Shown one piece after another: positions 1 through 64,000 of a stretch of DNA of 64,000 nucleotides; positions within the stretch are counted from its first letter, which is position 1, and the number at the start of each line of letters is the position of its first letter. Below the pieces are notes generated by a model. That model searched no databases. It was not told the origin of the DNA and saw only the letters and a program-made list of their open reading frames with translations. The stretch is from NCBI GenBank assembly GCA_035532835.1, contig DATKQG010000059.1, positions 6,581 to 70,580 of the forward strand. The letters are read 5' to 3'. This DNA is from Candidatus Dormiibacterota bacterium. Its GTDB lineage: Bacteria > Vulcanimicrobiota > Vulcanimicrobiia > Vulcanimicrobiales > Vulcanimicrobiaceae. Position numbers and translations under genes: made by a program.

Positions 1-3000
1 GCGTGGAGCTGACGGACGCCGGCGCGTGCGAGGCTCCGGTTGATTGCGGGAATTGAGGCCGCGTAGGCGTTGTAGGAACTCAGCGCGGCGCGGTATTCGG
101 CGTCGATGCGGGCGTAGAACTGCGCCGCGGCAGGCGTGATGATCCCCTGCAGCGGGAAGGTTTCGAGTGTCGTCAGCGCGTTGTCCAGATTCTCGCGCAA
201 GGCGCCCGGTCGAGAGACGGAGTCTTCGGAGTTTGTATAGTTTGCCGTCAGTTGCGCGGTGACGGTTGCGCGATCTCGGCGCGCGCGCGCAAGCGCGGCA
301 GCGGCAGGGCCGGCTGTGAGCGCAGGCTCATCCCCCAGGGCCTTCTGCACGTTGTCGAGCTGATTGAGCATGGTGTCGACGCTCGAATAGATGCGCGTCA
401 ACTTCGCGAACGCATCGAAACTCTGCTGCATTTGTGCCTGGGTTTCGGTGGATTTCGGATCCGGCTTTACCAAGAAGCGTCGTGTGTATGTTTTGCCGTG
501 CAGCGATATGCGCACCGCATAGTGGCCGGGTACCACCATCGGCCCGTCGTCGGGGCCTCCGAACGCGCGGTTCGCTGCGCCCGTCCACTTGACCGGCGGT
601 GCTGTGGTGAAGTTCCACACGACGCGGTTCGAACCGGCGGCGTTTGTTCCGGTTAGCGTGCGGACGACGTGCCCGGAGGCATCGAGAATCGTCAACTGCG
701 GTGCCGTTGATTGGGATGAGGCCTGATAGTATGTGATCGGCACGCCGTACGGCGGATTGGCCGCGGCGTAATTCGTGTAGGTGCCTTCCGTGTTGTTCGT
801 AAGATTGTATTCATACGACGTGCGCGGTTGGAAGAGCCACGTACCGGATGCGACCGCTTTGGGGAGATCCTGTAGCGGGCGAATGTCGTCCATCACCCAA
901 ATCGAACGACCGTGCGTCGCGAGCACGAGGTCGTCGAACTGCGGTTGAATGCGGATGTCTTGAACCGAAACGGCGGGCATGTTGTTGCGCAGACTCTGCC
1001 ACCGCTCGCCGCGATCGTAGGAGACCCACACGCCTTCTTCGGTTCCCAAGTACACGAGGTTGGGGTTGCGGTTATCGGGGCGGATCGAACGCGTCCACAG
1101 ATCGTTCGGCAGATCGTTGACGATCGAACGCCAATGCGCGCCGTAATCGCGCGTCACCCAGACGTGCGGGGCGCTATTGCCCAGCAGGTGTGCGTCTTCC
1201 ACGGCGTATGCGGTGCCGCGTTCGAGCATCGAGGGCGCGACCGTTTCGAAACGTCCGTAGCGAATCGCATCCGGCGGCGTGACGTTCGTCCAGTGGGCGC
1301 CGCCATCGCGCGTCATCTGCACGAGGCCGTCGTCAGTCCCAACCCAAATCTCGCCGCGCGAAAGCGGCGAGCCTTCGATATCCAGAATCGTGTCGGTGTA
1401 CTCGGCGCCGGTGACGTCGTGTGTGATCGGGCCGCCGGCCGGAGCCTGATGCGCCTTGTCGTTGAGCGTGAGATCGGGGCTGATCGGCCGCCAAGTGTGT
1501 CCGCCGTCGGTCGTCTGGAAGACGACGTTGGCGCCGGACCACACGATGTGCGAATTCCACGGCGCAAAGCCGATCGGCGAATCCCAGTTAAAGCGGTACG
1601 GGCTCGATGCGATGTTGTAGCTCTCCTGAACGGTCGTCCAATACGGTTGCACGAACGTGTACTCGCGCGAGCTCCGCTTGTAGGTGAAGAGCCCTCCGTC
1701 TTGTCCGTCCGACCAGATGAGATTCGGGTTGTGGGGATCGGGAATGGCCCATTGCCCGTCGTCGTCGTAGACGATCGCGTACCAATCTGCGTTGGTGTTG
1801 CCGGCCATATCGAGCGAGTTCGATGGCCCGCAATAGGAATTATTGTCCTGCAATCCGCCGCAGATGGTGTAAGGGTTGTCGTTGCCTAACCCGACATGGT
1901 AGAACTGCCCGATCGGCAGGTTTGCCCAGAACGCCCAGGTGTCGCCGCCGTTGACCGTTAGCGCATACCCGCCGTCCTCGCCGACGATGACGCGCTTGGG
2001 ATCGCTCAGCGCGATCCAGATGGCATGAAAATCGCCGTGTACGTTGCGCGCGATTGCTTTGAACGTCTTGCCGCCATCGGTGCTTTGCGCAAGTTCCGTC
2101 GACGCGGTGAATACGTGGTTAGGATTACGCGGATCGACCGCGATATGTGAGAAGTAAAAGGGTCGTTGATCGACGAGCGTGTTCGAACTCACCAGTTTCC
2201 ACGTCGCGCCGTTATCGTCGGAGCGCCAGAGAATGCCTTGCTTCGATTCGATCAGCGCGTAGACGCGATTCGGATCGCTGGGAGCGACCGCGAGTCCGAT
2301 GCGGCCCGTGATGCCCGTGGGCAGCCCGTGGCCGGTAAGGCGGCTCCACGTTCGGCCACCGTCTGCCGAACGGTACAAGCCATCTTTATTTCCGCCGCTG
2401 CTGAACGTCCATGGCCGGCGCTGAAACTCCCACACGCCCGCGTAGATGACATTCGGGGTACCGGGATTCATCGCCATATCGGAGATGCCGCTGCGCGGGC
2501 CGACATCGAGCGTCTTACTCCAACTCTTTCCCCCGTCAAACGTGACGTACACGCCGCGATCCGGCGAATCGGCGAAGACGTTGCCGAGTGCGCCGACGAT
2601 GACGTGTTGCGGATCGGTTGGATCGATCAGGATGCGCGAGATATATTTCGTCGCGCGCAGGCCGACGTTCGTCCACGTCTTGCCGCCGTCGGTCGACTTG
2701 TAGACGCCGTTACCATAACTGACGTCATTGCGCGGATTCGATTCGCCCGTACCGACCCAGACCGTGTTGTCGTTCGTCGGATCGATCGCGACCGCGCCGA
2801 TCGATCCGACGCCCTCTTTATCGAAGACGGCCTGCCAGCTGGCGCCCCCGTCGGTACTTTTCCAGACACCGCCTCCGGCCGCTCCGAGAAAATAGAGACT
2901 TGCATCACGGTTCGACCCCGCAACGGCCGTCACGCGGCCGCCGGCCACCGCGGGGCCGGCCTCCCGCCAGTGCAGATTGCCGGTGGGGAGAACCGCGGCA

Positions 3001-3056
3001 GCGGCAACGAGCGGTGCGAATAGCAGCGCAACGAGAGCGATGAGCGAGCGAATCAT
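1..3056 (-). CDS. Secreted BNR/Asp-box repeat protein (Sortilin/VPS10-type, glycosyl-hydrolase-like); C-terminus lies beyond the left edge
   Basis: Hand translation of the minus strand; the ORF is absent from the track because it runs off the window. ATG at 3056, signal-like MIRSLIALVALLFAPLVAAAA, then at least 10 Asp-box motifs (STDGGASW, STDGGKTW, TFDGGKSW, SADGGRTW, SDDNGATW, TTDGGHTW, TRDGGAHW, TRDYGAHW, SYDRGERW). The plus-strand ORFs here (912..1889, 2166..3023) are Arg-rich antisense artefacts. Confidence 0.8.
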   Translation of the reverse strand, partial: MIRSLIALVALLFAPLVAAAAVLPTGNLHWREAGPAVAGGRVTAVAGSNRDASLYFLGAAGGGVWKSTDGGASWQAVFDKEGVGSIGAVAIDPTNDNTVWVGTGESNPRNDVSYGNGVYKSTDGGKTWTNVGLRATKYISRILIDPTDPQHVIVGALGNVFADSPDRGVYVTFDGGKSWSKTLDVGPRSGISDMAMNPGTPNVIYAGVWEFQRRPWTFSSGGNKDGLYRSADGGRTWSRLTGHGLPTGITGRIGLAVAPSDPNRVYALIESKQGILWRSDDNGATWKLVSSNTLVDQRPFYFSHIAVDPRNPNHVFTASTELAQSTDGGKTFKAIARNVHGDFHAIWIALSDPKRVIVGEDGGYALTVNGGDTWAFWANLPIGQFYHVGLGNDNPYTICGGLQDNNSYCGPSNSLDMAGNTNADWYAIVYDDDGQWAIPDPHNPNLIWSDGQDGGLFTYKRSSREYTFVQPYWTTVQESYNIASSPYRFNWDSPIGFAPWNSHIVWSGANVVFQTTDGGHTWRPISPDLTLNDKAHQAPAGGPITHDVTGAEYTDTILDIEGSPLSRGEIWVGTDDGLVQMTRDGGAHWTNVTPPDAIRYGRFETVAPSMLERGTAYAVEDAHLLGNSAPHVWVTRDYGAHWRSIVNDLPNDLWTRSIRPDNRNPNLVYLGTEEGVWVSYDRGERWQSLRNNMPAVSVQDIRIQPQFDDLVLATHGRSIWVMDDIRPLQDLPKAVASGTWLFQPRTSYEYNLTNNTEGTYTNYAAANPPYGVPITYYQASSQSTAPQLTILDASGHVVRTLTGTNAAGSNRVVWNFTTAPPVKWTGAANRAFGGPDDGPMVVPGHYAVRISLHGKTYTRRFLVKPDPKSTETQAQMQQSFDAFAKLTRIYSSVDTMLNQLDNVQKALGDEPALTAGPAAAALARARRDRATVTAQLTANYTNSEDSVSRPGALRENLDNALTTLETFPLQGIITPAAAQFYARIDAEYRAALSSYNAYAASIPAINRSLARAGVRQLH

Positions 3057-3140
3057 CACCCATGCTTAAAAATCCGGTCTGCTTTTGCCTTTCCGCAGGT
3101 CGCGTGAATCGGCACATTATCGGGGCATGGTCGTGCGGAC

Positions 3141-4172
3141 TCATCTTTTATCTTCGAGCTCGCGCATGAAAGCGGCGAGGTGAGCCGACCAGAGCTTCGG
3201 GTGTGCCGTTGTTGAGTGGCCTACCGTTTCTTCCGATGCTTCTTGCATGACGAAGCGGCCATGGGCAACCAGCGGCATGCAGCGTGCGAGCGCATTGAGA
3301 GAGACCGGATTGAGTTCGTCGTCGGAGAAAGCCAGCGCGTAGACCTTGGCTTTAATCGAAGCCAGCCCGGGCTCCGGGTCGTAATCGGCAGAGGCCTCCA
3401 AGGCGTACAGCACGTCGTTCGCATCGGCCGACTCCGCTTGCGCGCGGGCGGCCCTGAGGAATTGCTCGGCAGCGTCGATATCGGGGATGATGGATTGCAA
3501 GTGCGGCACGCTATCGGTCATCATGCGAAGGATCGCGTAAGCCCGAAGCCAGCCTTCCGGCGGCTCCTCGTAGTGCCCATCGTTCCAAGCGGGGTCGGAG
3601 CGGATGGCATCGATGACCAGTCGCCGCCAAAGCAGATTGCGGCCCGCAATCTTCACCGGTAAGGAGACGATGGGCACGATCGCGTCCATCGCGTCGGGGA
3701 AAGCCTCGGCCCACTGCCACGCATGCATCCCGCCCATCGACATTCCAACCACGGCGCGAAGGCGCTCGATTCCCAACACCTCGGTCACGAGCCGATGCTG
3801 AAGGTCCACCATGTCGCCATATCCGTAGTTGGGAAATGCGGTCTTCATCCCGTCGCTCGGTTTGCTCGAACGGCCGTGGCCGAGGTTGTCGGGGAAAATC
3901 AGGAAAAAACGGCGCGCATCCAGAGGCTTGCCGGGAGCGAACAGCGCGTCTACGTACTCTGCGGTGAGCAGCACTCGCGCGTCCGCTCGCGTCCAGTGCA
4001 GAAGAAGAATCGCGTTGTCGATCCGCCCCGCCGCATCGCGATGCGCTTCTCCGAGCGTCGCGTAGTGCATCCGGAGCCGCGCGATACGCTGGCCGTTTCG
4101 AAAGCGGTAATCGTCAAACCACACGTCGGTGTGGGTTGCCGGTATCTCTCGGTCGCTCACGATGTCACCCAT
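3141..4172 (-). CDS. Alpha/beta-fold hydrolase, homoserine O-acetyltransferase (MetX)-like family
   Basis: 343-aa ORF with nucleophile elbow GMSMGG (VVGMSMGGMHAWQWAEAFPD) and a LGHGRSSKP segment, as in MetX-like alpha/beta hydrolases. Substrate unknown. Confidence 0.75.
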   Translation of the reverse strand: MGDIVSDREIPATHTDVWFDDYRFRNGQRIARLRMHYATLGEAHRDAAGRIDNAILLLHWTRADARVLLTAEYVDALFAPGKPLDARRFFLIFPDNLGHGRSSKPSDGMKTAFPNYGYGDMVDLQHRLVTEVLGIERLRAVVGMSMGGMHAWQWAEAFPDAMDAIVPIVSLPVKIAGRNLLWRRLVIDAIRSDPAWNDGHYEEPPEGWLRAYAILRMMTDSVPHLQSIIPDIDAAEQFLRAARAQAESADANDVLYALEASADYDPEPGLASIKAKVYALAFSDDELNPVSLNALARCMPLVAHGRFVMQEASEETVGHSTTAHPKLWSAHLAAFMRELEDKR

Positions 4173-4790
4173 ACCGAAGGGAGGGCCGGCCCGTGAGCCG
4201 CCACGGTAATATCCGGCAGCTTACAACTGGACTCCATGTTTTCCAAATAATACCATTCTCGAGCGAGCTGGGACTCCGGGCAGGCCGGGCAGGCAAAGGA
4301 AGGCAGCGAAGCGCCGCTTGGTGCGCACAAAAAATGGTACCTAGCGCACTTTTTAATATCGGGTGTTTGTCGAAAGGATTGGTCGGAGATGGGCACTTTC
4401 TCGCCGAGCGACTATGCATCCAACGTTACCAGCGCAAACCAGCCGACCGACGCGATCTTCAACTACTGGAACACGGCCGTGTCGCAATGGTTTACCACGA
4501 AGTCAGCAGCAACGGTTTGGCATACGGTTTTGCATACGACGACGTGTGTGCCCAAAGCACGACGATGCAGTTCTCGCTTGCGAGCGCCGGCATCACGATG
4601 ACGCTCGGGAAGTTCTTCAGCTAAAGGCGTCTAAAGCCGTCGTTTGCGGCGCCACGAAGCGCCATCGACGGCTCGGCTGCAAGTCTCTCGAATCGTTGGG
4701 CGCGTGTGGAGGCCGCCGCGGCCCGTTTTGGCGAGCTTCACCGTTTCTTCTGCGTTCTTGCTTGCGGCTCGTGGTAGCGTTAGAGACCTA

Positions 4791-5858
4791 ATGCGTAACC
4801 CGATCGGAACTACGCTCGCCGTCACCGCAACCGTCTTGGGCGTCCTCGCCTGCGCATGGCTGGCCGTGAAGGCCGCTCCGGCCATTCTGATCCTGCTCGT
4901 CTCCGCGATCGTGGCCAGCGCGGTCGCGCCGCTCGGTGACCGCATCGCCGGGATCTCGTTTGGGCGCGCCGGCCGCCGAACGCTTCCCCGGGGCACCGCC
5001 CTCGTCATCGCCTACGTACTCGTGCTCGGGGTCATCGGCTCGGCGGTTGCCTACTACGTTTACGTGATCGGTGAGGAAGCGCAACGCCTCGTCGTCGATA
5101 TTCCGACGCTGGTGCGCCGGGTGACCGGCTCCCTCGCGCACTTGCGGGAGCTCTATCCATGGCTTCCCTCGCCAGAGAGCATTATCGGCCAAGCATCGAG
5201 CGACGAGAGCGTCGCACGGATGTATGCCGCGCGCGCCTATTCCGCGACCGTCGGAGCGGTCGGCATCGTATGGTCGGCGATCACCGTTGTGATCCTCTCG
5301 TTTTATATGGCGCTCGAATCCGACCACTTGCGCGACATGTTCCTCGATCTTGCCCCCGAGCGCCATCGAGCGACGATCTCTCGCGGGCTCCAACTCATCG
5401 GTCTGCAGTTTGGACGATACGCGCGCGGACAATTGCTTATAGCAACGATCATGGGTGTCACGGCGACCATCGGCGCAGCGGCGATCGGGCTTCGCTTTCC
5501 CTTCCTGATCGGCGCGGTTGTCGGGTTGGCGGATTTCATCCCGCTGGTCGGGGCGGTGGTGGGTGCGATTCCGGCGACGCTGATCGCGCTCACGCAAGAA
5601 CGCTGGCAACTCGTCGCGATCCTGATCTTTTTCTTCGTCATCCAGCAGATCGAAAACAACGTCCTGATTCCGAAGATCATGAGCCGGGCCGTGCGCATCT
5701 CGCCGGTCGTGACGCTCGCCGCGCTCCTGATCGGGGGAGCGGCATTCGGCATCGCCGGGGCGCTTATCGCCATTCCGTTCGCGGCGGCGCTCCAAGTGGC
5801 GATTCCGACGCTGATCGGTATGCTCCGGGAGGACGCTCGCAAGGAAACCCAAGCATGA
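4791..5858 (+). CDS. AI-2E family transporter (PerM/UPF0118-like membrane protein)
   Basis: Polytopic membrane protein with the family-typical C-terminal core (ADFIPLVGAVVGAIPATLIAL ... QQIENNVLIPKIM). Start trimmed from the track's 4644 to ATG 4791 (MRNPIGTTLAV), just before the first TM segment. Its stop overlaps the next gene (ATGA). Confidence 0.8.
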   Translation: MRNPIGTTLAVTATVLGVLACAWLAVKAAPAILILLVSAIVASAVAPLGDRIAGISFGRAGRRTLPRGTALVIAYVLVLGVIGSAVAYYVYVIGEEAQRLVVDIPTLVRRVTGSLAHLRELYPWLPSPESIIGQASSDESVARMYAARAYSATVGAVGIVWSAITVVILSFYMALESDHLRDMFLDLAPERHRATISRGLQLIGLQFGRYARGQLLIATIMGVTATIGAAAIGLRFPFLIGAVVGLADFIPLVGAVVGAIPATLIALTQERWQLVAILIFFFVIQQIENNVLIPKIMSRAVRISPVVTLAALLIGGAAFGIAGALIAIPFAAALQVAIPTLIGMLREDARKETQA

Positions 5859-8275
5859 GCGAGGGCCTCTCGCAGCGCGAAGCGGAAGCGCTGCTTGCAA
5901 GAGACGGGCCCAACGAACTGACTTCACGCTCGCGCGGTGCCTGGATCGAACTTGCGCTCGGCATCGCACGAGAACCGATGGTCGTGCTGCTCGTTGTCGC
6001 AGCCGCGATCTATGCGATATTCGGCGACCCGCGCGATGCCGCGGCCCTGGGCTTCTCCGTCGTTGCCGTCGTCGTCCTCACCGCGGTGCAGGAACTGCGC
6101 ACGAGCCGCGCGCTCGAGGCGCTGCGCGACCTCGCCTCACCCCGGGCGCTCGTCGTTCGCGACGGCGTCGAGACTCGCATCGCCGGGCGCGACGTCGTGG
6201 CCGGCGATACGTTGCTGCTGTACGAGGGCGATCGGGTAGCGGCGGACGCCGTCATCGTCGCCTCTCCGCACCTGCAAGTCGATGAATCGTTGCTCACCGG
6301 AGAATCGGTCGCGGTCAACAAAAGCGAAGCCGGCGCTCGCGTGTTCTCCGGGACGCTCGTCGTCGCGGGCAGCGCGCGCGCGACGGTTCTTGCGACCGGC
6401 TCCCAAACGCGCCTCGGGCAAATCGGCTCGTCGCTTGCGGAAGTCGAACGCACCGAAACGCCGCTGCAACGCGCGATGCTCCCGTTCGTCATGCGTCTCG
6501 CGGCCGCGGCGTTGGGTGTCTGCACGATCGCGACGCTCGCTTACGGATTCTTGCGCGGCGACTGGCTCAACGGGTTGCTCGCCGGCGTTAGCGCCGCAAT
6601 CTCGCTGTTACCCGAAGAGATACCGGTCGTACTGGCCGTCTTCTTCGCCGTTGGGGCGTGGCGTATCGCGCGCGAACACGTGCTGACGCGGCGTCTACCC
6701 GCCATCGAAGCGCTCGGCTCGGCAACCATCCTCTGCAGCGACAAAACCGGAACCCTCACACTCAACCGCATGCGCGTTGCCGAGAGCCTCGCATTCGACG
6801 GGGCGAGCGAAGGCGAGCTGTTGGCGACGGCCGCGCTCGCAAGCGAGCCTCGCTCGTTCGATCCGATGGAGCGTGCGATCGGAGAGCGCGCTCGGGAAAC
6901 CGGAGCATCGCCGGGACCCGGCGCGAACCTCGTGCGTCACTATCCGCTCTCCGCCGACTGGTTTGCGACCGCGTATGCCTACGCTTCCGGCGACGGATCC
7001 GTCGAGGTCGCGGCCAAGGGCGCGCCCGAGGCCATCCTCGCCATGTGCGCTCTCGACCCGGCCAAAAGCGCGGCGATCGCAGAACGCGTGCAATCGCTCG
7101 CGAACGAAGGCCTGCGCGTGCTGGCGGTCGCGCGCGGTAGCCTTGCGAGCGATGCATTGCAGCAGCACCAGCGCGATCTGCGCCTCACGTTTGCCGGGCT
7201 GATTGCCTTCGAAGACCCCATTCGCGACGGCGTGCCGGGCGCGGTCGCCGAGTGCGGGCGGGCCGGCGTACGCGTGCTCATGATTACGGGCGATCACCCG
7301 GCTACCGCGAGCGCGATCGCGCGTAAGATCGGGCTTCCCGATCCGGATCGCGTCATCACGGGGAACGACCTGAACGATCTCTCGGATGGCGTGCTTCTCG
7401 ACCGCATCGCGCTAACCAGCGTATTCGCGCGGATCGCGCCCGAACAGAAACTGCGGCTAGTGAAGCTGCTCGTCGCATCGGGTGAGGTCGTTGCAATGAC
7501 CGGTGACGGCGTTAACGACGCACCGGCGCTCAAAGCGGCGCACATCGGCATCGCGATGGGTGCTCGCGGGACGGATGTCGCGCGCGAAGCGGCCAGCCTC
7601 GTGTTAGTCGATGACGACTTCACCTCGATCGTCGCGGCGATTCGGCTCGGGCGGCGCATCTTCGACAACGTCCGCATGGCGATCGCCTACATCATCGCGG
7701 TCCACGTCCTCATCGCCGGTATCGCGCTCGTGCCGATCCTGCTGCTCTTCGCCTTGGTCCTCCTTCCGATTCACATCGTCTTCGTGGAACTCGTGGTCGA
7801 TCCGACGTGCTCGATCGCATTCGAAGTGGAACCGGCCGCGCCGGATGTGATGGATCGGCCGCCGCGCCGCCCGGACGATCCGGTGCTCTCCGTTCGCGCG
7901 GTCTTTGGGCACGTCGCCGAAGGGCTTATCGCGCTCTGTGCGCCGCTCGCGGCTCTGGCCTATGCGCGGTCCTTCGGCCTTGACGATAATACAACTCGCA
8001 CGATCGTGTTTAGTGCCTTCATGCTCGTCAACGTGGGCTTAATCGCCAACGGCGTCACGGCGAAGAACCGCGTGGCTGCGGCGCTCTCGCTCGGCGCGCT
8101 TGGCGTCCTCGCGGCAACGATCGCCATACCCGCGCTTCGCTCCATCTTTCATTTCGGGCTGCCGTCACCGGTGCAGCTCCTTACCGCAATGGCGATTGCG
8201 CTGGTGGTAGCACTCGCGAACTTCGCGTACCGCAAGCTGGTGCTGCGCCGTCGCAAGCCGCAGTTCGCGACGTGA
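5855..8275 (+). CDS. Cation-translocating P-type ATPase (P2-like, substrate uncertain, possibly Ca2+)
   Basis: Start trimmed from 5159 to ATG 5855 (MSEGLSQREAEALLARDGPNELT). Motifs: TGES, PEEIP, phosphorylation site CSDKTGTLT, MITGDHPATA, hinge MTGDGVNDAPALK. No heavy-metal CPC motif or N-terminal metal-binding domain. Confidence 0.9.
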   Translation: MSEGLSQREAEALLARDGPNELTSRSRGAWIELALGIAREPMVVLLVVAAAIYAIFGDPRDAAALGFSVVAVVVLTAVQELRTSRALEALRDLASPRALVVRDGVETRIAGRDVVAGDTLLLYEGDRVAADAVIVASPHLQVDESLLTGESVAVNKSEAGARVFSGTLVVAGSARATVLATGSQTRLGQIGSSLAEVERTETPLQRAMLPFVMRLAAAALGVCTIATLAYGFLRGDWLNGLLAGVSAAISLLPEEIPVVLAVFFAVGAWRIAREHVLTRRLPAIEALGSATILCSDKTGTLTLNRMRVAESLAFDGASEGELLATAALASEPRSFDPMERAIGERARETGASPGPGANLVRHYPLSADWFATAYAYASGDGSVEVAAKGAPEAILAMCALDPAKSAAIAERVQSLANEGLRVLAVARGSLASDALQQHQRDLRLTFAGLIAFEDPIRDGVPGAVAECGRAGVRVLMITGDHPATASAIARKIGLPDPDRVITGNDLNDLSDGVLLDRIALTSVFARIAPEQKLRLVKLLVASGEVVAMTGDGVNDAPALKAAHIGIAMGARGTDVAREAASLVLVDDDFTSIVAAIRLGRRIFDNVRMAIAYIIAVHVLIAGIALVPILLLFALVLLPIHIVFVELVVDPTCSIAFEVEPAAPDVMDRPPRRPDDPVLSVRAVFGHVAEGLIALCAPLAALAYARSFGLDDNTTRTIVFSAFMLVNVGLIANGVTAKNRVAAALSLGALGVLAATIAIPALRSIFHFGLPSPVQLLTAMAIALVVALANFAYRKLVLRRRKPQFAT

Positions 8276-8355
8276 GGCCGCGATAACGCGATAAAGGGAA
8301 CGTCACACGGTGTTACAAGCTAACGTGAGCGATAACACGATAAGGTAGGCCAACG

Positions 8356-8901
8356 ATGAAATGGAGATTTGAGCCCGGGCATAGCGCGGCGGAGTTTCGC
8401 GCCCGGCACATGATGGTTACTTGGGTCAGGGGATCCTTCAAAAACATGGAGGGTGAACTCGAGTTCGATCCCGGCCACCCCGAACGGCTTGCGGTTGAGG
8501 CGAGGATCGACGCGCGAACGTGCTGGAGCGGCGAACCCGCGCGCGACGAACACTTGCGCAGTGCCGATTTTTTGCATTGCGAACAGTATCCAACCATTCG
8601 CTTCGCAAGCACGGGCGCGGTGCAAATCGGGCCCGTAGACTACGAGGTCCTCGGCAATCTCACCATTCGCGCGGTGACGCTACCGGTGATGCTGGAGGTG
8701 CGACATTTGGGCATTTGGCAGACACCCTGGTGGGAAGACGGCGTCGACAAGGGGCCCAAAGAGCGCGCCGGATTTACCGGCAAAACGAGTATCGATCGTT
8801 ACGACTTCGGAGTGAACTGGAATAGCGAATTGCCGGGCGACGGAATCGTGGTGAGCCGGCGCATCGACATCGTGCTCGACGTCGAAGGCATTCGCGTTTG
8901 A
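8356..8901 (+). CDS. YceI family polyisoprenoid-binding protein
   Basis: 181 aa. Family-like N-terminus (HSAAEFRARHMMVTWVRGSFKNMEGELEFD) and C-terminal SIDRYDFGVNWN segment. Confidence 0.85.
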   Translation: MKWRFEPGHSAAEFRARHMMVTWVRGSFKNMEGELEFDPGHPERLAVEARIDARTCWSGEPARDEHLRSADFLHCEQYPTIRFASTGAVQIGPVDYEVLGNLTIRAVTLPVMLEVRHLGIWQTPWWEDGVDKGPKERAGFTGKTSIDRYDFGVNWNSELPGDGIVVSRRIDIVLDVEGIRV

Positions 8902-9803
8902 GAACGCTTCTCGCCGTCGCCTTGCTCGCATGCGCGCACCCCGCTTCATCGGTTATCGTGCATAGCCTCGATCGGGTTGGGCCTAAGCTGGCGACCAAAC
9001 AATCGCAAGCGTTCGTCGCGGAACAACTGCAAGGCGTTCCGGCGCCGGATCGCCTCGGCGCGCACATGCCGGTCGGCATACGAGCGGCGACCGTCGCTAC
9101 TTTGGTACTCCCTGCGGACGCGCACGGGCCCGCGACGTTCGTCGGCGTCAAACCGTGGACGGGCCATCGTAACCGTTATGTTGCGATCGTCTGCGCCGGC
9201 GGCGCGGGCCCGCTCTACCCGGGCCAGCCGCAATGCGCGCGCGCCGGCGATGCGAACTCCGCGCCTTTGCACGTCTATCTCGGCGTTATCGCTTTGCGAA
9301 ACGGCGTACCGGTCCTGATAGCTCGGGGCGGCCCCTTCGATGCCGCGACACGCTGGAGCGATTCGGGACTTCCGCGAGAACCGATGGCGGCCGAAGACGA
9401 TGCGGGCAAGCCTACCGGTCAATCGATTCGGCCGGACAGTATCGTTGGATTCGACCTCACCCCGCGTTCGATCGGAACGGGCACCAACACGTTCGGCGTG
9501 GTGACCGGTTGGATGGAAAGCTACTCCGGCGGCGGCGCGTATTTTACCGGCTTGAACCTGTTTGCGATCGACGGCCGGCGGGTGCGGCAGATTTTCGCCG
9601 CCCCAATCTCCGCATTCAGCGACGTTGCCGGAGATTGGCACAAAGATGGAACGCGCGATCACACGATCACCGACGCGGCGAATACTCTGGCCGTTTCCGC
9701 GCATCGTAGCAACGGCTATGACGATCTCATCGTCAAGAGCGCAAACGGATGCTGGGAACGCGTGTATCGCTGGTCAACTTCGGCCCGCGCGTACCGAAAT
9801 TAG
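8898..9803 (+). CDS. Hypothetical secreted protein or lipoprotein
   Basis: TTG start overlaps the yceI stop. N-terminus MRTLLAVALLACAHPASS looks like a signal peptide with a possible lipobox Cys. High third-position GC. No family recognised. Confidence 0.6.
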   Translation: MRTLLAVALLACAHPASSVIVHSLDRVGPKLATKQSQAFVAEQLQGVPAPDRLGAHMPVGIRAATVATLVLPADAHGPATFVGVKPWTGHRNRYVAIVCAGGAGPLYPGQPQCARAGDANSAPLHVYLGVIALRNGVPVLIARGGPFDAATRWSDSGLPREPMAAEDDAGKPTGQSIRPDSIVGFDLTPRSIGTGTNTFGVVTGWMESYSGGGAYFTGLNLFAIDGRRVRQIFAAPISAFSDVAGDWHKDGTRDHTITDAANTLAVSAHRSNGYDDLIVKSANGCWERVYRWSTSARAYRN

Positions 9804-9961
9804 GTCGCTACGGCTCCAGATTTGTCTGTTTGGAATATCTAGCGCTAGCGCGCATACACCATGCAGTTAGGCCCTGGGAATTAGTAGACAGGCAACGAAT
9901 CGTAGTCGTCCCCTGTGCTGACTGCCGTGCAGCCGGCGTTTGAAAGTTTTTGGAGGCTCAG

Positions 9962-10843
9962 GTGTTTCCAGCCCCATTTGATTACCAACGAGCACACTCG
10001 ATCGACGAGGCCTTGGCGGCGCTCGCGGCCCATGGCGACGATGCACGCATCCTCGCAGGCGGTCAGAGCCTCATTCCGGCGATGCGTTTTCGCTTGGCAC
10101 GTCCGGCGGTCTTGATCGATATCAATCCCATTGCATCGTTAGCATACGTGCGAGAGAACGACGGCTACCTCGCCGTCGGCGCCGGCGCGCGCGATTTTGC
10201 GCTCGAAACCACGCCGGTCGTCTCTTCGCGCTATCCTCTGCTCGCCGATGTATGCGCGGTCGTGGCCGATCCCGTCGTGCGCCAAATGGGCACGGTCGTC
10301 GGCAGCCTGTGCCATAACGATCCCGCCGGCGATTGGCCCGTGGCCGCACTCGCCGCACACGCATCCGTCGTCATCCGCGGCAAAGGCGGCGAACGCGTCG
10401 TATCGATCGACGATTTTCTCGTCGATTCGTATACCACCGCGGTCGGCGAGGGCGAGATGGCGCTGGAGGTGCGTTTTCCGACGCCGCAAGCCCGCACCGC
10501 CGGCGCATACATGAAGATCGAACGCAAAGTCGGCGATTTCGCCACGGCCGCGGCCGCGACTCGCGTGACGCTCGCGGCGGACGGCACGATTGCCAACGCA
10601 TCGATCGCGCTCGGCGCCGCCGGGCCAAAGGGCTTTCGCGTGGTCGAAGCGGAGCGCGCGTTGGTCGGTGCAAAGCCTTCGAATGCGGCGATCGCTGCGG
10701 CGATGGAAGCCGCGCGTAACGCGGCCGATCCCATCGCGGATACGCGCGGTACGGTGATATTCAAGAAACAGATGGCCGGAGTGCTCGTAGAACGCGCGCT
10801 CCGAAAAACATTCGCGCGCTTAGGTTTGGAGGATGTCCGATGA
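9962..10843 (+). CDS. coxM: Aerobic CO dehydrogenase medium subunit (FAD-binding)
   Basis: [20 protein letters not shown]...[19 protein letters not shown] is typical of xanthine dehydrogenase-family FAD subunits. Start moved to GTG 9962, 5 nt after GGAGG (9952-9956). Gene order M-S-L. Confidence 0.9.
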
Positions 10844-11331
10844 AGATTTCGGTGACCGTCAACGGTACTGCCTACGAACGCGAGGTCGAGCCGCGCACGC
10901 TGCTCGCGTACTTTCTCCGCGAGAATCTCGGCCTGACCGGCACGCACGTCGGATGCGACACGTCAAGCTGCGGATGTTGCGTCGTGTTGATGGATGGGGA
11001 CCGCGCGGTAAAATCGTGCACGATGTTTGCCGTGATGGCCGACGGTCACGAAATCACTACCATCGAGGGCTTCAAATCGGGCGGCAAACTGCATCCGATG
11101 CAACAGGCGTTCTCCGATCAGCACGGGCTACAGTGCGGATATTGCACGCCGGGAATGATGGCGACGGCGATCGCGTTTCTCAAGACGAATCCTAACCCGA
11201 ACGAGGCGGAGATTCGCGACGCGCTCTCGGGCAATCTCTGTCGCTGTACCGGATACAACAACATCGTCAAAGCCGTTCTGCAGGCCGCCGCGGAATTATC
11301 CGCGCCCGCCGAACCGGTCGCAGCTTCTTAA
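10840..11331 (+). CDS. coxS: CO dehydrogenase small subunit, (2Fe-2S)-binding
   Basis: 163 aa with both 2Fe-2S cysteine clusters ([12 protein letters not shown]; CGYCTPGM...CRCTGY). 4-nt overlap with coxM. Confidence 0.92.
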
Positions 11332-11337
11332 GGAGCG

Positions 11338-13698
11338 ATGCACGTGAGTACAACCGAAGTCCCCACCAACGGCCGTCACGCAATGGGCCTCCCCATGAAG
11401 CGCAAGGAAGACGCGCGCTTCATCGCCGGCAAGGGCCGATACGTCGACGACATCGTGCTGCCGAATATGCTCTATCTCGCGATCGTGCATAGCCCGTATC
11501 CGCACGCGAAAATCGTCAAGATCGATAAGACCGCCGCGCTGGCCGTGCCGGGCGTGAAGGCCGTCATTACCGCCGACGATCTGGCGGGTGTCAATCTCGC
11601 TTGGATACCGACGTTTCACGGGTACGATAAGCAAATGGTTCTCGCCGTCGGTAAGGTGCTGTATCAGTATCAAGAAGTCGCGGCGGTTGTCGCTACGTCC
11701 CGCGAGGCTGCAGCCGACGGTGTCGAACTCGTCGACGTAGAGTACGAACCGCTCGAACCCGTCGTCGACCCCTTCGTCGCGAAGACCGATAAGACGCTGG
11801 TGCGCGAGGACCGCGAAAACAAAACCAATCACATCTACCATTGGGAGGTTGGCAAGCGCGCCGAGACAGACGCGGCTTTGGCCGGCTCCGAGGTGAAGAT
11901 CAAGGAGCGCGTGTACTTCCAGCGCTGCCATCCGGCACCGCTCGAGCCGTGCGGCTGCGTCGCCGATATGAATCCGGCCACCGGTACGCTAACGCTGTAT
12001 ATGACCTCGCAAGCTCCGCACGCGCATCGTACGGTGATCTCGCTAGTCACCGGTATCCCCGAAGATAAAATTCACGTGATCTCGCCCGACATCGGCGGCG
12101 GATTCGGCAACAAGGTTCCGATCTATGCAGGCTACGTGTGTAGCGCCGTCGCTTCGATCGTCACCGGCGTCCCGGTGAAGTGGATCGAAACGCGCACGGA
12201 AAACCTTACGACGACGGGTTTTGCGCGCGATTACCACATGGACGTGGAAATCGGCGCGACCAAAGAAGGCAAAGTTACCGCGCTCAAGGTTACGACGGTC
12301 GCGGATCACGGTGCGTTCGATGCGGCGGCCGATCCTACCAAGTACCCGGCCGGCATGTTCGGCATCTGTACGGGGTCGTACGATTTCCCGATCGCGTTCA
12401 CCGAGCTCGACGCCTATTTCACCAACAAGGCGCCGGGGGGCGTTGCCTATCGCTGCTCGTTCCGCGTCACTGAGGCGTCGTATGCAATCGAGCGGGGCAT
12501 GGATTTTCTCGCGCTCAAACTCGGCCAAGACCCGGCCGAGGTTCGCCTGAGAAACTTCGTGCGAAAGGACCAATTCCCGTATGCGACGCCGCTCGGTTTC
12601 GTCTACGATAGCGGCGACTATCACACGACGCTCAACAAAGCGCTCGATATCATCGGCTACAAGGAGCTACGCAAAGAGCAAGCTGAAAAACGCGCGCGCG
12701 GCGAGCTGATGGGCATCGGCATTTCGACGTTCACCGAAGTCGTCGGCGCCGGGCCGAGCAAACACTTCGACATCATGGGCATCAAGATGTTCGATAGCGC
12801 CGAGATTCGCATTCATCCGACGGGCTCGGGCATCGTGCGGGCCGGCACCAAGTCGCAGGGCCAGGGCCACGAAACCACCTGGGCGCAAATCGTCGCCGAA
12901 GAGCTGGGGCTCGACCCGCTAAATCTCATGGTGGAAGAAGGCGATACCGATACCGCGCCCTACGGGCTCGGAACGTATGCGAGCCGCAGCACGCCCGTCG
13001 CCGGAGCGGCACTTGCGATGGCGGCGCGACGCGTGCGCGAAAAGGCGCGCAAGATCGCCGCGCACGTGCTCGAGGCGCCGGAAGCCGACGTCGAATGGAT
13101 CGATTACAAGTTCCAAGTCAAGGGCGTTCCATCCAAAACGATCACCATGAAAGAGATCGCATTCGCGGCGTACACGAATCCCGGGCCGAACGAGCCGGGC
13201 CTCGAGGCGACGTACTACTACGATCCGCCGAATCTAACGTTCCCGTACGGCGCGTACATCGCGGTGGTCGAGATCGATAAAGAGACTGGCTACACGCACG
13301 TACGCCGGTTCCTCGCGATCGACGATTGCGGCACGGTCATCAATCCGATGATCGTCGAAGGGCAGATCCACGGTGGACTGACCGAGGGGTATGCGATCGC
13401 CTTCATGCAAGAGATCGCCTACGACGAGAACGGCAACAATCTCCAGCCGAATTTCACGGAGTACCTGATCCCCACGTCGCTCGAGACGCCGAAGTGGGAG
13501 ACCTCCAGCACCTGCAACCCGAGCCCGCACCATCCGATCGGCGCTAAGGGCGTCGGCGAGAGCCCGAACGTCGGCTCTCCCGCGGCGTTCGTCAACGCCG
13601 TCATGGATGCGCTCTCGCCGCTGGGCATCAAGCATATCGACATGCCGCTTACGCGCGACAAAGTCTGGCGCGCTATGGAAGCTGCGAAAACGCCATGA
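11338..13698 (+). CDS. coxL: Form I aerobic CO dehydrogenase large subunit (molybdopterin)
   Basis: 786 aa. Carries the form-I active-site loop VAYRCSFR (nt 12442-12465), not the form-II AYRGAGR. Confidence 0.92.
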   Translation: MHVSTTEVPTNGRHAMGLPMKRKEDARFIAGKGRYVDDIVLPNMLYLAIVHSPYPHAKIVKIDKTAALAVPGVKAVITADDLAGVNLAWIPTFHGYDKQMVLAVGKVLYQYQEVAAVVATSREAAADGVELVDVEYEPLEPVVDPFVAKTDKTLVREDRENKTNHIYHWEVGKRAETDAALAGSEVKIKERVYFQRCHPAPLEPCGCVADMNPATGTLTLYMTSQAPHAHRTVISLVTGIPEDKIHVISPDIGGGFGNKVPIYAGYVCSAVASIVTGVPVKWIETRTENLTTTGFARDYHMDVEIGATKEGKVTALKVTTVADHGAFDAAADPTKYPAGMFGICTGSYDFPIAFTELDAYFTNKAPGGVAYRCSFRVTEASYAIERGMDFLALKLGQDPAEVRLRNFVRKDQFPYATPLGFVYDSGDYHTTLNKALDIIGYKELRKEQAEKRARGELMGIGISTFTEVVGAGPSKHFDIMGIKMFDSAEIRIHPTGSGIVRAGTKSQGQGHETTWAQIVAEELGLDPLNLMVEEGDTDTAPYGLGTYASRSTPVAGAALAMAARRVREKARKIAAHVLEAPEADVEWIDYKFQVKGVPSKTITMKEIAFAAYTNPGPNEPGLEATYYYDPPNLTFPYGAYIAVVEIDKETGYTHVRRFLAIDDCGTVINPMIVEGQIHGGLTEGYAIAFMQEIAYDENGNNLQPNFTEYLIPTSLETPKWETSSTCNPSPHHPIGAKGVGESPNVGSPAAFVNAVMDALSPLGIKHIDMPLTRDKVWRAMEAAKTP

Positions 13699-14141
13699 AC
13701 CTACAGTGGCAGGGGCACGAGGAGATCGCCGCCCCTAAGGAACGCGTATGGGCGTTCATCAACGATCCGGGCAGCGTCGCCAACTGCGTCCCGGATTTGG
13801 TCGAGGCGAACGTCGTCGATACGCATCACGTCGACGCGGTCGTTAAGGTCGGCGTCGGACCGGTGCGGGGAAACTTCAAGCTCAAGATCGAGCTCGATCC
13901 GCAAGCCGACGGCAGCCGCATGAATCTCAAGATCAGCGGCGGAGGCTTTGGGAGCGTCGTCGATCTGGTCGCGGGGGCCGATGTCAAGGCCGCCGGCGAC
14001 GCGAGCACGGTGCTCGATTGGAGCGGCAGCGCGACGATGCGCGGGCCGATTGCGAGCATCGCCGGGCGCGTGATAGACGCGCAGGCGCAGCGCGTCATCT
14101 CCACGACCTTTGCGAACGTGAAGGCGCGATGCAGTTCCTAG
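13695..14141 (+). CDS. coxG: CoxG-like SRPBCC protein (CO dehydrogenase subunit G)
   Basis: 148 aa, SRPBCC/CoxG-type N-terminus (EEIAAPKERVWAFINDPGSVANCVPDL). 4-nt overlap with coxL. Confidence 0.8.
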   Translation: MNLQWQGHEEIAAPKERVWAFINDPGSVANCVPDLVEANVVDTHHVDAVVKVGVGPVRGNFKLKIELDPQADGSRMNLKISGGGFGSVVDLVAGADVKAAGDASTVLDWSGSATMRGPIASIAGRVIDAQAQRVISTTFANVKARCSS

Positions 14142-15145
14142 AGCGGGTAGCGGAGCTCGAACGCGAGCGCGTTCCGTTTGCGTTCGCCGTCGTCGTTTCG
14201 CGGCGTTCGCCCGTAAGTTCTCACCTTGGCGATCGCGCGCTCGTGTTTGCCGATGGCCGCATGGAAGGGTTTGTCGGCGGATCGTGCTCGCGCGACATCG
14301 TGCGGCGTTACGGCCTGGAAGCGATCCGCAGCGGAGCGCCGCGGCTGCTGCACATTCGCCCCGAACCGTCGTCCGGCGAACAAACGCCGTCCGGCGGCGA
14401 TAGCCTGGGTGCGGAGCACGTCTTCATTCCGATGAGTTGTGCCTCCGAGGGTGCCGCCGATGTGTACGTCGAGCCGCACTTACCGGCGCGGCGCTTGATC
14501 GTTGCGGGCTTTACGCCGGTCGCGCAGGCGCTCGTTCGCATGGCGGGTGCGCTTGAATACGACGTCGTGCGCGTGGTCGACGAAGACGAAACCGCAGACC
14601 TTGCGGATTATTCGGGAGTCGTCGTGAAAGTGGGCGACCTGCGCGATTTCGCGAACAAACTTTCGGCGCTGGAGCGTGCGCGCACGGTTGCCGTCGTCGC
14701 ATCGCTCGGGCATTACGACGAGGCGGCGCTCGACGCGCTCCTCGACGCGCACCTTGCTTTTATCGGTCTGGTCGCGAGCCGGAAGCGCGCCGCGCGCGTG
14801 TTCGGCGTGCTCGCGCAGGGAGGGCGTTCGCCCGAGCAACTCGCCGCGATCCGCAATCCGGTTGGGCTCGATATCGGAGCGCGCACCCCGGGAGACGTTG
14901 CCGTTTCGATTTTCGCGGAGATCGTTGCGGCCTCACCGTCGGCCCCAATGCCGGAACTCGACGAAAGCGAGGCCGCGGTTCCGGCGATCGCGCTCGATCC
15001 GATCTGCGGAATGGATGTCGAGATCGAGAACGCGCGCCATCGCTTCGAATACGAAGGGCGCACCTATTACTTTTGTGCGGCCGGGTGCCGTGCCGCCTTC
15101 GCAGCCGATCCGGCGGCCGTGCTCTCCTCGAAAGGCAGCGCTTGA
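14129..15145 (+). CDS. XdhC/CoxI-family maturation factor fused to a C-terminal YHS (TRASH-like metal-binding) domain
   Basis: Start trimmed to ATG 14129 (MQFLERVAELERERVPFAFAVVVSRRSPVSS, an XdhC_CoxI N-terminus). Rossmann-like middle region. C-terminus DPICGMDVEIENARHRFEYEGRTYYFCAAGCRAAF matches the YHS pattern. Confidence 0.8.
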   Translation: MQFLERVAELERERVPFAFAVVVSRRSPVSSHLGDRALVFADGRMEGFVGGSCSRDIVRRYGLEAIRSGAPRLLHIRPEPSSGEQTPSGGDSLGAEHVFIPMSCASEGAADVYVEPHLPARRLIVAGFTPVAQALVRMAGALEYDVVRVVDEDETADLADYSGVVVKVGDLRDFANKLSALERARTVAVVASLGHYDEAALDALLDAHLAFIGLVASRKRAARVFGVLAQGGRSPEQLAAIRNPVGLDIGARTPGDVAVSIFAEIVAASPSAPMPELDESEAAVPAIALDPICGMDVEIENARHRFEYEGRTYYFCAAGCRAAFAADPAAVLSSKGSA

Positions 15146-16080
15146 AGCTCTTGTCCCTGCGAGAGCGTTTCGCCGAGCGCGGTTACGTGGTCGATGAAGA
15201 TTTCGCAACGTCGCTCGAACTGATGCTCGCGCTCGAGAAACCGCTCTTACTCGAAGGCCCCGCAGGCGTGGGAAAGACCGAGAGTGCGAAGGTCCTCGCC
15301 GATGTCCTGGGAACGCGCCTCATCCGCTTGCAGTGCTACGAGGGGTTGGATGCCGCGAGCGCGCTCTACGAATGGAATTATCCGAAGCAACTCCTGCGCA
15401 TTCGGCTCACCGAACACGATGCAGCCGACACGCTCGCGCGCGAAGCGGAGATCTTCAGCGAAGCGTTTCTGCTCAAGCGGCCGCTGCTGGAAGCGATTAC
15501 GCAGGACGTAGCCCCCGTATTATTGATCGACGAGATCGATCGCGCCGACGAAGCGTTCGAAGCGTTCTTGTTGGAGTTGCTCGGAGAGTTTCAGATTTCG
15601 ATACCGGAACTCGGGACGGTCCGCGCGCGGTCGCGGCCGTTCGTGATCGTTACCTCGAACCGCTCGCGAGAACTCTCCGATGCGTTGCGGCGCCGTTGTC
15701 TCTACCACTGGCTGGAGTATCCGACGCGCGAGCGCGAGGTGGAGATCCTGCGCGCCAGGCTTCCGGATATCGATCAAAAACTGGCCGAGCAGATCGCGCG
15801 TTTCATGGAGTTTTTGCGCGCGCAACCCTTCGAAAAGGTACCGGGTGTCGCGGAGAGCTTGGATTGGGCGCTCGCGCTCGTGCGGCTCCATCGAGCGGCG
15901 CTCGACGAGCGGACGATCGAACTCACACACGGCTGTATCCTCAAGGTGCAACGAGACTGGGAGCTGCTCCAGGAGCAGCGCACGCGCTACGTGCCGTTGC
16001 TCTCGGATGCGGGAGTGCAGGAGACTGCCGCAACCGAGCCCGATTACGGCATCGGCTCGGTGCGGGCGCGCCGTGGCTGA
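15142..16080 (+). CDS. coxD: MoxR-type AAA+ ATPase (CoxD-like)
   Basis: Walker A GPAGVGKT, Walker B LLIDEIDRA, MoxR-like context. Start proposed at TTG 15142, overlapping the upstream stop (TTGA); the exact start is uncertain. Confidence 0.85.
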   Translation: MKLLSLRERFAERGYVVDEDFATSLELMLALEKPLLLEGPAGVGKTESAKVLADVLGTRLIRLQCYEGLDAASALYEWNYPKQLLRIRLTEHDAADTLAREAEIFSEAFLLKRPLLEAITQDVAPVLLIDEIDRADEAFEAFLLELLGEFQISIPELGTVRARSRPFVIVTSNRSRELSDALRRRCLYHWLEYPTREREVEILRARLPDIDQKLAEQIARFMEFLRAQPFEKVPGVAESLDWALALVRLHRAALDERTIELTHGCILKVQRDWELLQEQRTRYVPLLSDAGVQETAATEPDYGIGSVRARRG

Positions 16081-17281
16081 ACGCTCCGCCGAACTCTCCC
16101 GCAGAGTGCTGGAGTTCTTTACGGTGCTGCGGGAGACGCACGGTTTTTCCGCGGGCCAGCGCGAGGTCCACGATGCGCTGCGCGCGCTCGATCTGCTCGG
16201 CATCACGAATCCCGCGCGCGTGCGGGCGGCGCTGCGTGCCGTCGCGTGCAGTTCGCCCGAGCAGGTTGCGGTGTTCGAAGACGCCTATCGGCACGTCTTC
16301 CTCGCACCCGATGAAGGCGTACCGCAGGCCGCATACGCACCGCGCCATTCGCGCCCCGGAGCGCAGCCCGAACCGTCTCCCGGCCTCCCGGCGCGCGAGC
16401 GCAAAGGCGACCCGCACGATGATGAAGCCGACGGCGACGCAAGCGACGGCCCGTCGCGCGAGCGACGCGTCGCCGACGAAACGCCCGATGCGGCTACGGC
16501 ATGGATGATGTTGCGCGCGCGGTTTAGCCCGATCGCAGCAACTGCGGATCCGCCATCCATCGACCCATGCGGCTTGGAAGAGATGGAGTCGGCAACGCGC
16601 AAACTCGTGCGCAGCGTGCATTTGGGGCGGTCGCGTCGTTGGGCGCCGCAACCGCGCGGGCCGCGCTTCGACCTGCGACGCACGCTCCGCGCGAGCTTGC
16701 AGACCGGCGGCGATCCCCTCACGCTCCATCGGCTTGGCCCGCCGCGCCGCGCTCCGCGCATCGTCTTACTCGTCGACGGCAGCCGTTCGATGGCGGAACA
16801 CGCGACGGTGTTGTTGCAATTCGCCTATGCGCTTGGACGCGCGACGCGGCGCGCGCGTACCTACGTGTTCAGCACCGATCTCCACGACGTCACGCGTATC
16901 CTCGCATCCGTGCGGCCGGGCACCGAACTGCCGAGCCTGGGTGAATCGTGGGGTGGCGGCACGCGGATCGGGGCGAGCTTGGCGAGCTTCGTTCGCGAGC
17001 ACGGCGTACGCGTGCTCGACGAGCAGACGCTCGTGATCGTGGCGAGCGATGGGCTGGACGCGAGCGAGGGAGCGCAACTCGAGCGCGCGATGCGTGAGAT
17101 CCGGCGGCGCTGTGCGGCGGTGGTCTGGCTAAATCCGCACGCGCGCTCGCAAGGCTTCGCTCCGACCGCGGGCGGAATGCGTTCGGCGGGGCCGTTTATC
17201 GATGTGCTCGACGCACTGCATACCGCGCGCGATGTGGAGCGCATGGCCGAGCGCCTATGGCGGACGCGCTTGCATGCGTGA
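16073..17281 (+). CDS. coxE: VWA domain protein (CoxE-like)
   Basis: Start proposed at GTG 16073 (8-nt overlap with coxD). C-terminal VWA-like region with MIDAS-type LLVDGSRSM. Position after the MoxR ATPase matches cox clusters. Confidence 0.8.
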   Translation: MAERSAELSRRVLEFFTVLRETHGFSAGQREVHDALRALDLLGITNPARVRAALRAVACSSPEQVAVFEDAYRHVFLAPDEGVPQAAYAPRHSRPGAQPEPSPGLPARERKGDPHDDEADGDASDGPSRERRVADETPDAATAWMMLRARFSPIAATADPPSIDPCGLEEMESATRKLVRSVHLGRSRRWAPQPRGPRFDLRRTLRASLQTGGDPLTLHRLGPPRRAPRIVLLVDGSRSMAEHATVLLQFAYALGRATRRARTYVFSTDLHDVTRILASVRPGTELPSLGESWGGGTRIGASLASFVREHGVRVLDEQTLVIVASDGLDASEGAQLERAMREIRRRCAAVVWLNPHARSQGFAPTAGGMRSAGPFIDVLDALHTARDVERMAERLWRTRLHA

Positions 17282-18206
17282 TTTCTTCGCGGTGGTCGCG
17301 CGCTGGAGCCGGGAGCGAACGCCGTTTGCTTTGGCAACGCTCGTGGACGTCCGCAATGCTGCTCCGGCACCGCTCGGCGCCTCCATGGCGGCCACCGCAG
17401 ATTGCACGGTTGCCGGGGATATCGGTGCGGGTTGCTACGAAGGCGAGATCGTCGAAGCTGCAATGGAAACGGCTCGCGACGGGAAGTCGCGCGTACTCTC
17501 GATCGACCTGAGCAGCGACGATCCTCTCACCGGCGGCACCGGATGCGGCGGCTTTTTAGAGGTGGTGACGTGGCGGCCGCCGGCGGGCTTCGACGTTGTT
17601 GCCGGCGCCATCGTAGCCGGCCGTACCGATGTGACGTTTCCGATCGCGTACGAACGCGAGGGAAGCATGCGGGAATTCGTGATGCACGTTCCCGCGCGTC
17701 GCACGCTGATCGTCGTCGGCGGCACGACGCTCGCAAAAGAGGTGGCGTCGTTCGCGGCGCGCTTGGAGTATCGCACGGTGGTCGTCGACCCGCGCCCCGC
17801 CTTCGCAACGCCCGAGCGCCTTGCCGGCGTCGACGAAATCATCGTCGATTGGCCGCAGGACGTGCTAGCGGCGATGCTGAGCGCGACAACGCCGTTGCTC
17901 GTCATCTCGCACGATCCGAAAATCGACTTGCCGGCGTTGCGCGCCGGGCTCGCGAGCGAGGCGCCGTACATCGGCCTGCTGGGGAGCCATCGCGCCCAGG
18001 AAGGACGACGAGCGGCGTTGCGCGCGGATGGTTTCGGCGAGGCCGCACTCGCTCGGATTCACGGCCCGGCCGGCTTGGACATCGGCGGCGTCACCATGGC
18101 TGAGACCGCCGTCTCGATCGTCGCCGAAATCGTCGCGGTCGCGCGCGAGCGCGGCGGCGGGCCGCTCCTGCGCCACGGCGGATCGATTCACAACCTCGCG
18201 CGCTAG
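17274..18206 (+). CDS. XdhC family accessory protein (CoxF/CoxI-like), second copy
   Basis: Start trimmed to ATG 17274 (MRDFFAVVARWSRERTPFALATLVDVRNAAPAPLGASMA), 8-nt overlap with coxE. XdhC N- and C-terminal Rossmann-like domains. No YHS tail. Confidence 0.8.
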   Translation: MRDFFAVVARWSRERTPFALATLVDVRNAAPAPLGASMAATADCTVAGDIGAGCYEGEIVEAAMETARDGKSRVLSIDLSSDDPLTGGTGCGGFLEVVTWRPPAGFDVVAGAIVAGRTDVTFPIAYEREGSMREFVMHVPARRTLIVVGGTTLAKEVASFAARLEYRTVVVDPRPAFATPERLAGVDEIIVDWPQDVLAAMLSATTPLLVISHDPKIDLPALRAGLASEAPYIGLLGSHRAQEGRRAALRADGFGEAALARIHGPAGLDIGGVTMAETAVSIVAEIVAVARERGGGPLLRHGGSIHNLAR

Positions 18207-18224
18207 CGAGCGGAGCCCGCGCTC

Positions 18225-20075
18225 GTGGCGCGAAACCTAGGCTTCCGCACCCTTCGTCGTGATAAGGATCCCGTGACGCTCGAGACCGCGCTGAAGCAAT
18301 ACTTCGGCTTCGATTCCTTTCGCCCGCTGCAGCGAGAGATCGCGCAAGCGGTGCTCGACGGCGAGGATGCGCTCGCATTGCTTCCCACCGGTGGCGGAAA
18401 ATCGTTGTGCTACCAGTTGCCGGCGATGCTCTCGCAGGGTCTCACGCTCGTGGTCTCGCCGTTGATCGCCTTGATGAAGGATCAGGTCGACGCGCTGACC
18501 GCCAACGGCATCGCTGCGACATTTCTCAACAGTTCGATCGACGGCGATGCCGCCGCAGCGCGGCTCTCCGGGCTCGATCGCGGTGAGTACCATCTGCTGT
18601 ACGTGGCGCCCGAACGCATCGCGGTGCCGGGTTTTCTCGAGCGGATGCGCGGCTGGAATCTGCGACATATCGCCGTCGACGAAGCGCACTGTGTGAGCGA
18701 ATGGGGCCACGATTTTCGGCCGGAGTATCGCCGCCTCACGGCGCTGCGCGAAGCGTTCGCCGACGTGCCTGTGCTGGCACTCACGGCCACGGCCACGGAG
18801 CGCGTCCGCGAAGATATCGAACGATTCCTCGCGCTACGCCGCCCGACGCGTTTCGTGGGCAGCTTCAACCGCCCAAATTTACGCTACAGCGTTTTCGAAA
18901 AACACGATGCGGTGACGCAGCTCGTTTCGTTCGCGTCGGCGCGAGCGCACGAAAGCGGCATCGTCTACGTTTCGAGCCGCAATATGGCGGCGGATCTTGC
19001 GGTCAAACTCTCGCAGGCGGGCATCGAGGCGCGGCCCTACCACGCGGGCCTTACCCCGCTGCAGCGCACGCGCAATCAGGAGCTCTTTATCCGCGACGAG
19101 ATTCGCGTCGTCTGCGCCACGATCGCCTTCGGGATGGGCATCGATAAATCCAACGTACGATACGTCGTGCACTACGACGTGCCGAAGAATCTCGAAGGAT
19201 ACTACCAGGAGACCGGGCGCGCGGGGCGCGATGGCCTGCCTAGCGACTGCGTGTTGTTTTTCAACGGTGCCGATGCCGCCAAGCAGCGCTATTTTATCCG
19301 GCAAATTCCGAACGTCGCCGAACGCACCCAAGCCGAGCGTCTCCTGCGTAAAATGCTGGACTACGCTGCGATGCCGGAGTGCCGCAGGGCGTTTCTGCTC
19401 TCGTATTTCGGCGAGGAATCGCCCTACCTTACGTGCGGCAATTGCGATAATTGCCTGCAGGCGCCCGAACTCGTGGACGGCACGCTGGCCGCGCAGAAAT
19501 TGCTCTCCTGTCTCTATCGCGTCCGCGCTAAGAGCGGCTTCTCCACCGGCGCGCACCATCTAGTCGACGTTCTGCGCGGCGCGTCGAGCGAGCGCATTAC
19601 GGAGTGGGGACACGACCAGCTTTCCACTTACGGCATCGGGAAAGAGTACACTAAGGAGCAGTGGCTCGCGTTGGTCTCCGAGCTTCTGCGGGCGGGGTGG
19701 ATCGAGCAAGAGGATGCTCGCCGTACGCTGTTCCTCACAAGCGACGGCCTGGCCGCACTGCGCGAAGGGCGCAGCATTCGCTTCGCGCTTCCTCGCTTCG
19801 TAAAAAAGAAGCGCAAACAGAAGGCCTCGGAGCACGTGCTCGTTGCGGGAGACGACGCGCTCTTCGAACGACTGCGCGAATTACGCAAGCGCTTGGCGGA
19901 TGCTGCCGAGATCCCGCCGTACGTCGTCTTTTCGGATGCGACGCTGCGCTCGCTCGCCGCCCAAAAGCCAAGCGATGCGTCGTCGTTTCTGGCCATAAGC
20001 GGCGTGGGCGAAGTGAAGCTCGAGCGTTACGGCGATGCGTTCATGGCAGCCATCGCCGAATTTCAGGCTGCCTAG
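18225..20075 (+). CDS. recQ: ATP-dependent DNA helicase RecQ
   Basis: FGFDSFRPLQREIAQAVLDGEDALALLPTGGGKSLCYQLPA, DEAH box (VDEAHCVSEWGHDFRPEY), Zn-binding Cys cluster, C-terminal HRDC-like region. Confidence 0.92.
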   Translation: MARNLGFRTLRRDKDPVTLETALKQYFGFDSFRPLQREIAQAVLDGEDALALLPTGGGKSLCYQLPAMLSQGLTLVVSPLIALMKDQVDALTANGIAATFLNSSIDGDAAAARLSGLDRGEYHLLYVAPERIAVPGFLERMRGWNLRHIAVDEAHCVSEWGHDFRPEYRRLTALREAFADVPVLALTATATERVREDIERFLALRRPTRFVGSFNRPNLRYSVFEKHDAVTQLVSFASARAHESGIVYVSSRNMAADLAVKLSQAGIEARPYHAGLTPLQRTRNQELFIRDEIRVVCATIAFGMGIDKSNVRYVVHYDVPKNLEGYYQETGRAGRDGLPSDCVLFFNGADAAKQRYFIRQIPNVAERTQAERLLRKMLDYAAMPECRRAFLLSYFGEESPYLTCGNCDNCLQAPELVDGTLAAQKLLSCLYRVRAKSGFSTGAHHLVDVLRGASSERITEWGHDQLSTYGIGKEYTKEQWLALVSELLRAGWIEQEDARRTLFLTSDGLAALREGRSIRFALPRFVKKKRKQKASEHVLVAGDDALFERLRELRKRLADAAEIPPYVVFSDATLRSLAAQKPSDASSFLAISGVGEVKLERYGDAFMAAIAEFQAA

Positions 20076-20149
20076 AGCGCGGGTTTAACGCCTGGCAGGG
20101 CGGGTACATGATGTGTCACTTCAATGTTTCGCCCATGAGGAATGCTGCC

Positions 20150-20611
20150 ATGAATGCAATCGCGCTGTTGAAAGCCGACCACCGCGCCGTCGAAGAACTT
20201 TTCAAAGAAGTCCAAGCGTTGAGCGATACCGCGCACGTGTCGCGCGGACGCATATTCAAGGACATCGATCGGGAACTCACGCTCCACGCGCACATCGAGG
20301 AAACGATCTTCTACCCGGCCTTCAAGGAGCGGACCAAACGCAATACGGAGCCGAGCGACGAGGTGTTCGAAGCGTTCGAAGAGCATGCCAACGTGAAGGC
20401 GATGCTCGCGAAACTCGAAGCGCTCGACCCGGGCGACGACACCTACAACGCGAAACTTCAAGTGCTGATGGAATTGGTGAAACACCACGTTAAAGAAGAG
20501 GAGACCCGGCTCTTCAAGCAGGCGAAGCAGCTTTTCGACAACGAGGAGCTCGAGGCGCTCGGGGAGCAACTCGAGGCGGCAAAGGGAAAAATGCTGGCGG
20601 GCGCACACTAA
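20150..20611 (+). CDS. Hemerythrin domain-containing protein
   Basis: Start trimmed to ATG 20150 (GAGGA lies 9 nt upstream). MNAIALLKADHRAVEELF...LHAHIEETIFYP...HHVKEEE pattern of His/Glu ligands. Confidence 0.8.
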   Translation: MNAIALLKADHRAVEELFKEVQALSDTAHVSRGRIFKDIDRELTLHAHIEETIFYPAFKERTKRNTEPSDEVFEAFEEHANVKAMLAKLEALDPGDDTYNAKLQVLMELVKHHVKEEETRLFKQAKQLFDNEELEALGEQLEAAKGKMLAGAH

Positions 20612-20619
20612 GGAACGAT

Positions 20620-20790
20620 ATGGCATTAGAAGTGAAGTGCCCCCTGTGCGGGACCGTCATCGAGGGCGCAGATGAAGATGCGCTCGTCGCCAATGCGGAT
20701 GCGCATGGCGATGCGGAGCACCAGATGCGCGCACCGCGATTCATGATCGTCGGCGCCGCGAAACACGTCGAGACCGAAGCCGGCGAATAG
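20620..20790 (+). CDS. Small CxxC protein, 56 aa (possibly DUF1059-like small metal-binding protein)
   Basis: Below the track's size cutoff. ATG 20620 preceded by AGGA (20611-20614). MALEVKCPLCGTVIEGADEDALVANADAHGDAEHQMRAP... Stop TAG at 20788-20790. Confidence 0.45.
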   Translation: MALEVKCPLCGTVIEGADEDALVANADAHGDAEHQMRAPRFMIVGAAKHVETEAGE

Positions 20791-20824
20791 CCGCTACGAC
20801 GCGGTCGTCATCGGCTTAGGCGCG

Positions 20825-21922
20825 ATGGGCAGCGCGGCGGTTGCCGCGCTCGCCCAACGCGGTTGCCGCGTGTTAGGCCTCGAGCAGTACGCACGCGGCC
20901 ACGATCGCGGATCCTCGAGCGGTCGCTCGCGGATGATTCGCAAGGCGTACTACGAGCATCCGGCATACGTGCCGCTGGTTTTGCGCGCATATGCCGCGTG
21001 GGAGGCGCTCGAAGCGCGGACCGGTCTGCAGATTATGCAACGGACCGGCGTGCTGATGATCGGAAACGATCGCAGTGCGGCGCTTTCCGGCGCGCGTGAG
21101 AGCGCACGCGTGCACGGCCTCGCTCTCGAAGCGCTCGATGCTCGGCAGGCGCGCCGGCGTTTTCCGGTTTTCGCCGTGCGGGACGACGAGACGGCGCTCT
21201 TCGAGCCCGACGGCGGCATGCTTTTTCCCGAGCGCGCGATCGAAGCGCAGCTGATCGTCGCGGAAGGGGCCGGAGCCGAATTACGCTTCGAAACGCGGGC
21301 TACGGCATGGGGCGAGGGCGAGCACGATCGCTCGCTCGCGATCGAACTCGGCGACGGCACGGCCGTTCGCGCGAACCGGCTGATCCTGTGCGCGGGGCCC
21401 TGGACCGATGCGATTGCCGGTGTGTGGAGCGTGCCGCTGAGCGTTCGGCGCAACGTGCAGCACTGGTTTGCGCCGCGCAGCACGCGCACGCGGGCCGGCA
21501 CGATGCCGGCGTTTTTCGTCGATCGCCCCGAATGGGCGCATCCGCTCTACGGATTTCCGGATAGCGGCGAGGGAATCAAAGCGGCCTTTCACGGCTCGGA
21601 TGAAACGTCGGCCGCCGATGCCTTGGATCGCGAGATTCATGCAACCGATGTCGACCCGGTGCGTGAAGCGCTCGAGGCACTCGTACCGGGGGAGATCGGC
21701 GCCTATCGGTTCGGCAAGGCCTGCATGTATACGATGACGCCCGACGAGCACTTCGTCATCGGTCCGCACCCGCGCGACGCGCGGGCGATCGCGGCGTGCG
21801 GCTTCTCCGGACACGGCTTTAAGTTCGCCTCCGCTCTGGGCGAGATACTGGCCGGCCTGGCCTTGGACGGCGGGACCGATGCGGATATCGCGTTGTTCTC
21901 GCCTGCAAGGCGGTTTCGGTAA
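20825..21922 (+). CDS. FAD-dependent sarcosine / N-methyltryptophan oxidase-like oxidoreductase (DAO family)
   Basis: MSOX/SolA-like sequence (GSAAVAALAQRGCRVLGLEQ...GSSSGRSRMIRKAYYEHPAYVPL; C-terminal GFSGHGFKFA). The first canonical start (ATG 20825) falls inside the GxGxxG motif; see findings. Confidence 0.8.
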   Translation: MGSAAVAALAQRGCRVLGLEQYARGHDRGSSSGRSRMIRKAYYEHPAYVPLVLRAYAAWEALEARTGLQIMQRTGVLMIGNDRSAALSGARESARVHGLALEALDARQARRRFPVFAVRDDETALFEPDGGMLFPERAIEAQLIVAEGAGAELRFETRATAWGEGEHDRSLAIELGDGTAVRANRLILCAGPWTDAIAGVWSVPLSVRRNVQHWFAPRSTRTRAGTMPAFFVDRPEWAHPLYGFPDSGEGIKAAFHGSDETSAADALDREIHATDVDPVREALEALVPGEIGAYRFGKACMYTMTPDEHFVIGPHPRDARAIAACGFSGHGFKFASALGEILAGLALDGGTDADIALFSPARRFR

Positions 21923-22012
21923 AGATTGCGTTTAGGGCCATCCGTATTATGCCTTCCGTCGTAGCGGAGCGCCCGGCTTTCGGAGCATGCTGGCGTCGTC
22001 ATTTGGAGGACA

Positions 22013-22294
22013 TTGGTGCGTACTACACTCGCAATACTCTCGCTCGCCGGTGCCGTATTGGCGCCCGCAGCTACCCTCGCCGCTCAAGTCGATGCCTCGT
22101 TGATTCCGGATGGAACGTACGTCGTTAAAGTTGAGAAGGTGCCCGACGCTCAGCACGTCACGGTCGTGATGCAGAACGGCGTCGAGACGACGCTCACTGC
22201 AAAAGGCAGCGTCAACTTCGCGCCGGTTCACCCGAACCAGACGCTCAAAGTCTCGGTCATCAAGGGCCAAGTCCCGGTCTTCATCATTCAATAG
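22013..22294 (+). CDS. Small secreted hypothetical protein
   Basis: GTG start 6 nt after GGAGGA. Signal peptide MVRTTLAILSLAGAVLAPAATLAAQ, then a beta-rich 65-aa domain. Confidence 0.55.
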   Translation: MVRTTLAILSLAGAVLAPAATLAAQVDASLIPDGTYVVKVEKVPDAQHVTVVMQNGVETTLTAKGSVNFAPVHPNQTLKVSVIKGQVPVFIIQ

Positions 22295-22345
22295 CCTGCG
22301 TCCGTCGCGCCGGACCCAACCGGCCCCGGCGCGAATCGGTGGGGC

Positions 22346-23302
22346 ATGGAGAGGTTGACGTCCACGCCGGAGCATCTCGAACGCGCCGCCGCACTCCTTC
22401 GTAGCGGCGGCGTCGTCGCGTTTCCAACCGAGACGGTATACGGCTTGGGCGCGGATGCGTTCGACCCGGTCGCGGTTGCGCGCATCTTTGAGATCAAGCG
22501 GCGGCCCAGGTTCGACCCGCTGATCGTGCACGTTGCCGACGAAGCGATGCTTGCCGAGGTAGCGCGCGATATTTCACCGCTTGCCCGCCGGCTGATCGCC
22601 CGATTCTGGCCGGGGCCGCTGACGCTGGTCCTGCGCAAACAGGCGAGCATTCCCGACATCGTGACGGCCGGCTTACCGACGGTTGCGGTGCGGATGCCCG
22701 CGCATCCGATCGCGCGCGAACTCGTTCGGCTCGCCGGGCGGCCGATCGCGGCCCCCAGCGCGAATCCGTTCGGCTATCTGAGCCCGACGCGTGCCGAACA
22801 CGTCGAACGGATGCTCGGCGACGCGGTCGATGCGATGATCGATGGCGGGGCGACCGATCGCGGCGTCGAGTCGACGATCGTCATGCTCGAACCGTCGCCC
22901 ACGCTGTTACGACATGGTGCGATCCCGGCCGAAGAGATCGAAACGCTTACCGGGCCGCTCGCTCGCGAACTCTCGGCCGAGTCGGCTCCGCTCGCGCCGG
23001 GCGTCCTGCCGCACCATTACGCACCGCGCACGCCGATCCGTATCGTCGATCTCGCTAGCGTCGCGCCCTCCGAGCGCGTTCGCGCCGGGGCGCTGGCGTT
23101 TACTACTCCGGCGGGCGGGTACGCGCTGGAGCGCGTCCTTTCGCCCGGCGGCGATTTGCGCGAGGCCGCCGCGCACCTCTTTGGCTATCTGCACGAACTC
23201 GACGAGGCCGGCTTGGAACGTATCGATGCGCAGCCGCTCCCGAACGCCGGTCTGGGTGCCGCGATCATGGACCGCCTGCGCCGCGCATCGGCGACATCGT
23301 GA
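22346..23302 (+). CDS. tsaC: L-threonylcarbamoyladenylate synthase (Sua5/YwlC-type TsaC)
   Basis: GGVVAFPTETVYGLGADAF...IFEIKRRP...SANPFG motifs plus the long Sua5-type C-terminal domain (318 aa). Confidence 0.88.
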   Translation: MERLTSTPEHLERAAALLRSGGVVAFPTETVYGLGADAFDPVAVARIFEIKRRPRFDPLIVHVADEAMLAEVARDISPLARRLIARFWPGPLTLVLRKQASIPDIVTAGLPTVAVRMPAHPIARELVRLAGRPIAAPSANPFGYLSPTRAEHVERMLGDAVDAMIDGGATDRGVESTIVMLEPSPTLLRHGAIPAEEIETLTGPLARELSAESAPLAPGVLPHHYAPRTPIRIVDLASVAPSERVRAGALAFTTPAGGYALERVLSPGGDLREAAAHLFGYLHELDEAGLERIDAQPLPNAGLGAAIMDRLRRASATS

Positions 23303-24219
23303 AGCCGCGCGCTCTCGCGCTGATCGCGCTCGCGATGATTGCCCTCGTGTGGGGCTGCAATTGGGTATTGATGAAGACCGCCGTGCTCTATGCGTCGCCG
23401 TTCGTCTTTGCGGCGGAGCGTTCGCTGGGCGGTGGTTTCCTCTTACTCGTGCTCGCGGCGCTGTTGCGCAAACCGCTGTGGCCCGAACGCCCGATCGGAT
23501 ACTTGCTGCTCGGCGTGTTTCAGATTGCGGGATTCTTGGGTTTGGTCACCTGGGCCATCGTCACCGCCGGCGCCGGTAAGATCGCCATGCTTTCGTACAC
23601 GATGCCGTTTTGGGTCGCGCTGTTGGCATGGCCGTTGCTGGGCGATCGCTTGCGCCTGGTCCCGGGCATAGCGGTGGCGATTGCGGTGGCCGGGGTCGCA
23701 CTGATGATCGGACCCTTGCACGGTGCTTGGGTCGCCGACGTGATCGCGGTCCTGGCCGGAGTCTCTTGGGCGATCGGCGTGATTATCGCCAAACGCCTGC
23801 AGCGCGGCGCCAACCTCGATCTCTATAACATGACGATGTGGCAGTTGATCTTCGGCGGAATCGTCCTTGCGATCGTTGCCGCCGCGGTCCCGTCGCGCGC
23901 GACGGTCTGGTCGCCGGCCTACATCGCGATTCTCGCCTACAACATCGTCTTTGCGACCGCAATCGCATACGTGCTGTGGATCTTCATCTTGCGCGTCCTT
24001 CCCGCTCGCGAAGCGAGCATGGGAACGTTGGCCAGCCCGCTGTTAGCCGTCGCGTGGTCGTGGGCGCTGCTCGGCGAGCGGCCCTCGTTACTCGAAGGGA
24101 GCGGCATGCTGCTGGTGGCTGCCGGGATGCTCTTGCTAAGCTTTTGGGATCGCTTGCGTCTTCCGCGAATAGCGGCGCGAGAGCGCGAGTGCATTGCCGA
24201 CGACGAACAGGCTGGATAG
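23299..24219 (+). CDS. EamA/DMT family transporter
   Basis: About ten hydrophobic segments with two EamA-like halves. GTG start overlaps the tsaC stop. The 3' end overlaps copA convergently. Confidence 0.8.
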   Translation: MKPRALALIALAMIALVWGCNWVLMKTAVLYASPFVFAAERSLGGGFLLLVLAALLRKPLWPERPIGYLLLGVFQIAGFLGLVTWAIVTAGAGKIAMLSYTMPFWVALLAWPLLGDRLRLVPGIAVAIAVAGVALMIGPLHGAWVADVIAVLAGVSWAIGVIIAKRLQRGANLDLYNMTMWQLIFGGIVLAIVAAAVPSRATVWSPAYIAILAYNIVFATAIAYVLWIFILRVLPAREASMGTLASPLLAVAWSWALLGERPSLLEGSGMLLVAAGMLLLSFWDRLRLPRIAARERECIADDEQAG

Positions 24220-26301
24220 ACCCATCGCTCCGGCGGCAAAGATCGGGTTGACGATACCGAACGCCGCGAGCGGAATCAGTACGACGTTGTAAGCAAAGGC
24301 CCAAAAGAGATTTTGAGCGATGGCGCGTTGCGTACCGCGCGCGATCTCGATCGCGCTCACGAGCGCGTAGGGGTCGTTCGAAAGAATGGCCGCATGCGCG
24401 GATTCGAGCGCGATCGCGGTGCCTGCGCCCATTGCAAATCCAACCGAGGCTCGCGCGAGCGCGGGCGCATCGTTCATGCCGTCGCCGACGAAGCCCGCCG
24501 CGCCGCCTTTCTCCTCGATGTCGCGAACGATCGATGCCTTTTCTACCGGAAGCACGCCCGAATACCAGCGTTCGATGCCGGCGCTCTGTGCGACGGACGC
24601 AACCACGCTCTCGGTATCGCCGCTTACCATCAGGGATGCTATCCCGAGCGACGAGAGTGCGGCGACGGTTGCACGGGCGCTCGGGCGAATGCTGTCACCG
24701 AGTTCGATACTGCCGAGCATCGTGCCGTCGCGAGCGACGTAGATATTCGTGTTTGCCGATCGGGTCGCCGGCGTCTCGATGCCGTTGGCCGCCAGGAACG
24801 CGGCGTTACCCGCGAGCACGCGCGTGCGGTCGACCGCGCCGGCGATGCCGCGCCCCGATTCTACGCGGACGTCTTCGGCGTGCAAAGGCGGCAGCGTGCG
24901 CGCGCCGGCTTCCGCCACGATCGCGCGGGCGATCGGGTGCGTGCTCAACGATTCGAGTGCGGCAGCGAGTTGCAAGACTGCGTTCGCGGCGTTTTCACCG
25001 TACGTTTGCACGGCGAGCACGCGCAGCGTGCCTTGCGTGAGCGTGCCCGTTTTGTCGAACACCATCGTCGCGAGTGCGGAGGCGCGTTCCAGCGTTGCCG
25101 CGTCCTTAAAGAGGATGCCGCGTCGGGCCGCGGCGCCGATGCCGGCGATGATGGCGGTCGGGGTCGCGAGGCCCAGCGCGCACGGGCATGCGACGACGAG
25201 CACCGCGATGGCGCTCACCAGCGCGGTGGACCACGCGTGATGCGTGAGCATCCAGCCGGCGAACGTTAGGACGGCCAACGCCAGGATAATCGGTACGAAA
25301 ATAGAGGCGATGCGATCGGCGAGGCGCTGCACGGGTGGTGTCGAGCCCTGTGCTTGCCGGACGGCTTGCACGATGCGCGCGAGCGTCGTTCCGGCGCCGA
25401 CGACCGTGGCGCGCATTACCAGGGCGCCTGCGCCGTTGACGGTACCTTGCTCGATGGTATCGCCGGGGCCGACCTCGATCGGCATCGCTTCGCCGGTGAG
25501 TAGCGCGCGGTCGAGCGAACTGCTGCCGGATTCGATCGTTCCGTCAACCGGGACGCGTTCTCCGGGCGCGACGACGAGCGTGTCGCCGATGCGCACGGAA
25601 TCGGCCAGGACGGCTTCGACGCGGCCATCCGCCTCGCGCCGGTGAGCGACTTCGGGACGCAAGTTCAGGAGCGAACGCAGGGCTTTGTTGCTGCGCGAAC
25701 GCGCCGCGGCCTCCAGGTATTTCCCCACAAAGACGAGCGTCACGATCGCGCTTGCGGTTTCGTAATAGGTCATCGCGCCGGCGATGGTTGCGTACACGCT
25801 CAGTGCGAGCGCCGCGGTCGATCCGAGCGATACGAGCGTATCCATCGTCGCCGTTCCGCTGCGTAACGCACTCAGAGCGCCGCGATGAAACGTCCAACCA
25901 ACGATCGCCCACACCGGCAACGTCAGTGCCAGCAAGAGTTCGTTCTTGTAGGGCACGTCGCCGACGAACATTCCAAGGATCAGCGTCGGAACAGAGCATA
26001 CGATCGCCAGCACGAGCAAACGCCGGCGCACGACGAATTCGCGCTCCGTTCGCTCCGCGTCGGCGTCGTCGTCGGTGGCCTCCGCGGCATGATATCCCGA
26101 GCGTTCGACCGCCGCGACGAGCGCGGCCGTGTCCGTGGCCGGATCGTGAGCGATGGTTGCGTGCTCGGTTGCGAGGTTTACGGTCGCGTCGCTGACGCCC
26201 GGTACTTTGCGTAATGCCCTTGTAACGTGCGCCACGCACGAAGCGCACGTCATTCCGGAGATCGAGAGTTCGGTGACCGCCGGCTCGGCTGTTTGTGTCA
26301 C
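24136..26301 (-). CDS. copA: Copper-translocating P1B-type ATPase
   Basis: Start trimmed to GTG 26301 (GTGA overlap with the copZ stop). N-terminal HMA domain GMTCASC, CPC in TM6 (VACPCALGLATP), DKTGTLT, GDGMNDAPAL. Confidence 0.92.
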   Translation of the reverse strand: MTQTAEPAVTELSISGMTCASCVAHVTRALRKVPGVSDATVNLATEHATIAHDPATDTAALVAAVERSGYHAAEATDDDADAERTEREFVVRRRLLVLAIVCSVPTLILGMFVGDVPYKNELLLALTLPVWAIVGWTFHRGALSALRSGTATMDTLVSLGSTAALALSVYATIAGAMTYYETASAIVTLVFVGKYLEAAARSRSNKALRSLLNLRPEVAHRREADGRVEAVLADSVRIGDTLVVAPGERVPVDGTIESGSSSLDRALLTGEAMPIEVGPGDTIEQGTVNGAGALVMRATVVGAGTTLARIVQAVRQAQGSTPPVQRLADRIASIFVPIILALAVLTFAGWMLTHHAWSTALVSAIAVLVVACPCALGLATPTAIIAGIGAAARRGILFKDAATLERASALATMVFDKTGTLTQGTLRVLAVQTYGENAANAVLQLAAALESLSTHPIARAIVAEAGARTLPPLHAEDVRVESGRGIAGAVDRTRVLAGNAAFLAANGIETPATRSANTNIYVARDGTMLGSIELGDSIRPSARATVAALSSLGIASLMVSGDTESVVASVAQSAGIERWYSGVLPVEKASIVRDIEEKGGAAGFVGDGMNDAPALARASVGFAMGAGTAIALESAHAAILSNDPYALVSAIEIARGTQRAIAQNLFWAFAYNVVLIPLAAFGIVNPIFAAGAMGLSSLFVVGNALALSRRYSRKTQAIPKA

Positions 26302-26501
26302 GATAGGGTGTAACCGGCCTCGTCGAGCGCGTGGGCGAGTTCGGCGCGCTCGAGCGGATGGTCGCTCTGAATAGTCGCCGAGCCGCTCGTTAGAGCGACC
26401 TCGACGCCGGTCACGCCGGGGAGTTCTTGCAACGCTTGGGTGACGTGGCGCACGCAATTTTCGCAGGTCATGCCCTGCACGGAAATCGTAACGGTGTTCA
26501 T
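26298..26501 (-). CDS. copZ: Copper chaperone (heavy-metal-associated domain)
   Basis: Start trimmed to ATG 26501 (AAGGA upstream). MNTVTISVQGMTCENCVRHV carries the MxCxxC motif. 67 aa. Confidence 0.88.
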   Translation of the reverse strand: MNTVTISVQGMTCENCVRHVTQALQELPGVTGVEVALTSGSATIQSDHPLERAELAHALDEAGYTLS

Positions 26502-26529
26502 CGGTATCCTTAAGAGTGGAGGCTTGGAG

Positions 26530-26802
26530 CTAGACGATCGATTTATCGAAGGCCAGCGCGCTGAGTAATTCGTCGATCGCCGGTCCCTCGTTACCCTGCC
26601 GGATCGCTTGAGCAAAACAGTTTTCAAAGTGGTTACGCAATTCGATTTGGCTCACTCGGGCTAACGCCGATCGGACGCCGGCGATCTGCTTCATCACATC
26701 CACGCAGTAGCTGTCCTCTTCGACCATGCGGATGACTCCCTCCAAGTGGCCGCGGGCGGTCCGGAGGCGGCGCAGGACGTCGGTTTTGCGTGGTTCGATC
26801 AT
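26530..26802 (-). CDS. csoR: CsoR family copper-sensing transcriptional repressor
   Basis: 90 aa. DUF156 pattern RLRTARGHLEGVIRMVEEDSYCVDVMKQI...HFENC (Cys-His-Cys ligands). Confidence 0.9.
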   Translation of the reverse strand: MIEPRKTDVLRRLRTARGHLEGVIRMVEEDSYCVDVMKQIAGVRSALARVSQIELRNHFENCFAQAIRQGNEGPAIDELLSALAFDKSIV

Positions 26803-26918
26803 GCGTCCATCCTACCCACCTGGGGAGGGGTCGTCAAGCCCCGAGTGATTATAACCTAAATTTGATGGGTATCGAATAGACGAACCACCTCTGGAAGGGC
26901 GATAGTATAGCGTAGTAT
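26803..26918. promoter_or_regulatory. Divergent csoR / S41-peptidase control region with a candidate CsoR operator
   Basis: G/C-tract pseudo-palindrome TACCCACCTGGGGAGGGGT (26813-26831), similar to known CsoR boxes. On the minus strand, TTGACG (26837-26832) - 17 nt (the box) - TAGGAT (26814-26809) puts the TSS at or near the csoR ATG. A second candidate is TTCGAT (26876-26871) - 17 nt - TATAAT (26853-26848). On the plus strand, TAGTAT repeats sit just before ATG 26919 with no SD. Confidence 0.5.
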
Positions 26919-28271
26919 ATGCAGAGTTTATTTTCTTGTTCGGCTCGCCTAGCATCCGCCCTCGGGTTGGTTGCCGGCCTTCTCTTGCCCCTAACGGCGA
27001 GCGCGGCGCCGCCGCTCCCCGGGCCCGTCGCCTTGGACGTTCGCGAGAGTTACCGTTTGCTTTCGTCGACCTATTACAAGGAAGTTGCCGGGCAATCGCT
27101 GCTCGACGCGGCGCGCACGGCGCTGATCGATGCCGCGCACAAGCATGGCGCGCGCGTCGACATCCCGGCACTACAGGCGCAGGACGATAGCGAAGCGAGC
27201 ATGGCGCAACTCGATCAAGCGATCGTGTCGGTGGCGCAGGCCGCCCACGGTACCCCGACCGAGTACGCCTACGCTGCGATCGACGGCATGGCGAAATCGG
27301 TCAAGGATCGCTGGACGGCGTTTCTCGATCCGCAGGAATTCAAGGCTTTTAACGAAGCGCTGGATCCGCAAAAAATCTCGGGCATCGGGGTGCTCATCGA
27401 GCAAGACCCCGCCACGAAACTCGTGCGCGCCTCGTATGTAGTGCCCGGCACGCCGGCCGACAAAGCGGGCATCCTGCCCGGCGATAATTTCGTTACCATC
27501 GACGGAGCCTCGACCAAAGGGCTTACACAGGAGAACGCCAGCAAATTGCTGCGCGGCAAGGCCGGCACCGTGGTGCATATCGCCATCGCGCACAGCGGCA
27601 GCACGCCGACCGAAACCGTCGCCATCACGCGTAGTGAAATCCAGCCGCCGACCGTTATCTACAAAATGCTGGCCGGACACATCGGTTACGTGTACGTCCT
27701 GGCTTTCGGCCGGGCTACGCCGAGCGAATTCGATGCGGCGCTCTCGCGTCTCAAAGCCGGCGGCGCGCGCGCGCTGGTCCTGGATCTGCGCAACGACGGC
27801 GGCGGATACGTTGATTCGGCGCTCGAGATCAGCTCGACGATGATCGCAAATAAGCCGCTGGTTACGGTAGAGCAGCGCGGAGCCGCCAATCAAACGATCG
27901 ACGCGCAAGACGACACGCGCATCGACGTTCCGGTGAGCGTCTTGGTCAACGGCTATACGGCCTCGGCATCCGAGATTACCGCGGGCGCTCTGCAGGACGA
28001 CGGTATCGGCGTGCTCGTCGGTACGAAAACGTTCGGAAAAGGGGTGATGCAGACGCTGACCCCGCTACCGGATGGTTCGGCCATCAAGATCACCACGGCG
28101 CATTACCTCACGCCCAACGGTAAAGACATCAACCTGCGCGGCATCAAGCCGGATGTGAGTATCGGAGAGAATCGCGGCGCGCGATTCGGCGAAGCCAAAG
28201 ACGACGCCCAACTCCGAGCGGCGCTCGACCTGCTCCAAAAAAAGATCGCCGACGCGGCCACGAAGCCGTAG
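26919..28271 (+). CDS. S41 family C-terminal processing peptidase (Ctp/Prc-like) with PDZ domain
   Basis: Signal peptide, PDZ-like segment (GIGVLIEQD...PGTPADKAGILPGD), S41 catalytic motifs (LDLRNDGGGY, VLVNGYTASASEI, GTKTFGKG). Confidence 0.88.
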   Translation: MQSLFSCSARLASALGLVAGLLLPLTASAAPPLPGPVALDVRESYRLLSSTYYKEVAGQSLLDAARTALIDAAHKHGARVDIPALQAQDDSEASMAQLDQAIVSVAQAAHGTPTEYAYAAIDGMAKSVKDRWTAFLDPQEFKAFNEALDPQKISGIGVLIEQDPATKLVRASYVVPGTPADKAGILPGDNFVTIDGASTKGLTQENASKLLRGKAGTVVHIAIAHSGSTPTETVAITRSEIQPPTVIYKMLAGHIGYVYVLAFGRATPSEFDAALSRLKAGGARALVLDLRNDGGGYVDSALEISSTMIANKPLVTVEQRGAANQTIDAQDDTRIDVPVSVLVNGYTASASEITAGALQDDGIGVLVGTKTFGKGVMQTLTPLPDGSAIKITTAHYLTPNGKDINLRGIKPDVSIGENRGARFGEAKDDAQLRAALDLLQKKIADAATKP

Positions 28272-28277
28272 CGATTC

Positions 28278-28700
28278 TCAGCCCGGCGCGTGGGGCTCTT
28301 CGAGCCGTCGGTAGAGCCGCACGCGCGTTCCGTTGTGGTCGTAGTTCACGCCGTCCATGAGACTGCACATGAGGCCCATCCCAAATCCGCGCGCGCGCTC
28401 TTCGAGCGGTGCGGCCTGGCTCCCCTCGATACTGAATCCATCACCGTTATCGCGAATTTCGATCGCGATCTCGCCGTCTTCGAATCGGCACACTACGGAG
28501 AATCCGTTGGAACGCGCGCTGCGGCCGTGTTCGACCGCATTGCTCAACGCTTCGCCGGCAGCGAGGCGAATATCGGCGACGTCGCTTTCGGAAAAGCCGC
28601 ACATGCTCGCAAAACTTGCAATGGCGTTGCGCGCCAAGGATACGTTGCGTGGATCGCCGGTATAGGCGGCGCGGTAGTGCGGGCTCACCGCTAGCGACAT
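28278..28700 (-). CDS. RsbW/SpoIIAB-like anti-sigma-factor serine kinase (HATPase_c_2)
   Basis: Start trimmed to ATG 28700; the track's 219-aa version reads through the tRNA gene. N-box AAGEALSNAVEHG, IEIRDNGDGF, GFGMGLM. Confidence 0.75.
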   Translation of the reverse strand: MSLAVSPHYRAAYTGDPRNVSLARNAIASFASMCGFSESDVADIRLAAGEALSNAVEHGRSARSNGFSVVCRFEDGEIAIEIRDNGDGFSIEGSQAAPLEERARGFGMGLMCSLMDGVNYDHNGTRVRLYRRLEEPHAPG

Positions 28701-28810
28701 ACCCGGGAAAAGGGCGCTCGTAAACGCGCGGGCGGTGTTTATTCGGTAATGGCGAACGTGAAAAGGGATCCGAACGTCCGGCGGTGCATGCGCTCGCCTG
28801 GATGCTCCCA

Positions 28811-28886
28811 GGGCGATTAGCTCAGCTGGGAGAGCGCCTCCCTTACACGGAGGATGTCGGCGGTTCGAGCCCGTCATCGCCCACCA
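28811..28886 (+). tRNA. tRNA-Val (anticodon TAC), CCA encoded
   Basis: Hand-folded cloverleaf: acceptor GGGCGAT/ATCGCCC, D-arm GCTC/GAGC, anticodon stem CCTCC/GGAGG with loop CT-TAC-AC, T-arm GGCGG-TTCGAGC-CCGTC, discriminator A plus CCA. Confidence 0.93.
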
Positions 28887-28890
28887 CTTA

Positions 28891-28916
28891 AAAAGCCCGC
28901 CACCGCGGGCTTTTTG
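28891..28916 (+). terminator. Rho-independent terminator after tRNA-Val
   Basis: AAAAGCCCGC-CACC-GCGGGCTTTTT. A 6-bp GC stem flanked by an A-tract and a T-tract, so it could act in both directions. Confidence 0.7.
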
Positions 28917-28963
28917 CCTTTTTCGGCCAACATTCAAAGCAGTTGTTTCGTCGGAGGCTTACC

Positions 28964-29752
28964 ATGCAGACAGCGCTATCCACACACGTGATCGTCGAAC
29001 ACCGCGACGGCACCGCGATCGTCACGATGAACCGGGCCGAGAAACGCAATGCGCTCTCGCTCGAACTGATGCGCGAGCTCACGGCGGCGTTCCGTGCCAT
29101 CGCCGGGGATCGTTCCGTCCACGCGGTCATCTTGCGGGGTGAAGGCCCGGCGTTTTCGTCCGGCCACGATCTGCGCGAGTTGCTCGGTCGCGAGCCCAAC
29201 GAGTACCGCGAGATTTTTGATACCTGCGTCATCTTGATGGAGACGATTATCGCGATGCCGCAGCCGGTCATTGCGGAGGTGGCGAAAATCGCGACGGCGG
29301 CCGGCTGCCAACTGGTCGCAACGTGCGATCTAGCCGTCGCCTCAACCGAGGCGACCTTCGCCACGCCGGGGGTGCGCATCGGGCTGTTCTGCAGCACCCC
29401 GATGGTGCCGCTCTCCCGCGCGATCGGGCGCCGGCGGGCGATGGAGATGCTGCTGACCGGCGAGCCGATCACCGCGCGCACGGCGGCCGACTGGGGGCTC
29501 GTCAACGCGGTCGTGCCCCCGGAGTCGCTCCATGACGCGGCGCTGGATTTAGCCCGCCGGATCGGCTCCGCGAGCCGCACGGTCGTCGGTATCGGCAAGG
29601 CGGCTTTTTACGCCCAAATCGATCTGCCCCAGCCGGCCGCGTATGCCTATACGAAGGAGACGATGGCCCGAAATGCCCTGGAGGAGGATGCCCAAGAAGG
29701 CATCGAGGCATTCTTAAGCAAGCGTACGCCCGCGTGGAAGAGAGATTCGTAA
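28964..29752 (+). CDS. Enoyl-CoA hydratase/isomerase (crotonase) family protein
   Basis: Start trimmed to ATG 28964 (GGAGG 7 nt upstream). IVTMNRAEKRNALS...GEGPAFSSGHDL...crotonase fold signature. Confidence 0.85.
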   Translation: MQTALSTHVIVEHRDGTAIVTMNRAEKRNALSLELMRELTAAFRAIAGDRSVHAVILRGEGPAFSSGHDLRELLGREPNEYREIFDTCVILMETIIAMPQPVIAEVAKIATAAGCQLVATCDLAVASTEATFATPGVRIGLFCSTPMVPLSRAIGRRRAMEMLLTGEPITARTAADWGLVNAVVPPESLHDAALDLARRIGSASRTVVGIGKAAFYAQIDLPQPAAYAYTKETMARNALEEDAQEGIEAFLSKRTPAWKRDS

Positions 29753-29903
29753 AAAATCCGTTCGGACGCTTCCCGGAAACCGGAATCTCTGCTAATATCC
29801 GTTGTTGTGGGCAGGCGATGCCGCATGGACGTGACCGTTCGAGCATCCCGATTATATAGACGTCGCCCACACCCGGTATGCGGGCAACCGCATACGCGAC
29901 GGC

Positions 29904-29938
29904 AAACGGACTCGCCTCTGGCGGGTCCGTTTGTTTTT
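29904..29938 (+). terminator. Strong intrinsic terminator inside the 240-nt gap upstream of the DUF5693-like/csaB/ileS operon
   Basis: AAACGGAC-T-CGCC-TCT-GGCG-G-GTCCGTTT followed by GTTTTT. About 12-13 bp stem. Confidence 0.7.
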
Positions 29939-29992
29939 CCCAGCTAAGGCGTTGCGGGTGCACCGTCGCGGGCGCTCGAAACTGCCTCCCCC

Positions 29993-32011
29993 GTGATCGA
30001 TTCATCCATTCGGACGCGTATCGTCGCGTCGATCTTGGCGCTTGCCCTACTCGCCTCGGCTCTGGTCGCGGTCTTTCGCATCCGTGAGGAAGCGAACGCG
30101 CACCGGGTCGAGCTGGCGATGGACTACAACGATTTCATCGATTTGGCGCGATCGTACAATTACAATCCCTCGGCGTTTTTGATCGCGCTCCGGCGGGCCG
30201 GGCTCACGTCGCTCGCTCTCACCGAGGAGCTGGGCGGAAACGTCGGCCAGCAAGGGCACGCCTACGCGACCACCGGTGCGGCGCTGCAAAACCAAGCGCG
30301 GCTCTCGGCGCTGAGCGACCCGACGCTCGCCGCCCTCGCGAAGGCGGGCAAGATCGTACCGGATGCGATCTATCTGGCGATCTACGACCGCTCCACGTAC
30401 GAGCGCTATCGCCAGCAGCTGGCGCTGCACTTCGAGCCGAAAACCGTGCGCGTGCTGCACGCGGCCAAGCCGTGGATTATCGAAGTCCGCACGCAAGTCG
30501 ACTACTTCAATAACACGGCGCTCGGTATCCCGACCGACGAAATCGCGCTTGCTAAAAAGTTACACTTGCTGGTGATTCCGCGCCTGCAGAACGACGAGCG
30601 ATTCGACCAGCCGCAGATGGAACGCGCGCTCGGCGACGTTTTGAAACAGGACCGCCTCGTATCGACCGTCATTTTCTTCGGGTTGCGCAATCAGGTCTTC
30701 GGTTACCCCGACCACTTGCCGCAGGCCGCCGCGCTGTTCAAAGAGCACGGGCCGACATCGTCGCAGCCGTTCAATTTCGGCATGATCGAGACGTACGATC
30801 CGGGCCAGGTGCAAAAGGGCAACACGACGCTGGCACGACTGATTCCCGGACAGACGGTGCGCGTGCAAGCGATCGCCAAAGCCGAGCTCGACAAAATTCG
30901 GCTCGACGAAGTGGTGGCGCGGTTCGTGCTGGGAGTACGAGAACGGAACGTGCGCGTCGTATATCTACGGCCGTGGGCGCACCAAGACGGAACGCTCTCG
31001 ATCGAAGCGACCAACATCGAAATGGTCAAAGATCTTGCGACCGAGCTTAAACGCGACGGATTCACGTTCGGACGAGCCACGCCCATCACCGAGTACCGCG
31101 GCGATAATCGCTTTTTGGTTGGGATCGCCGCGCTCGCGGTGCCGTCGATCTTCGTCCTGCTGCTCGGCGTCTTCGGCTGGTATCGGCGTTGGCTGGCGAT
31201 CGCCGCATACGCTGCGACGGTGGGGATTTATGCGGCGGGCGTCGTGTCGCACCACGATCTCTTCGTGCGCTCTGCGATCGCGCTGTGCGGCGCGTTATTC
31301 TTCGAGACGGCAGCGTTCTACGTTCTAGCTCCGGCGTTCTCGGAGCAGCCGGCGCCGCGGTTCGGGGCGCAGTTCTTACGCAGCCTGGGCTGGACGCTGG
31401 CCGCAACCGGCGTCGCCTTGCTCGGCGCGCTGGTCGTCGTGGGCGTGATGAGTTCGCCGCTGACCATGGAAGAGATCGAACCGTTCCGCGGTATCAAATT
31501 GGTGCTCGATCTGCCGCCGCTCATCGCGCTGGCCATCTACCTGTTCAAACCGGCATTCAACGCCGGGATCGAGCGCCCGCGCGACGTCTTTCTGGCGCCG
31601 GTGCGCGCCTATCAGTTGGCCTTGGGCATCGCGATCGTCGCGGCCGGCGCGCTGCTCGTCATGCGCAGCGGAAACCAGAGCGATATCGCTCCTTCGCATT
31701 TGGAACTCTGGTTGCGCAGCACGCTGACCACGGTGTTGAGCGTCCGCCCGCGCTTCAAAGAGTTTCTCCTCGGCTATCCGTTCATGATGCTGTTGCCGGC
31801 GCTGACCGTTGCGCATCGCCGCGTCGTCGGCTGGCTCCTGGTGCTGGGCATCGGCGTGGGGATCGGCGACATCGTCGATACGTTCTCGCACTTGCATACG
31901 CCGATCGCCATCTCGCTCTTTCGCATCTTCAACGGTTTGGCGATCGGCGTGGCCATCGGTGCGGTGGCGATCGCTATCTATCGCCGCATCTTCGTGCGTT
32001 CCGCGGCGTAG
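29993..32011 (+). CDS. Large polytopic membrane protein with N-terminal extracytoplasmic domain (resembles the DUF5693 proteins found next to csaB)
   Basis: 672 aa. One N-terminal TM, a soluble domain of about 370 aa, then 8 or more C-terminal TM segments. Sits immediately upstream of csaB. The family assignment is from memory of this neighbourhood and was not searched. Confidence 0.7.
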   Translation: MIDSSIRTRIVASILALALLASALVAVFRIREEANAHRVELAMDYNDFIDLARSYNYNPSAFLIALRRAGLTSLALTEELGGNVGQQGHAYATTGAALQNQARLSALSDPTLAALAKAGKIVPDAIYLAIYDRSTYERYRQQLALHFEPKTVRVLHAAKPWIIEVRTQVDYFNNTALGIPTDEIALAKKLHLLVIPRLQNDERFDQPQMERALGDVLKQDRLVSTVIFFGLRNQVFGYPDHLPQAAALFKEHGPTSSQPFNFGMIETYDPGQVQKGNTTLARLIPGQTVRVQAIAKAELDKIRLDEVVARFVLGVRERNVRVVYLRPWAHQDGTLSIEATNIEMVKDLATELKRDGFTFGRATPITEYRGDNRFLVGIAALAVPSIFVLLLGVFGWYRRWLAIAAYAATVGIYAAGVVSHHDLFVRSAIALCGALFFETAAFYVLAPAFSEQPAPRFGAQFLRSLGWTLAATGVALLGALVVVGVMSSPLTMEEIEPFRGIKLVLDLPPLIALAIYLFKPAFNAGIERPRDVFLAPVRAYQLALGIAIVAAGALLVMRSGNQSDIAPSHLELWLRSTLTTVLSVRPRFKEFLLGYPFMMLLPALTVAHRRVVGWLLVLGIGVGIGDIVDTFSHLHTPIAISLFRIFNGLAIGVAIGAVAIAIYRRIFVRSAA

Positions 32012-32017
32012 GCGTTC

Positions 32018-33106
32018 GTGCGCGCCTTGATCTCCGGGTATTACGGCTTCGGCAATTTGGGTGACGAGGCGTTGCTCGAAGTCATCGTCGGCCGGTTGCG
32101 CGCGAGCTTCCCTGCGCTCGAACTCGAAGTGCTATCCGCGACGCCCGAAGCGACGACGGCGCGGTTGGGCATCGCGGCGACGCCTCGCTGGAACTTTCGG
32201 CTCGTACGCGAGGCGATCGCCCGCGCGGACGTCGTGCTTTCGGGCGGCGGCGGCTTATTGCAGAATGCGACCAGCGTCCGCAGCATCGTGTACTACGCCG
32301 GCATCCTGCGCGAAGCGGTCAAGCAGCGGCGCAAAACGATGATTTTCGCGCAGTCGATCGGCCCGCTCGATATGGTCGGGCGTATCTTGGTGCGCCACTT
32401 TTGCCGCGGCGTCGATCGCGCCACGGTGCGCGACGCGCGCTCGCTGCATTTGCTACACTCGCTTCTACCAGGTACGACCGTGGAACAGACTGCCGACCCA
32501 GTGTTTCTGTACGACCTACCGGCCCAGGAGGCCGATCTCTCGGACGAGGGCCTGGACCCTTCGCAGGGCCGATACGCAATCGTCAGCGTCCGCAAGATCG
32601 CCGCTCTCAAAGAGGGGACGAAGGCGATCGCGCGGGCGGTCGATCGCTTGAGCTCCGAGCATGGGCTGCGGGTGGGATTTCTGCCGCTGGGCGGGGCTCC
32701 GGATGCCGAGGTTGCGACCACCATCATCCGCGCGTGCGCCACGGCGCCGATGCTGTTGCCCGAGTGCGATCTCGCCAAAGCGGCGGCCATCTTGCGAGGC
32801 GCGCACGCGGTTATCGGGATGCGCCTGCACGCGTTGATTCTCGCGGCGCGCTTTAACGTGCCGTTCTTGGCGATTCCCTACGATCCCAAGGTGGCGGCGC
32901 TCTGCGAGGATCTGGCCTATCCGCTCGGCCCGCTCTGGGTACCCGGGCAATCCGCGCCGAGCGATGCGAGCGTGGATGCCGCGGTCGATCGACTGATGTC
33001 GGAGCACGACCCGCTCGCGGAGCATCTGCGCGAGCGAATCGCGATCGTTCGAGCGTCGGCGGAACGAAATTTCGAGGTGCTTGGCGAACTCCTCCGCGAG
33101 CCATGA
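32018..33106 (+). CDS. csaB: Polysaccharide pyruvyl transferase CsaB
   Basis: MRALISGYYGFGNLGDEALL...VVLSGGGGLLQNATS...IFAQSIGPL is the typical CsaB pattern. Confidence 0.85.
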   Translation: MRALISGYYGFGNLGDEALLEVIVGRLRASFPALELEVLSATPEATTARLGIAATPRWNFRLVREAIARADVVLSGGGGLLQNATSVRSIVYYAGILREAVKQRRKTMIFAQSIGPLDMVGRILVRHFCRGVDRATVRDARSLHLLHSLLPGTTVEQTADPVFLYDLPAQEADLSDEGLDPSQGRYAIVSVRKIAALKEGTKAIARAVDRLSSEHGLRVGFLPLGGAPDAEVATTIIRACATAPMLLPECDLAKAAAILRGAHAVIGMRLHALILAARFNVPFLAIPYDPKVAALCEDLAYPLGPLWVPGQSAPSDASVDAAVDRLMSEHDPLAEHLRERIAIVRASAERNFEVLGELLREP

Positions 33107-35928
33107 GTACTTCAGCACAGCGCGACTATCGCGATACCCTCCGTTTGCCTAAGACCGACTTTCCGATGAAGGCCGAGTTGCCCAAACGCGAGCCGGAGCG
33201 CGTGGCGTGGTGGGCGGCGCAGCGCACCTACGAGCGGCGGCTCGAACGGAACAAGGCGAACGGCGCGTGGATCCTGCACGACGGCCCGCCGTATGCGAAC
33301 GGCGAATTGCACATGGGCCACTTTTTGAACATGGTCCTCAAGGACATGTTCGTGAAGATCGCGCTGCTGGATGGAAAGTGGTCGCCGTTTATTCCCGGCT
33401 GGGACATGCACGGCTTGCCGATCGAACTCGAAACGCTCAAGCATTTGGGCATCAAGGACTTCCATGCGATCGACCCGCTCGAACTGCGCGCTAACTGCCG
33501 CGAACGAGCGCTCTATTGGCTCGACCGCCAGCGCGACGTGCGTACGCGGATGGGCAATTTCGGCGATTGGGAGCATCCGTACCGCACGATCGATCCCTCG
33601 TTCGAAGCGACGATCGTCAACGCGCTCGCGGATTTAGCCGAGAAGCAACAACTCTATAAGGGGCTGCGCTCGACGCTGTGGTGCGTGCACGATGAAACCG
33701 CGTTAGCCGAAGCCGAAATCGAATACGAACCCAGGGTTTCGCCTTCGGTCTACGTCCGCTTTGCGGCCGATGCCGGGCAACGCGCGGCGCTCCTTGCCGC
33801 GTTCGGGCCCGCGGCCGCGGCTTTACCGAGCGATGCGCCGGTAGCCGTGCTGATCTGGACGACGACGCCGTGGACGCTGCCCGCCAACGTCGCGATTGCG
33901 CTGCGTGAGGAAGCCTCGTACGGACTCTACCGGATCGATAATGAAGCGTTGATTCTCGCCGAAGCCCTAGCGCCGCAGGCGCTCGGAGAGCGGTTTGCGG
34001 ATGCCGTGCTGCTGGCGCGCGCGACCGGCGCCGCGCTCGACGGCCTTGCCGTGCGCCATCCGTTTTTCGCTCGGGATTCGGCCCTGGTTCTCGCCGACTA
34101 CGTCGATCTCGAGACCGGCACCGGCGCGGTGCACACGGCCCCCGGCCATGGCGCCGACGATTTCGATACCGGCGTAAAGTATGGATTGCCGGTGCTCAAC
34201 CCCGTCGACGCGTCCGGAGTCTTCACGGCCGAAGCGGGCCCCTACGCCGGGCAATTCATCTTCAAAGCCAACAAGCAGATCGTCGAAGATTTACGCGCGA
34301 GCGGAGCGTTGTGGCGTGCATTCGACTACGAACACTCGTATCCGCACTGCTGGCGTTGCCACAATCCGGTGATCTTCCGGGCGACCGCGCAGTGGTTTAT
34401 CGCGATGGATCAAAATCGTTTGCGAGCCCGAGCCGTCGAGGCTGTCGATACGGTGGAATTCACGCCGGAGTGGGGCCGCAATCGCATCCGGCAAATGCTG
34501 GAAAACCACCCCGAGTGGTGCATCTCGCGACAGCGTACGTGGGGCACGCCGATCCCCGCGGTGCTCTGCACCTCATGCAACGAATCGATTCTCGATCCGC
34601 GCGTTGCGCGCGCGGCCGCAAAGCGTTTTGCCGACGTGGGCGCCGGCGCATGGTGGAGCGACCCGGTGGAAACGTATCTGCCGGACGGCTTCGCTTGCCC
34701 GGCTTGCGGAAAGACCGCGTTTGAAAAAGAAAAGAACATCGTCGATATCTGGTTCGAATCCGGCGTGACGCACTTTGCCGTGCTCGGACGCGACGGGATT
34801 CCGTGGCCGAGCGACGTCGTGCTCGAAGGTGGCGATCAGTATCGCGGCTGGTTCCGCAGTTCGCTCGTGACGGCGGTGGCGATCGAGGGCCGCGCGCCCT
34901 ACAAACGCGTGGTGAAGAACGGCTGGGTGAACGACGAACAAGGCCGCCCGATGTCGAAATCGCGCGGCACCGGCATCGACGCGCGCGACGCCATGGGAAA
35001 GTGGGGCGCCGACGTGCTGCGTTTGTGGGCGACGTCGGTCGAGTTCGTCGACGACGTGCGTTTCGGCCCGAACGTGGTGGAGCAAGTCTCGCGCGTCTAT
35101 CGCAACATCCGCAATCGCGTGCGTTTCATGCTCTCGAACCTCGCCGATCTGCCGAGCGACCGGATCGTTACACCCGACCGCATGGCCCCGCTCGATCGGC
35201 TGGCGTGCGGCGTCACCGACGCGTTTGCCGGCGACGTGAAGCGCCTTTACGACGGCTTCGAGATTCACGATGCGTACTTGCGCATCATTGCGTTCGAAAG
35301 CTCGATGTCGAGCCTCTATTTCGATGCGCTCAAGGACCCGCTCTATTCGCTCGCGGAGGACGACGCGCGCCGCCGGAGCGCGCAATCGGCGCTCCTATAC
35401 ATCGTACGTCGCTTTCTCACCGCGCTCGCTCCGGTGCTCTCGTTCACGGCGGAAGAAGCATGGCAGGCGATCCCCGCACATTTGCGCGGCGGCGCCGATT
35501 CGGTCTTCGATACGTCATTTGGGTCGCACGACGCGCGGCCCGCGCCGGCCGACGATCGCGCGCTGTGGGGCGTGCTTCTAGAGCTACGCGGCCAGATCGC
35601 TGCTAACGTGGTCGCGCGCGATTTCGAGGCCAAGGCCACACTCGTCGCTACGCCGCGTCTCTACGCGTCGTTACTCGAGCTTGGCGACACACTGCGTGAG
35701 GCGATGATTCTCTCCGAACTCCATTTGCGGGAAGCCGCTCCGGGTGAATTGCCGCAGAATGCGGATCCCGAGGCACCATCATGGGGTTGGACCATCGAAC
35801 CGGCGGACGGCGCGAAATGTCAGCGTTGTTGGAAGTTCCGCGAACTCGGCACCGACCCGGCGCACCCGTCGATTTGCTCGGCGTGCGCGCAGGTGGTGCA
35901 GCAGCTCGACGAGGTTGCGGCCTCCTAG
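33103..35928 (+). CDS. ileS: Isoleucine--tRNA ligase (type 1)
   Basis: 941 aa. HIGH-type motif (NGELHMGH), KMSKS-type motif (RPMSKSRG), CP1 editing domain, C-terminal Zn finger (CQRCWKF...CSAC). ATG overlaps the csaB stop by 4 nt. Confidence 0.95.
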   Translation: MSTSAQRDYRDTLRLPKTDFPMKAELPKREPERVAWWAAQRTYERRLERNKANGAWILHDGPPYANGELHMGHFLNMVLKDMFVKIALLDGKWSPFIPGWDMHGLPIELETLKHLGIKDFHAIDPLELRANCRERALYWLDRQRDVRTRMGNFGDWEHPYRTIDPSFEATIVNALADLAEKQQLYKGLRSTLWCVHDETALAEAEIEYEPRVSPSVYVRFAADAGQRAALLAAFGPAAAALPSDAPVAVLIWTTTPWTLPANVAIALREEASYGLYRIDNEALILAEALAPQALGERFADAVLLARATGAALDGLAVRHPFFARDSALVLADYVDLETGTGAVHTAPGHGADDFDTGVKYGLPVLNPVDASGVFTAEAGPYAGQFIFKANKQIVEDLRASGALWRAFDYEHSYPHCWRCHNPVIFRATAQWFIAMDQNRLRARAVEAVDTVEFTPEWGRNRIRQMLENHPEWCISRQRTWGTPIPAVLCTSCNESILDPRVARAAAKRFADVGAGAWWSDPVETYLPDGFACPACGKTAFEKEKNIVDIWFESGVTHFAVLGRDGIPWPSDVVLEGGDQYRGWFRSSLVTAVAIEGRAPYKRVVKNGWVNDEQGRPMSKSRGTGIDARDAMGKWGADVLRLWATSVEFVDDVRFGPNVVEQVSRVYRNIRNRVRFMLSNLADLPSDRIVTPDRMAPLDRLACGVTDAFAGDVKRLYDGFEIHDAYLRIIAFESSMSSLYFDALKDPLYSLAEDDARRRSAQSALLYIVRRFLTALAPVLSFTAEEAWQAIPAHLRGGADSVFDTSFGSHDARPAPADDRALWGVLLELRGQIAANVVARDFEAKATLVATPRLYASLLELGDTLREAMILSELHLREAAPGELPQNADPEAPSWGWTIEPADGAKCQRCWKFRELGTDPAHPSICSACAQVVQQLDEVAAS

Positions 35929-36590
35929 ACGCGCGCTTGCAGCGCGTTGATCACCGCTTTCGCGGTACTGCCGCTCGATTGCGGGTTCTGCCCGGTGATC
36001 CAGTTGCCGTCGACTTCGACGTGATCGGCCCAGTCGGCAGCCGTAACCACGTTCGCGCCCTGTTCGCGCAGTTTGCTTTCCAGTAGAAACGGCATCAAGG
36101 CGTCGAGTTTGACGGCGCGTTCTTCGGCATCGGTAAAACAGGTGATGCGCCGGCCGTGCACCAGGGTATGCGGCTCGGCGGCCTTGATGGCATCCACGAA
36201 CGCGGCCGGTCCATGGCAGACGGCGGCGACGATTTTTCCTTGCGCGTCGAATTCGCTCAGCAGCGTCTTGATCGGTTGATTGCCGGCCAGATCGAACATC
36301 GTGCCGTGCCCGCCGGGCAGAAAGATGGCGTCGTACTGCGAAGCATCGCCGGTCTCTTGCAGCGTCAGCGTCCGGGCGAGATCCGCCACGGCTTCGGGAT
36401 CGGGCTGCACGCCTTCGAGGCTGCGCGGATCGAGCGGCGCTTGCCCGCCGATCGGGCTAGCGGTAACCACGTCAAAGCCCGCATTGTGAAAGGCTTTACG
36501 CGGAATCGAATATTCCTCGAGCCAGAGCCCGGTCTTATGCTCCGGATCGATCTCGGAATGGCTGGTAACGATAATAAGAACTTTTGGCAT
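35925..36590 (-). CDS. DJ-1/PfpI (type 1 glutamine amidotransferase-like) family protein
   Basis: Start trimmed to ATG 36590 (GGAGG upstream). MPKVLIIVTSH...AVCHGPAAF nucleophile-elbow Cys. Confidence 0.85.
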   Translation of the reverse strand: MPKVLIIVTSHSEIDPEHKTGLWLEEYSIPRKAFHNAGFDVVTASPIGGQAPLDPRSLEGVQPDPEAVADLARTLTLQETGDASQYDAIFLPGGHGTMFDLAGNQPIKTLLSEFDAQGKIVAAVCHGPAAFVDAIKAAEPHTLVHGRRITCFTDAEERAVKLDALMPFLLESKLREQGANVVTAADWADHVEVDGNWITGQNPQSSGSTAKAVINALQARV

Positions 36591-36637
36591 ACAACGCCTC
36601 CTGAACGTACCGCAATTCTTCCCGGTTCGGGTGCAAG

Positions 36638-38626
<1,989 letters not shown>

Positions 38627-38649
<23 letters not shown>

Positions 38650-39145
38650 GGCTCTTCAACAATAGCAAGATGACGCCGGCCGTGATGCACGAGTCGGCGA
38701 AGTTAAAAATGTTCGGCCAAATGCGGTAGAAATCGACGAAATCGACCACGAAGCCGTGATGGATGCGGTCGGCGATATTGCCGACCGCGCCCCCGACGAT
38801 CAGTCCGAATGCGACGCACACCAGGTACGATTGCTGCGCGGCGTCTTTGAAGCTCAGATAGAACACCACCAGTACCACCAGCGCCATCAGGATCAGCAAG
38901 ATCGAGTTGCTGCCGAAGAAGCCGAAAGCACCGTGGTAATTGCGCTCGTACGTCCAGTTGAGCAGGCGCGGCACCACGATCCGGCTTTCGCCGGGTAGGA
39001 ACGAACGCATCACCCATGCTTTGGTGAGTTGGTCGAGCCAGAACACGACCGCGGCAACGGCAGCGATCGCGAGTGTGCGGAGCAGATTAGAGTTGCGGTT
39101 GCGGGACAAACTGATAGAACCATCCTGCGACGGTGAGGAATGCAT
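38627..39145 (-). CDS. lspA: Lipoprotein signal peptidase II
   Basis: GGAVGNIADRIHHGFVVDFVDF and NFADS motifs. The start is uncertain because the ORF overlaps the ccdA 3' end by 59 nt; an internal TTG or CTG start is possible. Confidence 0.88.
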
Positions 39146-39818
39146 TGTTGACCAAGACCAAGCCTACGATCACCAAGAAAAGCCCGGCTGTAAACTCTAT
39201 GGCCGGCAAGAATCGCTTGACGCGATTGAGCGCCGGGAGCACCGCCCCGATGGCCAATGCCGTCAGGAAGAACGGTACGGCCAGGCCCAGCGAGTAGCTC
39301 AAGAGCAGGACTACTGCCTGTGCGCTCTGCTCCTGCGACGCAATCGCGAGGATTCCCCCTAAAATGGGGCCGATGCAGGGCGACCACCCGGCGGCAAAGG
39401 CTATCCCGACCAAGCCGGATGTCCAATACGTGCGGCGCTCGTGCGCCACGTGGACGCGTTTGTCCATCATCAAGAACGGGATCCGTATCATCCCCATCAT
39501 CTGCAGGCCGAGCACGATGACCACGACCCCGCCGATCTGGGCGATGAGCACCCGATGCGCGTTGAGAAGGCCGCCGATCTCGCTTGCCGTAAGGCCGAGA
39601 GCGACGAAGACGATGGTAAAGCCGGCGATGAACGCCAGGGAGTGGCCGATCGCCCGGGTGCGCAGCGACGCATTCGCATTTTCTCGCAAATCCTCGAGGC
39701 TCTCGCCCGTCAGTAACGACAGGTAGGCCGGAACGAGCGGGAGGACGCATGGAGAGACGAAGGAAACGAGCCCGGCGAGGAACGCAATCCCGACGCTGAT
39801 ATGTGAACTAGAAGACAC
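39087..39818 (-). CDS. ccdA: Cytochrome c biogenesis / thiol-disulfide transfer membrane protein CcdA (DsbD-core family)
   Basis: FVSPCVLPLVPAYLSLL and the second conserved Cys (GWSPCIGPILG). Six TM segments. Confidence 0.88.
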   Translation of the reverse strand: MSSSSHISVGIAFLAGLVSFVSPCVLPLVPAYLSLLTGESLEDLRENANASLRTRAIGHSLAFIAGFTIVFVALGLTASEIGGLLNAHRVLIAQIGGVVVIVLGLQMMGMIRIPFLMMDKRVHVAHERRTYWTSGLVGIAFAAGWSPCIGPILGGILAIASQEQSAQAVVLLLSYSLGLAVPFFLTALAIGAVLPALNRVKRFLPAIEFTAGLFLVIVGLVLVNNAFLTVAGWFYQFVPQPQL

Positions 39819-39859
39819 GATTATCTCACGTTACCCCTGAAGAGATTGGACGCCTGTAC

Positions 39860-40696
39860 ATGTCCCATTGGTTTACCTATCCGACAAATATCGATCCTAT
39901 AGCGCTGCACCTCGGCCCCATCAATATCCATTGGTACGGTATCGCGTATTTGGCGGGCTTCGTCTGCGTCTACCTCTGGATGAACCGGCCTGCCGGCCGC
40001 AAGCGTCTGGGGCTGACCTCGGAGCAGATCCAAGACTTTCTCTTTTACGCCCTGATCGGCGTGCTGGTGGGCGGCCGGACGTTCTTCGTCTTCAACGACA
40101 TCATCAGCAAACACGATCTCTCCCTCTACGTCAGTAACCCCATCAACATCATCGCGGTGTGGAATGGCGGTATGGCCTTCCACGGCGGCATGGTAGGTGT
40201 GATCGTGGGCATCTTGCTGTTCATCCGCAAGCATCCGGGGCTGACCTATACGATCCTGGGCGATGAGGTGGTGATGCTGCTGCCGATTGGGATCTTTCTC
40301 ACCCGCATCGTCAACTTCATCAACGACGAACTCTGGGGCGACATCTGCCGCCCCGACCGGCCCTGGTGCCTGCAGTTCCCGACGGCCCCGGACCCGCTGG
40401 CCTACCGGCATCCCGCGCAGATTTACGAAGCGATCCTCGATATCCTGACGCTGCCGATTCTGCTGTACCTCTACAAGCGCAAGCCGAACGACGGTGTGGT
40501 CGCATGGTCGTGGTTTACGATTTACGGCGTTACGCGCAGCGTCGCCGAATTGTGGCGGCACGCGGACTTTCGCTGGATGGGCATCACCGGCGGACAACTC
40601 TATGCCTTGCCGATGATCGTGATCGGGCTGATCATGGTGTTCTACTATTCGCGCCACGGGCAGCATACCGACGAACGGCCGGTCGTCACCAAGTGA
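39860..40696 (+). CDS. lgt: Prolipoprotein diacylglyceryl transferase
   Basis: IHWYGIAYLAGF..., GGRTFFV, GGMAFHGG, RIVNFINDELWG motifs. Confidence 0.92.
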   Translation: MSHWFTYPTNIDPIALHLGPINIHWYGIAYLAGFVCVYLWMNRPAGRKRLGLTSEQIQDFLFYALIGVLVGGRTFFVFNDIISKHDLSLYVSNPINIIAVWNGGMAFHGGMVGVIVGILLFIRKHPGLTYTILGDEVVMLLPIGIFLTRIVNFINDELWGDICRPDRPWCLQFPTAPDPLAYRHPAQIYEAILDILTLPILLYLYKRKPNDGVVAWSWFTIYGVTRSVAELWRHADFRWMGITGGQLYALPMIVIGLIMVFYYSRHGQHTDERPVVTK

Positions 40697-41364
40697 ACGA
40701 CGGCGTCCCGGAGCGGCTGGCCCGGCTTCGCGCCCAGATCGGCGAAGAGGCCCGCGCGGCCGGGCGTTCGCCGCAGGACATCATCCTGGTCGGGGTTAGT
40801 AAAAAGCAGCCGTTAGAGCCGATTCGCGCGGCGATCGAAGCCGGGCTCGGCGACATCGGCGAGAGCTACGTGCAGGAGGCTGCGCTGAAGTTCGGCAGCT
40901 TGCCGCCCGTCCGCAAGCACTATATCGGGCACATACAGACCAACAAGGCCAAGCGCATCGCGGAGCTCTTCGACATCGTCCAGAGCGTCGACCGCGAGGA
41001 CGCGGCTCGCGCCCTCGCGCGGGCTGCGAGCGGGCTCGGAAAGGTCCTGCCCGTGCTGCTCCAACTCAATATCTCGCCGGCCGACCGTTTCGGAGCCCCG
41101 CCCGATGCCGCCGAGCGGCTCGCCGAGGCGATCCGCGCCGAGCCCTCGCTCCGCCTCGACGGCGTGATGGCGATTGGGCCCGATACGCCCGATCGCGCTG
41201 AAATAGCGCGGGCTTTTGCCTTGGCCGCCAAGACGTTGGCACGTGTAGGTGGAAGTACGCTCTCAATTGGAATGTCTGGGGATTGGCGCGAGGCGGTGCG
41301 CGCCGGCTCCACGATGCTCCGTATCGGCACCGGCCTCTTTGGCCGCAGGCAGGAACCGCGATGA
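40693..41364 (+). CDS. yggS: YggS family pyridoxal-phosphate homeostasis protein
   Basis: Start proposed at GTG 40693 (GTGA overlap with the lgt stop). LVGVSKKQP (PLP Lys), HYIGHIQTNK, MSGDW...GSTMLRIGT. Confidence 0.88.
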   Translation: MNDGVPERLARLRAQIGEEARAAGRSPQDIILVGVSKKQPLEPIRAAIEAGLGDIGESYVQEAALKFGSLPPVRKHYIGHIQTNKAKRIAELFDIVQSVDREDAARALARAASGLGKVLPVLLQLNISPADRFGAPPDAAERLAEAIRAEPSLRLDGVMAIGPDTPDRAEIARAFALAAKTLARVGGSTLSIGMSGDWREAVRAGSTMLRIGTGLFGRRQEPR

Positions 41365-41380
41365 AACCCGGGGGTTCACA

Positions 41381-41800
41381 ATGAGCATGTTCGGTAAAAT
41401 AGGGTCGTTTTTTTCGATCCGAGACGAAGAAGAAGAACTCTACGACGACGAGCCGACGCCGAGCGGCCGCGTCGTGCCGTTTTCCAATGCCGGTTCGCGC
41501 CGGGGCGGTACTGAAGTCAGCGTGTACTCGCCGCGCAGTTTCCAAGACGTCGTCGAGATCGCCGATGCGCTACGCAACCGTCAAGTGGTTATCGTCAATT
41601 TGCAGAACGCCGATCGCACGCTGCTCCAGCGCGTGGTCGATTTCACGTCGGGTGTCGCGTATACGATCGACGGTAAAATACAGAAACTCGCCGAGGCCAT
41701 CTACCTCGTCGTGCCGGCCGGCGTCGTCGTGAACGCCGCGGGCCTGCGCGACTCGATGATGACCGACGGCACACTCGATTTCATGGCCAATAGAGGCTAA
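41381..41800 (+). CDS. sepF: Cell division protein SepF
   Basis: Start trimmed to ATG 41381. PRSFQDVVEIADALRNRQVVIVNLQNADRTLLQRVVDFTSGVAYTIDGKIQKLAEAIYLVVP. Confidence 0.88.
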   Translation: MSMFGKIGSFFSIRDEEEELYDDEPTPSGRVVPFSNAGSRRGGTEVSVYSPRSFQDVVEIADALRNRQVVIVNLQNADRTLLQRVVDFTSGVAYTIDGKIQKLAEAIYLVVPAGVVVNAAGLRDSMMTDGTLDFMANRG

Positions 41801-41815
41801 AGGCACAACGCATCG

Positions 41816-42361
41816 ATGGAAAAAATCATGCCGATCGACATCCAGCACAAGAGCTTCAAAAAGGCTCTGCAGGGATACGATCGCACCGAAGTCGATCAAT
41901 TTCTCGACGAGGTCATCGAGACGCTCGAAGACGACGCGCATCAGCGCGCGGCGCTGGAGGCCGAAATCGGCGATCTCAAAGAACGCATCAGCCATTTTAA
42001 AGCGATGGAAGAATCGCTCCAGAATACGCTCGTCCTCGCGCAGCGCACCGCCGACGAGGTGAAGGCTTCGGCGCACAAGGAAGCCGACTTGATTCGCGAA
42101 CAAGCGCGCTTGACCGCCGAACGCGAGATCGCCAGCTATAACGACGCCATCGCGGAAGTCCGCCGCGAGCACCAGCGCACGATCGAACATAACGAAAAAG
42201 CCAAAAGCGAGCTGCGCAGCCTGTTGATGACGCACATGTCGTTGCTGGATAATGCGATGCGCGTGCCGAGCCCGGCCGCAGCTCCCGAACCGAAGCAAGA
42301 AGCGTTGCTTCCGGCCGGCGAACCGCCGAGCGACGACACAAGCCGGATTACGGTTTACTAG
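41816..42361 (+). CDS. divIVA: DivIVA domain-containing protein
   Basis: PIDIQHKSFKKALQGYDRTEVDQFLDEV N-terminal DivIVA motif plus coiled coil. yggS-sepF-divIVA synteny. Confidence 0.85.
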   Translation: MEKIMPIDIQHKSFKKALQGYDRTEVDQFLDEVIETLEDDAHQRAALEAEIGDLKERISHFKAMEESLQNTLVLAQRTADEVKASAHKEADLIREQARLTAEREIASYNDAIAEVRREHQRTIEHNEKAKSELRSLLMTHMSLLDNAMRVPSPAAAPEPKQEALLPAGEPPSDDTSRITVY

Positions 42362-42368
42362 TCGTCCG

Positions 42369-43448
42369 ATGAGCGATATCATAGCGATTCTGCCCGGTGA
42401 TGGCATCGGGCCCGAAGTAACGCATGCCGCGGTCGAGGTGCTAAAAGCGGTTCGCCCCGATCTCGATTGTCGAGAGACGCTCGTCGGCGGCGCCGCGCTC
42501 GAACGAGGCCTTCCCGCGCTCTCGCCCGACGCCTTGGCGTTGTGCCGGCAGAGCGCGGCGATTTTATTCGGCAGCGTCGGGTTGCCCGCGTACGATGCAA
42601 AGCCGCTCGCCGAGCGCCCCGAGCTCGCGCTGTTCACGCTACGGCGCGATTTCGAACTCTACGCCAACGTACGCCCGGTTCGCGTCTTCCCCGGCCTCGA
42701 GAACGCGTCGTCGCTCAAGCCGGAACTGGTGCGCGGGCTCGATTTAGTCGTCGTTCGCGAATTGACCGGCGGCATTTATTACGGTCAGCCCAAAGAGCAG
42801 CGTACGATCGACGGCGTCGAGGCCGCCATCGACACGATGATCTATCGCGCTCCCGAGATCGAACGCATCGTTCGCGTCGGCTTCGATCTCGCGCGCTCGC
42901 GCCGTAAGCGGCTCACGTCGGTCGACAAACAGAACATCCTGGAAACCTCGCGTCTCTGGAGACGCGTGGTGACGCGCATTGCGCCGGAATATCCCGACGT
43001 GGCCCTCGATCATCTGCTGGTGGACAACGCGGCGATGCAACTCGTGCGCCGTCCGGCCGACTTCGACGTGATCGTCACCGAGAATATGTTCGGCGACATT
43101 CTCTCCGACGAGGCCGCGATTCTCACCGGGTCGATAGGCACGCTTCCGAGCGCGAGCCTGGGCACGCGAGCGACGCCGCAGGGCGGACGCTTCGGATTGT
43201 ACGAGCCGATTAGCGGGAGCGCTCCGGACATCGCCGGTAAAGGCATCGCGAACCCGACCGCGGCGATGCTTTCGGCCGCGCTGCTTCTGCGCATGAGTCT
43301 GTGCGACGAAGCCGCGGCGTTGCGCGTGGAACGCGCGGTCGAAACCGTCTATGCGAACGGCGGCCGTACGAGCGAACTGGTAGCGCCGGGGGCTCCGTCG
43401 CTCTCAACCAAACAATTCACGCAATCCGTCCTTGAGGCATTACAATAA
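42369..43448 (+). CDS. leuB: 3-isopropylmalate dehydrogenase
   Basis: Start trimmed to ATG 42369. IAILPGDGIGPEV, NMFGDILSDEAA..GSIG.LPSASLG signature. Confidence 0.92.
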   Translation: MSDIIAILPGDGIGPEVTHAAVEVLKAVRPDLDCRETLVGGAALERGLPALSPDALALCRQSAAILFGSVGLPAYDAKPLAERPELALFTLRRDFELYANVRPVRVFPGLENASSLKPELVRGLDLVVVRELTGGIYYGQPKEQRTIDGVEAAIDTMIYRAPEIERIVRVGFDLARSRRKRLTSVDKQNILETSRLWRRVVTRIAPEYPDVALDHLLVDNAAMQLVRRPADFDVIVTENMFGDILSDEAAILTGSIGTLPSASLGTRATPQGGRFGLYEPISGSAPDIAGKGIANPTAAMLSAALLLRMSLCDEAAALRVERAVETVYANGGRTSELVAPGAPSLSTKQFTQSVLEALQ

Positions 43449-43451
43449 AAA

Positions 43452-44441
43452 ATGGGTCGTATTCTAGCAGCGCACGCGCGCGTCGCCGCAACCGGTATGT
43501 TTGTGCCGGAGCGTGTCCTGACGAACGCCGATTTCGAAAAGCTCGTCGATACCAACGACGAGTGGATCGTCCAACGCACGGGGATTAAGACGCGGCACGT
43601 CGTGAGCGAAGGCGAACACGCGAGCACGCTGGCCTTCAACGCGATCGACGATCTTCTCGAACATCACCCGGATGTCGAAATTGAAACGGTCGATTATATC
43701 TTGGTTGCGTCGACGACGTCGGATTACGTGTACCCCAGCCTTGCGGCGATGATTCAGGATCGCTTCGGCATACCGACGACGGCCGGAGCGCTCGATATCA
43801 GCGGCGCTTGCGCGGGATTCGCGTACGGCATCAATCTTGCGACCGGCCTGCTTGCCAGCGGCCAGGCCACGCGCGTGCTGGTTGTCGCCGCAGACGCTTT
43901 AACGCGCTCGGCCGACTACACCGACCGCTCGACGTGCATCCTTTTTGGCGACGGAGCCGGGGTCGTGCTGGTCGAGCAGAGCGAGAAACCCGGAATTCTG
44001 GGAATGACGTCGGGATCCGACGGTAGCGCCGGCAAGTATCTCTTCCGCACGAATTTTCGCTTCGATATCAACGGCACGGTGGACGAGACGCGCTTGCTGC
44101 GCCAAGATGGCCGCAACGTGTTCCGTTGGGTGATCGAGAATATTCCCAATACCATCGCGTCGATTCTGGAGCGAGCGGGTTTAACGCTGGACGACATCGA
44201 TTGGTTCGCACCGCATAGTGCCAACCTGCGTATGATCGAGGCGCTCAACAAACGCATCGGTTTCCCGATGGAGAAGACGCTGCTCAGCGTCGTCGATTAC
44301 GGCAACACCTCCGCGGTGAGCGTTCCGCTTGCGTTGATTCCCGCCACCCGCGATGGGCGCGTCAAATCGGGAGATCGGATCCTCATCATCGGGTTCGGCG
44401 GCGGCTTGGTCAGCGCGGGGAACGTCCTCGTCTGGCCCTAG
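43452..44441 (+). CDS. fabH: Beta-ketoacyl-ACP synthase III
   Basis: Active-site Cys context ISGACAGFAYG, HSANLRMI, GNTSAVS. Confidence 0.92.
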   Translation: MGRILAAHARVAATGMFVPERVLTNADFEKLVDTNDEWIVQRTGIKTRHVVSEGEHASTLAFNAIDDLLEHHPDVEIETVDYILVASTTSDYVYPSLAAMIQDRFGIPTTAGALDISGACAGFAYGINLATGLLASGQATRVLVVAADALTRSADYTDRSTCILFGDGAGVVLVEQSEKPGILGMTSGSDGSAGKYLFRTNFRFDINGTVDETRLLRQDGRNVFRWVIENIPNTIASILERAGLTLDDIDWFAPHSANLRMIEALNKRIGFPMEKTLLSVVDYGNTSAVSVPLALIPATRDGRVKSGDRILIIGFGGGLVSAGNVLVWP

Positions 44442-44449
44442 AAGCGAGC

Positions 44450-45961
44450 TTAAAGCGGTCGCTTGTGCGATAGCGTAAGCGTGACCTTCGTGCTTTGTGC
44501 GGTCGATGCGACTTCGAAGTTGCTGCTGCACGCGCGCATGATCGGGATCCCGCGGCCCCGTTCCGGCCGCGGGGTGAAGGCCTTCCAATGCCCCTTGCTG
44601 GTTATGGTAACGTGCGATGCATCCGGTCCCTTGAGATAGTCGACTTCGAAGCACGCGCCCGCGGCGTCGCTGCCGTGCTCGATAGCGTTGGCGATGGCTT
44701 CGCCCGCCGCGCAGATCGCGTCGTCGGTAAACTCTTGCGAGTGGACGGTGGCGAGGGCGTTACGCAGAGCCTCTCGCGCGATGCCGGCGGACGACGGCAG
44801 GCTGCTATATACCCAGTGGCCGTCAACATGCGACTCCGACGCATTATGGAGCGCGAGCGTCGCGACATCGTCCGTGTTCGCGATGGTTTGAAAGATGGCT
44901 TCGTGCAGGCCGTCTGCGCTCGGGGGCCCGTCACGGGCCAAGCGTTCCAGCGTAACCAAGAGTTCGCGCTCCCCCTCGATGATATCGCGCCTATATTCGA
45001 GCAATCCGTCGGTATAGAGATAGCATGTGGTTCCCGGGGTGAGGGTAACGGTCCATTCGGGCGACGCCGGCGTCATACCGAGGCCGAGCAGCAGACCGCC
45101 CGCGGGCAGCACGAAGGTCTTTCCCGATGGCGATAGCAGAACGGGGTGCGGATGCCCCGCGGAAGCGTACCGCAAGATTTTCGATTGCGGGTCGTAGATG
45201 CCGACGATCGCCGTGGCCATTCCCAATCCTTGGGACGTAACGACCCCGTCGACGTAGTTGAGGAGCGCGGTGGGCGAATTAGTGCCCGGCGCCGCCGAGC
45301 GTATCGCACGCGCGATCTGGCTCATCGAAACCGCCGCCTCGAGCCCGTGGCCGGTGACGTCTCCCACCGACACGCCGATCATGCCGTTTCCGATTTCGAA
45401 CGCGTCGTACCAATCGCCGCCAACCTCGGCTTCGTCGCTCGCGGGCCGATAGGCCGCGTCGAACGAGAGGCCTTCGACGCGCATCAAGCGATCGGGAAGC
45501 AGCGCTTGCTGGAGGCGTTGAGAGACGTGATAGTGATGCGCTAACTGCTGCGATTGCTCGAGCGCCATCGAGATGAGCGTCGTCAATACGCCGGCTACGT
45601 GCGGGCTATCGGACGCGGCGCCGGCATGACGCCGCTCCGAGCCTAATACGAAAGTCCCGATCGCGCGGCCGCCGACGGTGAGCGGTTCGGTTGAGAGCGT
45701 GGATTGGCCGATGACGGCCAGCGGGTCCTCCAAGAGCGCGGAGAGAGCCGCCGTTCGGGCGCCGCCCCATCGAGCTTCGTCGGCGCATGCGAATGCGGCG
45801 GGCGCGGCGCCGTGCCCGTGCAGGTAGATCGAGCAGAAATCGGCGACGGAGCCGGCGCAGAGGTCGCAGATGTTTGCCAGCAGAGCCAACGGCTCTCTGG
45901 GAGTCGATAGAGCGGACAAGTGCCCCTCTCCGAGAGGCCGGTCAAAGAGACCCCTAAGCAT
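44450..45961 (-). CDS. Fused GAF-like / PP2C (SpoIIE) phosphatase / RsbW-like HATPase protein
   Basis: GGDWYDAFEIGNGMIGVSVGDVTGHGLEAAVSMSQ and LYTDGLLE (PP2C/SpoIIE). C-terminal AAGEAIANAIEHGS...RGRGIPIM (anti-sigma kinase-like). N-terminal ~150 aa looks like a divergent GAF domain. Confidence 0.82.
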   Translation of the reverse strand: MLRGLFDRPLGEGHLSALSTPREPLALLANICDLCAGSVADFCSIYLHGHGAAPAAFACADEARWGGARTAALSALLEDPLAVIGQSTLSTEPLTVGGRAIGTFVLGSERRHAGAASDSPHVAGVLTTLISMALEQSQQLAHHYHVSQRLQQALLPDRLMRVEGLSFDAAYRPASDEAEVGGDWYDAFEIGNGMIGVSVGDVTGHGLEAAVSMSQIARAIRSAAPGTNSPTALLNYVDGVVTSQGLGMATAIVGIYDPQSKILRYASAGHPHPVLLSPSGKTFVLPAGGLLLGLGMTPASPEWTVTLTPGTTCYLYTDGLLEYRRDIIEGERELLVTLERLARDGPPSADGLHEAIFQTIANTDDVATLALHNASESHVDGHWVYSSLPSSAGIAREALRNALATVHSQEFTDDAICAAGEAIANAIEHGSDAAGACFEVDYLKGPDASHVTITSKGHWKAFTPRPERGRGIPIMRACSSNFEVASTAQSTKVTLTLSHKRPL

Positions 45962-46059
45962 AGATCCTCGCTCGGCGGTTCAACCCACTAAAGTCTGCCC
46001 CGTTCCGGGGAATCTAAACCTTGGGGCCAGCTCGCCTGCCCGTTTAGGAAATCGGTTCG

Positions 46060-49000
46060 GTGGAGAAGAAGCAGACGTCTTCATCGGCTTTCGGAGGCAC
46101 GATTTGCGTCATGTCTAGCGCTACGGTACCCTCACGCAGCACTAAAAAGCCGCCCAAGGGCGGCCTGCCGCAAACCCATCTACTGGCTGCGTTGCGATCG
46201 TTTAGAGACGGCGACTTTTCGACGCGCCTTCCGAATAGTTTCACCGCGATCGACGGCGAAATCGCGGCGGCGTTCAACGAATGCGTCGAGCGTAACGAGC
46301 GGTTGGCCGAAGAACTCATTCGCATAAGTCACGTTGTCGGGCGCGAAGGCTTGATTGGGAAACGCGCGTCGCTCGCGAGCGCGAAAGGCGCTTGGCGCGG
46401 CAGCCTCGACTCGGTCAACCAACTCATCGACGATCTCGTGTTCCCGATGTCCGAGGCCGGCCGCGTACTCGGGGCGGTTGCCAACGGCGATCTCTCGCAG
46501 CGTATGCCGCTCGAAAACGACGGCCGCGAGCTCAAGGGCGAATTTCTGCGCTCGAGCCGTACGATCAACACGATGGTCGATCGTCTCAATGCCTTCGCGT
46601 CCGAGGTCACGCGCGTCGCGCGCGAGGTCGGCTCCGAAGGAAAGCTGGGCGGGCAGGCCTTGGTGAAAGGCGTCGCGGGAACGTGGAAAGACCTTACCGA
46701 TTCCGTGAACACGATGGCCGGAAATCTCACGTCGCAGGTCCGCAACATCGCCGAAGTCACCACCGCCGTCGCTCACGGCGATCTTTCGAAGAAAATCACG
46801 GTCGAAGCGCGCGGCGAAATCCGTCAGCTCAAGGGCACGATCAATACGATGGTCGATCAGCTCAACGCCTTTGCTTCGGAAGTGACCCGCGTCGCGCGTG
46901 AAGTCGGATCGGAAGGCGCCCTGGGCGGCCAAGCGCAGGTTGCGGGCGTCGCCGGAACGTGGAAGGACCTTACCGACTCCGTCAACACGATGGCCGGAAA
47001 TCTCACGGCGCAGGTTCGTAACATCGCGGAGGTTACCACGGCCGTCGCGCGCGGAGATCTCTCCAAAAAAATCACGGTCGACGTGCGCGGCGAGATTGCC
47101 GAACTCAAAGACACGATCAACACGATGGTCGATCAGCTCAACGGGTTTGCTTCGGAGGTGACGCGCGTCGCGCGCGAAGTCGGTTCGGAAGGCAAACTCG
47201 GAGGCCAGGCCGAGGTTGAAGGCGTCGCGGGAACGTGGAAAGACCTAACCGACTCGGTCAATACGATGGCCGGCAATTTGACGGCACAGGTGCGCAACAT
47301 CGCCGACGTTACGACCGCCGTCGCCCGCGGCGACCTTTCGAAGAAAATTACGGTCGACGTCCGCGGCGAAATTCTGGAACTGAAAATTACCGTGAACACC
47401 ATGGTGGACCAGCTCAACGCCTTCGCCTCGGAGGTGACGCGCGTCGCCCGCGAAGTGGGTTCCGAAGGTAAACTCGGCGGACAAGCCGAGGTTGAAGGCG
47501 TCGCCGGTACTTGGAAAGACTTAACCGATTCGGTCAACACGATGGCCGGTAACTTGACGGCCCAAGTCCGCAACATCGCCGACGTGACTACCGCCGTCGC
47601 TCGCGGCGACCTCTCGAAGAAAATCACCGTCGACGTTCGCGGCGAGATCTTCGAGCTCAAGAACACCATCAATACGATGGTCGATCAGCTCAACGCGTTT
47701 GCGTCGGAAGTGACGCGCGTTGCGCGCGAGGTCGGATCCGAAGGCAAACTCGGCGGACAGGCGGACGTGCGCGGCGTCAGCGGCACCTGGAAGGACCTGA
47801 CGGACTCCGTCAACGTCATGGCCGGTAACCTCACCTCGCAGGTTCGCAACATTGCCGACGTGACGACCGCCGTCGCAAACGGCGACCTCTCGAAAAAGAT
47901 TACCGTGCAGGTGCGCGGCGAGATTCTCGAGCTTAAAGATACGATCAACGTCATGGTCGATCAGCTCAACGCCTTCGCTTCCGAGGTGACGCGCGTCGCG
48001 CGCGAGGTGGGCTCCGAGGGGCGCTTAGGCGGCCAAGCCGAGGTCAAAGGCGTGAGCGGAACGTGGAAAGATCTCACCGACTCGGTGAATTTCATGGCCT
48101 CGAACCTCACCTCGCAAGTGCGCAACATCGCCGACGTGACGACGGCCGTTGCGAACGGCGACCTATCCAAAAAAATCACGGTCGACGTACGCGGCGAAAT
48201 TCTAGAACTCAAAGACACGATCAACACGATGGTCGATCAGCTCAACGCCTTCGCCTCCGAAGTGACGCGCGTCGCGCGCGAGGTGGGCTCCGAGGGGAAC
48301 CTCGGCGGGCAGGCCGACGTGAAGGGCGTGAGCGGAACGTGGAAAGATCTCACCGATTCGGTGAACTTTATGGCATCGAACCTCACCTCGCAAGTGCGTA
48401 ACATCGCCTCGGTAACGACGGCCGTCGCCAACGGGGACCTTTCGAAGAAAATCACCGTCGACGTGCGCGGCGAGATTTCGGAATTAAAAAACACGATCAA
48501 CACGATGGTCGATCAACTCAACGCTTTCGCCTCCGAAGTGACGCGCGTCGCGCGCGAGGTCGGATCCGAGGGCATCCTCGGCGGCCAGGCGCAAGTCGGC
48601 GGCGTGAGCGGCACGTGGAAGGATCTCACCGATTCGGTGAACTTCATGGCGTCGAACCTCACCTCGCAAGTGCGTAACATCGCGAAGGTGACGACCGCGG
48701 TTGCCAACGGAGACCTTTCGAAGAAGATTACGGTCGACGTCCGGGGCGAAATCGCGGAGCTGAAAGATACCATCAACGTCATGGTCGACCAGCTCAATGC
48801 CTTTGCGTCGGAAGTAACGCGCGTGGCGCGCGAGGTGGGTTCCGAGGGTATCCTCGGCGGGCAGGCCCACGTGCAGGGCGTCAGCGGCGTATGGAAAGAC
48901 CTCACCGACAACGTGAACTCGATGGCGGCGAACCTTACCAACCAGGTGCGCGGCATCGCCAAGGTCGTTACCGGCGTCGCCAACGGCGATCTCAAACGTA

Positions 49001-52000
49001 AGCTCACGCTGCAGGCTCGCGGTGAGATCGCGGAATTGGCAGAAACGATCAACGGCATGATCGATACGCTCGCGACCTTCGCCGACCAAGTTACCACGGT
49101 GGCGCGCGAGGTCGGCTTCGAAGGAAAACTGGGCGGCCAGGCGGCCGTACCGAGTGCGGCAGGGTTGTGGCGCGGGCTTACGGACAGCGTCAACCAACTC
49201 GCGGCGCAGCTTACCGACCAGATCCGCGCCATCTCCGAGGTGGCGACCGCCGTGACCAAGGGCGATCTCTCGCGGACGATCGAAGTCGAGGCGCGCGGCG
49301 AAGTCGGCGAACTCACGCGTAACGTCAACGAGATGATTCAGAATCTCCGCGACACGACGCGTAAGAATACCGAGCAAGATTGGTTTAAGAGTAACCTCGC
49401 GCGATTCACCTCGATGCTGCAGGGGCAGCGCGATATCACTGCGGTGACGCAGTTGATCATGTCGGAGATCGTTCCGCTCGTCAACGCGAAGGTCGGCGGC
49501 TTCTATATCAGCGATGTGAGCGGCAACGAGCCGACGTTGCTCCTGATGGCCGGCTACGCGCTGCCTCGCAACCGTCGCTCCAAGCGGGCGATTGCGTTCG
49601 GTGAGGGGCTCGTCGGCCAAGCCGCGGTCGAGCGACAGAGATTGTTGCTCAACGAAGTCCCGGCCGAGTATCTGCAAATGACCTCCGGCATCGGCCAGGC
49701 GGCGCTCTGCTCGGTCGTCGTGTTCCCGATCCTATTTGAGGGCGAGATCAAAGCCGTCATCGAGTTAGGGTCGCTCGAACGCTTCAGCGAAATCCATCTG
49801 TTGTTTTTGGACCAGTTGATGCAATCGATCGGCGTCATGCTCAACACGATTTCCGCATCGATGCGTACCGAGGAGTTGCTCAAGCAGTCGCAATCGCTCA
49901 CCGGCGAACTCCAGAGCCAACAGCTCGAACTCAAACAGACCAACGACGAGTTGGAAGAAAAGGCTCGCCTGTTGCAAGAGCGCAACGCCGAAGTCGAGCG
50001 TAGAACGCGCGAAATCGAAGAGGCCCGTACGGAACTCGAAGGCAAGGCCGAGCAGCTCTCTTTGACCTCGAAGTACAAGTCGCAGTTCTTGGCAAACATG
50101 TCGCACGAACTGCGAACCCCGTTGAATAGCCTGCTCATCCTCTCGAAGCAGCTTGCCGACAACAGCGATGGAAATATGACCGGGCGGCAGGTGGAGTTCG
50201 CGCAGACGATTCGCGCGGCGGGTTCGGATCTACTCACCCTCATCAACGATATTCTCGACCTCTCAAAGATCGAATCGGGAACGACCGCCATCGACTTTCA
50301 AGAAGTCACATTCGACGAAATTGAAAACGAAGTACGGCGAACGTTCGGGCAAATCGCCGCGGATAAGAACCTGCAGTTCGTCGTTCGGCGCGACCGGGAT
50401 CTTTCCGACACGATCGTTACCGATCCCACGCGCCTGCAGCAAGTCCTCAAAAACTTGCTATCGAACGCGTTTAAGTTCACCACGGTGGGTTCGGTGACGC
50501 TTCACATCGGCGTCGATCGCAGCAGTCGCATTCTGGCGGTTCCCGGCCCGGCGATATTTTTCGCGGTTTCGGACACCGGCATCGGGATCTCACCCGACAA
50601 ACACGGCGTCATCTTCGAGGCGTTCCAGCAAGCCGATATGGGAACGTCGCGCAAATTCGGGGGCACGGGGTTGGGCTTGGCCATCAGCCGGGAAATTGCG
50701 GGACTTCTGGGCGGCGAAATAACGGTAGATAGCGCCGCCGATATCGGCAGCACGTTCACGCTCTATCACCCCGCGCAGCGCAACGCGCCGCGAGCGGACA
50801 CGGCGCAGCTCGCGCCGCCGGCCATCGATCGGATCGAAGCCATGCTGGCGAAGGCGCCGTCGGAAGCGGCCAGGCGTTCCGACGAGGCCATCGGGCGTGC
50901 CGACGACCGATACAATATCGACGTGGACGATAAGATCGTCTTGGTGATCGAAGACGATCCGACGTTCGCGGGCCTCTTGGCCGGCTTTGCGACCGAGCGC
51001 GGATTTAGAACCTTGGTGGCGCACTCGGGGCATGAGGCGCTCGAGATGGCGAACAAGTTCATGCCCGATGCGATTACCCTGGATATCGGGCTTGCCGACA
51101 TGGACGGCTGGCAACTGCTCGAGCAGCTCAAATCGTCGGCCGCGACCGCGCATATTCCCGTCCACGTCATCTCGGGCGACGAGCACCAGCAACGCGCGCT
51201 CGAATCCGGCGCGATCGCTCACTTGCAGAAGCCCGTTTCGGAGGAGGCGCTCGTCGATACGTTCGATCGCCTGTTGGGTTTTGCGGACAGTCGCGGCAAG
51301 GACGTTTTGGTGGTCGAAGACGACCTTACGCAGCTCAACGCGATGGTGAACCTCATCGGCACCGGCGAGATGAACGTTACGGCGGTATCGAGCGCCCGAG
51401 CGGCGTTCGAGGCGATCGAGGGCAACACGTTCGACTGCGTCATCGTGGATTTGGGCTTGCCGGATATGTCGGGCGAGAAATTCATCGAGACGTTCCGGGC
51501 CAAGCCGGGGCATGAAACCACGCCGATCATCGTCTACACGGCGCGCGATTTACAGCGGGAAGAAGAGGCGCGCTTGCGCCGCATTTCTTCAGCGGTGGTG
51601 GTAAAAGACGGGCGCGCGCCGGAGCGCTTGCTCGACGAGGTCAATTTCTTTCTCCATCGCGTGGAGGCCGATCTGCCGTCGACACGGCGACCCTCTCGCG
51701 AGGCCGCGCGCGACTCGCTACAGGGGCGGCGGGTACTAATCGTGGACGACGACGCGCGCAATATCTTTGCGCTCGAGGCGGCGTTACGCGCCGAGGGAAT
51801 GGACGTGCTGGCCGCCGAGAGCGGCCGGCAGGGTATCGCCAGCCTCCAAACACGCTCCGACGTCGATATCGTCCTGATGGATATCATGATGCCGGAGATG
51901 GACGGGTTCGAGACCATTCGCAGGATCCGCGCGGACGATCGCATCGCTTCGATCCCGATTATCGCGCTCACAGCGAAGGCGATGAAGGGCGACCGCGAGG

Positions 52001-52092
52001 CGTGCATCGCCGCCGGCGCATCCGAATACGTCAGTAAGCCGGTGGACGTCGATCAGCTTCGCTCGCTATTGCAGCTATGGTTGAGCAAGTAG
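46060..52092 (+). CDS. Soluble poly-HAMP hybrid sensor histidine kinase (HAMP array - GAF - HisKA - HATPase_c - REC - REC - REC)
   Basis: 2010-aa ORF. HAMP-like N-terminus ([10 protein letters not shown]...EIAAAFN). About 11 units of 92 aa with consensus [84 protein letters not shown] domain. H-box SHELRTPLN (His codon 50104-50106). N/G boxes ([25 protein letters not shown]). Three receivers with acceptor Asp codons at 51082, 51448 and 51880. No TM segment seen. Alternative start ATG 46111, 13 nt after GGAGG. Confidence 0.9.
46561..49320 (+). repeat. In-frame tandem array of ten 276-bp units (92-aa HAMP pairs) inside the kinase gene
   Basis: The TINTMVD-encoding motif recurs at 46561, 46837, 47113, 47389, 47665, 47941, 48217, 48493 and 48769. 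The last array unit at 49045 is a diverged copy, and a further diverged copy begins at 49321, just past the array end. All sit in an exact 276-bp phase. A degenerate unit precedes the array from about 46285. Confidence 0.9.
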
Positions 52093-52949
52093 ACGCTCTA
52101 ACGGGGGCTCTCCCGGCGCTGGACCTGCGGCGCGATGAGCTCGCCGATATAGAGCTGCAGTTGCTCATCGACGCCCTGCTGCGCTACGGCGGGTACGATC
52201 TGCGCAGTATGAATCAGGCGATACTGCGCCGGCGTATCGCCGACGTCATGCGCGCGCAGTCGATCGCAACGATTTCAGGCTTGCAGGACCGGCTTCTTCA
52301 CGACGAACGGACGCTTGCCTCGTTTTTGGTGATGATGTCCGGGGGCGCGTCGCAGCTCTTCCACGATCCGCCGTTTTTGAAAGCGTTCGCGTTGCACGTC
52401 GTCCCGTTGCTGCAAACCTACTCGTTCATCCGCATCTGGGTACCCGGAAGCGGTATCGGCGCAAACGCCTTCTCGCTGGCCGCGATTTTGGACGAAGCCG
52501 GAATTCTCGATCGTTCGGTCATTTACGCGACGACCCTCAACGACGTTGCCGCTTCGGTGGCCAAGGCCGGGGTTTATTCGCACGCCTCCGAAGCCGACCT
52601 TACCGCATCGATGCGGCAAGCCGGGCTCGTATCTCCGGCGTCGCGTTTCTTCGAGACGACAAAGCTGCAGGCGTTTCCGGTGGATCGGTTACGGCAAAGC
52701 GTGATGTTCGCGCGGCATAGCCCGGCCGAAGACGGCCCGATCAACGAGTTTCACGCAATCGTTGCGCGCGGCATTTTTCCGTCGCTCAACGGCGCCATCC
52801 AGTACCGTCTCCATCGGCTGGCGTACGACAGCCTTTTGCACTTGGGATTTTTGTGCCTGGGTCAACGCGAATCGCTGGCCGGTACCGTGCACGAGCGGGC
52901 ATTCCGTAACGTGGTTCCCGGCCAACCCATCTATCGAAAGATGCGCTAA
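52077..52949 (+). CDS. CheR-like methyltransferase-fold protein with divergent SAM-binding motifs
   Basis: CheR_N-like helix bundle ([26 protein letters not shown]), [10 protein letters not shown] (cf. FFRdp), [18 protein letters not shown] (cf. iWsagCStGEEpYSlA), ATTLND (cf. ATDid), LGQRESL (cf. lG.sEsl). ATG overlaps the kinase 3' end by 16 nt. Confidence 0.75.
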
Positions 52950-52954
52950 CGCCG

Positions 52955-53311
52955 CTACGCCGCCGCGGCGTGCGAAACTTGAAGCACCCTCTCGAGCTGC
53001 GTGATGTGGAACACGCGCGCGATCGTTCCCGATGGCGGAATAATCACGCGTAACATGCCGCTCGAGCGTTCGTGCAGCCGCACGAGCGCCTTGAGGCCGC
53101 TGGAATCGATGTAGCCGCAACGCGTCAGATCGATCGTCAGGGCTTGCCCGTCGATCGCGACCTGCTCGATGTATTCTACAAAATGCTTGCTGGTGGCGAT
53201 GTCGATGTCGCAACTGGCGAACACGATGCGCTCGTTTTCCGCACACCGGTGTGAAAAATGGTCGATGAGGCCTGGGGTTAAGGTGGGATCGTATGCCATG
53301 GGTTTCTCCAA
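52955..53311 (-). CDS. STAS domain anti-sigma-factor antagonist (SpoIIAA/RsbV-like)
   Basis: 118 aa. LTIDLTRCGYIDSSGLKALVRL carries the DSSG phospho-serine motif. C-terminal helix ARVFHITQLERVL. Confidence 0.8.
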   Translation of the reverse strand: MEKPMAYDPTLTPGLIDHFSHRCAENERIVFASCDIDIATSKHFVEYIEQVAIDGQALTIDLTRCGYIDSSGLKALVRLHERSSGMLRVIIPPSGTIARVFHITQLERVLQVSHAAAA

Positions 53312-53374
53312 ATCTGTCCGGTCATTATGGCGCGACGGGTTTGAGGAAACAAGTTGGCGCGAATCGGCTCGCGG

Positions 53375-53833
53375 CTACTCGCCGGCGCTGCTTGGCTGGG
53401 GGTAGTGCCGCGTGTTATGCCCTGGCATTGACGGTTGGCGAGACTCATCCAAAAAGGAACGCATCGCTGCGACCAACGGGCCTTGAACGTCGCCGAGCGG
53501 ATGATTGCGCAGGAGTGTAGCCGGGCTGGAATCGCCGAGGCGTGGATTGCTGGAATGGAACCAGGCGCGGATTACTTCCGCGTCGTGCGACTGCGCGATC
53601 GTGCTCGCCAGCTGGAGGGCAAAGCGAAGAACGTGCGGCCGTTGGGGGCGGCGGTCGATCATCCACTGCTGGACCGCGCGGGTCTCCGTGACGCCTGCGA
53701 TCTCGGCGACCATCGAAAGCCCGAGCAATCCTACCAGTTCGCGGACCGCTCGGCCGATGGGTAGGCCGATCGCGTGGCTGTGTGCTTGGTACTCGAATTG
53801 GGCCGATCGGAATGCCCCTTGCTCGTCGATCAT
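53375..53833 (-). CDS. XRE-like HTH / DUF2384-like (MbcA/ParS antitoxin-type) protein
   Basis: Start set to ATG 53833 to avoid overlap with the upstream lipoprotein gene. HTH-like LSMVAEIAGVTETRAVQQWM. C-terminal AWFHSSNPRLGDSSPATLLRNHPLGDVQGPLVAAMRSF resembles the DUF2384 toxin-binding domain. Assignment is from memory of the motif. Confidence 0.5.
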   Translation of the reverse strand: MIDEQGAFRSAQFEYQAHSHAIGLPIGRAVRELVGLLGLSMVAEIAGVTETRAVQQWMIDRRPQRPHVLRFALQLASTIAQSHDAEVIRAWFHSSNPRLGDSSPATLLRNHPLGDVQGPLVAAMRSFLDESRQPSMPGHNTRHYPQPSSAGE

Positions 53834-53889
53834 GCCATACGATATACCACCGAAGAACCCGGGATAAACGCCACCGTGTAGCGCTGCGT

Positions 53890-54255
53890 TCAGACCTTCA
53901 CGGAGCGCGAAGATTCGAGATTTCCGCGAAAATCGATGAAGCGTACCGTGAGTGCGGCGTGCTGGTGGGGATGCGTTTGGAGCCACGCCGAACGCCAAGC
54001 GCGTAGCGTTGCAGCCTTAAGCGCGTTCTCGTCATCCTCGCTGATCGAGTAGAGCTGGTTGAGATCGACGGAGACGTCGACCGTGGTCCCGTGGAAGTCG
54101 AACCCGACGATGACCCCGCTATAGGTTTTTTGAAGGCGTGCAAGCTGCGTCCGTTCGCTCGCATGACGAACTTGCTGCGGCGACGGCGGTGCCGAACAAG
54201 CCGCGACGCTCAAGAGCACCGCGAACGCGAAAGATGCCGCCCGGCTAAGTCGCAT
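53890..54255 (-). CDS. Hypothetical lipoprotein
   Basis: Start trimmed to ATG 54255. MRLSRAASFAFAVLLSVAACSAPP has a lipobox (VAAC). No family recognised. Confidence 0.55.
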   Translation of the reverse strand: MRLSRAASFAFAVLLSVAACSAPPSPQQVRHASERTQLARLQKTYSGVIVGFDFHGTTVDVSVDLNQLYSISEDDENALKAATLRAWRSAWLQTHPHQHAALTVRFIDFRGNLESSRSVKV

Positions 54256-54348
54256 GGCCTGGGGCTTCGGCCACCGTGGCCGGCTACCATCTTCGACGTG
54301 CAACGCGGCGTACACGAATCGGACATATCGGCGGCTTAGCATGCCTTC

Positions 54349-54951
54349 ATGGATGGAATTGCATGGGCACAGAGCGCGATGGTCGCGGCACGGACGCGGC
54401 TGGACATTGCTACCGGTAATCTCGCCAACGTTTCAACGAATGGCTTTGCCCGTCTGGTAGCGCGCGGTTCGCTGACGGCCCGCGGGGTCGTGATTCGATC
54501 GCGCGCGCAACTCGGGCACGGCGGGTTACGCCCGACCGGACGCGCGTACGATCTCGCGATCGTCGGCGATGGAAACTTTCGCGTGCGTGAACTCTCGGGG
54601 CGAATCGTACGCACGCGCAACGGTGCATTCGAGCGCGACGTTCGCGGCCATCTCCACGACGATGCCGGGCGGGTGCTGCTCGGTACGAACGGAGCACTGC
54701 GCGTCCCGGATGGCGCGACTTTCGATGCGGTCGGGCGACTGATGCTGCACGGAACGCCAATCGGGCGCGTCCCGCTTCCGCGCGGGAGCAGCCTTCGAGC
54801 GGGCTTTATCGAGACGGCAAACGTGAACGCGATCGGCGAGATGGTCGACGTGTTGGCAGCGGAGCGTTCGTACGAAAGCGCCGAAAAAGTGATGAGCGCG
54901 ATTGACGGCACGCGGCAGAAAGCCGCGAACGACGTCGCGAGGCTCAAATAA
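54349..54951 (+). CDS. flgF: Flagellar basal-body rod protein (FlgF-like)
   Basis: N-terminal rod motif DIATGNLANVSTNGF and C-terminal ERSYESAEKVMSAIDGT (rod/hook C-terminal heptad motif). 200 aa. Confidence 0.8.
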   Translation: MDGIAWAQSAMVAARTRLDIATGNLANVSTNGFARLVARGSLTARGVVIRSRAQLGHGGLRPTGRAYDLAIVGDGNFRVRELSGRIVRTRNGAFERDVRGHLHDDAGRVLLGTNGALRVPDGATFDAVGRLMLHGTPIGRVPLPRGSSLRAGFIETANVNAIGEMVDVLAAERSYESAEKVMSAIDGTRQKAANDVARLK

Positions 54952-55679
54952 TGGATCGCGCGCTCTACGCCGCCGCGACCGGAATGGCCGCTCAACAACG
55001 CAATCTCGACGTCGTTTCCGATAACCTCGCAAATGCCGACGTCGCCGGATTCAAGGGCTCGGTCGCGACGTTCGAAGTGTTGGCCGCGCCCGGCGAGCGC
55101 GGCGTGGGAACCGCCGTTACGGGCCAGCACGCCATCTTCACGCAGGGCAAGCTCATGAAGAGTCCGGGCGCGTTCGATCTCGCCATCGACGGGCCGGGAT
55201 TCTTCACCGTCGCCGACGGCAAGGGGCGTAAGGGGTACACGCGCGATGGCGCGTTTTCGCGCGCACCGGATGGTTCGCTCCGCAACGCGCAGGGCTGGCG
55301 GCTCGACGGCATTCGCATTCCGCAGGATGCGCTCGGCGCGCGGGTGGAGAGCGACGGGCGCCTGATCGTCACCACGGCCGGCGGCAAAACAACGATGGGG
55401 CGCGTTCGCCTTGCGGAGTTTGCCGCGCCCGAGGCGCTGCAGAGCGTTGGGGGCACGCTCTTCGCCGCTACGAGTGCGTCGGGTCGTGCGCGCACGATCG
55501 AGGCGGGCGGCCCCAACGCCCCGCAGATTCGATTCGGTATGCTCGAGCAGTCCAACGTCTCGATCGTGGAATCGATGATGGAGATCATGGCCGCGCAACG
55601 AGCGTACGAAGCGAACGCTAAAGGCGTCCAAGCGGCCGACGAAATGCTGCGAATCGCCAACAACTTGCAACGTGGATAA
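54951..55679 (+). CDS. flgG: Flagellar distal rod protein FlgG
   Basis: MDRALYAAATGMAAQQRNLDVVSDNLANADVAGFK ... IMAAQRAYEANAKGVQAADEMLRIANNL. Confidence 0.88.
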   Translation: MDRALYAAATGMAAQQRNLDVVSDNLANADVAGFKGSVATFEVLAAPGERGVGTAVTGQHAIFTQGKLMKSPGAFDLAIDGPGFFTVADGKGRKGYTRDGAFSRAPDGSLRNAQGWRLDGIRIPQDALGARVESDGRLIVTTAGGKTTMGRVRLAEFAAPEALQSVGGTLFAATSASGRARTIEAGGPNAPQIRFGMLEQSNVSIVESMMEIMAAQRAYEANAKGVQAADEMLRIANNLQRG

Positions 55680-55869
55680 CGCGGCAGCCGGCGCGGTAGG
55701 ACGCGCGTGCGAATCGTTGCTTCTCGCGCAAATGCTGGCGCCGATGACGAAGTCGTGGGGCGAATTCGGTTCCCTCGGCACGCAGACCGTCGCCGACGCG
55801 ATTGCAGGCCGCGATACCGGCGGCTTTGCCGCCGCAATCGCTCGCGCATTGGAAGCGCGCCATGACTGA
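55672..55869 (+). CDS. Small rod-binding (FlgJ N-terminal-like) protein, tentative
   Basis: 65 aa. CESLLLAQMLAPM resembles the rod-binding motif fE..fl.qmlk.M. Overlaps the flgG stop and the fliA start. Confidence 0.5.
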   Translation: MDNAAAGAVGRACESLLLAQMLAPMTKSWGEFGSLGTQTVADAIAGRDTGGFAAAIARALEARHD

Positions 55870-56536
55870 AAGCGAACGCGAAGCGCAGATCCGGCGGCTA
55901 CTGCCGCTCGTACGCGCGATCGCGCGCCGAGTGCAGCGCGTGGTCCCTACCATGGATTTGGACGATCTGATCGGCGACGGCAGCATCGGGTTGGTCCGCG
56001 CGGTCGATGCCTTCGATCCCGAGCGCGGAGCCTCGCTCGAGCACTATGCCAAGCATTTGATTGCAGGAACGATGCTCAACGGCATTCGACGCATGGATCC
56101 GGTCCCGGAACGCGTGCGCCGCGCCGTGCGCGACGGCGAAAATGCACGATATCGTCAGGCGGTGGAGGCCGGTACGATGCCGGCGCCCGACGCGTTCGAA
56201 CGCACGCGCCCGGCGCTTCGCCGGGCGGCCATGGTGGCGTATCGCGTGCAGCCGCTCTCGCTCGATTGCGCGTTGCCCGAGCGCGAGCGGCTCGCATGCG
56301 ACTGGAGCCGCGACCCGGCGAACATCGTCGCCGAACGCAGTAGCGCGCACGAATTGCGCATCCATCTACGCGGCCTTCCGCCACGCCATCAAACCCTTCT
56401 TGCGCTGCATTATTTTGCGGACGGACCGCTGGCGAGAATAGGCTCGCGTATGGGCATATCCGCACAGCGCGCCTCGCAGTTGCACGTCGCGGCGATCGCG
56501 CGCCTGCGCAAGCGGTATCATGCTCCGTCGCGTTGA
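55862..56536 (+). CDS. fliA: Flagellar sigma factor (sigma-28, FliA/WhiG family)
   Basis: Start trimmed to ATG 55862. Region 2 (DLDDLIGDGSIGLVRAVDAFDPERGASLEHYAKHLIAGTMLNGIRR) and region 4 HTH (LHYFADGPLARIGSRMGISAQRASQLHVAAIARLR). Flagellar context. Confidence 0.85.
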   Translation: MTESEREAQIRRLLPLVRAIARRVQRVVPTMDLDDLIGDGSIGLVRAVDAFDPERGASLEHYAKHLIAGTMLNGIRRMDPVPERVRRAVRDGENARYRQAVEAGTMPAPDAFERTRPALRRAAMVAYRVQPLSLDCALPERERLACDWSRDPANIVAERSSAHELRIHLRGLPPRHQTLLALHYFADGPLARIGSRMGISAQRASQLHVAAIARLRKRYHAPSR

Positions 56537-56825
56537 TATCGAGGAGCGCCCGCCGTCGCTCGCGGCGGCTCTGGGCCTAGCGCAGAGCGAGCCGATCGTC
56601 GCCGCCGCGAGCGAAGCCGAGCACGACACCGCGCTGCTGCCGCACGATCATCCGCCGTGGGTGAAAGACGCGCTGAGCGTCTCGCAGCGCGCCCGCTCGC
56701 TTTTCGCCACGCTGCGCCCGGCCGTCATGCGGGTGCTCACGTTCTGGGACCATCGCATTCGCTCGGCCACCATCGCCGGCCAGCGCATCGGCATCGATCC
56801 CAGCGGCAGCTACCGCACGTGGTGA
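56520..56825 (+). CDS. Hypothetical protein
   Basis: 101-aa ORF with strong third-position GC bias. Overlaps the fliA 3' end by 17 nt, and its stop overlaps the next start (ATGA-type). No family recognised. Confidence 0.5.
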   Translation: MLRRVDIEERPPSLAAALGLAQSEPIVAAASEAEHDTALLPHDHPPWVKDALSVSQRARSLFATLRPAVMRVLTFWDHRIRSATIAGQRIGIDPSGSYRTW

Positions 56826-57253
56826 TGCCTGTCAATGCGACGAAGACCCCAAAGATCACCAAGCATGATTGGGAGGAAGCCGGGCGCCGGGGCGAGGCGA
56901 AGGCAAAGCTTCCGACGGCACTCTCTTCGGCAGAGCTTGATGACGCACGCAAACTCGTGCGCTTGCGCTTTCGTAGTGGGCTCGAACTGGCTATTCCCGT
57001 TGCGGCGATCGATGAAGTCGCGCACCTTCCGTTGGCGCGGTTGCGCGACGTACGTGCCGACTTGCTTGGCGAAGGGCTGATTTTCGATGAGGCCGGCGTA
57101 GCAATCTATGTGCCGGGATTAATACGCGACCTATTTAGCGATGCGTTCGCTCGCGCGTTGGGTAAGCGGGGCGGCAGCTCCCTCACCGCCGCGAAGGCTG
57201 CGGCGGCGCGCAAAAATGGCCCCAAGGGCGGCCGCCCTCGCAAGGTTGCGTAA
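56825..57253 (+). CDS. Hypothetical protein (possibly DUF2442-like) with basic C-terminal tail
   Basis: Start trimmed to ATG 56825. The C-terminus AAKAAAARKNGPKGGRPRK is a tail often seen on small antitoxin-like or DNA-binding proteins. More A/T-ending codons (tta, ata, cta, ttt) than neighbouring genes. Confidence 0.5.
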   Translation: MPVNATKTPKITKHDWEEAGRRGEAKAKLPTALSSAELDDARKLVRLRFRSGLELAIPVAAIDEVAHLPLARLRDVRADLLGEGLIFDEAGVAIYVPGLIRDLFSDAFARALGKRGGSSLTAAKAAAARKNGPKGGRPRKVA

Positions 57254-57267
57254 GGGCGGCCTTCACC

Positions 57268-57381
57268 CTAGCCGAAGTGGGCGACGATGGCGGCGATGAC
57301 GGCGATGGTACCGATGAAGACAAAGTACACGAGTGCTTCGGCCAGCAACAGTTCGTCGTTGAGTCGATCGAGTCGTTTCAT
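57268..57381 (-). CDS. Candidate 37-aa single-TM peptide
   Basis: Not in the track (too short). GAGGAGGAG lies 9 nt upstream of ATG 57381. MKRLDRLNDELLLAEALVYFVFIGTIAVIAAIVAHFG. Confidence 0.35.
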   Translation of the reverse strand: MKRLDRLNDELLLAEALVYFVFIGTIAVIAAIVAHFG

Positions 57382-57481
57382 CACGGTGCGCTCCTCCTCG
57401 CTCGACCAGTATGCCGACATAAGCTTGGAACCGCTGTAAGATCGCGTTAGAACCGCTTGAGAATCGGCTTAGCGAATCACG

Positions 57482-57946
57482 CTAGGCCGCCGGGCCGGCC
57501 TCGCTATAGGTGCGCAACCAGTTCAGCACCTTCTTCCAGCCGCGCTCGTGAGCGTCGCGATCCTCTACGTCGGTAAAGCCCCAGTGCCGCACCGTTAACT
57601 CCGTGCGCCCCTCGCGTTCGGCGAGTTCGTAGCGAACGATGGTCTCCACCGGTTGCGCGCCGTCGCCCCAGTCGTGCGTCCACGTGAATTGGAGCAGGCG
57701 AGGCGGTTCGACGACTTGATAGTGCCCGTACACGGCGAATGTCTCGCCGTTCGCGTTCCGGCCGATGCATTTCCACGCTCCGCCGACGCGCAGGTCGCAG
57801 TCCATATGCGTGGTTTGATAGCTCGAAGGGTCGCCCCACCATTGCACGAGCTGTTTGGGATCGGTCAATGCGGCGAAAGTCTTGGAGACCGGCGCGTCGA
57901 TGCTGATGCTATCGACGATGGCGGTGGTTACGTCGCTGTCAATCAT
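57482..57946 (-). CDS. SRPBCC / AHSA1 (Activator of Hsp90 ATPase homolog 1-like) domain protein
   Basis: SIDAPVSKTFAALTDPKQLVQWWG...ELTVRHWGF. Start moved to ATG 57946, which overlaps the arsR stop (ATGATTGA). Confidence 0.8.
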   Translation of the reverse strand: MIDSDVTTAIVDSISIDAPVSKTFAALTDPKQLVQWWGDPSSYQTTHMDCDLRVGGAWKCIGRNANGETFAVYGHYQVVEPPRLLQFTWTHDWGDGAQPVETIVRYELAEREGRTELTVRHWGFTDVEDRDAHERGWKKVLNWLRTYSEAGPAA

Positions 57947-58274
57947 GAGTGTGTTCCACATGCTCCTTTAGTTGCTGCAAATTACGCCGCCAGAAGACGC
58001 GGTAGTGTTCTAACCACGTATCCACGGCTTGGAGCGGCTCGGCGTTGAGTGCGTAGAGCGAGGTCGTGCCGTGCTTGCTATCGACGACCAACCGCGCCTC
58101 GCGCAGCAGCCGCAGATGTTTCGAAACGGCCGGACGGCTCGTGTGAAAATTCCGCGCGATATCGCCGACGCTCAAACGGCCGCCTCGCAGCAGCGAGAGA
58201 ATCTCGCGGCGCGTGGGATCGGCCAGGGCCTTGAAGAGCCGGTCCGCTCGATCGCTGGGAAGGGTTGCCTGCAT
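57939..58274 (-). CDS. ArsR/SmtB family transcriptional regulator
   Basis: Start trimmed to ATG 58274. LFKALADPTRREILSLLRGGRLSVGDIARNFHTSRPAVSKHLRLLREARLV. Confidence 0.85.
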   Translation of the reverse strand: MQATLPSDRADRLFKALADPTRREILSLLRGGRLSVGDIARNFHTSRPAVSKHLRLLREARLVVDSKHGTTSLYALNAEPLQAVDTWLEHYRVFWRRNLQQLKEHVEHTHD

Positions 58275-58295
58275 CAACGATTGCTTGCTCCGGGA

Positions 58296-58351
58296 ATTGT
58301 TGGTAACCTTTTGGTTTCCAACAATGTAACCAAAAGGTTGCATTCTGTCAA
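58296..58351 (-). promoter_or_regulatory. ArsR-family promoter with nested inverted repeats (candidate autoregulatory operator)
   Basis: Minus strand: TTGACA (58351-58346) - 17 nt - TACATT (58328-58323). Inverted pair TAACCTTTTGGTT (58304-58316) / AACCAAAAGGTTG (58328-58340), and ATTGTTGG (58297-58304) / CCAACAAT (58318-58325). Confidence 0.55.
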
Positions 58352-58380
58352 TGCCCGCTGGGTTCGGAAGCTCGTGGCTT

Positions 58381-59193
58381 TTAGAGCTTGCGCATGACCG
58401 CGCCCAGGAGCGACGCCAGCTTCGGGGCGGCGGCGTTTCCGACGGCGGTGATGTCGGCGTGAGCGGTGGATGGCGCGCCGGCGACGTTGGTGATGAGGCT
58501 GACGCCCAGCACTTCCATGCCCAACGCTCGCGCCGCGATCGTTTCGAGGACGGTGGACATGCCGACCGCATCGGCACCGATCGTTCGCAGATAGCGGGCC
58601 TCGGCGGCGGTCTCGTAATTCGGCCCCAGGAGCCCCGCATACACGCCCGAGCGCAGCGTGGGCATATCGCTCCCGGCGTGCGCCGCGATCGTGCGCAACC
58701 GCTGCGCGTACGCATCGTGCATGTCGATAAACGGATTGTCGGTGGGAACGCCCACGAACGGGTTGCGCCCGGTCAGATTGATGTGGTCTTCAATGAGCAT
58801 CAAGTCCCCCGGTAGGAACGACGGATTCAGCGACCCCGCGGCGTTCGTCAGAACGACGGTGCGTGCACCCGCCGCTTTGGCTAGACGCATGTTGACCGTG
58901 ACTTGTTGCGGCGAGAATCCTTGATAGAGATGCACGCGTCCGGCAAAGACGAGCATGCGCTTTCCGTGCCAGGTGCCGATTAAGGCTTCGCCGGCGTGCC
59001 CGGCCAAGGATGCGACCGGAAACCCCATGAGGTGATCGTAGGGAATCGAGGCGACCGGGAACGCATCGCGCAACGCCGACGAGAGGCCGCTCCCCAGCAC
59101 GATGGCGACGTCGATCGCTCCCCCGGCGGCAGTTTCGATCGCACTCGCGTCGTGCGCGAGAAGGCGGTCGTTCGGCGAACGGCGGTCGATCAT
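58381..59193 (-). CDS. punA: Purine nucleoside phosphorylase (PunA/PNP family 2)
   Basis: VLGSGLS..., VVLTNAAGSLNPSFLPGDLMLIEDHINLTGRNP, GPNYETAAE, GADAVGMSTV. Confidence 0.88.
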   Translation of the reverse strand: MIDRRSPNDRLLAHDASAIETAAGGAIDVAIVLGSGLSSALRDAFPVASIPYDHLMGFPVASLAGHAGEALIGTWHGKRMLVFAGRVHLYQGFSPQQVTVNMRLAKAAGARTVVLTNAAGSLNPSFLPGDLMLIEDHINLTGRNPFVGVPTDNPFIDMHDAYAQRLRTIAAHAGSDMPTLRSGVYAGLLGPNYETAAEARYLRTIGADAVGMSTVLETIAARALGMEVLGVSLITNVAGAPSTAHADITAVGNAAAPKLASLLGAVMRKL

Positions 59194-60740
59194 TAGGGGA
59201 GACTCCTTGTCGGATCGGTTGCGGTGAAGAGATTGTGTCCGGTCATCTGCGCGGGAACGGGTAGGCCCATCAATGTCAGCAGCGTCGGCGCCACGTCGCC
59301 GAGTTTCCCGCCGCTCGCGAGCGTCCCGCGCACGCCCGAGCCGATGAGGATAAACGGCACCGGATTGGTCGTGTGGGCGGTTAGCGCGTTGCCGTCCTTA
59401 TCGAGTTTTTCCTCGGCGTTGCCGTGATCTGCCGTGATCGCGAGCACGCCGCCCGTTTTCAGCACGGCATCGCTCAAGCGATGCAAACATGCATCGAGAA
59501 TTTGCACGCTCTCGATCGTCGGCTTCCATTTGCCGGTGTGCCCGACCATATCGGCGTTGGCGTAGTTCATCACGATCGCGTCGTACGCGTTCTCCGCCAG
59601 TTTTTTGACGGCGAACTCGGTAATTTCGTTCGCTCGCATTGCGGGCGCCAAATCGTAGGTGGCTACGGTGCGATCCGAGGCAATGAGTTCGCGATCCTCG
59701 CCCGCGAACTGCTCTTCGCGGCCGCCGTTGAAGAAGTATGTGACGTGCGCGTATTTCTCGGTCTCCGCAAGACGGAGTTGGCGCAATCCGTTGCGGGATA
59801 TCACTTCCCCGAACGTTTCGTACGTCGGGCGCGGGCCGAACAGGACCGGGTTGGGATAGGTTTCATCGTATTTCGTCATCGTGGCGAAGATGAGGTCGTG
59901 ATACGATTTTGTGACGAACGGAACGTCGCCGTCGTTGAAGGCGGTCGTCATCTGTCGCGCCCGGTCGGGACGGAAATTGAAGAAGATGCACGCGTCGCCG
60001 TCTTCGATCTGCCGCGACGGCCCGACGATGGTGGGCAGCACGAATTCATCATCTTCGCCCCGCGCGTACGCGGCATGCAGCGCGGCGATTGCATCGATAC
60101 CGCGGTGGCCCGCTTTGCCGAACGCCAGCATGTCGTACGCGAGTTGCGTGCGCTCCCACCGTTTATCGCGATCCATCGCATAGTAGCGCCCGCTCACGGT
60201 GGCGATGGAGCCGGGGCGGCCGATCGCGGCCAGACGCTCTTCGAGTTGCTCGATGTAGCGCTCCGCGGATCGCGGAGGGGTGTCGCGGCCGTCGAGAAAC
60301 GCGTGAATCGCGAGCCGTACGTCCGCGGTGACGGCGGCATCGATGAGCGCGAAGAGGTGCTCGATCGAACTGTGCACTTGTCCGTCGGAGAGCAGCCCTA
60401 GCAGGTGTAACGTTCCTCCGGTGCCCTTTACGTGTGCGATCGTGCGGAGCAGGGTGGCGTTCTTGGCAAACGCGCCGGAGGCGATGTCTTCGTCGATCAC
60501 CACCACACCCTGCGGCACCACGCGCCCGCTGCCGAGATTGATGTGCCCGACCTCGCTGTTACCCATGATGCCTTTGGGCAATCCCACCGCTTCGCCCGAC
60601 GCCTCGAGCGTCGTCCACGGATAGGTCTCAAAAAAGGCTCGCCAATGCGGCAGATCCGCAGCGGCGATCGCATTGCCGTACGCGTCGCTATTGCAACCCC
60701 AGCCATCGAGGATTGCCAGAACCATGGGGCGATTGTGCAT
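59193..60740 (-). CDS. gpmI: 2,3-bisphosphoglycerate-independent phosphoglycerate mutase
   Basis: Start trimmed from 61196 to ATG 60740 (MHNRPMVLAILDGWG). NSEVGHINLGSGR, ADHGNAE. Confidence 0.92.
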   Translation of the reverse strand: MHNRPMVLAILDGWGCNSDAYGNAIAAADLPHWRAFFETYPWTTLEASGEAVGLPKGIMGNSEVGHINLGSGRVVPQGVVVIDEDIASGAFAKNATLLRTIAHVKGTGGTLHLLGLLSDGQVHSSIEHLFALIDAAVTADVRLAIHAFLDGRDTPPRSAERYIEQLEERLAAIGRPGSIATVSGRYYAMDRDKRWERTQLAYDMLAFGKAGHRGIDAIAALHAAYARGEDDEFVLPTIVGPSRQIEDGDACIFFNFRPDRARQMTTAFNDGDVPFVTKSYHDLIFATMTKYDETYPNPVLFGPRPTYETFGEVISRNGLRQLRLAETEKYAHVTYFFNGGREEQFAGEDRELIASDRTVATYDLAPAMRANEITEFAVKKLAENAYDAIVMNYANADMVGHTGKWKPTIESVQILDACLHRLSDAVLKTGGVLAITADHGNAEEKLDKDGNALTAHTTNPVPFILIGSGVRGTLASGGKLGDVAPTLLTLMGLPVPAQMTGHNLFTATDPTRSLP

Positions 60741-60754
60741 GGGATTCCGTTTCG

Positions 60755-61504
60755 TTAGATGAGCGACGCGTTCTGGACCAGATCGGCAAAAGCATACGGA
60801 TCGAGCGAAGCTCCACCGATGAGCCCACCGTTGATGTTGGGGCGTTCCAGGTATGCCGCGGCGTTGTCGGGCTTCATGCTTCCACCATACAATAGCGATG
60901 TCTCGGCTAACCCCGGAAGGGCCGTGCGAATCAATCCCATCACGCGATCGGCCTGCGCCGCATCGCAGTTGAGTCCGGTGCCGATCGCCCAAATCGGCTC
61001 GTATGCGATCACGATACGCTGCAAATCGGCCGGCGGAATACCGTGCAACGCGGCGCGCACCTGCGCGACCACCAGCGCGTCGGTGCCTCCGGCTTCGCGC
61101 ACTTCGAGCGATTCGCCGACCGCAACGATCGGCGTGATGCCGTGCTCGAGCGCAGCCTGCGTTTTGAGATTGACGGTTCGGTCGGTCTCGCCGCAATACA
61201 TCCGGCGTTCGGAGTGGCCGACGATCACGTAGCGCACGCCGAGTTCCGCGAGCATCGGCGCGCTAATCTCACCGGTATACGCGCCGCTGGGCTCCCAATG
61301 CATCGTCTGTGCCGCGAGCGTTACGCGCGCCTGGCCCGCAAGGGCTTCGCGCGCGGCCGAGAGCGCGGTAAACGGCGGAGCGATCGCGATAGCGACGTCG
61401 GCCGGAAGGTGCGGCACGCGCTCCAAAAACGCCGCAAGGAACGCGCGCGTCTCCGCGATCGTCTTGTGCATCTTCCAGTTGCCGGCGATGAGTGTCGTCG
61501 GCAT
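60755..61504 (-). CDS. tpiA: Triosephosphate isomerase
   Basis: [33 protein letters not shown]. Confidence 0.95.
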
Positions 61505-61507
61505 GGG

Positions 61508-62701
61508 TTATGCGTGGACCGGCGGCTGCAGCGCCGCGACGCCCGGCAACACGGCGCCCTCCAGAAACTCCAGCGTCGCTCCGCCGCCGGTCGAAACGTG
61601 CGTCATGCCGGCGGCAAAGCCGAGCATGTGCGCGGCAGCCGCGGCGTCGCCGCCGCCGACAACGCTCGTCGCGCCGTGAAGTGTGGCCGTTGCGATTGCT
61701 TCTCCGACAACCTGGGTGCCGCGCCGATACGGCGGCTTTTCGTAGACGCCCATCGGGCCGTTGAAAACGATCGTCTTCGCTCCGGCGATTGCCGCGGCGT
61801 ACGCCTGCGCGGTTTTGGGGCCGATATCGAGGATCATGTTTGCGCCGACCGCGTCGATCGCGACGACGTGCGCGTGCGTGTCCGCATCGAACGCATCGGA
61901 GACCACCGCGTCAACCGGTAAATGCAGCGTGACGCCTTTGGCGCGGGCCGCTGCCAGAATCTGCTTGGCCGGTTCGAGATCGCTATCTTTGAGCGACGAT
62001 CCCACGTCGATACCTTGCGCCGCGAGAAACGTGTTCGCCATGCCGCCGCCGATGCAGAAGGCATCGACGCGATCGAGGAGATGCGTGAAGACGCCGACCT
62101 TATCGCGTACTTTCGCTCCGCCGATCACGCAGATGAAGGGACGCGGCGGGTGATCGATGAGCGCAGCCAGTGCGCGCAGCTCGGCTTCCATCAGGAGCCC
62201 CGCAGCATTTGGCAACAGATGGGCGACGCCTTCGGTCGATGCATGCGCGCGGTGCGCGGTTCCGAATGCGTCGTTGACGTACAGGTCACCGAGCGAGGCG
62301 AGCTCGCGCGCGAAGCCGGGATCGTTCTGCTCTTCACCGGCGTGAAAACGCACGTTTTCGAGTACGAGGATGTCGCCGTCGCGTAAGGCGTTCGCGGCGG
62401 ACTGCGCCGCGGCGCCGATGCAATCCGGTGCGAAAGCCACCGCAAAACCCAAGCGTTCGGCGAGCGCGGCCGCCACGGGACGCAACGAGTACTTTGGGTC
62501 TGCCTTGCCGTCGGGGCGCCCGAGGTGCGACATGACGATGATGCGCGCGCCGCGTTCGCGCAACGTTCGCAGCGTGGGGAGCGCTGCGTCGATGCGCGTG
62601 TAATCGGCCACGGCGCCGTCGTTCATGGGGACGTTGAGGTCTTCGCGAACCAGGACGCGCTTGCCGCGAACGTCCAGATCGTCGATCGTGCGGAAATTCA
62701 A
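61508..62701 (-). CDS. pgk: Phosphoglycerate kinase
   Basis: [38 protein letters not shown]. Confidence 0.95.
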
Positions 62702-62710
62702 GGCGCGGTG

Positions 62711-63724
62711 CTAGGCGTTCGCCGGAATTTTTTCGAGGATCATCGAGGTGAGATCCGCGAGGCGGCACGAGTATCCCCACTCGTTATCGTACCAAGCGGC
62801 GATTTGAATCAAATCCCCGTTGGCGTTGGAGAGTTTGCTATCGATGATCGAGCTGAAGGGCGAGCGCTTGAAATCGCTGGAGACCAGCTCCTCTTCGCAG
62901 TACTGCACGTAGGCTTTCAAATCGGTCTGGCTGCTGCGCTGCAGGATCGCGTTCAATTCGGCCTTGGTCGTTTCGCGCTTGACTTGCGCGACGAGGTAGA
63001 TCATCGAGACGGTCGGCGTCGGTACCCGCAGCGCGAACCCGTCGAACGTTCCCTCGATCTCGGGAATGGTTAGGTAGAGCGCTTTCGCAGCACCGGTCGA
63101 TGTCGGGATGATGTTGGTCGCGGCATTGCGCGCGCGGCGCAGATCTTTGTGCGGGGCGTCCAGGATATTTTGATCGTTGGTGTACGAATGGATCGTCGTC
63201 ATAAAGCCCTTGACCCAGCCGAGGTGTTCGACGATCGGCCTGACGGCAGTCGCCAAGCAGTTGGTCGTGCACGACGCATTCGAGATGACGTTGTGCACGG
63301 CCGGGTCGTATTGCTGGTGATTGACGCCCAGCACGACCGTGATATCTTCGCCTTTGGCGGGCGCCGAGATGATGACTTTTTTAGCGCCGCCGCCGTCGAT
63401 ATGCGCGCGCGCCTTGGCCGCATCGGTAAAGAGTCCCGTCGATTCGATGACCACGTCGACGCCGAGCTGTTTCCAGGGCAGTTTGCCCGGATCGCGTTCG
63501 GCGAGAACTTTGATGCGTTGGTTATCGATCGCCAACGTGTCGCCGTCGACGCCGACGCTACCGCCGAACGTGCCGTAGTTGCTATCGTACTTAAAGAGGT
63601 GCGCGCACTCGGCGGCACTGGTCAAATCGTTGACCGCGACGATCTCGACGCCCGGGTGGCGCTCCATCAACGCCTTGGCAAAATTTCTCCCGATGCGGCC
63701 GAAGCCGTTGATTCCAATTCGCAT
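62711..63724 (-). CDS. gap: Type I glyceraldehyde-3-phosphate dehydrogenase
   Basis: [23 protein letters not shown] active site, WYDNEWGYS. Confidence 0.95.
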
Positions 63725-63754
63725 GCACCAGCTCTCCGTGGACGTAGCGCGGTT

Positions 63755-64000
63755 TTACCGTGGGTTCCGGGGTTTACCGGGCTTGCTCCCTTGAGCCCTT
63801 CCAGACCGAAGCTTGGCCGCTAGGCGCGTGAGGGCGGTGAGACGGCTGGAGACGGTGGGTTTGCCGATGGGCGGGTTGCAACGATTGCCGATCTCTGCGA
63901 GGGATTCGCCCGGATGGGCAAGGCGAAGCTCCGCGATTTCCCGCAATGGCGGCGAGAGTTGGCCCAGGCCATAGGCATTCGCGATATAGGCTATCGTCTG
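63755..64000 (-). CDS. whiA: DNA-binding protein WhiA, C-terminal HTH part (N-terminus beyond the right edge)
   Basis: Hand translation continues the track's 63755..63946 ORF to the window edge: QTIAYIANAYGLGQLSPPLREIAELRLAHPGESLAEIGNRCNPPIGKPTVSSRLTALTRLA, matching the WhiA C-terminal HTH. whiA-gap-pgk-tpiA synteny as in Actinobacteria and other Gram-positive lineages. Confidence 0.8.
   Translation of the reverse strand, partial: QTIAYIANAYGLGQLSPPLREIAELRLAHPGESLAEIGNRCNPPIGKPTVSSRLTALTRLAAKLRSGRAQGSKPGKPRNPR

Follow-up and report, generated by a model that had tools for sequence, protein, structure and literature searches.

A poly-HAMP hybrid kinase, a CheR-fold partner and a PP2C/RsbW-like fusion form a conserved three-gene signalling module in Eremiobacterota

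Which described systems combine a hybrid kinase with a CheR-like protein and a partner switch? In the Bacillus cereus RsbK-RsbM-RsbY system, a hybrid kinase and a co-operonic CheR-like methyltransferase are joined to a PP2C phosphatase and STAS/RsbW partner switching, a scheme reported for 127 kinases in 10 phyla (PMC4574943). RsbK has the organisation HAMP-GAF-S-helix-HK-REC, without Hpt, and its receiver is inhibitory; RsbM, encoded in the same operon, methylates the RsbK S-helix and does so with no CheB of its own (PMC4574943). AskA and OsaA belong to a defined family of soluble poly-HAMP-GAF-HK-REC kinases. Myxococcus AskA has this organisation (PMC13446029) and three receivers, and it signals as part of protein complexes that include transcription factors and further hybrid kinases, with its third receiver in contact with AskC (PMC7643160). 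The cytosolic hybrid kinase OsaA of Streptomyces has over 10 HAMPs and lacks Hpt, and it adjoins the anti-sigma regulator OsaC, which binds SigB through its N-terminal kinase domain. OsaC reportedly also carries PAS, GAF and PP2C domains. Finally, Mycobacterium tuberculosis Rv1364c carries its own STAS domain, which it both phosphorylates and dephosphorylates, and it binds SigF (PMC7693655, PMC10950880).

Within the window (the whole stretch of DNA that was analysed, 64,000 nucleotides of a Baltobacteraceae-like Candidatus Eremiobacterota genome), an initial annotation had described four adjacent genes with named domains as a signalling island. A profile-HMM domain search with Pfam, complemented by fold models and inspection of the sequence, confirmed all four genes and their described parts at these positions:

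44450..45961, minus strand: GAF-like / PP2C (SpoIIE) / RsbW-like (HATPase_c_2) fusion, 503 aa, divergent from the kinase (Pfam, Rv1364c alignment)
46060..52092, plus strand: AskA-type soluble poly-HAMP hybrid histidine kinase, 2010 aa (Pfam, AskA homology)
52077..52949, plus strand: CheR-fold protein, 290 aa, RsbM-like by position (Pfam, AlphaFold)
52955..53311, minus strand: single-domain STAS protein, DSSG phospho-site, probable ATG at 53299 (Pfam, TIGR00377)

The conserved signalling module of the uncultured phylum Eremiobacterota is three of these four genes, with the STAS gene outside it. The PP2C fusion, kinase and CheR-like genes stand together in every Eremiobacterota locus with enough upstream flank (38/38), over a range of CheR identity of 94% to 41%. 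What flanks them changes from clade to clade, and any one flanking gene family is found in at most 11 of 33 loci. Chance falls far short of explaining the domain E-values or the conservation of this core in relatives. The convergent STAS protein was correctly described as having an intact DSSG, as Pfam (E 2.5e-11) and its motif YIDSSGL agree, and the gene is under purifying selection (dN/dS 0.12-0.26). It is nonetheless a lineage-specific neighbour: it adjoins the module only in the window and in L005 and L069-L074, relatives with 93-96% CheR identity, all of which keep the DSSG. The annotated four-gene neighbourhood is therefore conserved for three members, and the fourth, STAS, co-occurs only in the window's near-species clade.

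The kinase contains the following features, all on the plus strand:

46192..49374, plus strand: poly-HAMP array, 11 di-HAMP units of 92 aa, ~21-22 HAMP domains (GDL[SK] spacing, HAMP/HAMP_2, 9TRK alignment)
46561..48989, plus strand: 276-bp tandem DNA repeat, 8.8 copies, 81% matches, encoding di-HAMP units (Tandem Repeats Finder)
49429..49842, plus strand: GAF domain, aa 1124-1261 (GAF_2, E 4.5e-17)
49843..50064, plus strand: E/Q-rich coiled-coil linker, S-helix region, ~aa 1262-1335, from GAF to DHp (alignment, 59 sequences)
50077..50778, plus strand: HisKA (H-box SHELRTPLN) and HATPase_c core, aa 1340-1573 (Pfam E 9.8e-19 and 6.3e-25)
50923..52071, plus strand: three receiver domains, ~aa 1622-1736, 1746-1866 and 1892-2004 (Response_reg, 3 stretches, E 3.4e-65; NCBIfam)

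Pfam resolves 10-11 HAMP/HAMP_2 stretches, GAF_2, HisKA, HATPase_c and three Response_reg domains in this protein and finds no Hpt domain, and no membrane helix is apparent (maximum Kyte-Doolittle 19-mer 1.79); Pfam and hydropathy thus agree with its annotation as a cytoplasmic kinase with a HAMP array, one GAF, three receivers and no Hpt. The GDL[SK] connector occurs 11 times, at a spacing of 97 aa and then of 92 aa nine times, and early in the array there are a 5-residue insertion and a Pro, as described for AskA-like kinases (PMC13446029). Homology of the kinase to Myxococcus AskA is clear (6-HAMP structure, PDB 9TRK, E 1.7e-89); it has the same layout and likewise three receivers, each of which keeps the DD pair, acceptor Asp, Thr/Ser and Lys. 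Across Eremiobacterota the E/Q-rich linker is nearly invariant in the 59-sequence alignment. In the same alignment the actinobacterial homologues have an E/Q-rich heptad segment of 35 residues, which includes an MCP-like EEQAAS site and is missing from all Eremiobacterota kinases.

The kinase and CheR-like genes overlap, as had been annotated:

52077..52092, plus strand: 16-nt overlap, CheR-like ATG inside the last kinase codons (ATGGTTGAGCAAGTAG) (sequence)

The CheR-like ATG lies at 52077 and the kinase TAG at 52090-52092, with no Shine-Dalgarno sequence visible upstream of that ATG. The junction, ATGGTTGA(A/G)CAAGTAG, is conserved and recurs in nearly all Eremiobacterota loci, whereas the kinase and CheR genes of the actinobacterial homologues do not overlap. 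This arrangement fits translational coupling.

Is the CheR-fold protein a methyltransferase? Its CheR_N and CheR matches are weak (50 and 31 bits, Pfam), and the fold is borne out by an AlphaFold model (pLDDT 91) whose top 10 PDB matches are all CheR. Four signature residues, whose roles we take to be those described in the Salmonella CheR structure papers, read RDNY in B. subtilis CheR, in 20/20 actinobacterial homologues and in 61 family representatives; in the window they read HTGS (Arg to His, Asp to Thr, Asn to Gly, Tyr to Ser). The signature is lost throughout the clade of at least 52% CheR identity, and a deep Eremiobacterota clade retains its Arg and Asp. The beta-2 acidic position is Phe, Cys, Ser or Thr in the window's clade, residues that cannot bond the SAM ribose at this position of class I methyltransferases. 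CheB follows CheR in the actinobacterial loci, and every actinobacterial homologue with CheB retains the full signature; no Eremiobacterota locus contains CheB. The gene is nonetheless under strong purifying selection, with dN/dS of 0.06-0.09 (about 0.07). Actinobacterial relatives thus have a complete CheR, CheB and the extra heptad segment, and the Eremiobacterota loci have neither CheB nor the segment. The novelty of the locus is this loss of signature residues, together with the absence of CheB and of the heptad segment, in a gene that is still strongly purified.

The CheR-like protein of the window's clade is probably a non-catalytic kinase partner. Residue loss by itself is no proof that SAM binding is lost, and the glycine-rich G-x-G-x-G loop at motif I is well kept in the clade. 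This loop, and the Arg and Asp of the deep clade, are observations that run against a non-catalytic role. They are also what would be expected if the protein had an altered SAM pocket but were still catalytically active, methylating the kinase linker as RsbM does RsbK; the locus would then be an ordinary RsbK/RsbM system that differs in its sensor. The almost invariant linker fits such activity too, and RsbM itself needs no CheB (PMC4574943). We consider it possible but on the unlikely side, given that in the window's clade all four signature residues are altered and the beta-2 position is not acidic, and that all actinobacterial homologues with CheB keep the full set.

The divergent gene and its control region comprise the following:

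44474..44800, minus strand: RsbW-like GHKL domain (HATPase_c_2), aa 388-496 (Pfam E 2e-10)
44849..45385, minus strand: PP2C/SpoIIE phosphatase domain, aa 193-371 (Pfam E 8e-37)
45512..45904, minus strand: N-terminal GAF-like domain, ~aa 20-150 (AlphaFold model, Foldseek)
45962..46059, no strand: 98-bp divergent intergenic region between the PP2C and kinase genes (sequence)

Pfam gives no match in the N-terminal ~150 aa. The AlphaFold model of this region (pLDDT 76) has GAF domains as all of its Foldseek PDB top matches (best 3hcy, E 4.6e-3), and five homologues have precomputed Pfam GAF matches, so the label GAF-like is reasonable; Pfam and fold matches agree with the annotated fusion. The PP2C metal-binding motifs GGDWYD, GDVTGHG, YTDGL and DDVAT are intact and invariant in alignments. 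The RsbW-like domain keeps its N-box (GEAIANAIEHG), but its G1-box Asp, retained in the deep clade and in Rv1364c, is replaced in the window's clade (TSKGHW), which makes kinase activity doubtful there. Residues 162-502 align end to end with M. tuberculosis Rv1364c, a PP2C-RsbW fusion of solved structure (PDB 3KE6, E 4e-26); the window protein is Rv1364c-like but without a fused STAS domain, and no receiver domain was found on it. The intergenic region is presumed to be a shared promoter region, and a sigma-70 consensus scan of it gave no site.

The module is a recombination of already described parts, namely an AskA/OsaA-type kinase, an RsbM-like CheR and an Rv1364c/OsaC-like phosphatase-kinase, and its one unusual feature is a CheR partner whose methyltransferase chemistry appears to be lost. 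By description, it follows the RsbK-RsbM-RsbY scheme of hybrid kinase, downstream CheR-like gene and PP2C partner switch, and its kinase and PP2C-RsbW fusion resemble OsaA and OsaC, respectively. The suggestion that the system is undescribed does not hold, since similar designs are known (RsbK-RsbM-RsbY, AskA, OsaA, Rv1364c), and these closely similar architectures go part of the way towards an identical one.

We propose, with about even confidence, that kinase, CheR-fold partner and PP2C/RsbW effector are a three-protein cytoplasmic stress-type signalling module of Eremiobacterota. First, the HAMP rod (~21-22 domains) and GAF would set the activity of a normal HisKA/HATPase core. With no Hpt nearby, the three intact receivers would most likely serve as phospho-acceptors within the protein or as inhibitory domains, in the manner demonstrated for the receiver of RsbK. 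Second, the CheR-fold partner, in an RsbM-like position and presumably made together with the kinase through the 16-nt overlap, would in the window's clade bind the E/Q-rich GAF-DHp coiled coil as a non-catalytic modulator. Third, output would probably pass through the GAF-like/PP2C/RsbW-like protein, which would control whether one or more STAS proteins are phosphorylated and whose RsbW-like domain would capture or free a partner, for example a sigma factor. The obvious substrate for the window's lineage would be the neighbouring STAS protein, whose DSSG is intact; in other lineages the substrate must presumably be encoded elsewhere. The signal is possibly osmotic or another physical stress, as OsaA and the fungal group III kinases suggest by analogy. 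There is no receiver on the PP2C protein and no Hpt, hence no obvious phosphotransfer route from kinase to phosphatase; we infer their coupling from the conserved divergent gene order by itself, and the final target is likewise putative. Also against the three-protein proposal, the STAS gene stands beside the module in just one narrow clade, and no anti-sigma/sigma pair is linked to the module.

Alternatively, the kinase and CheR-like protein could be a self-contained AskA/OsaA-type unit whose receivers signal to unlinked hybrid kinases, response regulators or transcription factors, as in AskA-AskB-AskC-MrpC, the PP2C/RsbW gene being an independent partner-switching regulator merely at a conserved position. 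The complexes formed by AskA (PMC7643160) are consistent with this, as are the GAF-like input and missing receiver of the PP2C protein and the actinobacterial homologues, which have kinase, CheR, CheB and a second REC-PAS-GAF-PAS kinase without a PP2C gene. It is unlikely, however, for a gene that is divergent from the kinase in 38/38 Eremiobacterota loci while all other neighbours change, and in Streptomyces, independently of Eremiobacterota, the poly-HAMP kinase OsaA is likewise paired with an RsbW-like anti-sigma neighbour, OsaC.

The nearest sigma gene lies after FlgF/FlgG-like rod genes:

55802..56536, plus strand: FliA/WhiG-like sigma gene (profile match)

With flgF, flgG and this gene 1-2.5 kb downstream, the locus might be a flagellar or chemotaxis regulator in which the CheR-like protein methylates chemoreceptors and PP2C/RsbW plus STAS control FliA through an FlgM-like anti-sigma factor. 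The Pseudomonas HsbR/HsbA pair is a precedent, HsbR being a PP2C-kinase fusion and unphosphorylated HsbA binding FlgM (PMC6482189), and B. cereus RsbK/RsbM mutants have motility phenotypes (PMC12848376). The sigma gene, annotated as fliA about 2.5 kb away, does have FliA/WhiG as its best match, but at 108 bits it falls below the curated cut-off of 189.6, and the flagellar and fliA neighbours are confined to the window and a sub-clade with 66-74% CheR identity, being absent from other loci; the interval between the CheR-like gene and flgF also varies in content. As annotated for the island, no MCP, CheA, CheW or CheB, and likewise no Hpt, was found among the scanned window ORFs (most ORFs, picked by size and GC3), nor any MCP, CheA, CheW or CheB in the Eremiobacterota loci surveyed. 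With no FlgM detected, no receiver on the PP2C protein and the CheR signature lost, we regard a flagellar role as quite improbable. Chance juxtaposition of four unrelated genes would suit the recent or clade-limited STAS and flagellar neighbours but is barely credible, being contradicted for the core by three genes that stay together across the phylum, amid changing flanks and with a conserved overlap junction.

What is the conserved unit of this signalling island? The initial annotation had placed four adjacent genes here, and the ORF listing together with profile searches recovered all of them, followed by flagellar genes on the plus strand:

44450-45961, minus strand: GAF-like/PP2C/RsbW-like protein, 503 aa (SpoIIE/PP2C, E 8e-37; HATPase_c_2, E 2e-10)
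46060-52092, plus strand: poly-HAMP hybrid kinase, 2010 aa (Pfam HAMP/HAMP_2, GAF_2, HisKA, HATPase_c and three receivers)
52077-52949, plus strand: CheR-like protein (weak CheR_N and CheR Pfam matches)
52955-53311, minus strand, convergent: single-domain STAS protein with YIDSSGL (profile searches)
54349-54951, plus strand: FlgF-like rod protein
54951-55679, plus strand: FlgG-like rod protein, followed by a short ORF
55802-56536, plus strand: FliA/WhiG-like sigma factor (108 bits; curated cut-off 189.6)

Upstream lies a run of housekeeping genes (tgt, a pseudouridine synthase gene, lspA, lgt, a YggS-like gene, sepF, divIVA, an isocitrate/isopropylmalate dehydrogenase gene and fabH), and downstream of the module come two family-less ORFs and a small lipoprotein gene, then the FlgF-/FlgG-like rod genes and the FliA/WhiG-like sigma gene. 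Promoter and terminator consensus scans gave counts at or below shuffle expectation. By the names that its homologues carry, the window belongs to Candidatus Eremiobacterota (Vulcanimicrobiota), close to Baltobacteraceae/Aquilonibacter. A survey in which each species was represented by a single genome, with the CheR-like protein as profile, yielded 62 loci, all but two of them in Eremiobacterota. In every Eremiobacterota locus that reaches far enough upstream to be counted (38 of 38), the divergent PP2C/RsbW gene, the poly-HAMP kinase gene and the CheR-like gene stand in the identical arrangement, and this core trio is kept while CheR identity falls from 94% to 41%. The STAS gene is confined to a near-species clade. 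An iterative jackhmmer search of the 10-kb flanks of all loci found STAS only in the window and in one 93% relative, a metagenome scan added six contigs, all with the same arrangement and with CheR identities of 93-96%, and the next STAS relatives, at 34% identity, sit in unrelated context. Its DSSG phospho-site is intact, as had been read from the sequence, and is kept within the clade, where a dN/dS of 0.12-0.26 indicates purifying selection. The STAS gene is a recent, lineage-specific neighbour of the module. We rejected a conserved fourth gene elsewhere in the flanks because no flanking family is common to more than 11 of the 33 full loci, the most frequent family being an antisense artefact. 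The flagellar genes with fliA follow the module only in a sub-clade at about 70% identity, and were rejected as members for that reason. Thus, the proposed four-gene unit stands for its three-gene core and falls for STAS: the conserved unit is three genes.

The kinase has the domain make-up first attributed to it, and a profile search finds 10-11 HAMP/HAMP_2 stretches, one GAF_2 domain and three receivers, without an Hpt domain. A GDL[SK] connector occurs in 11 copies with 92-residue spacing, and the underlying DNA carries a 276-bp repeat in 8.8 copies. The protein contains no membrane-like hydrophobic segment, and CHASE3 had no match in the Pfam search. Read from the translation, the H-box is intact, as are the acidic pocket, acceptor Asp, Thr/Ser and Lys in all three receivers. 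The coiled coil between GAF and DHp (49843-50064) is near-invariant in Eremiobacterota, including loci whose module is otherwise down to 41-60% identity, and its retention suggests a predicted binding surface.

This architecture has close relatives among characterized proteins. Soluble kinases in which GAF, DHp/CA and at least one receiver follow a poly-HAMP array have been described as a family (PMC13446029). Such arrays are long runs of tightly joined di-HAMP repeats, with canonical and non-canonical HAMPs alternating. The window kinase belongs to the family, since it is a soluble protein in which a di-HAMP array homologous to that of Myxococcus AskA is followed by GAF, DHp/CA and receivers. 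Two structures of AskA arrays (PMC13446029) align with the window array, the 6-HAMP structure PDB 9TRK at E 1.7e-89 and 9TRJ at E 1.8e-42. Like the window kinase, AskA (MXAN_0712) is soluble and runs from an N-terminal HAMP and about 10 di-HAMP repeats through GAF and DHp/CA to three receivers (PMC13446029; PMC7643160, the latter for the receivers). The two arrays share a near-identical repeat consensus, and both have an early Pro and a linker insertion. The partners described for AskA are AskB and AskC, both paralogous kinases, and MrpC/FruA; no CheR-like or PP2C/RsbW partner is reported for it in these two papers (PMC13446029; PMC7643160). Similarly, Streptomyces coelicolor OsaA (of the SCO5748/49/47 set) matches by description: it is a hybrid kinase of the cytosol, carries more than 10 HAMP domains and lacks Hpt (PMC9739842, PMC10117811). 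It is described with a receiver domain, the number of which is not given, whereas the window kinase has three. Its partner OsaB, a receiver joined to a coiled coil, has no counterpart at the module, and no OsaB-like gene was found in the window or the related loci. The descriptions of osaABC mention no CheR-like gene (PMC9739842, PMC10117811).

What does the CheR-like protein do? Its gene starts 16 nt before the kinase stop, and the overlap, correctly recognized at the outset, is kept in nearly all Eremiobacterota loci, with the junction ATGGTTGA(A/G)CAAGTAG. The CheR fold is predicted with confidence (AlphaFold pLDDT 91); the ten best PDB matches are all CheR, and B. subtilis CheR (5FTW) superimposes with a TM score of 0.80. 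Four signature residues, Arg, Asp, Asn and Tyr (RDNY), are present in 5FTW, in all 20 actinobacterial homologues and in 61 aligned family representatives. From structural work on Salmonella CheR, the Arg and Tyr are reportedly the proposed catalytic residues, and in class I methyltransferases the acidic residue of beta-2 binds the SAM ribose. In the window RDNY is replaced by HTGS, and all four residues are gone throughout the clade with CheR identity of at least 52%; in the deep Eremiobacterota clade (41-48%) the Arg and Asp are the only ones of the four that are kept. At the residue level, the protein does not resemble an active methyltransferase of the RsbM type. The NCBIfam search returned no RsbM model match. 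A complete loss of cofactor binding is countered by motif I, which in the window's clade is a well-kept G-x-G-x-G loop. The gene is under strong purifying selection (dN/dS 0.06-0.09). We propose that in the window's clade the CheR-fold partner probably acts by binding, not by methylation. Although it has CheR_N and the CheR fold, it lacks both the signature residues and the gene associations of a chemotaxis CheR: no MCP, CheA, CheW or CheB is encoded in the island, as the initial annotation had it, or among the other window ORFs scanned, tblastn found no CheB-like sequence across the Eremiobacterota loci, and the called genes of L001 and L003, two related loci, include no chemotaxis genes. Among distant CheR-like representatives (P0361-P0510, E 1e-30 or better), many from outside Eremiobacterota also deviate from RDNY, for example with DDNL, SENQ or GDDS, so degenerate CheR-fold proteins may be more widespread.

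A CheR-like protein coupled to a hybrid kinase has a precedent in Bacillus cereus. RsbK has the order CHASE3-HAMP-GAF-S-helix-HK-REC, with an inhibitory receiver and without Hpt; the product of rsbM, a gene of the rsbK operon, is CheR-like, methylates the S-helix and has no cognate CheB; and 127 RsbK-like kinases are distributed over 10 phyla (PMC4574943). Compared by description, the RsbK-RsbM-RsbY system is like the module in its HAMP-GAF-S-helix-HisKA-HATPase-REC core without Hpt and in a CheR-like gene placed next downstream without CheB, and its output through RsbY, RsbV, RsbW and SigB is partner switching by PP2C and STAS/RsbW-type proteins, as in our reading of the module (PMC4574943, PMC12848376, PMC10950880). 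Kinase domains and CheR-like gene position are shared, whereas the CHASE3 membrane sensor, a REC-PP2C phosphatase and rsbV-rsbW-sigB linkage are not. RsbK sits in the membrane and has CHASE3, a single HAMP and a single receiver, while the window kinase, a soluble protein, carries about 21-22 HAMPs and three receivers. Likewise, RsbM is an active methyltransferase whereas the window protein has lost the signature residues; and RsbY is REC-PP2C, whereas in the window phosphatase the N-terminus is GAF-like and an RsbW-like domain is fused to the PP2C. B. cereus has a sigB-type cluster; none is linked to the module, and the only sigma gene nearby is the FliA/WhiG-like one.

The closest homologues found outside Eremiobacterota belong to soil Actinobacteria MAGs (loci L063, L067 and L068), with identities to the window of 49-61% for the kinase, in its GAF, catalytic-core and receiver segments, and 35-38% for the CheR-like protein. 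In L068 (2972-14284) the gene order is a 2341-aa poly-HAMP kinase, CheR, a 192-aa CheB, a REC-PAS-GAF-PAS kinase and a receiver. As in the window, the kinase is followed by CheR; unlike the window, these loci have canonical CheR residues, a CheB and a second kinase, and have neither a PP2C/RsbW gene nor a gene overlap. The CheB of this type of locus is a stand-alone catalytic domain. The linker between GAF and DHp is longer in Actinobacteria by 35 residues (five heptads), SEELQAQQEELQQTNKELEEQAAS..., among which is an EEQAAS site like those of chemoreceptors. To us, the most interesting aspect of the module is that, judged by sequence, a CheR/CheB adaptation pair appears to have given way to one CheR-fold partner that is non-catalytic. 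A homologue search with the L063 CheR gave at least 8000 matches and showed the protein to be very abundant in soil metagenomes; the 120 matches listed have 78-96% identity to the query, and among them are very close soil-MAG relatives only, with no named RsbM. A Streptomyces plumbidurans locus at 27% identity (L066) was rejected as a relative, being an unrelated canonical CheB-CheR-PAS locus.

The third member of the core is the divergently encoded phosphatase. Its first ~150 residues had no Pfam match, and hhalign found nothing significant when this domain was compared with profiles made from the GAF and REC domains of the kinase. The AlphaFold model of this part (pLDDT 76) has PDB fold matches to GAF domains only (best 3hcy, E 4.6e-3), and five homologues carry precomputed GAF matches. 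The original wording, GAF-like, is thus a fair description, and the assignment is settled weakly by structure prediction and fold search. No receiver domain was found on the protein, and the other window ORFs scanned include no further partner-switching gene or Hpt. In the RsbW-like domain (44474-44800, minus strand) the G1-box Asp is Ser in the window and Ser or Asn in its clade, and is kept in M. tuberculosis Rv1364c and in the deep clade. This Asp is lost only in the clade without the CheR signature residues, so the two losses run in parallel. We also note the motif G-[HR]-W-[KR], which the domain carries in the window and at the other loci and which also occurs in Rv1364c; RsbW and SpoIIAB have G-x-G at this position.

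Rv1364c is a close parallel to this protein: residues 33-388 of its chain in PDB 3KE6 align with residues 162-502 of the phosphatase at E 4e-26. In both, a sensor is followed by PP2C fused directly to a GHKL/RsbW-type kinase with the G-x-W-K/R lid motif, but in Rv1364c the sensor is PAS and STAS forms a fused C-terminal domain, whereas the window has a GAF-like sensor and a separate, lineage-specific STAS gene. Rv1364c (PAS-PP2C-GHKL-STAS) binds SigF and acts on its own STAS domain as both kinase and phosphatase (PMC7693655, PMC10950880). The window protein shares the contiguous PP2C and GHKL domains and ends after GHKL, with no fused STAS. By description, the OsaA/OsaC pair has the same composition, a cytosolic kinase with more than 10 HAMPs beside an RsbW-like anti-sigma protein, in a different domain order. 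OsaC reportedly also carries PAS, GAF and PP2C domains. Its kinase domain is N-terminal (PMC10117811), which differs from the order in the window protein. A third comparison is with Pseudomonas HsbR and HsbA, and here neither a receiver nor an Hpt feed was found on or near the window phosphatase. HsbR carries an N-terminal receiver that is fed by HptB. HsbR, a response regulator, and HsbA are a PP2C-kinase and STAS pair acting on RpoS and FlgM/FliA, and together with Shewanella CrsR-CrsA they are like the module in having PP2C and an RsbW-like kinase in one protein; in these systems that protein acts on a single-domain STAS protein, and the output reaches sigma factors, FliA via FlgM included (PMC6482189).

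How might the three proteins work together? Our best reading is that the module would be a cytoplasmic stress-type signalling unit, in which an AskA/OsaA-type poly-HAMP kinase would be modulated by an RsbM-like CheR-fold partner, and output would probably run through the Rv1364c/OsaC-like GAF-PP2C-RsbW protein, directed at STAS proteins and possibly at a sigma factor. The signal might be osmotic or some other physical stress, as the analogy with OsaA and with the kinases of fungi would suggest. The main rival holds that the kinase and its CheR-like partner are functionally separate from the phosphatase. We infer coupling between them because their divergent gene order is invariant and because the OsaA/OsaC pairing is independent; the phosphatase has no receiver and no Hpt was found, so any link from the kinase would be by protein contact or shared regulation. 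Returning to the signalling unit, we can join its parts in a fuller account, which we offer tentatively and consider somewhat unlikely as a whole. A pseudo-methyltransferase with the CheR fold, held under purifying selection and made in step with the kinase through the 16-nt overlap, would regulate the kinase through binding to its E/Q-rich coil instead of methylation; the kinase would contact the receiver-less GAF-PP2C-RsbW protein without phosphotransfer; and the whole would derive from an ancestral CheR/CheB adaptation system still present in the actinobacterial relatives. If true, this would be a previously undescribed coupling of a two-component kinase to partner switching.

The island had been put forward as a candidate for an undescribed system, and the analysis backs that reading only in part. 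The matches to AskA and OsaA, to RsbK-RsbM and to Rv1364c, OsaC and HsbR provide a described precedent for each striking feature; the three together as a fixed unit were not found described. The module does not represent a novel type of system; it is a recombination of described parts, and its importance is accordingly moderate. Bacterial poly-HAMP kinases are poorly understood, and functional data come mainly from Myxococcus AskA and from the group III kinases of fungi, against which fungicides are directed. Here, throughout an entire uncultured phylum, the same kinase is tied to two accessory proteins, which provides concrete partners to test. Moreover, there are three natural states: Actinobacteria, with a full CheR, CheB and the longer linker; deep Eremiobacterota, with two CheR residues lost; and the window's clade, with four lost. 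This series could show methylation-based adaptation turning into purely binding-based regulation, and could reveal what a CheR-like partner does to this class of kinase, RsbK/RsbM included.

A role in flagellar or chemotaxis regulation, which the nearby rod and sigma genes might bring to mind, is unlikely because these genes are clade-limited neighbours. The sigma gene had been called fliA; FliA/WhiG is indeed its best match, at a score under the curated cut-off. A 101-aa ORF without a family match (56520-56825, plus strand) overlaps the sigma gene stop and could encode an unrecognized anti-sigma factor or another flagellar regulator. The interval from the CheR-like gene to flgF varies in content among the ~70% relatives. 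In the window it includes a 207-aa ORF (53375-53998, minus strand) between the STAS and lipoprotein genes, whose one match is weak (19 bits, E 0.0011) and is to the C-terminal domain of Xre/MbcA/ParS antitoxins. This ORF is kept, at ~90%, only in the narrow clade that carries STAS, and both genes may thus have been acquired at the same time. The small predicted lipoprotein (53890-54342, minus strand) is without a Pfam family; its signal sequence ends ...AAC and is followed by ...YPDVV.GFDF.G..DVSVD.N.... It adjoins the flagellar rod genes both in the window and in ~70% relatives (L007 11548-11913, L011 11180-11539, L013 4760-5122).

Finally, we note three further features. In the deep Eremiobacterota clade, a 75-77-aa protein is encoded directly 3' of the CheR-like gene (L041 10919-11149, L050 10915-11145, L053 11143-11376, L056 10880-11113, L058 10937-11164); it has one hydrophobic segment and a zinc-ribbon-like C-x-x-C ... 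C-x-x-C end (KTYACAQCGRRG...VVWYC.RCAH). Elsewhere in the window, 10840-17281 (plus strand) encodes a [2Fe-2S] subunit, a molybdopterin-binding large subunit of the aldehyde oxidase/xanthine dehydrogenase/CO dehydrogenase type, an XdhC that carries a YHS domain, and a VWA protein of the CoxE type; the ORFs scanned include no FAD-binding medium subunit for this cluster. At 40366-42361 (plus strand), the YggS-like gene, sepF and divIVA stand in a row, a cell-division set typical of Gram-positive and cyanobacterial lineages and present here in Eremiobacterota.

Follow-up and report, generated by a model that had tools for sequence, protein, structure and literature searches.

A hybrid histidine kinase with a highly conserved poly-HAMP array: near-identical 92-aa modules encoded by diverged DNA

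Fungal group III histidine kinases carry a single receiver and no GAF domain. Their HAMP repeats number five to six, and the fungal CaNik1p contains four 92-aa HAMP pairs (PMC3848655). Kinase-associated poly-HAMP arrays, which fungi also carry, have been described in 4778 kinases, where HAMP C/D arrays lie upstream of GAF-DHp-CA-REC, modules are near-identical within an array and D1 HAMPs occupy the first array position (PMC13446029). Chemoreceptor-associated arrays are built from HAMPs of types A/B, feed an MCP output and arose independently (PMC13446029). The helix-rotation relay comes from AskA structures and models, and is a proposal for AskA too. The window (the whole 64,000-nt stretch of DNA analysed here) encodes a kinase that belongs to the already described kinase-associated family, together with Myxococcus AskA/AskB, Streptomyces OsaA and the fungal group III kinases. 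The gene and its parts are listed below.

46060..52092, + strand: poly-HAMP hybrid histidine kinase gene, the sole long ORF here; translation of 2010 aa
46060..46269, + strand: N-terminal leader and first HAMP, residues 1-70, upstream of the first unit-HMM match
46270..46560, + strand: unit 0, degenerate first di-HAMP module of 97 aa (5 extra codons), residues 71-167, by unit HMM
46561..48768, + strand: U1-U8, eight near-identical 92-aa di-HAMP modules of 276 bp each (unit HMM, 177-185 bits each)
48769..49044, + strand: U9, penultimate module with its own signature; penultimate-unit orthologue in all relatives
49045..49320, + strand: U10, last and most divergent module (55-62% identity to the other units)
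49429..49842, + strand: GAF domain, residues 1124-1261 (Pfam GAF_2, E 4.5e-17)
50077..50778, + strand: kinase core, made up of HisKA (residues 1340-1407, Pfam E 9.8e-19) and HATPase_c (residues 1454-1573, E 6.3e-25)
50926..52083, + strand: three receiver (REC) domains (Pfam Response_reg, 3 stretches, E 3.4e-65)

The gene starts with GTG and has an in-frame ATG at codon 18. Pfam search of the protein detected, in order, HAMP/HAMP_2 (10 and 11 stretches, respectively), GAF_2, HisKA, HATPase_c and three Response_reg stretches, and no domain ahead of the HAMPs; tblastn placed receivers at 50926-51252 and 51718-52083. A Kyte-Doolittle scan over 19 residues reached 1.6 or more only within the GAF core (residues 1207-1234), and the maximum over the first 200 residues was 0.98. 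The kinase is predicted from these scans to be soluble, without a transmembrane segment or an upstream input domain. Since the first unit-HMM match begins at residue 71-73, residues 1-70 precede the first module. Matches of relatives to the kinase begin near residue 4-40 among those listed, and residues 1-70 are probably the counterpart of the first-position D1 HAMP of the family.

A preliminary description had proposed in-phase units of 276 bp from position 46561. Cutting the array (46561-49320) every 276 bp indeed gave ten in-frame 92-aa units with zero indels, and Tandem Repeats Finder reported a period of 276, 8.8 copies, 81% matches and 0% indels. The unit HMM recognised 11 modules in the kinase, of which ten follow one another at exact 92-residue intervals, so that the total is one degenerate 97-aa module plus ten exact 92-aa modules. 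Each 92-aa unit is one di-HAMP module, pairing a non-canonical HAMP with a canonical one. On a count of the sequence pattern, the N-terminal HAMP and the 11 modules would give about 23 HAMPs. The stretch 46285-46560 had also been taken as a unit. It is a module (HMM E 7e-12, residues 73-155 aligned, envelope 71-160), but it is degenerate and out of phase: because unit 0 has 5 extra codons, it looks unrelated when read in strict 276-bp phase. The 97-residue first spacing is also present in relatives. At the other end, U10 shares 88-92% identity with the last unit in relatives, and its output helix runs on into 49321 onward.

The protein and DNA of the units have diverged to very different extents. 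Between the units at 47113-47388 and 47389-47664, for which a hand count had given ∼35 synonymous changes and ∼4 replacements, we computed 36 synonymous and 4 non-synonymous codon differences (dS 1.08, dN 0.022). Alignment of all U1-U8 pairs extended this result: synonymous divergence (dS 0.54 to >2) was well above non-synonymous divergence (dN 0.02-0.12). The dS values were obtained by the Nei-Gojobori method with Jukes-Cantor correction over 92 codons and are noisy and near saturation, so unit ages can be read as relative only. Most unit pairs match the baseline set by the non-repeat part of the gene between genera (dS 1.15-1.74, excess codon identity 0.01-0.15).

Comparison with a sister species (G001) indicated where this disparity comes from. 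The array differs from that of G001 by dS 0.49 and dN 0.0042 (dN/dS 0.006-0.009), as against dS 0.43 and dN 0.027 (dN/dS 0.06-0.07) in the C-terminal part and rest of the gene. Replacements have thus been purged about 7-10 times more efficiently in the array than elsewhere in the protein, which bears out the very strong protein constraint suggested earlier. We consider it very probable that the array is an old poly-HAMP rod of a soluble hybrid kinase in which purifying selection and normal synonymous drift explain the recoding.

The array is most probably the sensor/relay rod of an AskA/AskB/OsaA-type kinase, a type to which the group III kinases correspond in fungi. From its homology to crystallised AskA, one would predict a dimeric, continuous four-helix coiled-coil rod whose neighbouring HAMPs would take opposite rotational states (zig-zag). 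A conformational change could then be relayed module by module to the GAF domain, DHp/CA and the three receivers. Each module would have to keep the same fold and tight junctions with its neighbours, so replacements are removed more efficiently; synonymous sites drift at the normal rate and are by now nearly randomised. Constraint and normal synonymous drift together suffice to yield near-identical protein with recoded DNA. Interior modules may now and then be duplicated, lost or converted, which would account for the 9-11 clean units seen in the same bacterial family and for a younger U6-U8 group.

The preliminary description had raised the possibility of selection against recombination-prone identical DNA repeats. 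In such active recoding, synonymous differences would be favoured because identical 276-bp repeats risk deletion or expansion by homologous recombination or replication slippage, and the units would have been pushed apart more quickly, or to a greater extent, than by drift. DNA identity among U1-U8 is low (73-86% pairwise) despite 85-96% protein identity, and the longest exact stretch common to units is only 43 bp, as this proposal would have it. Codon usage runs the other way. The same residue is encoded by the same codon in two units at a frequency of 0.54, above and not below the 0.41-0.49 of random draws, and DNA identity between units is 74.3% vs. 71% with codons fully randomised. Identical runs of ≥20 nt numbered 39, compared to 7.1 when codons were drawn independently and 26.6 under within-column codon shuffling; the longest run (43 nt) likewise exceeded those of the two null models (27 and 35 nt, respectively). 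The array dS is not raised relative to the rest of the gene in the sister-species comparison above, and unit pairs 97-99% identical in DNA are tolerated in three family members (L060, L071, and L077). Active recoding is therefore highly improbable. The recoded DNA is an ordinary, if extreme, outcome of age and purifying selection, and no special selection is needed.

The unit number rests on short-read assemblies, and in three relatives (G001, G002, and G008) the gene is broken between contigs inside the array, a point in favour of an assembly artefact. A collapsed or inflated unit number in the window has a negligible probability: the longest stretch identical between units is 43 bases, only 28 of 2978 array 31-mers (<1%) recur, and one uninterrupted reading frame stays open through every unit (46060-52092, + strand). 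The two contigs of G001, which have an overlap of 141 nt, run colinear with the window across the array; DNA identity is 89-90% and no unit has been added or dropped, in support of the unit count. Together with the dS between units, these results support the earlier view that the array is neither a recent duplication nor an assembly artefact.

Relatives of the kinase are widespread: 599 of the 600 best candidate stretches of genome contigs encode one (at least 599 relatives). In all 80 further loci inspected, from many phyla, the array has a period of 92 and is hit 7-17 times by the unit HMM, and these arrays share the pattern of constant protein and recoded DNA. Over the 81 arrays scored, clean units number 6-15 and the mean excess codon identity ranges from 0.07 to 0.57 (median 0.23; window 0.15); 11 modules is about the mode of the family. 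Among the matches listed, the best named kinase matches are MAGs of Eremiobacterota/Baltobacteraceae, as are those of a housekeeping dehydrogenase, which makes the host a Baltobacteraceae-like member of the Eremiobacterota. The array as such is ancient, as had been proposed, given its 92-aa module in so many phyla, but not all units are old in their own right: U6-U8 and, more weakly, U3/U4 point to a younger shared origin.

Whether the units diverged anciently or evolve in concert had also been asked, and the answer differs along the array. Across relatives, positional orthology holds for the first two and the last two units, and the end units are stable across phyla. In the DNA unit tree U9 forms a clade with support 95, its best match elsewhere being always the penultimate unit, and U10 falls in its positional clade. 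Some interior units instead group by genome, among them the window's U3+U4 and U6+U7+U8 (SH-aLRT 94), u01-u06 of G014, two unit sets of L043, and u03+u05 of G017; this clustering could be partly compositional.

Turnover, that is duplication/loss or gene conversion amounting to slow concerted evolution, might then be the main cause of the interior near-identity. Besides these groups, clean unit counts of 9, 10 and 11 occur inside one bacterial family, and identical runs of ≥20 nt exceed the column-shuffle null except in 1.2% of shuffles. Excess codon identity within U6/U7/U8 is 0.29-0.49, and the values for U6-U7 (0.49) and U7-U8 (0.40) come near the 0.54 of the sister-species comparison. As the main cause, turnover is nonetheless very unlikely. 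The saturation of most unit pairs at the between-genus baseline and the stable orthology of the end units speak against it; in protein sequence, interior units stand equally close to their own neighbours and to units from other genomes, without clear clustering by genome. Constraint alone is already extreme in the sister-species comparison (dN/dS 0.009). Turnover supplements the explanation by constraint and synonymous drift rather than replacing it; U6-U8 share a younger ancestry, and the U3/U4 pairing is weak.

Three genes adjoin the kinase:

44450..45961, - strand: divergent upstream gene, PP2C phosphatase (SpoIIE) with an anti-sigma-type kinase domain (HATPase_c_2), 503 aa, by Pfam
52077..52949, + strand: CheR-like protein, 290 aa (Pfam CheR, CheR_N); the 5' end of its gene shares 16 nt with the 3' end of the kinase gene
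52955..53311, - strand: STAS-domain protein of the anti-sigma-factor antagonist type, 118 aa (Pfam STAS, E 2.5e-11)

Loci from the same bacterial family keep the PP2C/HATPase_c_2 gene upstream of their kinase; Pfam detected no domain in the first 194 residues of its product. A STAS gene next to the kinase was not found in the other loci examined.

The CheR-like gene is predicted to be co-transcribed with the kinase, and has lost its SAM motifs. In 16 of 84 related loci, the kinase gene is immediately followed on its own strand by a gene of this type. These loci come from seven or more phylum-level groups: Eremiobacterota, Cyanobacteria, Acidobacteriota (Pyrinomonadaceae), Fibrobacterota, Gemmatimonadota, Syntrophobacterales, and Cellvibrionaceae. 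In the alignment, the cyanobacterial and acidobacterial copies have IWHAGCSTGEEVYS and CRNVLIYF, from which the proteins of the window and L025 differ (second motif ARGIFPSL). The canonical SAM motifs are kept in the CheR-like proteins of Cyanobacteria and Acidobacteriota and lost in those of the window and its nearest relative; this loss suggests that the window protein is a binding-only pseudo-enzyme. Post-translational modification of HAMPs has been raised as a possibility, with CheR unmentioned (PMC13446029). It is conceivable, though rather unlikely, that a dedicated CheR-type protein uses the poly-HAMP rod as its substrate or docking scaffold, which would put an MCP-like adaptation (methylation) layer on a kinase. 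If modules were modified or bound singly, there would be a second reason for the extreme conservation of each module.

Among described systems, the chemoreceptor poly-HAMP arrays, Aer2 and FrzCD resemble the array in that canonical and non-canonical HAMPs alternate in a continuous coiled-coil rod; Aer2 3vol was the sole other PDB sequence match besides AskA, and a marginal one (E 0.0016).

Streptomyces coelicolor OsaA (SCO5748), likewise a hybrid kinase of the cytosol, contains more than ten HAMP domains, and OsaC is an anti-sigma-type regulator (PMC9739842). The fetched Streptomyces loci, which we infer from architecture and neighbours to hold osaA orthologues, have 10-11 period-92 units, far more diverged from each other (∼70% protein identity) than those of the window. 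A PP2C-containing gene, homologous in its PP2C part, lies upstream in both the window and seven Streptomyces loci, a likeness to the OsaA/OsaC loci. Downstream, L082 has an OsaB-like gene (REC plus coiled coil), and tblastn of the window with OsaB-like receivers matched only the kinase's own receivers, with no adjoining OsaB-like gene.

The likeness to the fungal group III kinases (Nik1/Os-1/TcsC/Bos1) noted earlier agrees with published work (PMC3848655; PMC13446029). Compared by description, they too are soluble, with N-terminal concatenated 92-aa HAMP pairs, and the consensus given in the preliminary description would represent this module. The window kinase differs from them in its bacterial host and operon structure and in having 11 modules vs. 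5-6 repeats; it also has a GAF domain and three receivers, whereas the fungal kinases are described with one receiver and without GAF (PMC3848655; PMC7643160).

The closest likeness is to AskA (MXAN_0712) and AskB, which are soluble and without an N-terminal sensor domain (PDB 9trk, 9trj; PMC13446029; PMC7643160) and share the order of an N-terminal HAMP, 92-aa di-HAMP modules, GAF, DHp/CA and receiver(s). Comparison with bacterial poly-HAMP proteins, proposed earlier, yielded by phmmer against PDB a gapless, near-identical match to the AskA crystal construct 9trk over 158 residues with scattered differences only (E 3.5e-90); unit 0 also aligns to the AskA N-terminal region. Judged by the 9trk match, the HAMPs of the kinase would be of the AskA-like types, non-canonical C and canonical D. 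The window kinase comes from another phylum (Eremiobacterota-like), has three receivers and ∼23 HAMPs vs. the 31 reported in AskB, and is followed by a CheR-like partner, whereas a REC-first kinase is found in 62 of 84 family loci; a known role in development and ambruticin response belongs to Myxococcus alone. Bacterial poly-HAMP kinases are an already described family with a solved structure, to which the window gene adds a member.

The array lies within a single long open frame, in a window whose GC content is ~0.61-0.69 throughout. The gene and the domains detected in its product by Pfam are as follows.

46060-52092, + strand, soluble poly-HAMP hybrid kinase, 2010 aa
residues 1124-1261, + strand, GAF_2
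residues 1340-1407, + strand, HisKA
residues 1454-1573, + strand, HATPase_c
C-terminal to HATPase_c, + strand, three Response_reg domains

Pfam also placed HAMP in 10 stretches and HAMP_2 in 11 stretches of the kinase, and residues 1-1087 are almost all HAMP. In a hydrophobicity scan of the whole kinase, no segment outside the GAF core could serve as a membrane helix, and residues 1-200 contain no such segment. Together with the domain order HAMP, GAF, HisKA, HATPase_c and Response_reg, this indicates a soluble hybrid histidine kinase. SpoIIID (3.7e-11), GatB_Yqey, Laminin_II, GLE1 and others had Pfam whole-protein E-values with zero individually significant stretches (residues 200-970); they were rejected as real domains and read as summed weak matches, one per repeat. 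The "partial SpoIIID/HTH-like domains" of Myxococcus xanthus AskA and AskB (PMC7643160) may share this origin.

Split at 276-bp intervals starting at 46561, the frame gave ten 92-aa units (U1-U10, 46561-49320) with zero indels, in agreement with the phase given in the preliminary description. Tandem Repeats Finder reported a period of 276, 8.8 copies, 81% matches and 0% indels for the array. A possible eleventh unit had been placed at 46285. As a unit in strict 276-bp phase, 46285-46560 was rejected (~5% identity); a profile (HMM) built from U1-U9 instead aligned with kinase residues 73-155 at E 7e-12. The region seems unrelated in strict phase because the module has 97 residues instead of 92, that is, five extra codons. 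It is a true but degenerate di-HAMP module, so the eleventh unit exists but lies out of phase. By sequence pattern, the kinase contains 1 + 2 x 11 = 23 HAMPs.

For the units starting at 47113 and 47389, a manual count of about 4 replacements and roughly 35 synonymous differences was closely reproduced: we computed 4 non-synonymous and 36 synonymous codon differences (dS 1.08, dN 0.022). Pairwise protein identity among U1-U8 is 85-96% and DNA identity 73-86%; U9 and U10 diverge more. The expected surplus of synonymous over non-synonymous divergence was found in the U1-U8 comparisons, with dS of 0.54 to >2 vs. dN of 0.02-0.12. Where two units have the same amino acid in a column, 54% of pairs share the codon; the expectation is 41-49% when codons are drawn independently according to usage in the window, in the rest of the gene or in the array. 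Synonymous sites are near saturation, with a small excess of identical codons and no deficit.

The unit count was assessed from longest-repeat statistics and from colinearity with the assembly of a sister species of the same genus (G001). Exact repeats inside the array reach at most 43 bp, and of its 2978 31-mers only 28 are found twice, which leaves a short-read assembler unique paths through the array. In G001 the gene is split on two contigs (G001:C230 and G001:C6), which overlap by exactly 141 nt and are colinear with window positions 45663-48533 and 48393-52391 at 89-90% DNA identity, with no gain or loss of units. The overlap looks like a k-mer-sized contig end. The near-saturated synonymous sites, the short exact repeats and this colinearity uphold the earlier view that the array is neither a recent duplication nor an assembly artefact. 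Drafts of three relatives (G001, G002, and G008) have the gene broken between contigs within the array, though the units are only ~80% identical. In a further relative (L015, on G012:C10) the orthologous frame of 1827 aa starts inside the first module and a separate upstream frame of 201 aa matches residues 38-143; this split reflects a frameshift that is either genuine or was introduced during assembly.

Two explanations had been offered for a constant protein with recoded DNA: great age of the array, or selection against identical DNA repeats. Redrawing all codons at random gave a DNA identity of 71% vs. 74.3% observed, and a mean of 7.1 identical runs of ≥20 nt (longest 27) vs. 39 observed (longest 43). 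Shuffling codons within columns gave 26.6 such runs, the longest being 35. Since the observed runs exceed both nulls, homology is not split more evenly than expected by chance; if anything, the reverse is true. We also compared substitution rates with those of the sister species.

Substitution rates between the window kinase and its G001 orthologue; values for the GAF-kinase-receiver part are from the aligned comparison.
U1-U8: dS 0.49, dN 0.0042, dN/dS 0.009
U9-U10: dS 0.42, dN 0.0024, dN/dS 0.006
N-terminal part: dS 0.54, dN 0.038, dN/dS 0.07
GAF-kinase-receiver part: dS 0.43, dN 0.027, dN/dS 0.063

The array has a normal synonymous rate; its exceptional trait is that replacements are removed 7-10 times more strongly (dN/dS ~0.009, purifying selection roughly 7-10x that on the kinase core). 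Between genera of the same bacterial family, the non-repeat part has a dS of 1.15-1.74 and an excess codon identity of 0.01-0.15, and most unit pairs of the window fall within the same range. Given this and the normal array dS, age and purifying selection suffice. The first of the two explanations therefore stands, combined with constraint, and selection for recoding is rejected by codon identity, run lengths and sister-species dS.

A contig scan with one genome per species recovered at least 599 related stretches, counted over the first 600 candidates listed. The best 80 of these match over the full length at 56-78% identity and come from Cyanobacteria, Acidobacteriota, Proteobacteria, Bacteroidota, Planctomycetota, Verrucomicrobiota, Actinomycetota, Myxococcota and others. 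The closest named relatives among the matches listed are Eremiobacterota/Baltobacteraceae MAGs; a housekeeping dehydrogenase of the window has the same affiliation (72-74%, next phyla ≤55%). All 80 loci keep the exact 92-residue spacing with 7-17 unit-HMM hits, most commonly 12, so the 11 modules of the window are ordinary for the family. Interior units of arrays from different phyla are 81-91% identical, a level well beyond that of the remaining protein or of the housekeeping enzyme. Mean excess codon identity in 81 arrays ranges from 0.07 to 0.57 (median 0.23, window 0.15), with none negative. Most modules, in the window array and 80 others, are near synonymous saturation, and their near-identity is thus held mainly by purifying selection, not by recent copying. 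Unlike the window, the arrays of L060 (Vulcaniibacterium), L071, and L077 (Nannocystis) contain unit pairs 97-99% identical in DNA. These are recent duplications or conversions, indicating that fresh duplications do happen and are tolerated.

A unit phylogeny had been proposed as a means of separating ancient divergence from concerted evolution, and it gave a divided answer. A DNA tree was built from 77 units of eight genomes in the host's bacterial family. In it the end units behave as positional orthologues: last units cluster with the last units of other genomes, penultimate units make up a clade (support 95), and U1 and U2 join units 1 and 2, respectively, of the nearest named relative (support 97 for U2). 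Across phyla, the last two units and the degenerate first module can be recognized by their signatures, and the number of clean units in relatives is 9, 10 or 11. The interior units, in contrast, often group by genome, as do u3+u4 and u6+u7+u8 of the window (SH-aLRT 94). Excess codon identity is 0.49 for U6-U7 and 0.40 for U7-U8, near the 0.54 found between sister species. At the protein level interior units are as near to units of other genomes as to their own neighbours, so part of the DNA grouping may be compositional. In our reading, the array keeps stable ends and slowly gains, loses or converts units in its interior, the last interior events in the window genome being about as old as the genus or older. 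The arrays of L026 (Terracidiphilus, Acidobacteriota) and L035 (Bradyrhizobium) match position by position: five of seven interior units are best on the diagonal (protein identity 0.91 vs. 0.86 off it), and in both, two unit flavours alternate with a higher-order period of 184 aa. This pattern points to either transfer among soil phyla or positional conservation of very deep origin.

Downstream of the kinase lie the following genes.

52077-52949, + strand, CheR-like gene (Pfam CheR, CheR_N), start overlapping the kinase stop by 16 nt
52955-53311, - strand, STAS protein (Pfam)

This overlap couples translation of the CheR-like gene to that of the kinase, and no OsaB-like receiver gene was found in the window. 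Among 84 related loci (L013-L096), the gene directly downstream of the kinase is REC-first (OsaB-like) in 62 and CheR-like in 16, the latter from at least seven phylum-level groups; the remaining six have neither gene or were mis-parsed. The kinase family has two operon types. Cyanobacterial and acidobacterial CheR copies have both canonical motifs, GCSTGEE and CRNVLIYF. In other genera of the host's bacterial family ACSTGED is kept and CRNVLIYF is not, and in the window and its nearest relative (L025), where the SAM motif is a 14-residue sequence (letters not shown), ARGIFPSL stands in place of CRNVLIYF. The CheR-like protein of the window lineage is probably a pseudo-enzyme, judging from these motifs. 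Canonical motifs in Cyanobacteria and Acidobacteriota, with their loss in the window and its nearest relative, are the basis for considering the poly-HAMP rod as a substrate or docking scaffold of a dedicated CheR-type protein, which we regard as improbable.

The divergent gene upstream of the kinase encodes PP2C (SpoIIE) and HATPase_c_2 domains, and its position is conserved in the host's bacterial family. It is reminiscent of Streptomyces coelicolor OsaC, and the PP2C part also occurs in Streptomyces loci. An HsbR-like assignment, with an N-terminal receiver, was rejected, as Pfam gave no match there even at E 0.1. Adjoining the kinase locus, 52955-56536 encodes the STAS protein, an Xre/MbcA-ParS_C-like protein, two flagellar rod genes (FlgF/FlgG type) and a sigma-70-family factor. 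The STAS/sigma cluster and the upstream PP2C/anti-sigma-kinase gene look like a partner-switching module, which might couple a flagellar sigma factor to the kinase.

With three units as query, phmmer against PDB matched 9trk (E 3.5e-90) and 9trj (E 1e-39), both annotated "histidine kinase, Gcn4p"; the 9trk alignment covers 158 residues without gaps and with scattered differences only. These entries are the 6-HAMP and 4-HAMP segments of AskA (PMC13446029). The same study defined kinase-associated poly-HAMP arrays, in which di-HAMP modules pair a non-canonical type C with a canonical type D HAMP, the first place is taken by a D1 HAMP, and the array of a soluble protein lies upstream of GAF-DHp-CA-REC; it counted 4778 poly-HAMP kinases across bacteria, plus fungi and Amoebozoa (PMC13446029). 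At the sequence level the window kinase matches all of these features, its first HAMP probably being of the D1 type. By homology to AskA, the array would form a dimer whose four-helix coiled coil runs on without interruption, with the rotational state switching between canonical and non-canonical HAMPs along it, and a change at one end would be relayed to the GAF-kinase module (PMC13446029). Such a rod would demand the same fold and the same tight junctions of each module (e.g., the conserved Trp and Gly in GTWKDLT and LGGQA), which offers a rationale for the uniform, extreme constraint.

The family itself is already known and was recently characterized structurally, and the window kinase is one more of several thousand described, here in the little-studied Eremiobacterota. 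Our addition is modest: module identity held by selection in the window and 80 further arrays, a quantitative DNA-level point that the structural paper (PMC13446029) leaves aside, plus the CheR linkage, a testable lead on what acts on the rod. The constraint marks the di-HAMP module as among the most constrained repeat units of bacterial signalling proteins and argues for functional importance of every rod position. Osmotic or developmental roles are established only for OsaA, AskA/B and the fungal kinases; OsaA of S. coelicolor is a cytosolic hybrid kinase of 1829 aa with >10 HAMPs that acts in osmoadaptation (PMC9739842). The likeness to fungal Nik1/Os-1 kinases noted earlier was correct, and nearer bacterial relatives had already been described. 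Through published descriptions, the array can be likened to those of fungal group III kinases, which have five to six repeats, CaNik1p having four 92-aa HAMP pairs and one single HAMP (PMC3848655). AskB has 31 HAMPs, and the 23 of the window kinase fit the odd counts reported for the family.
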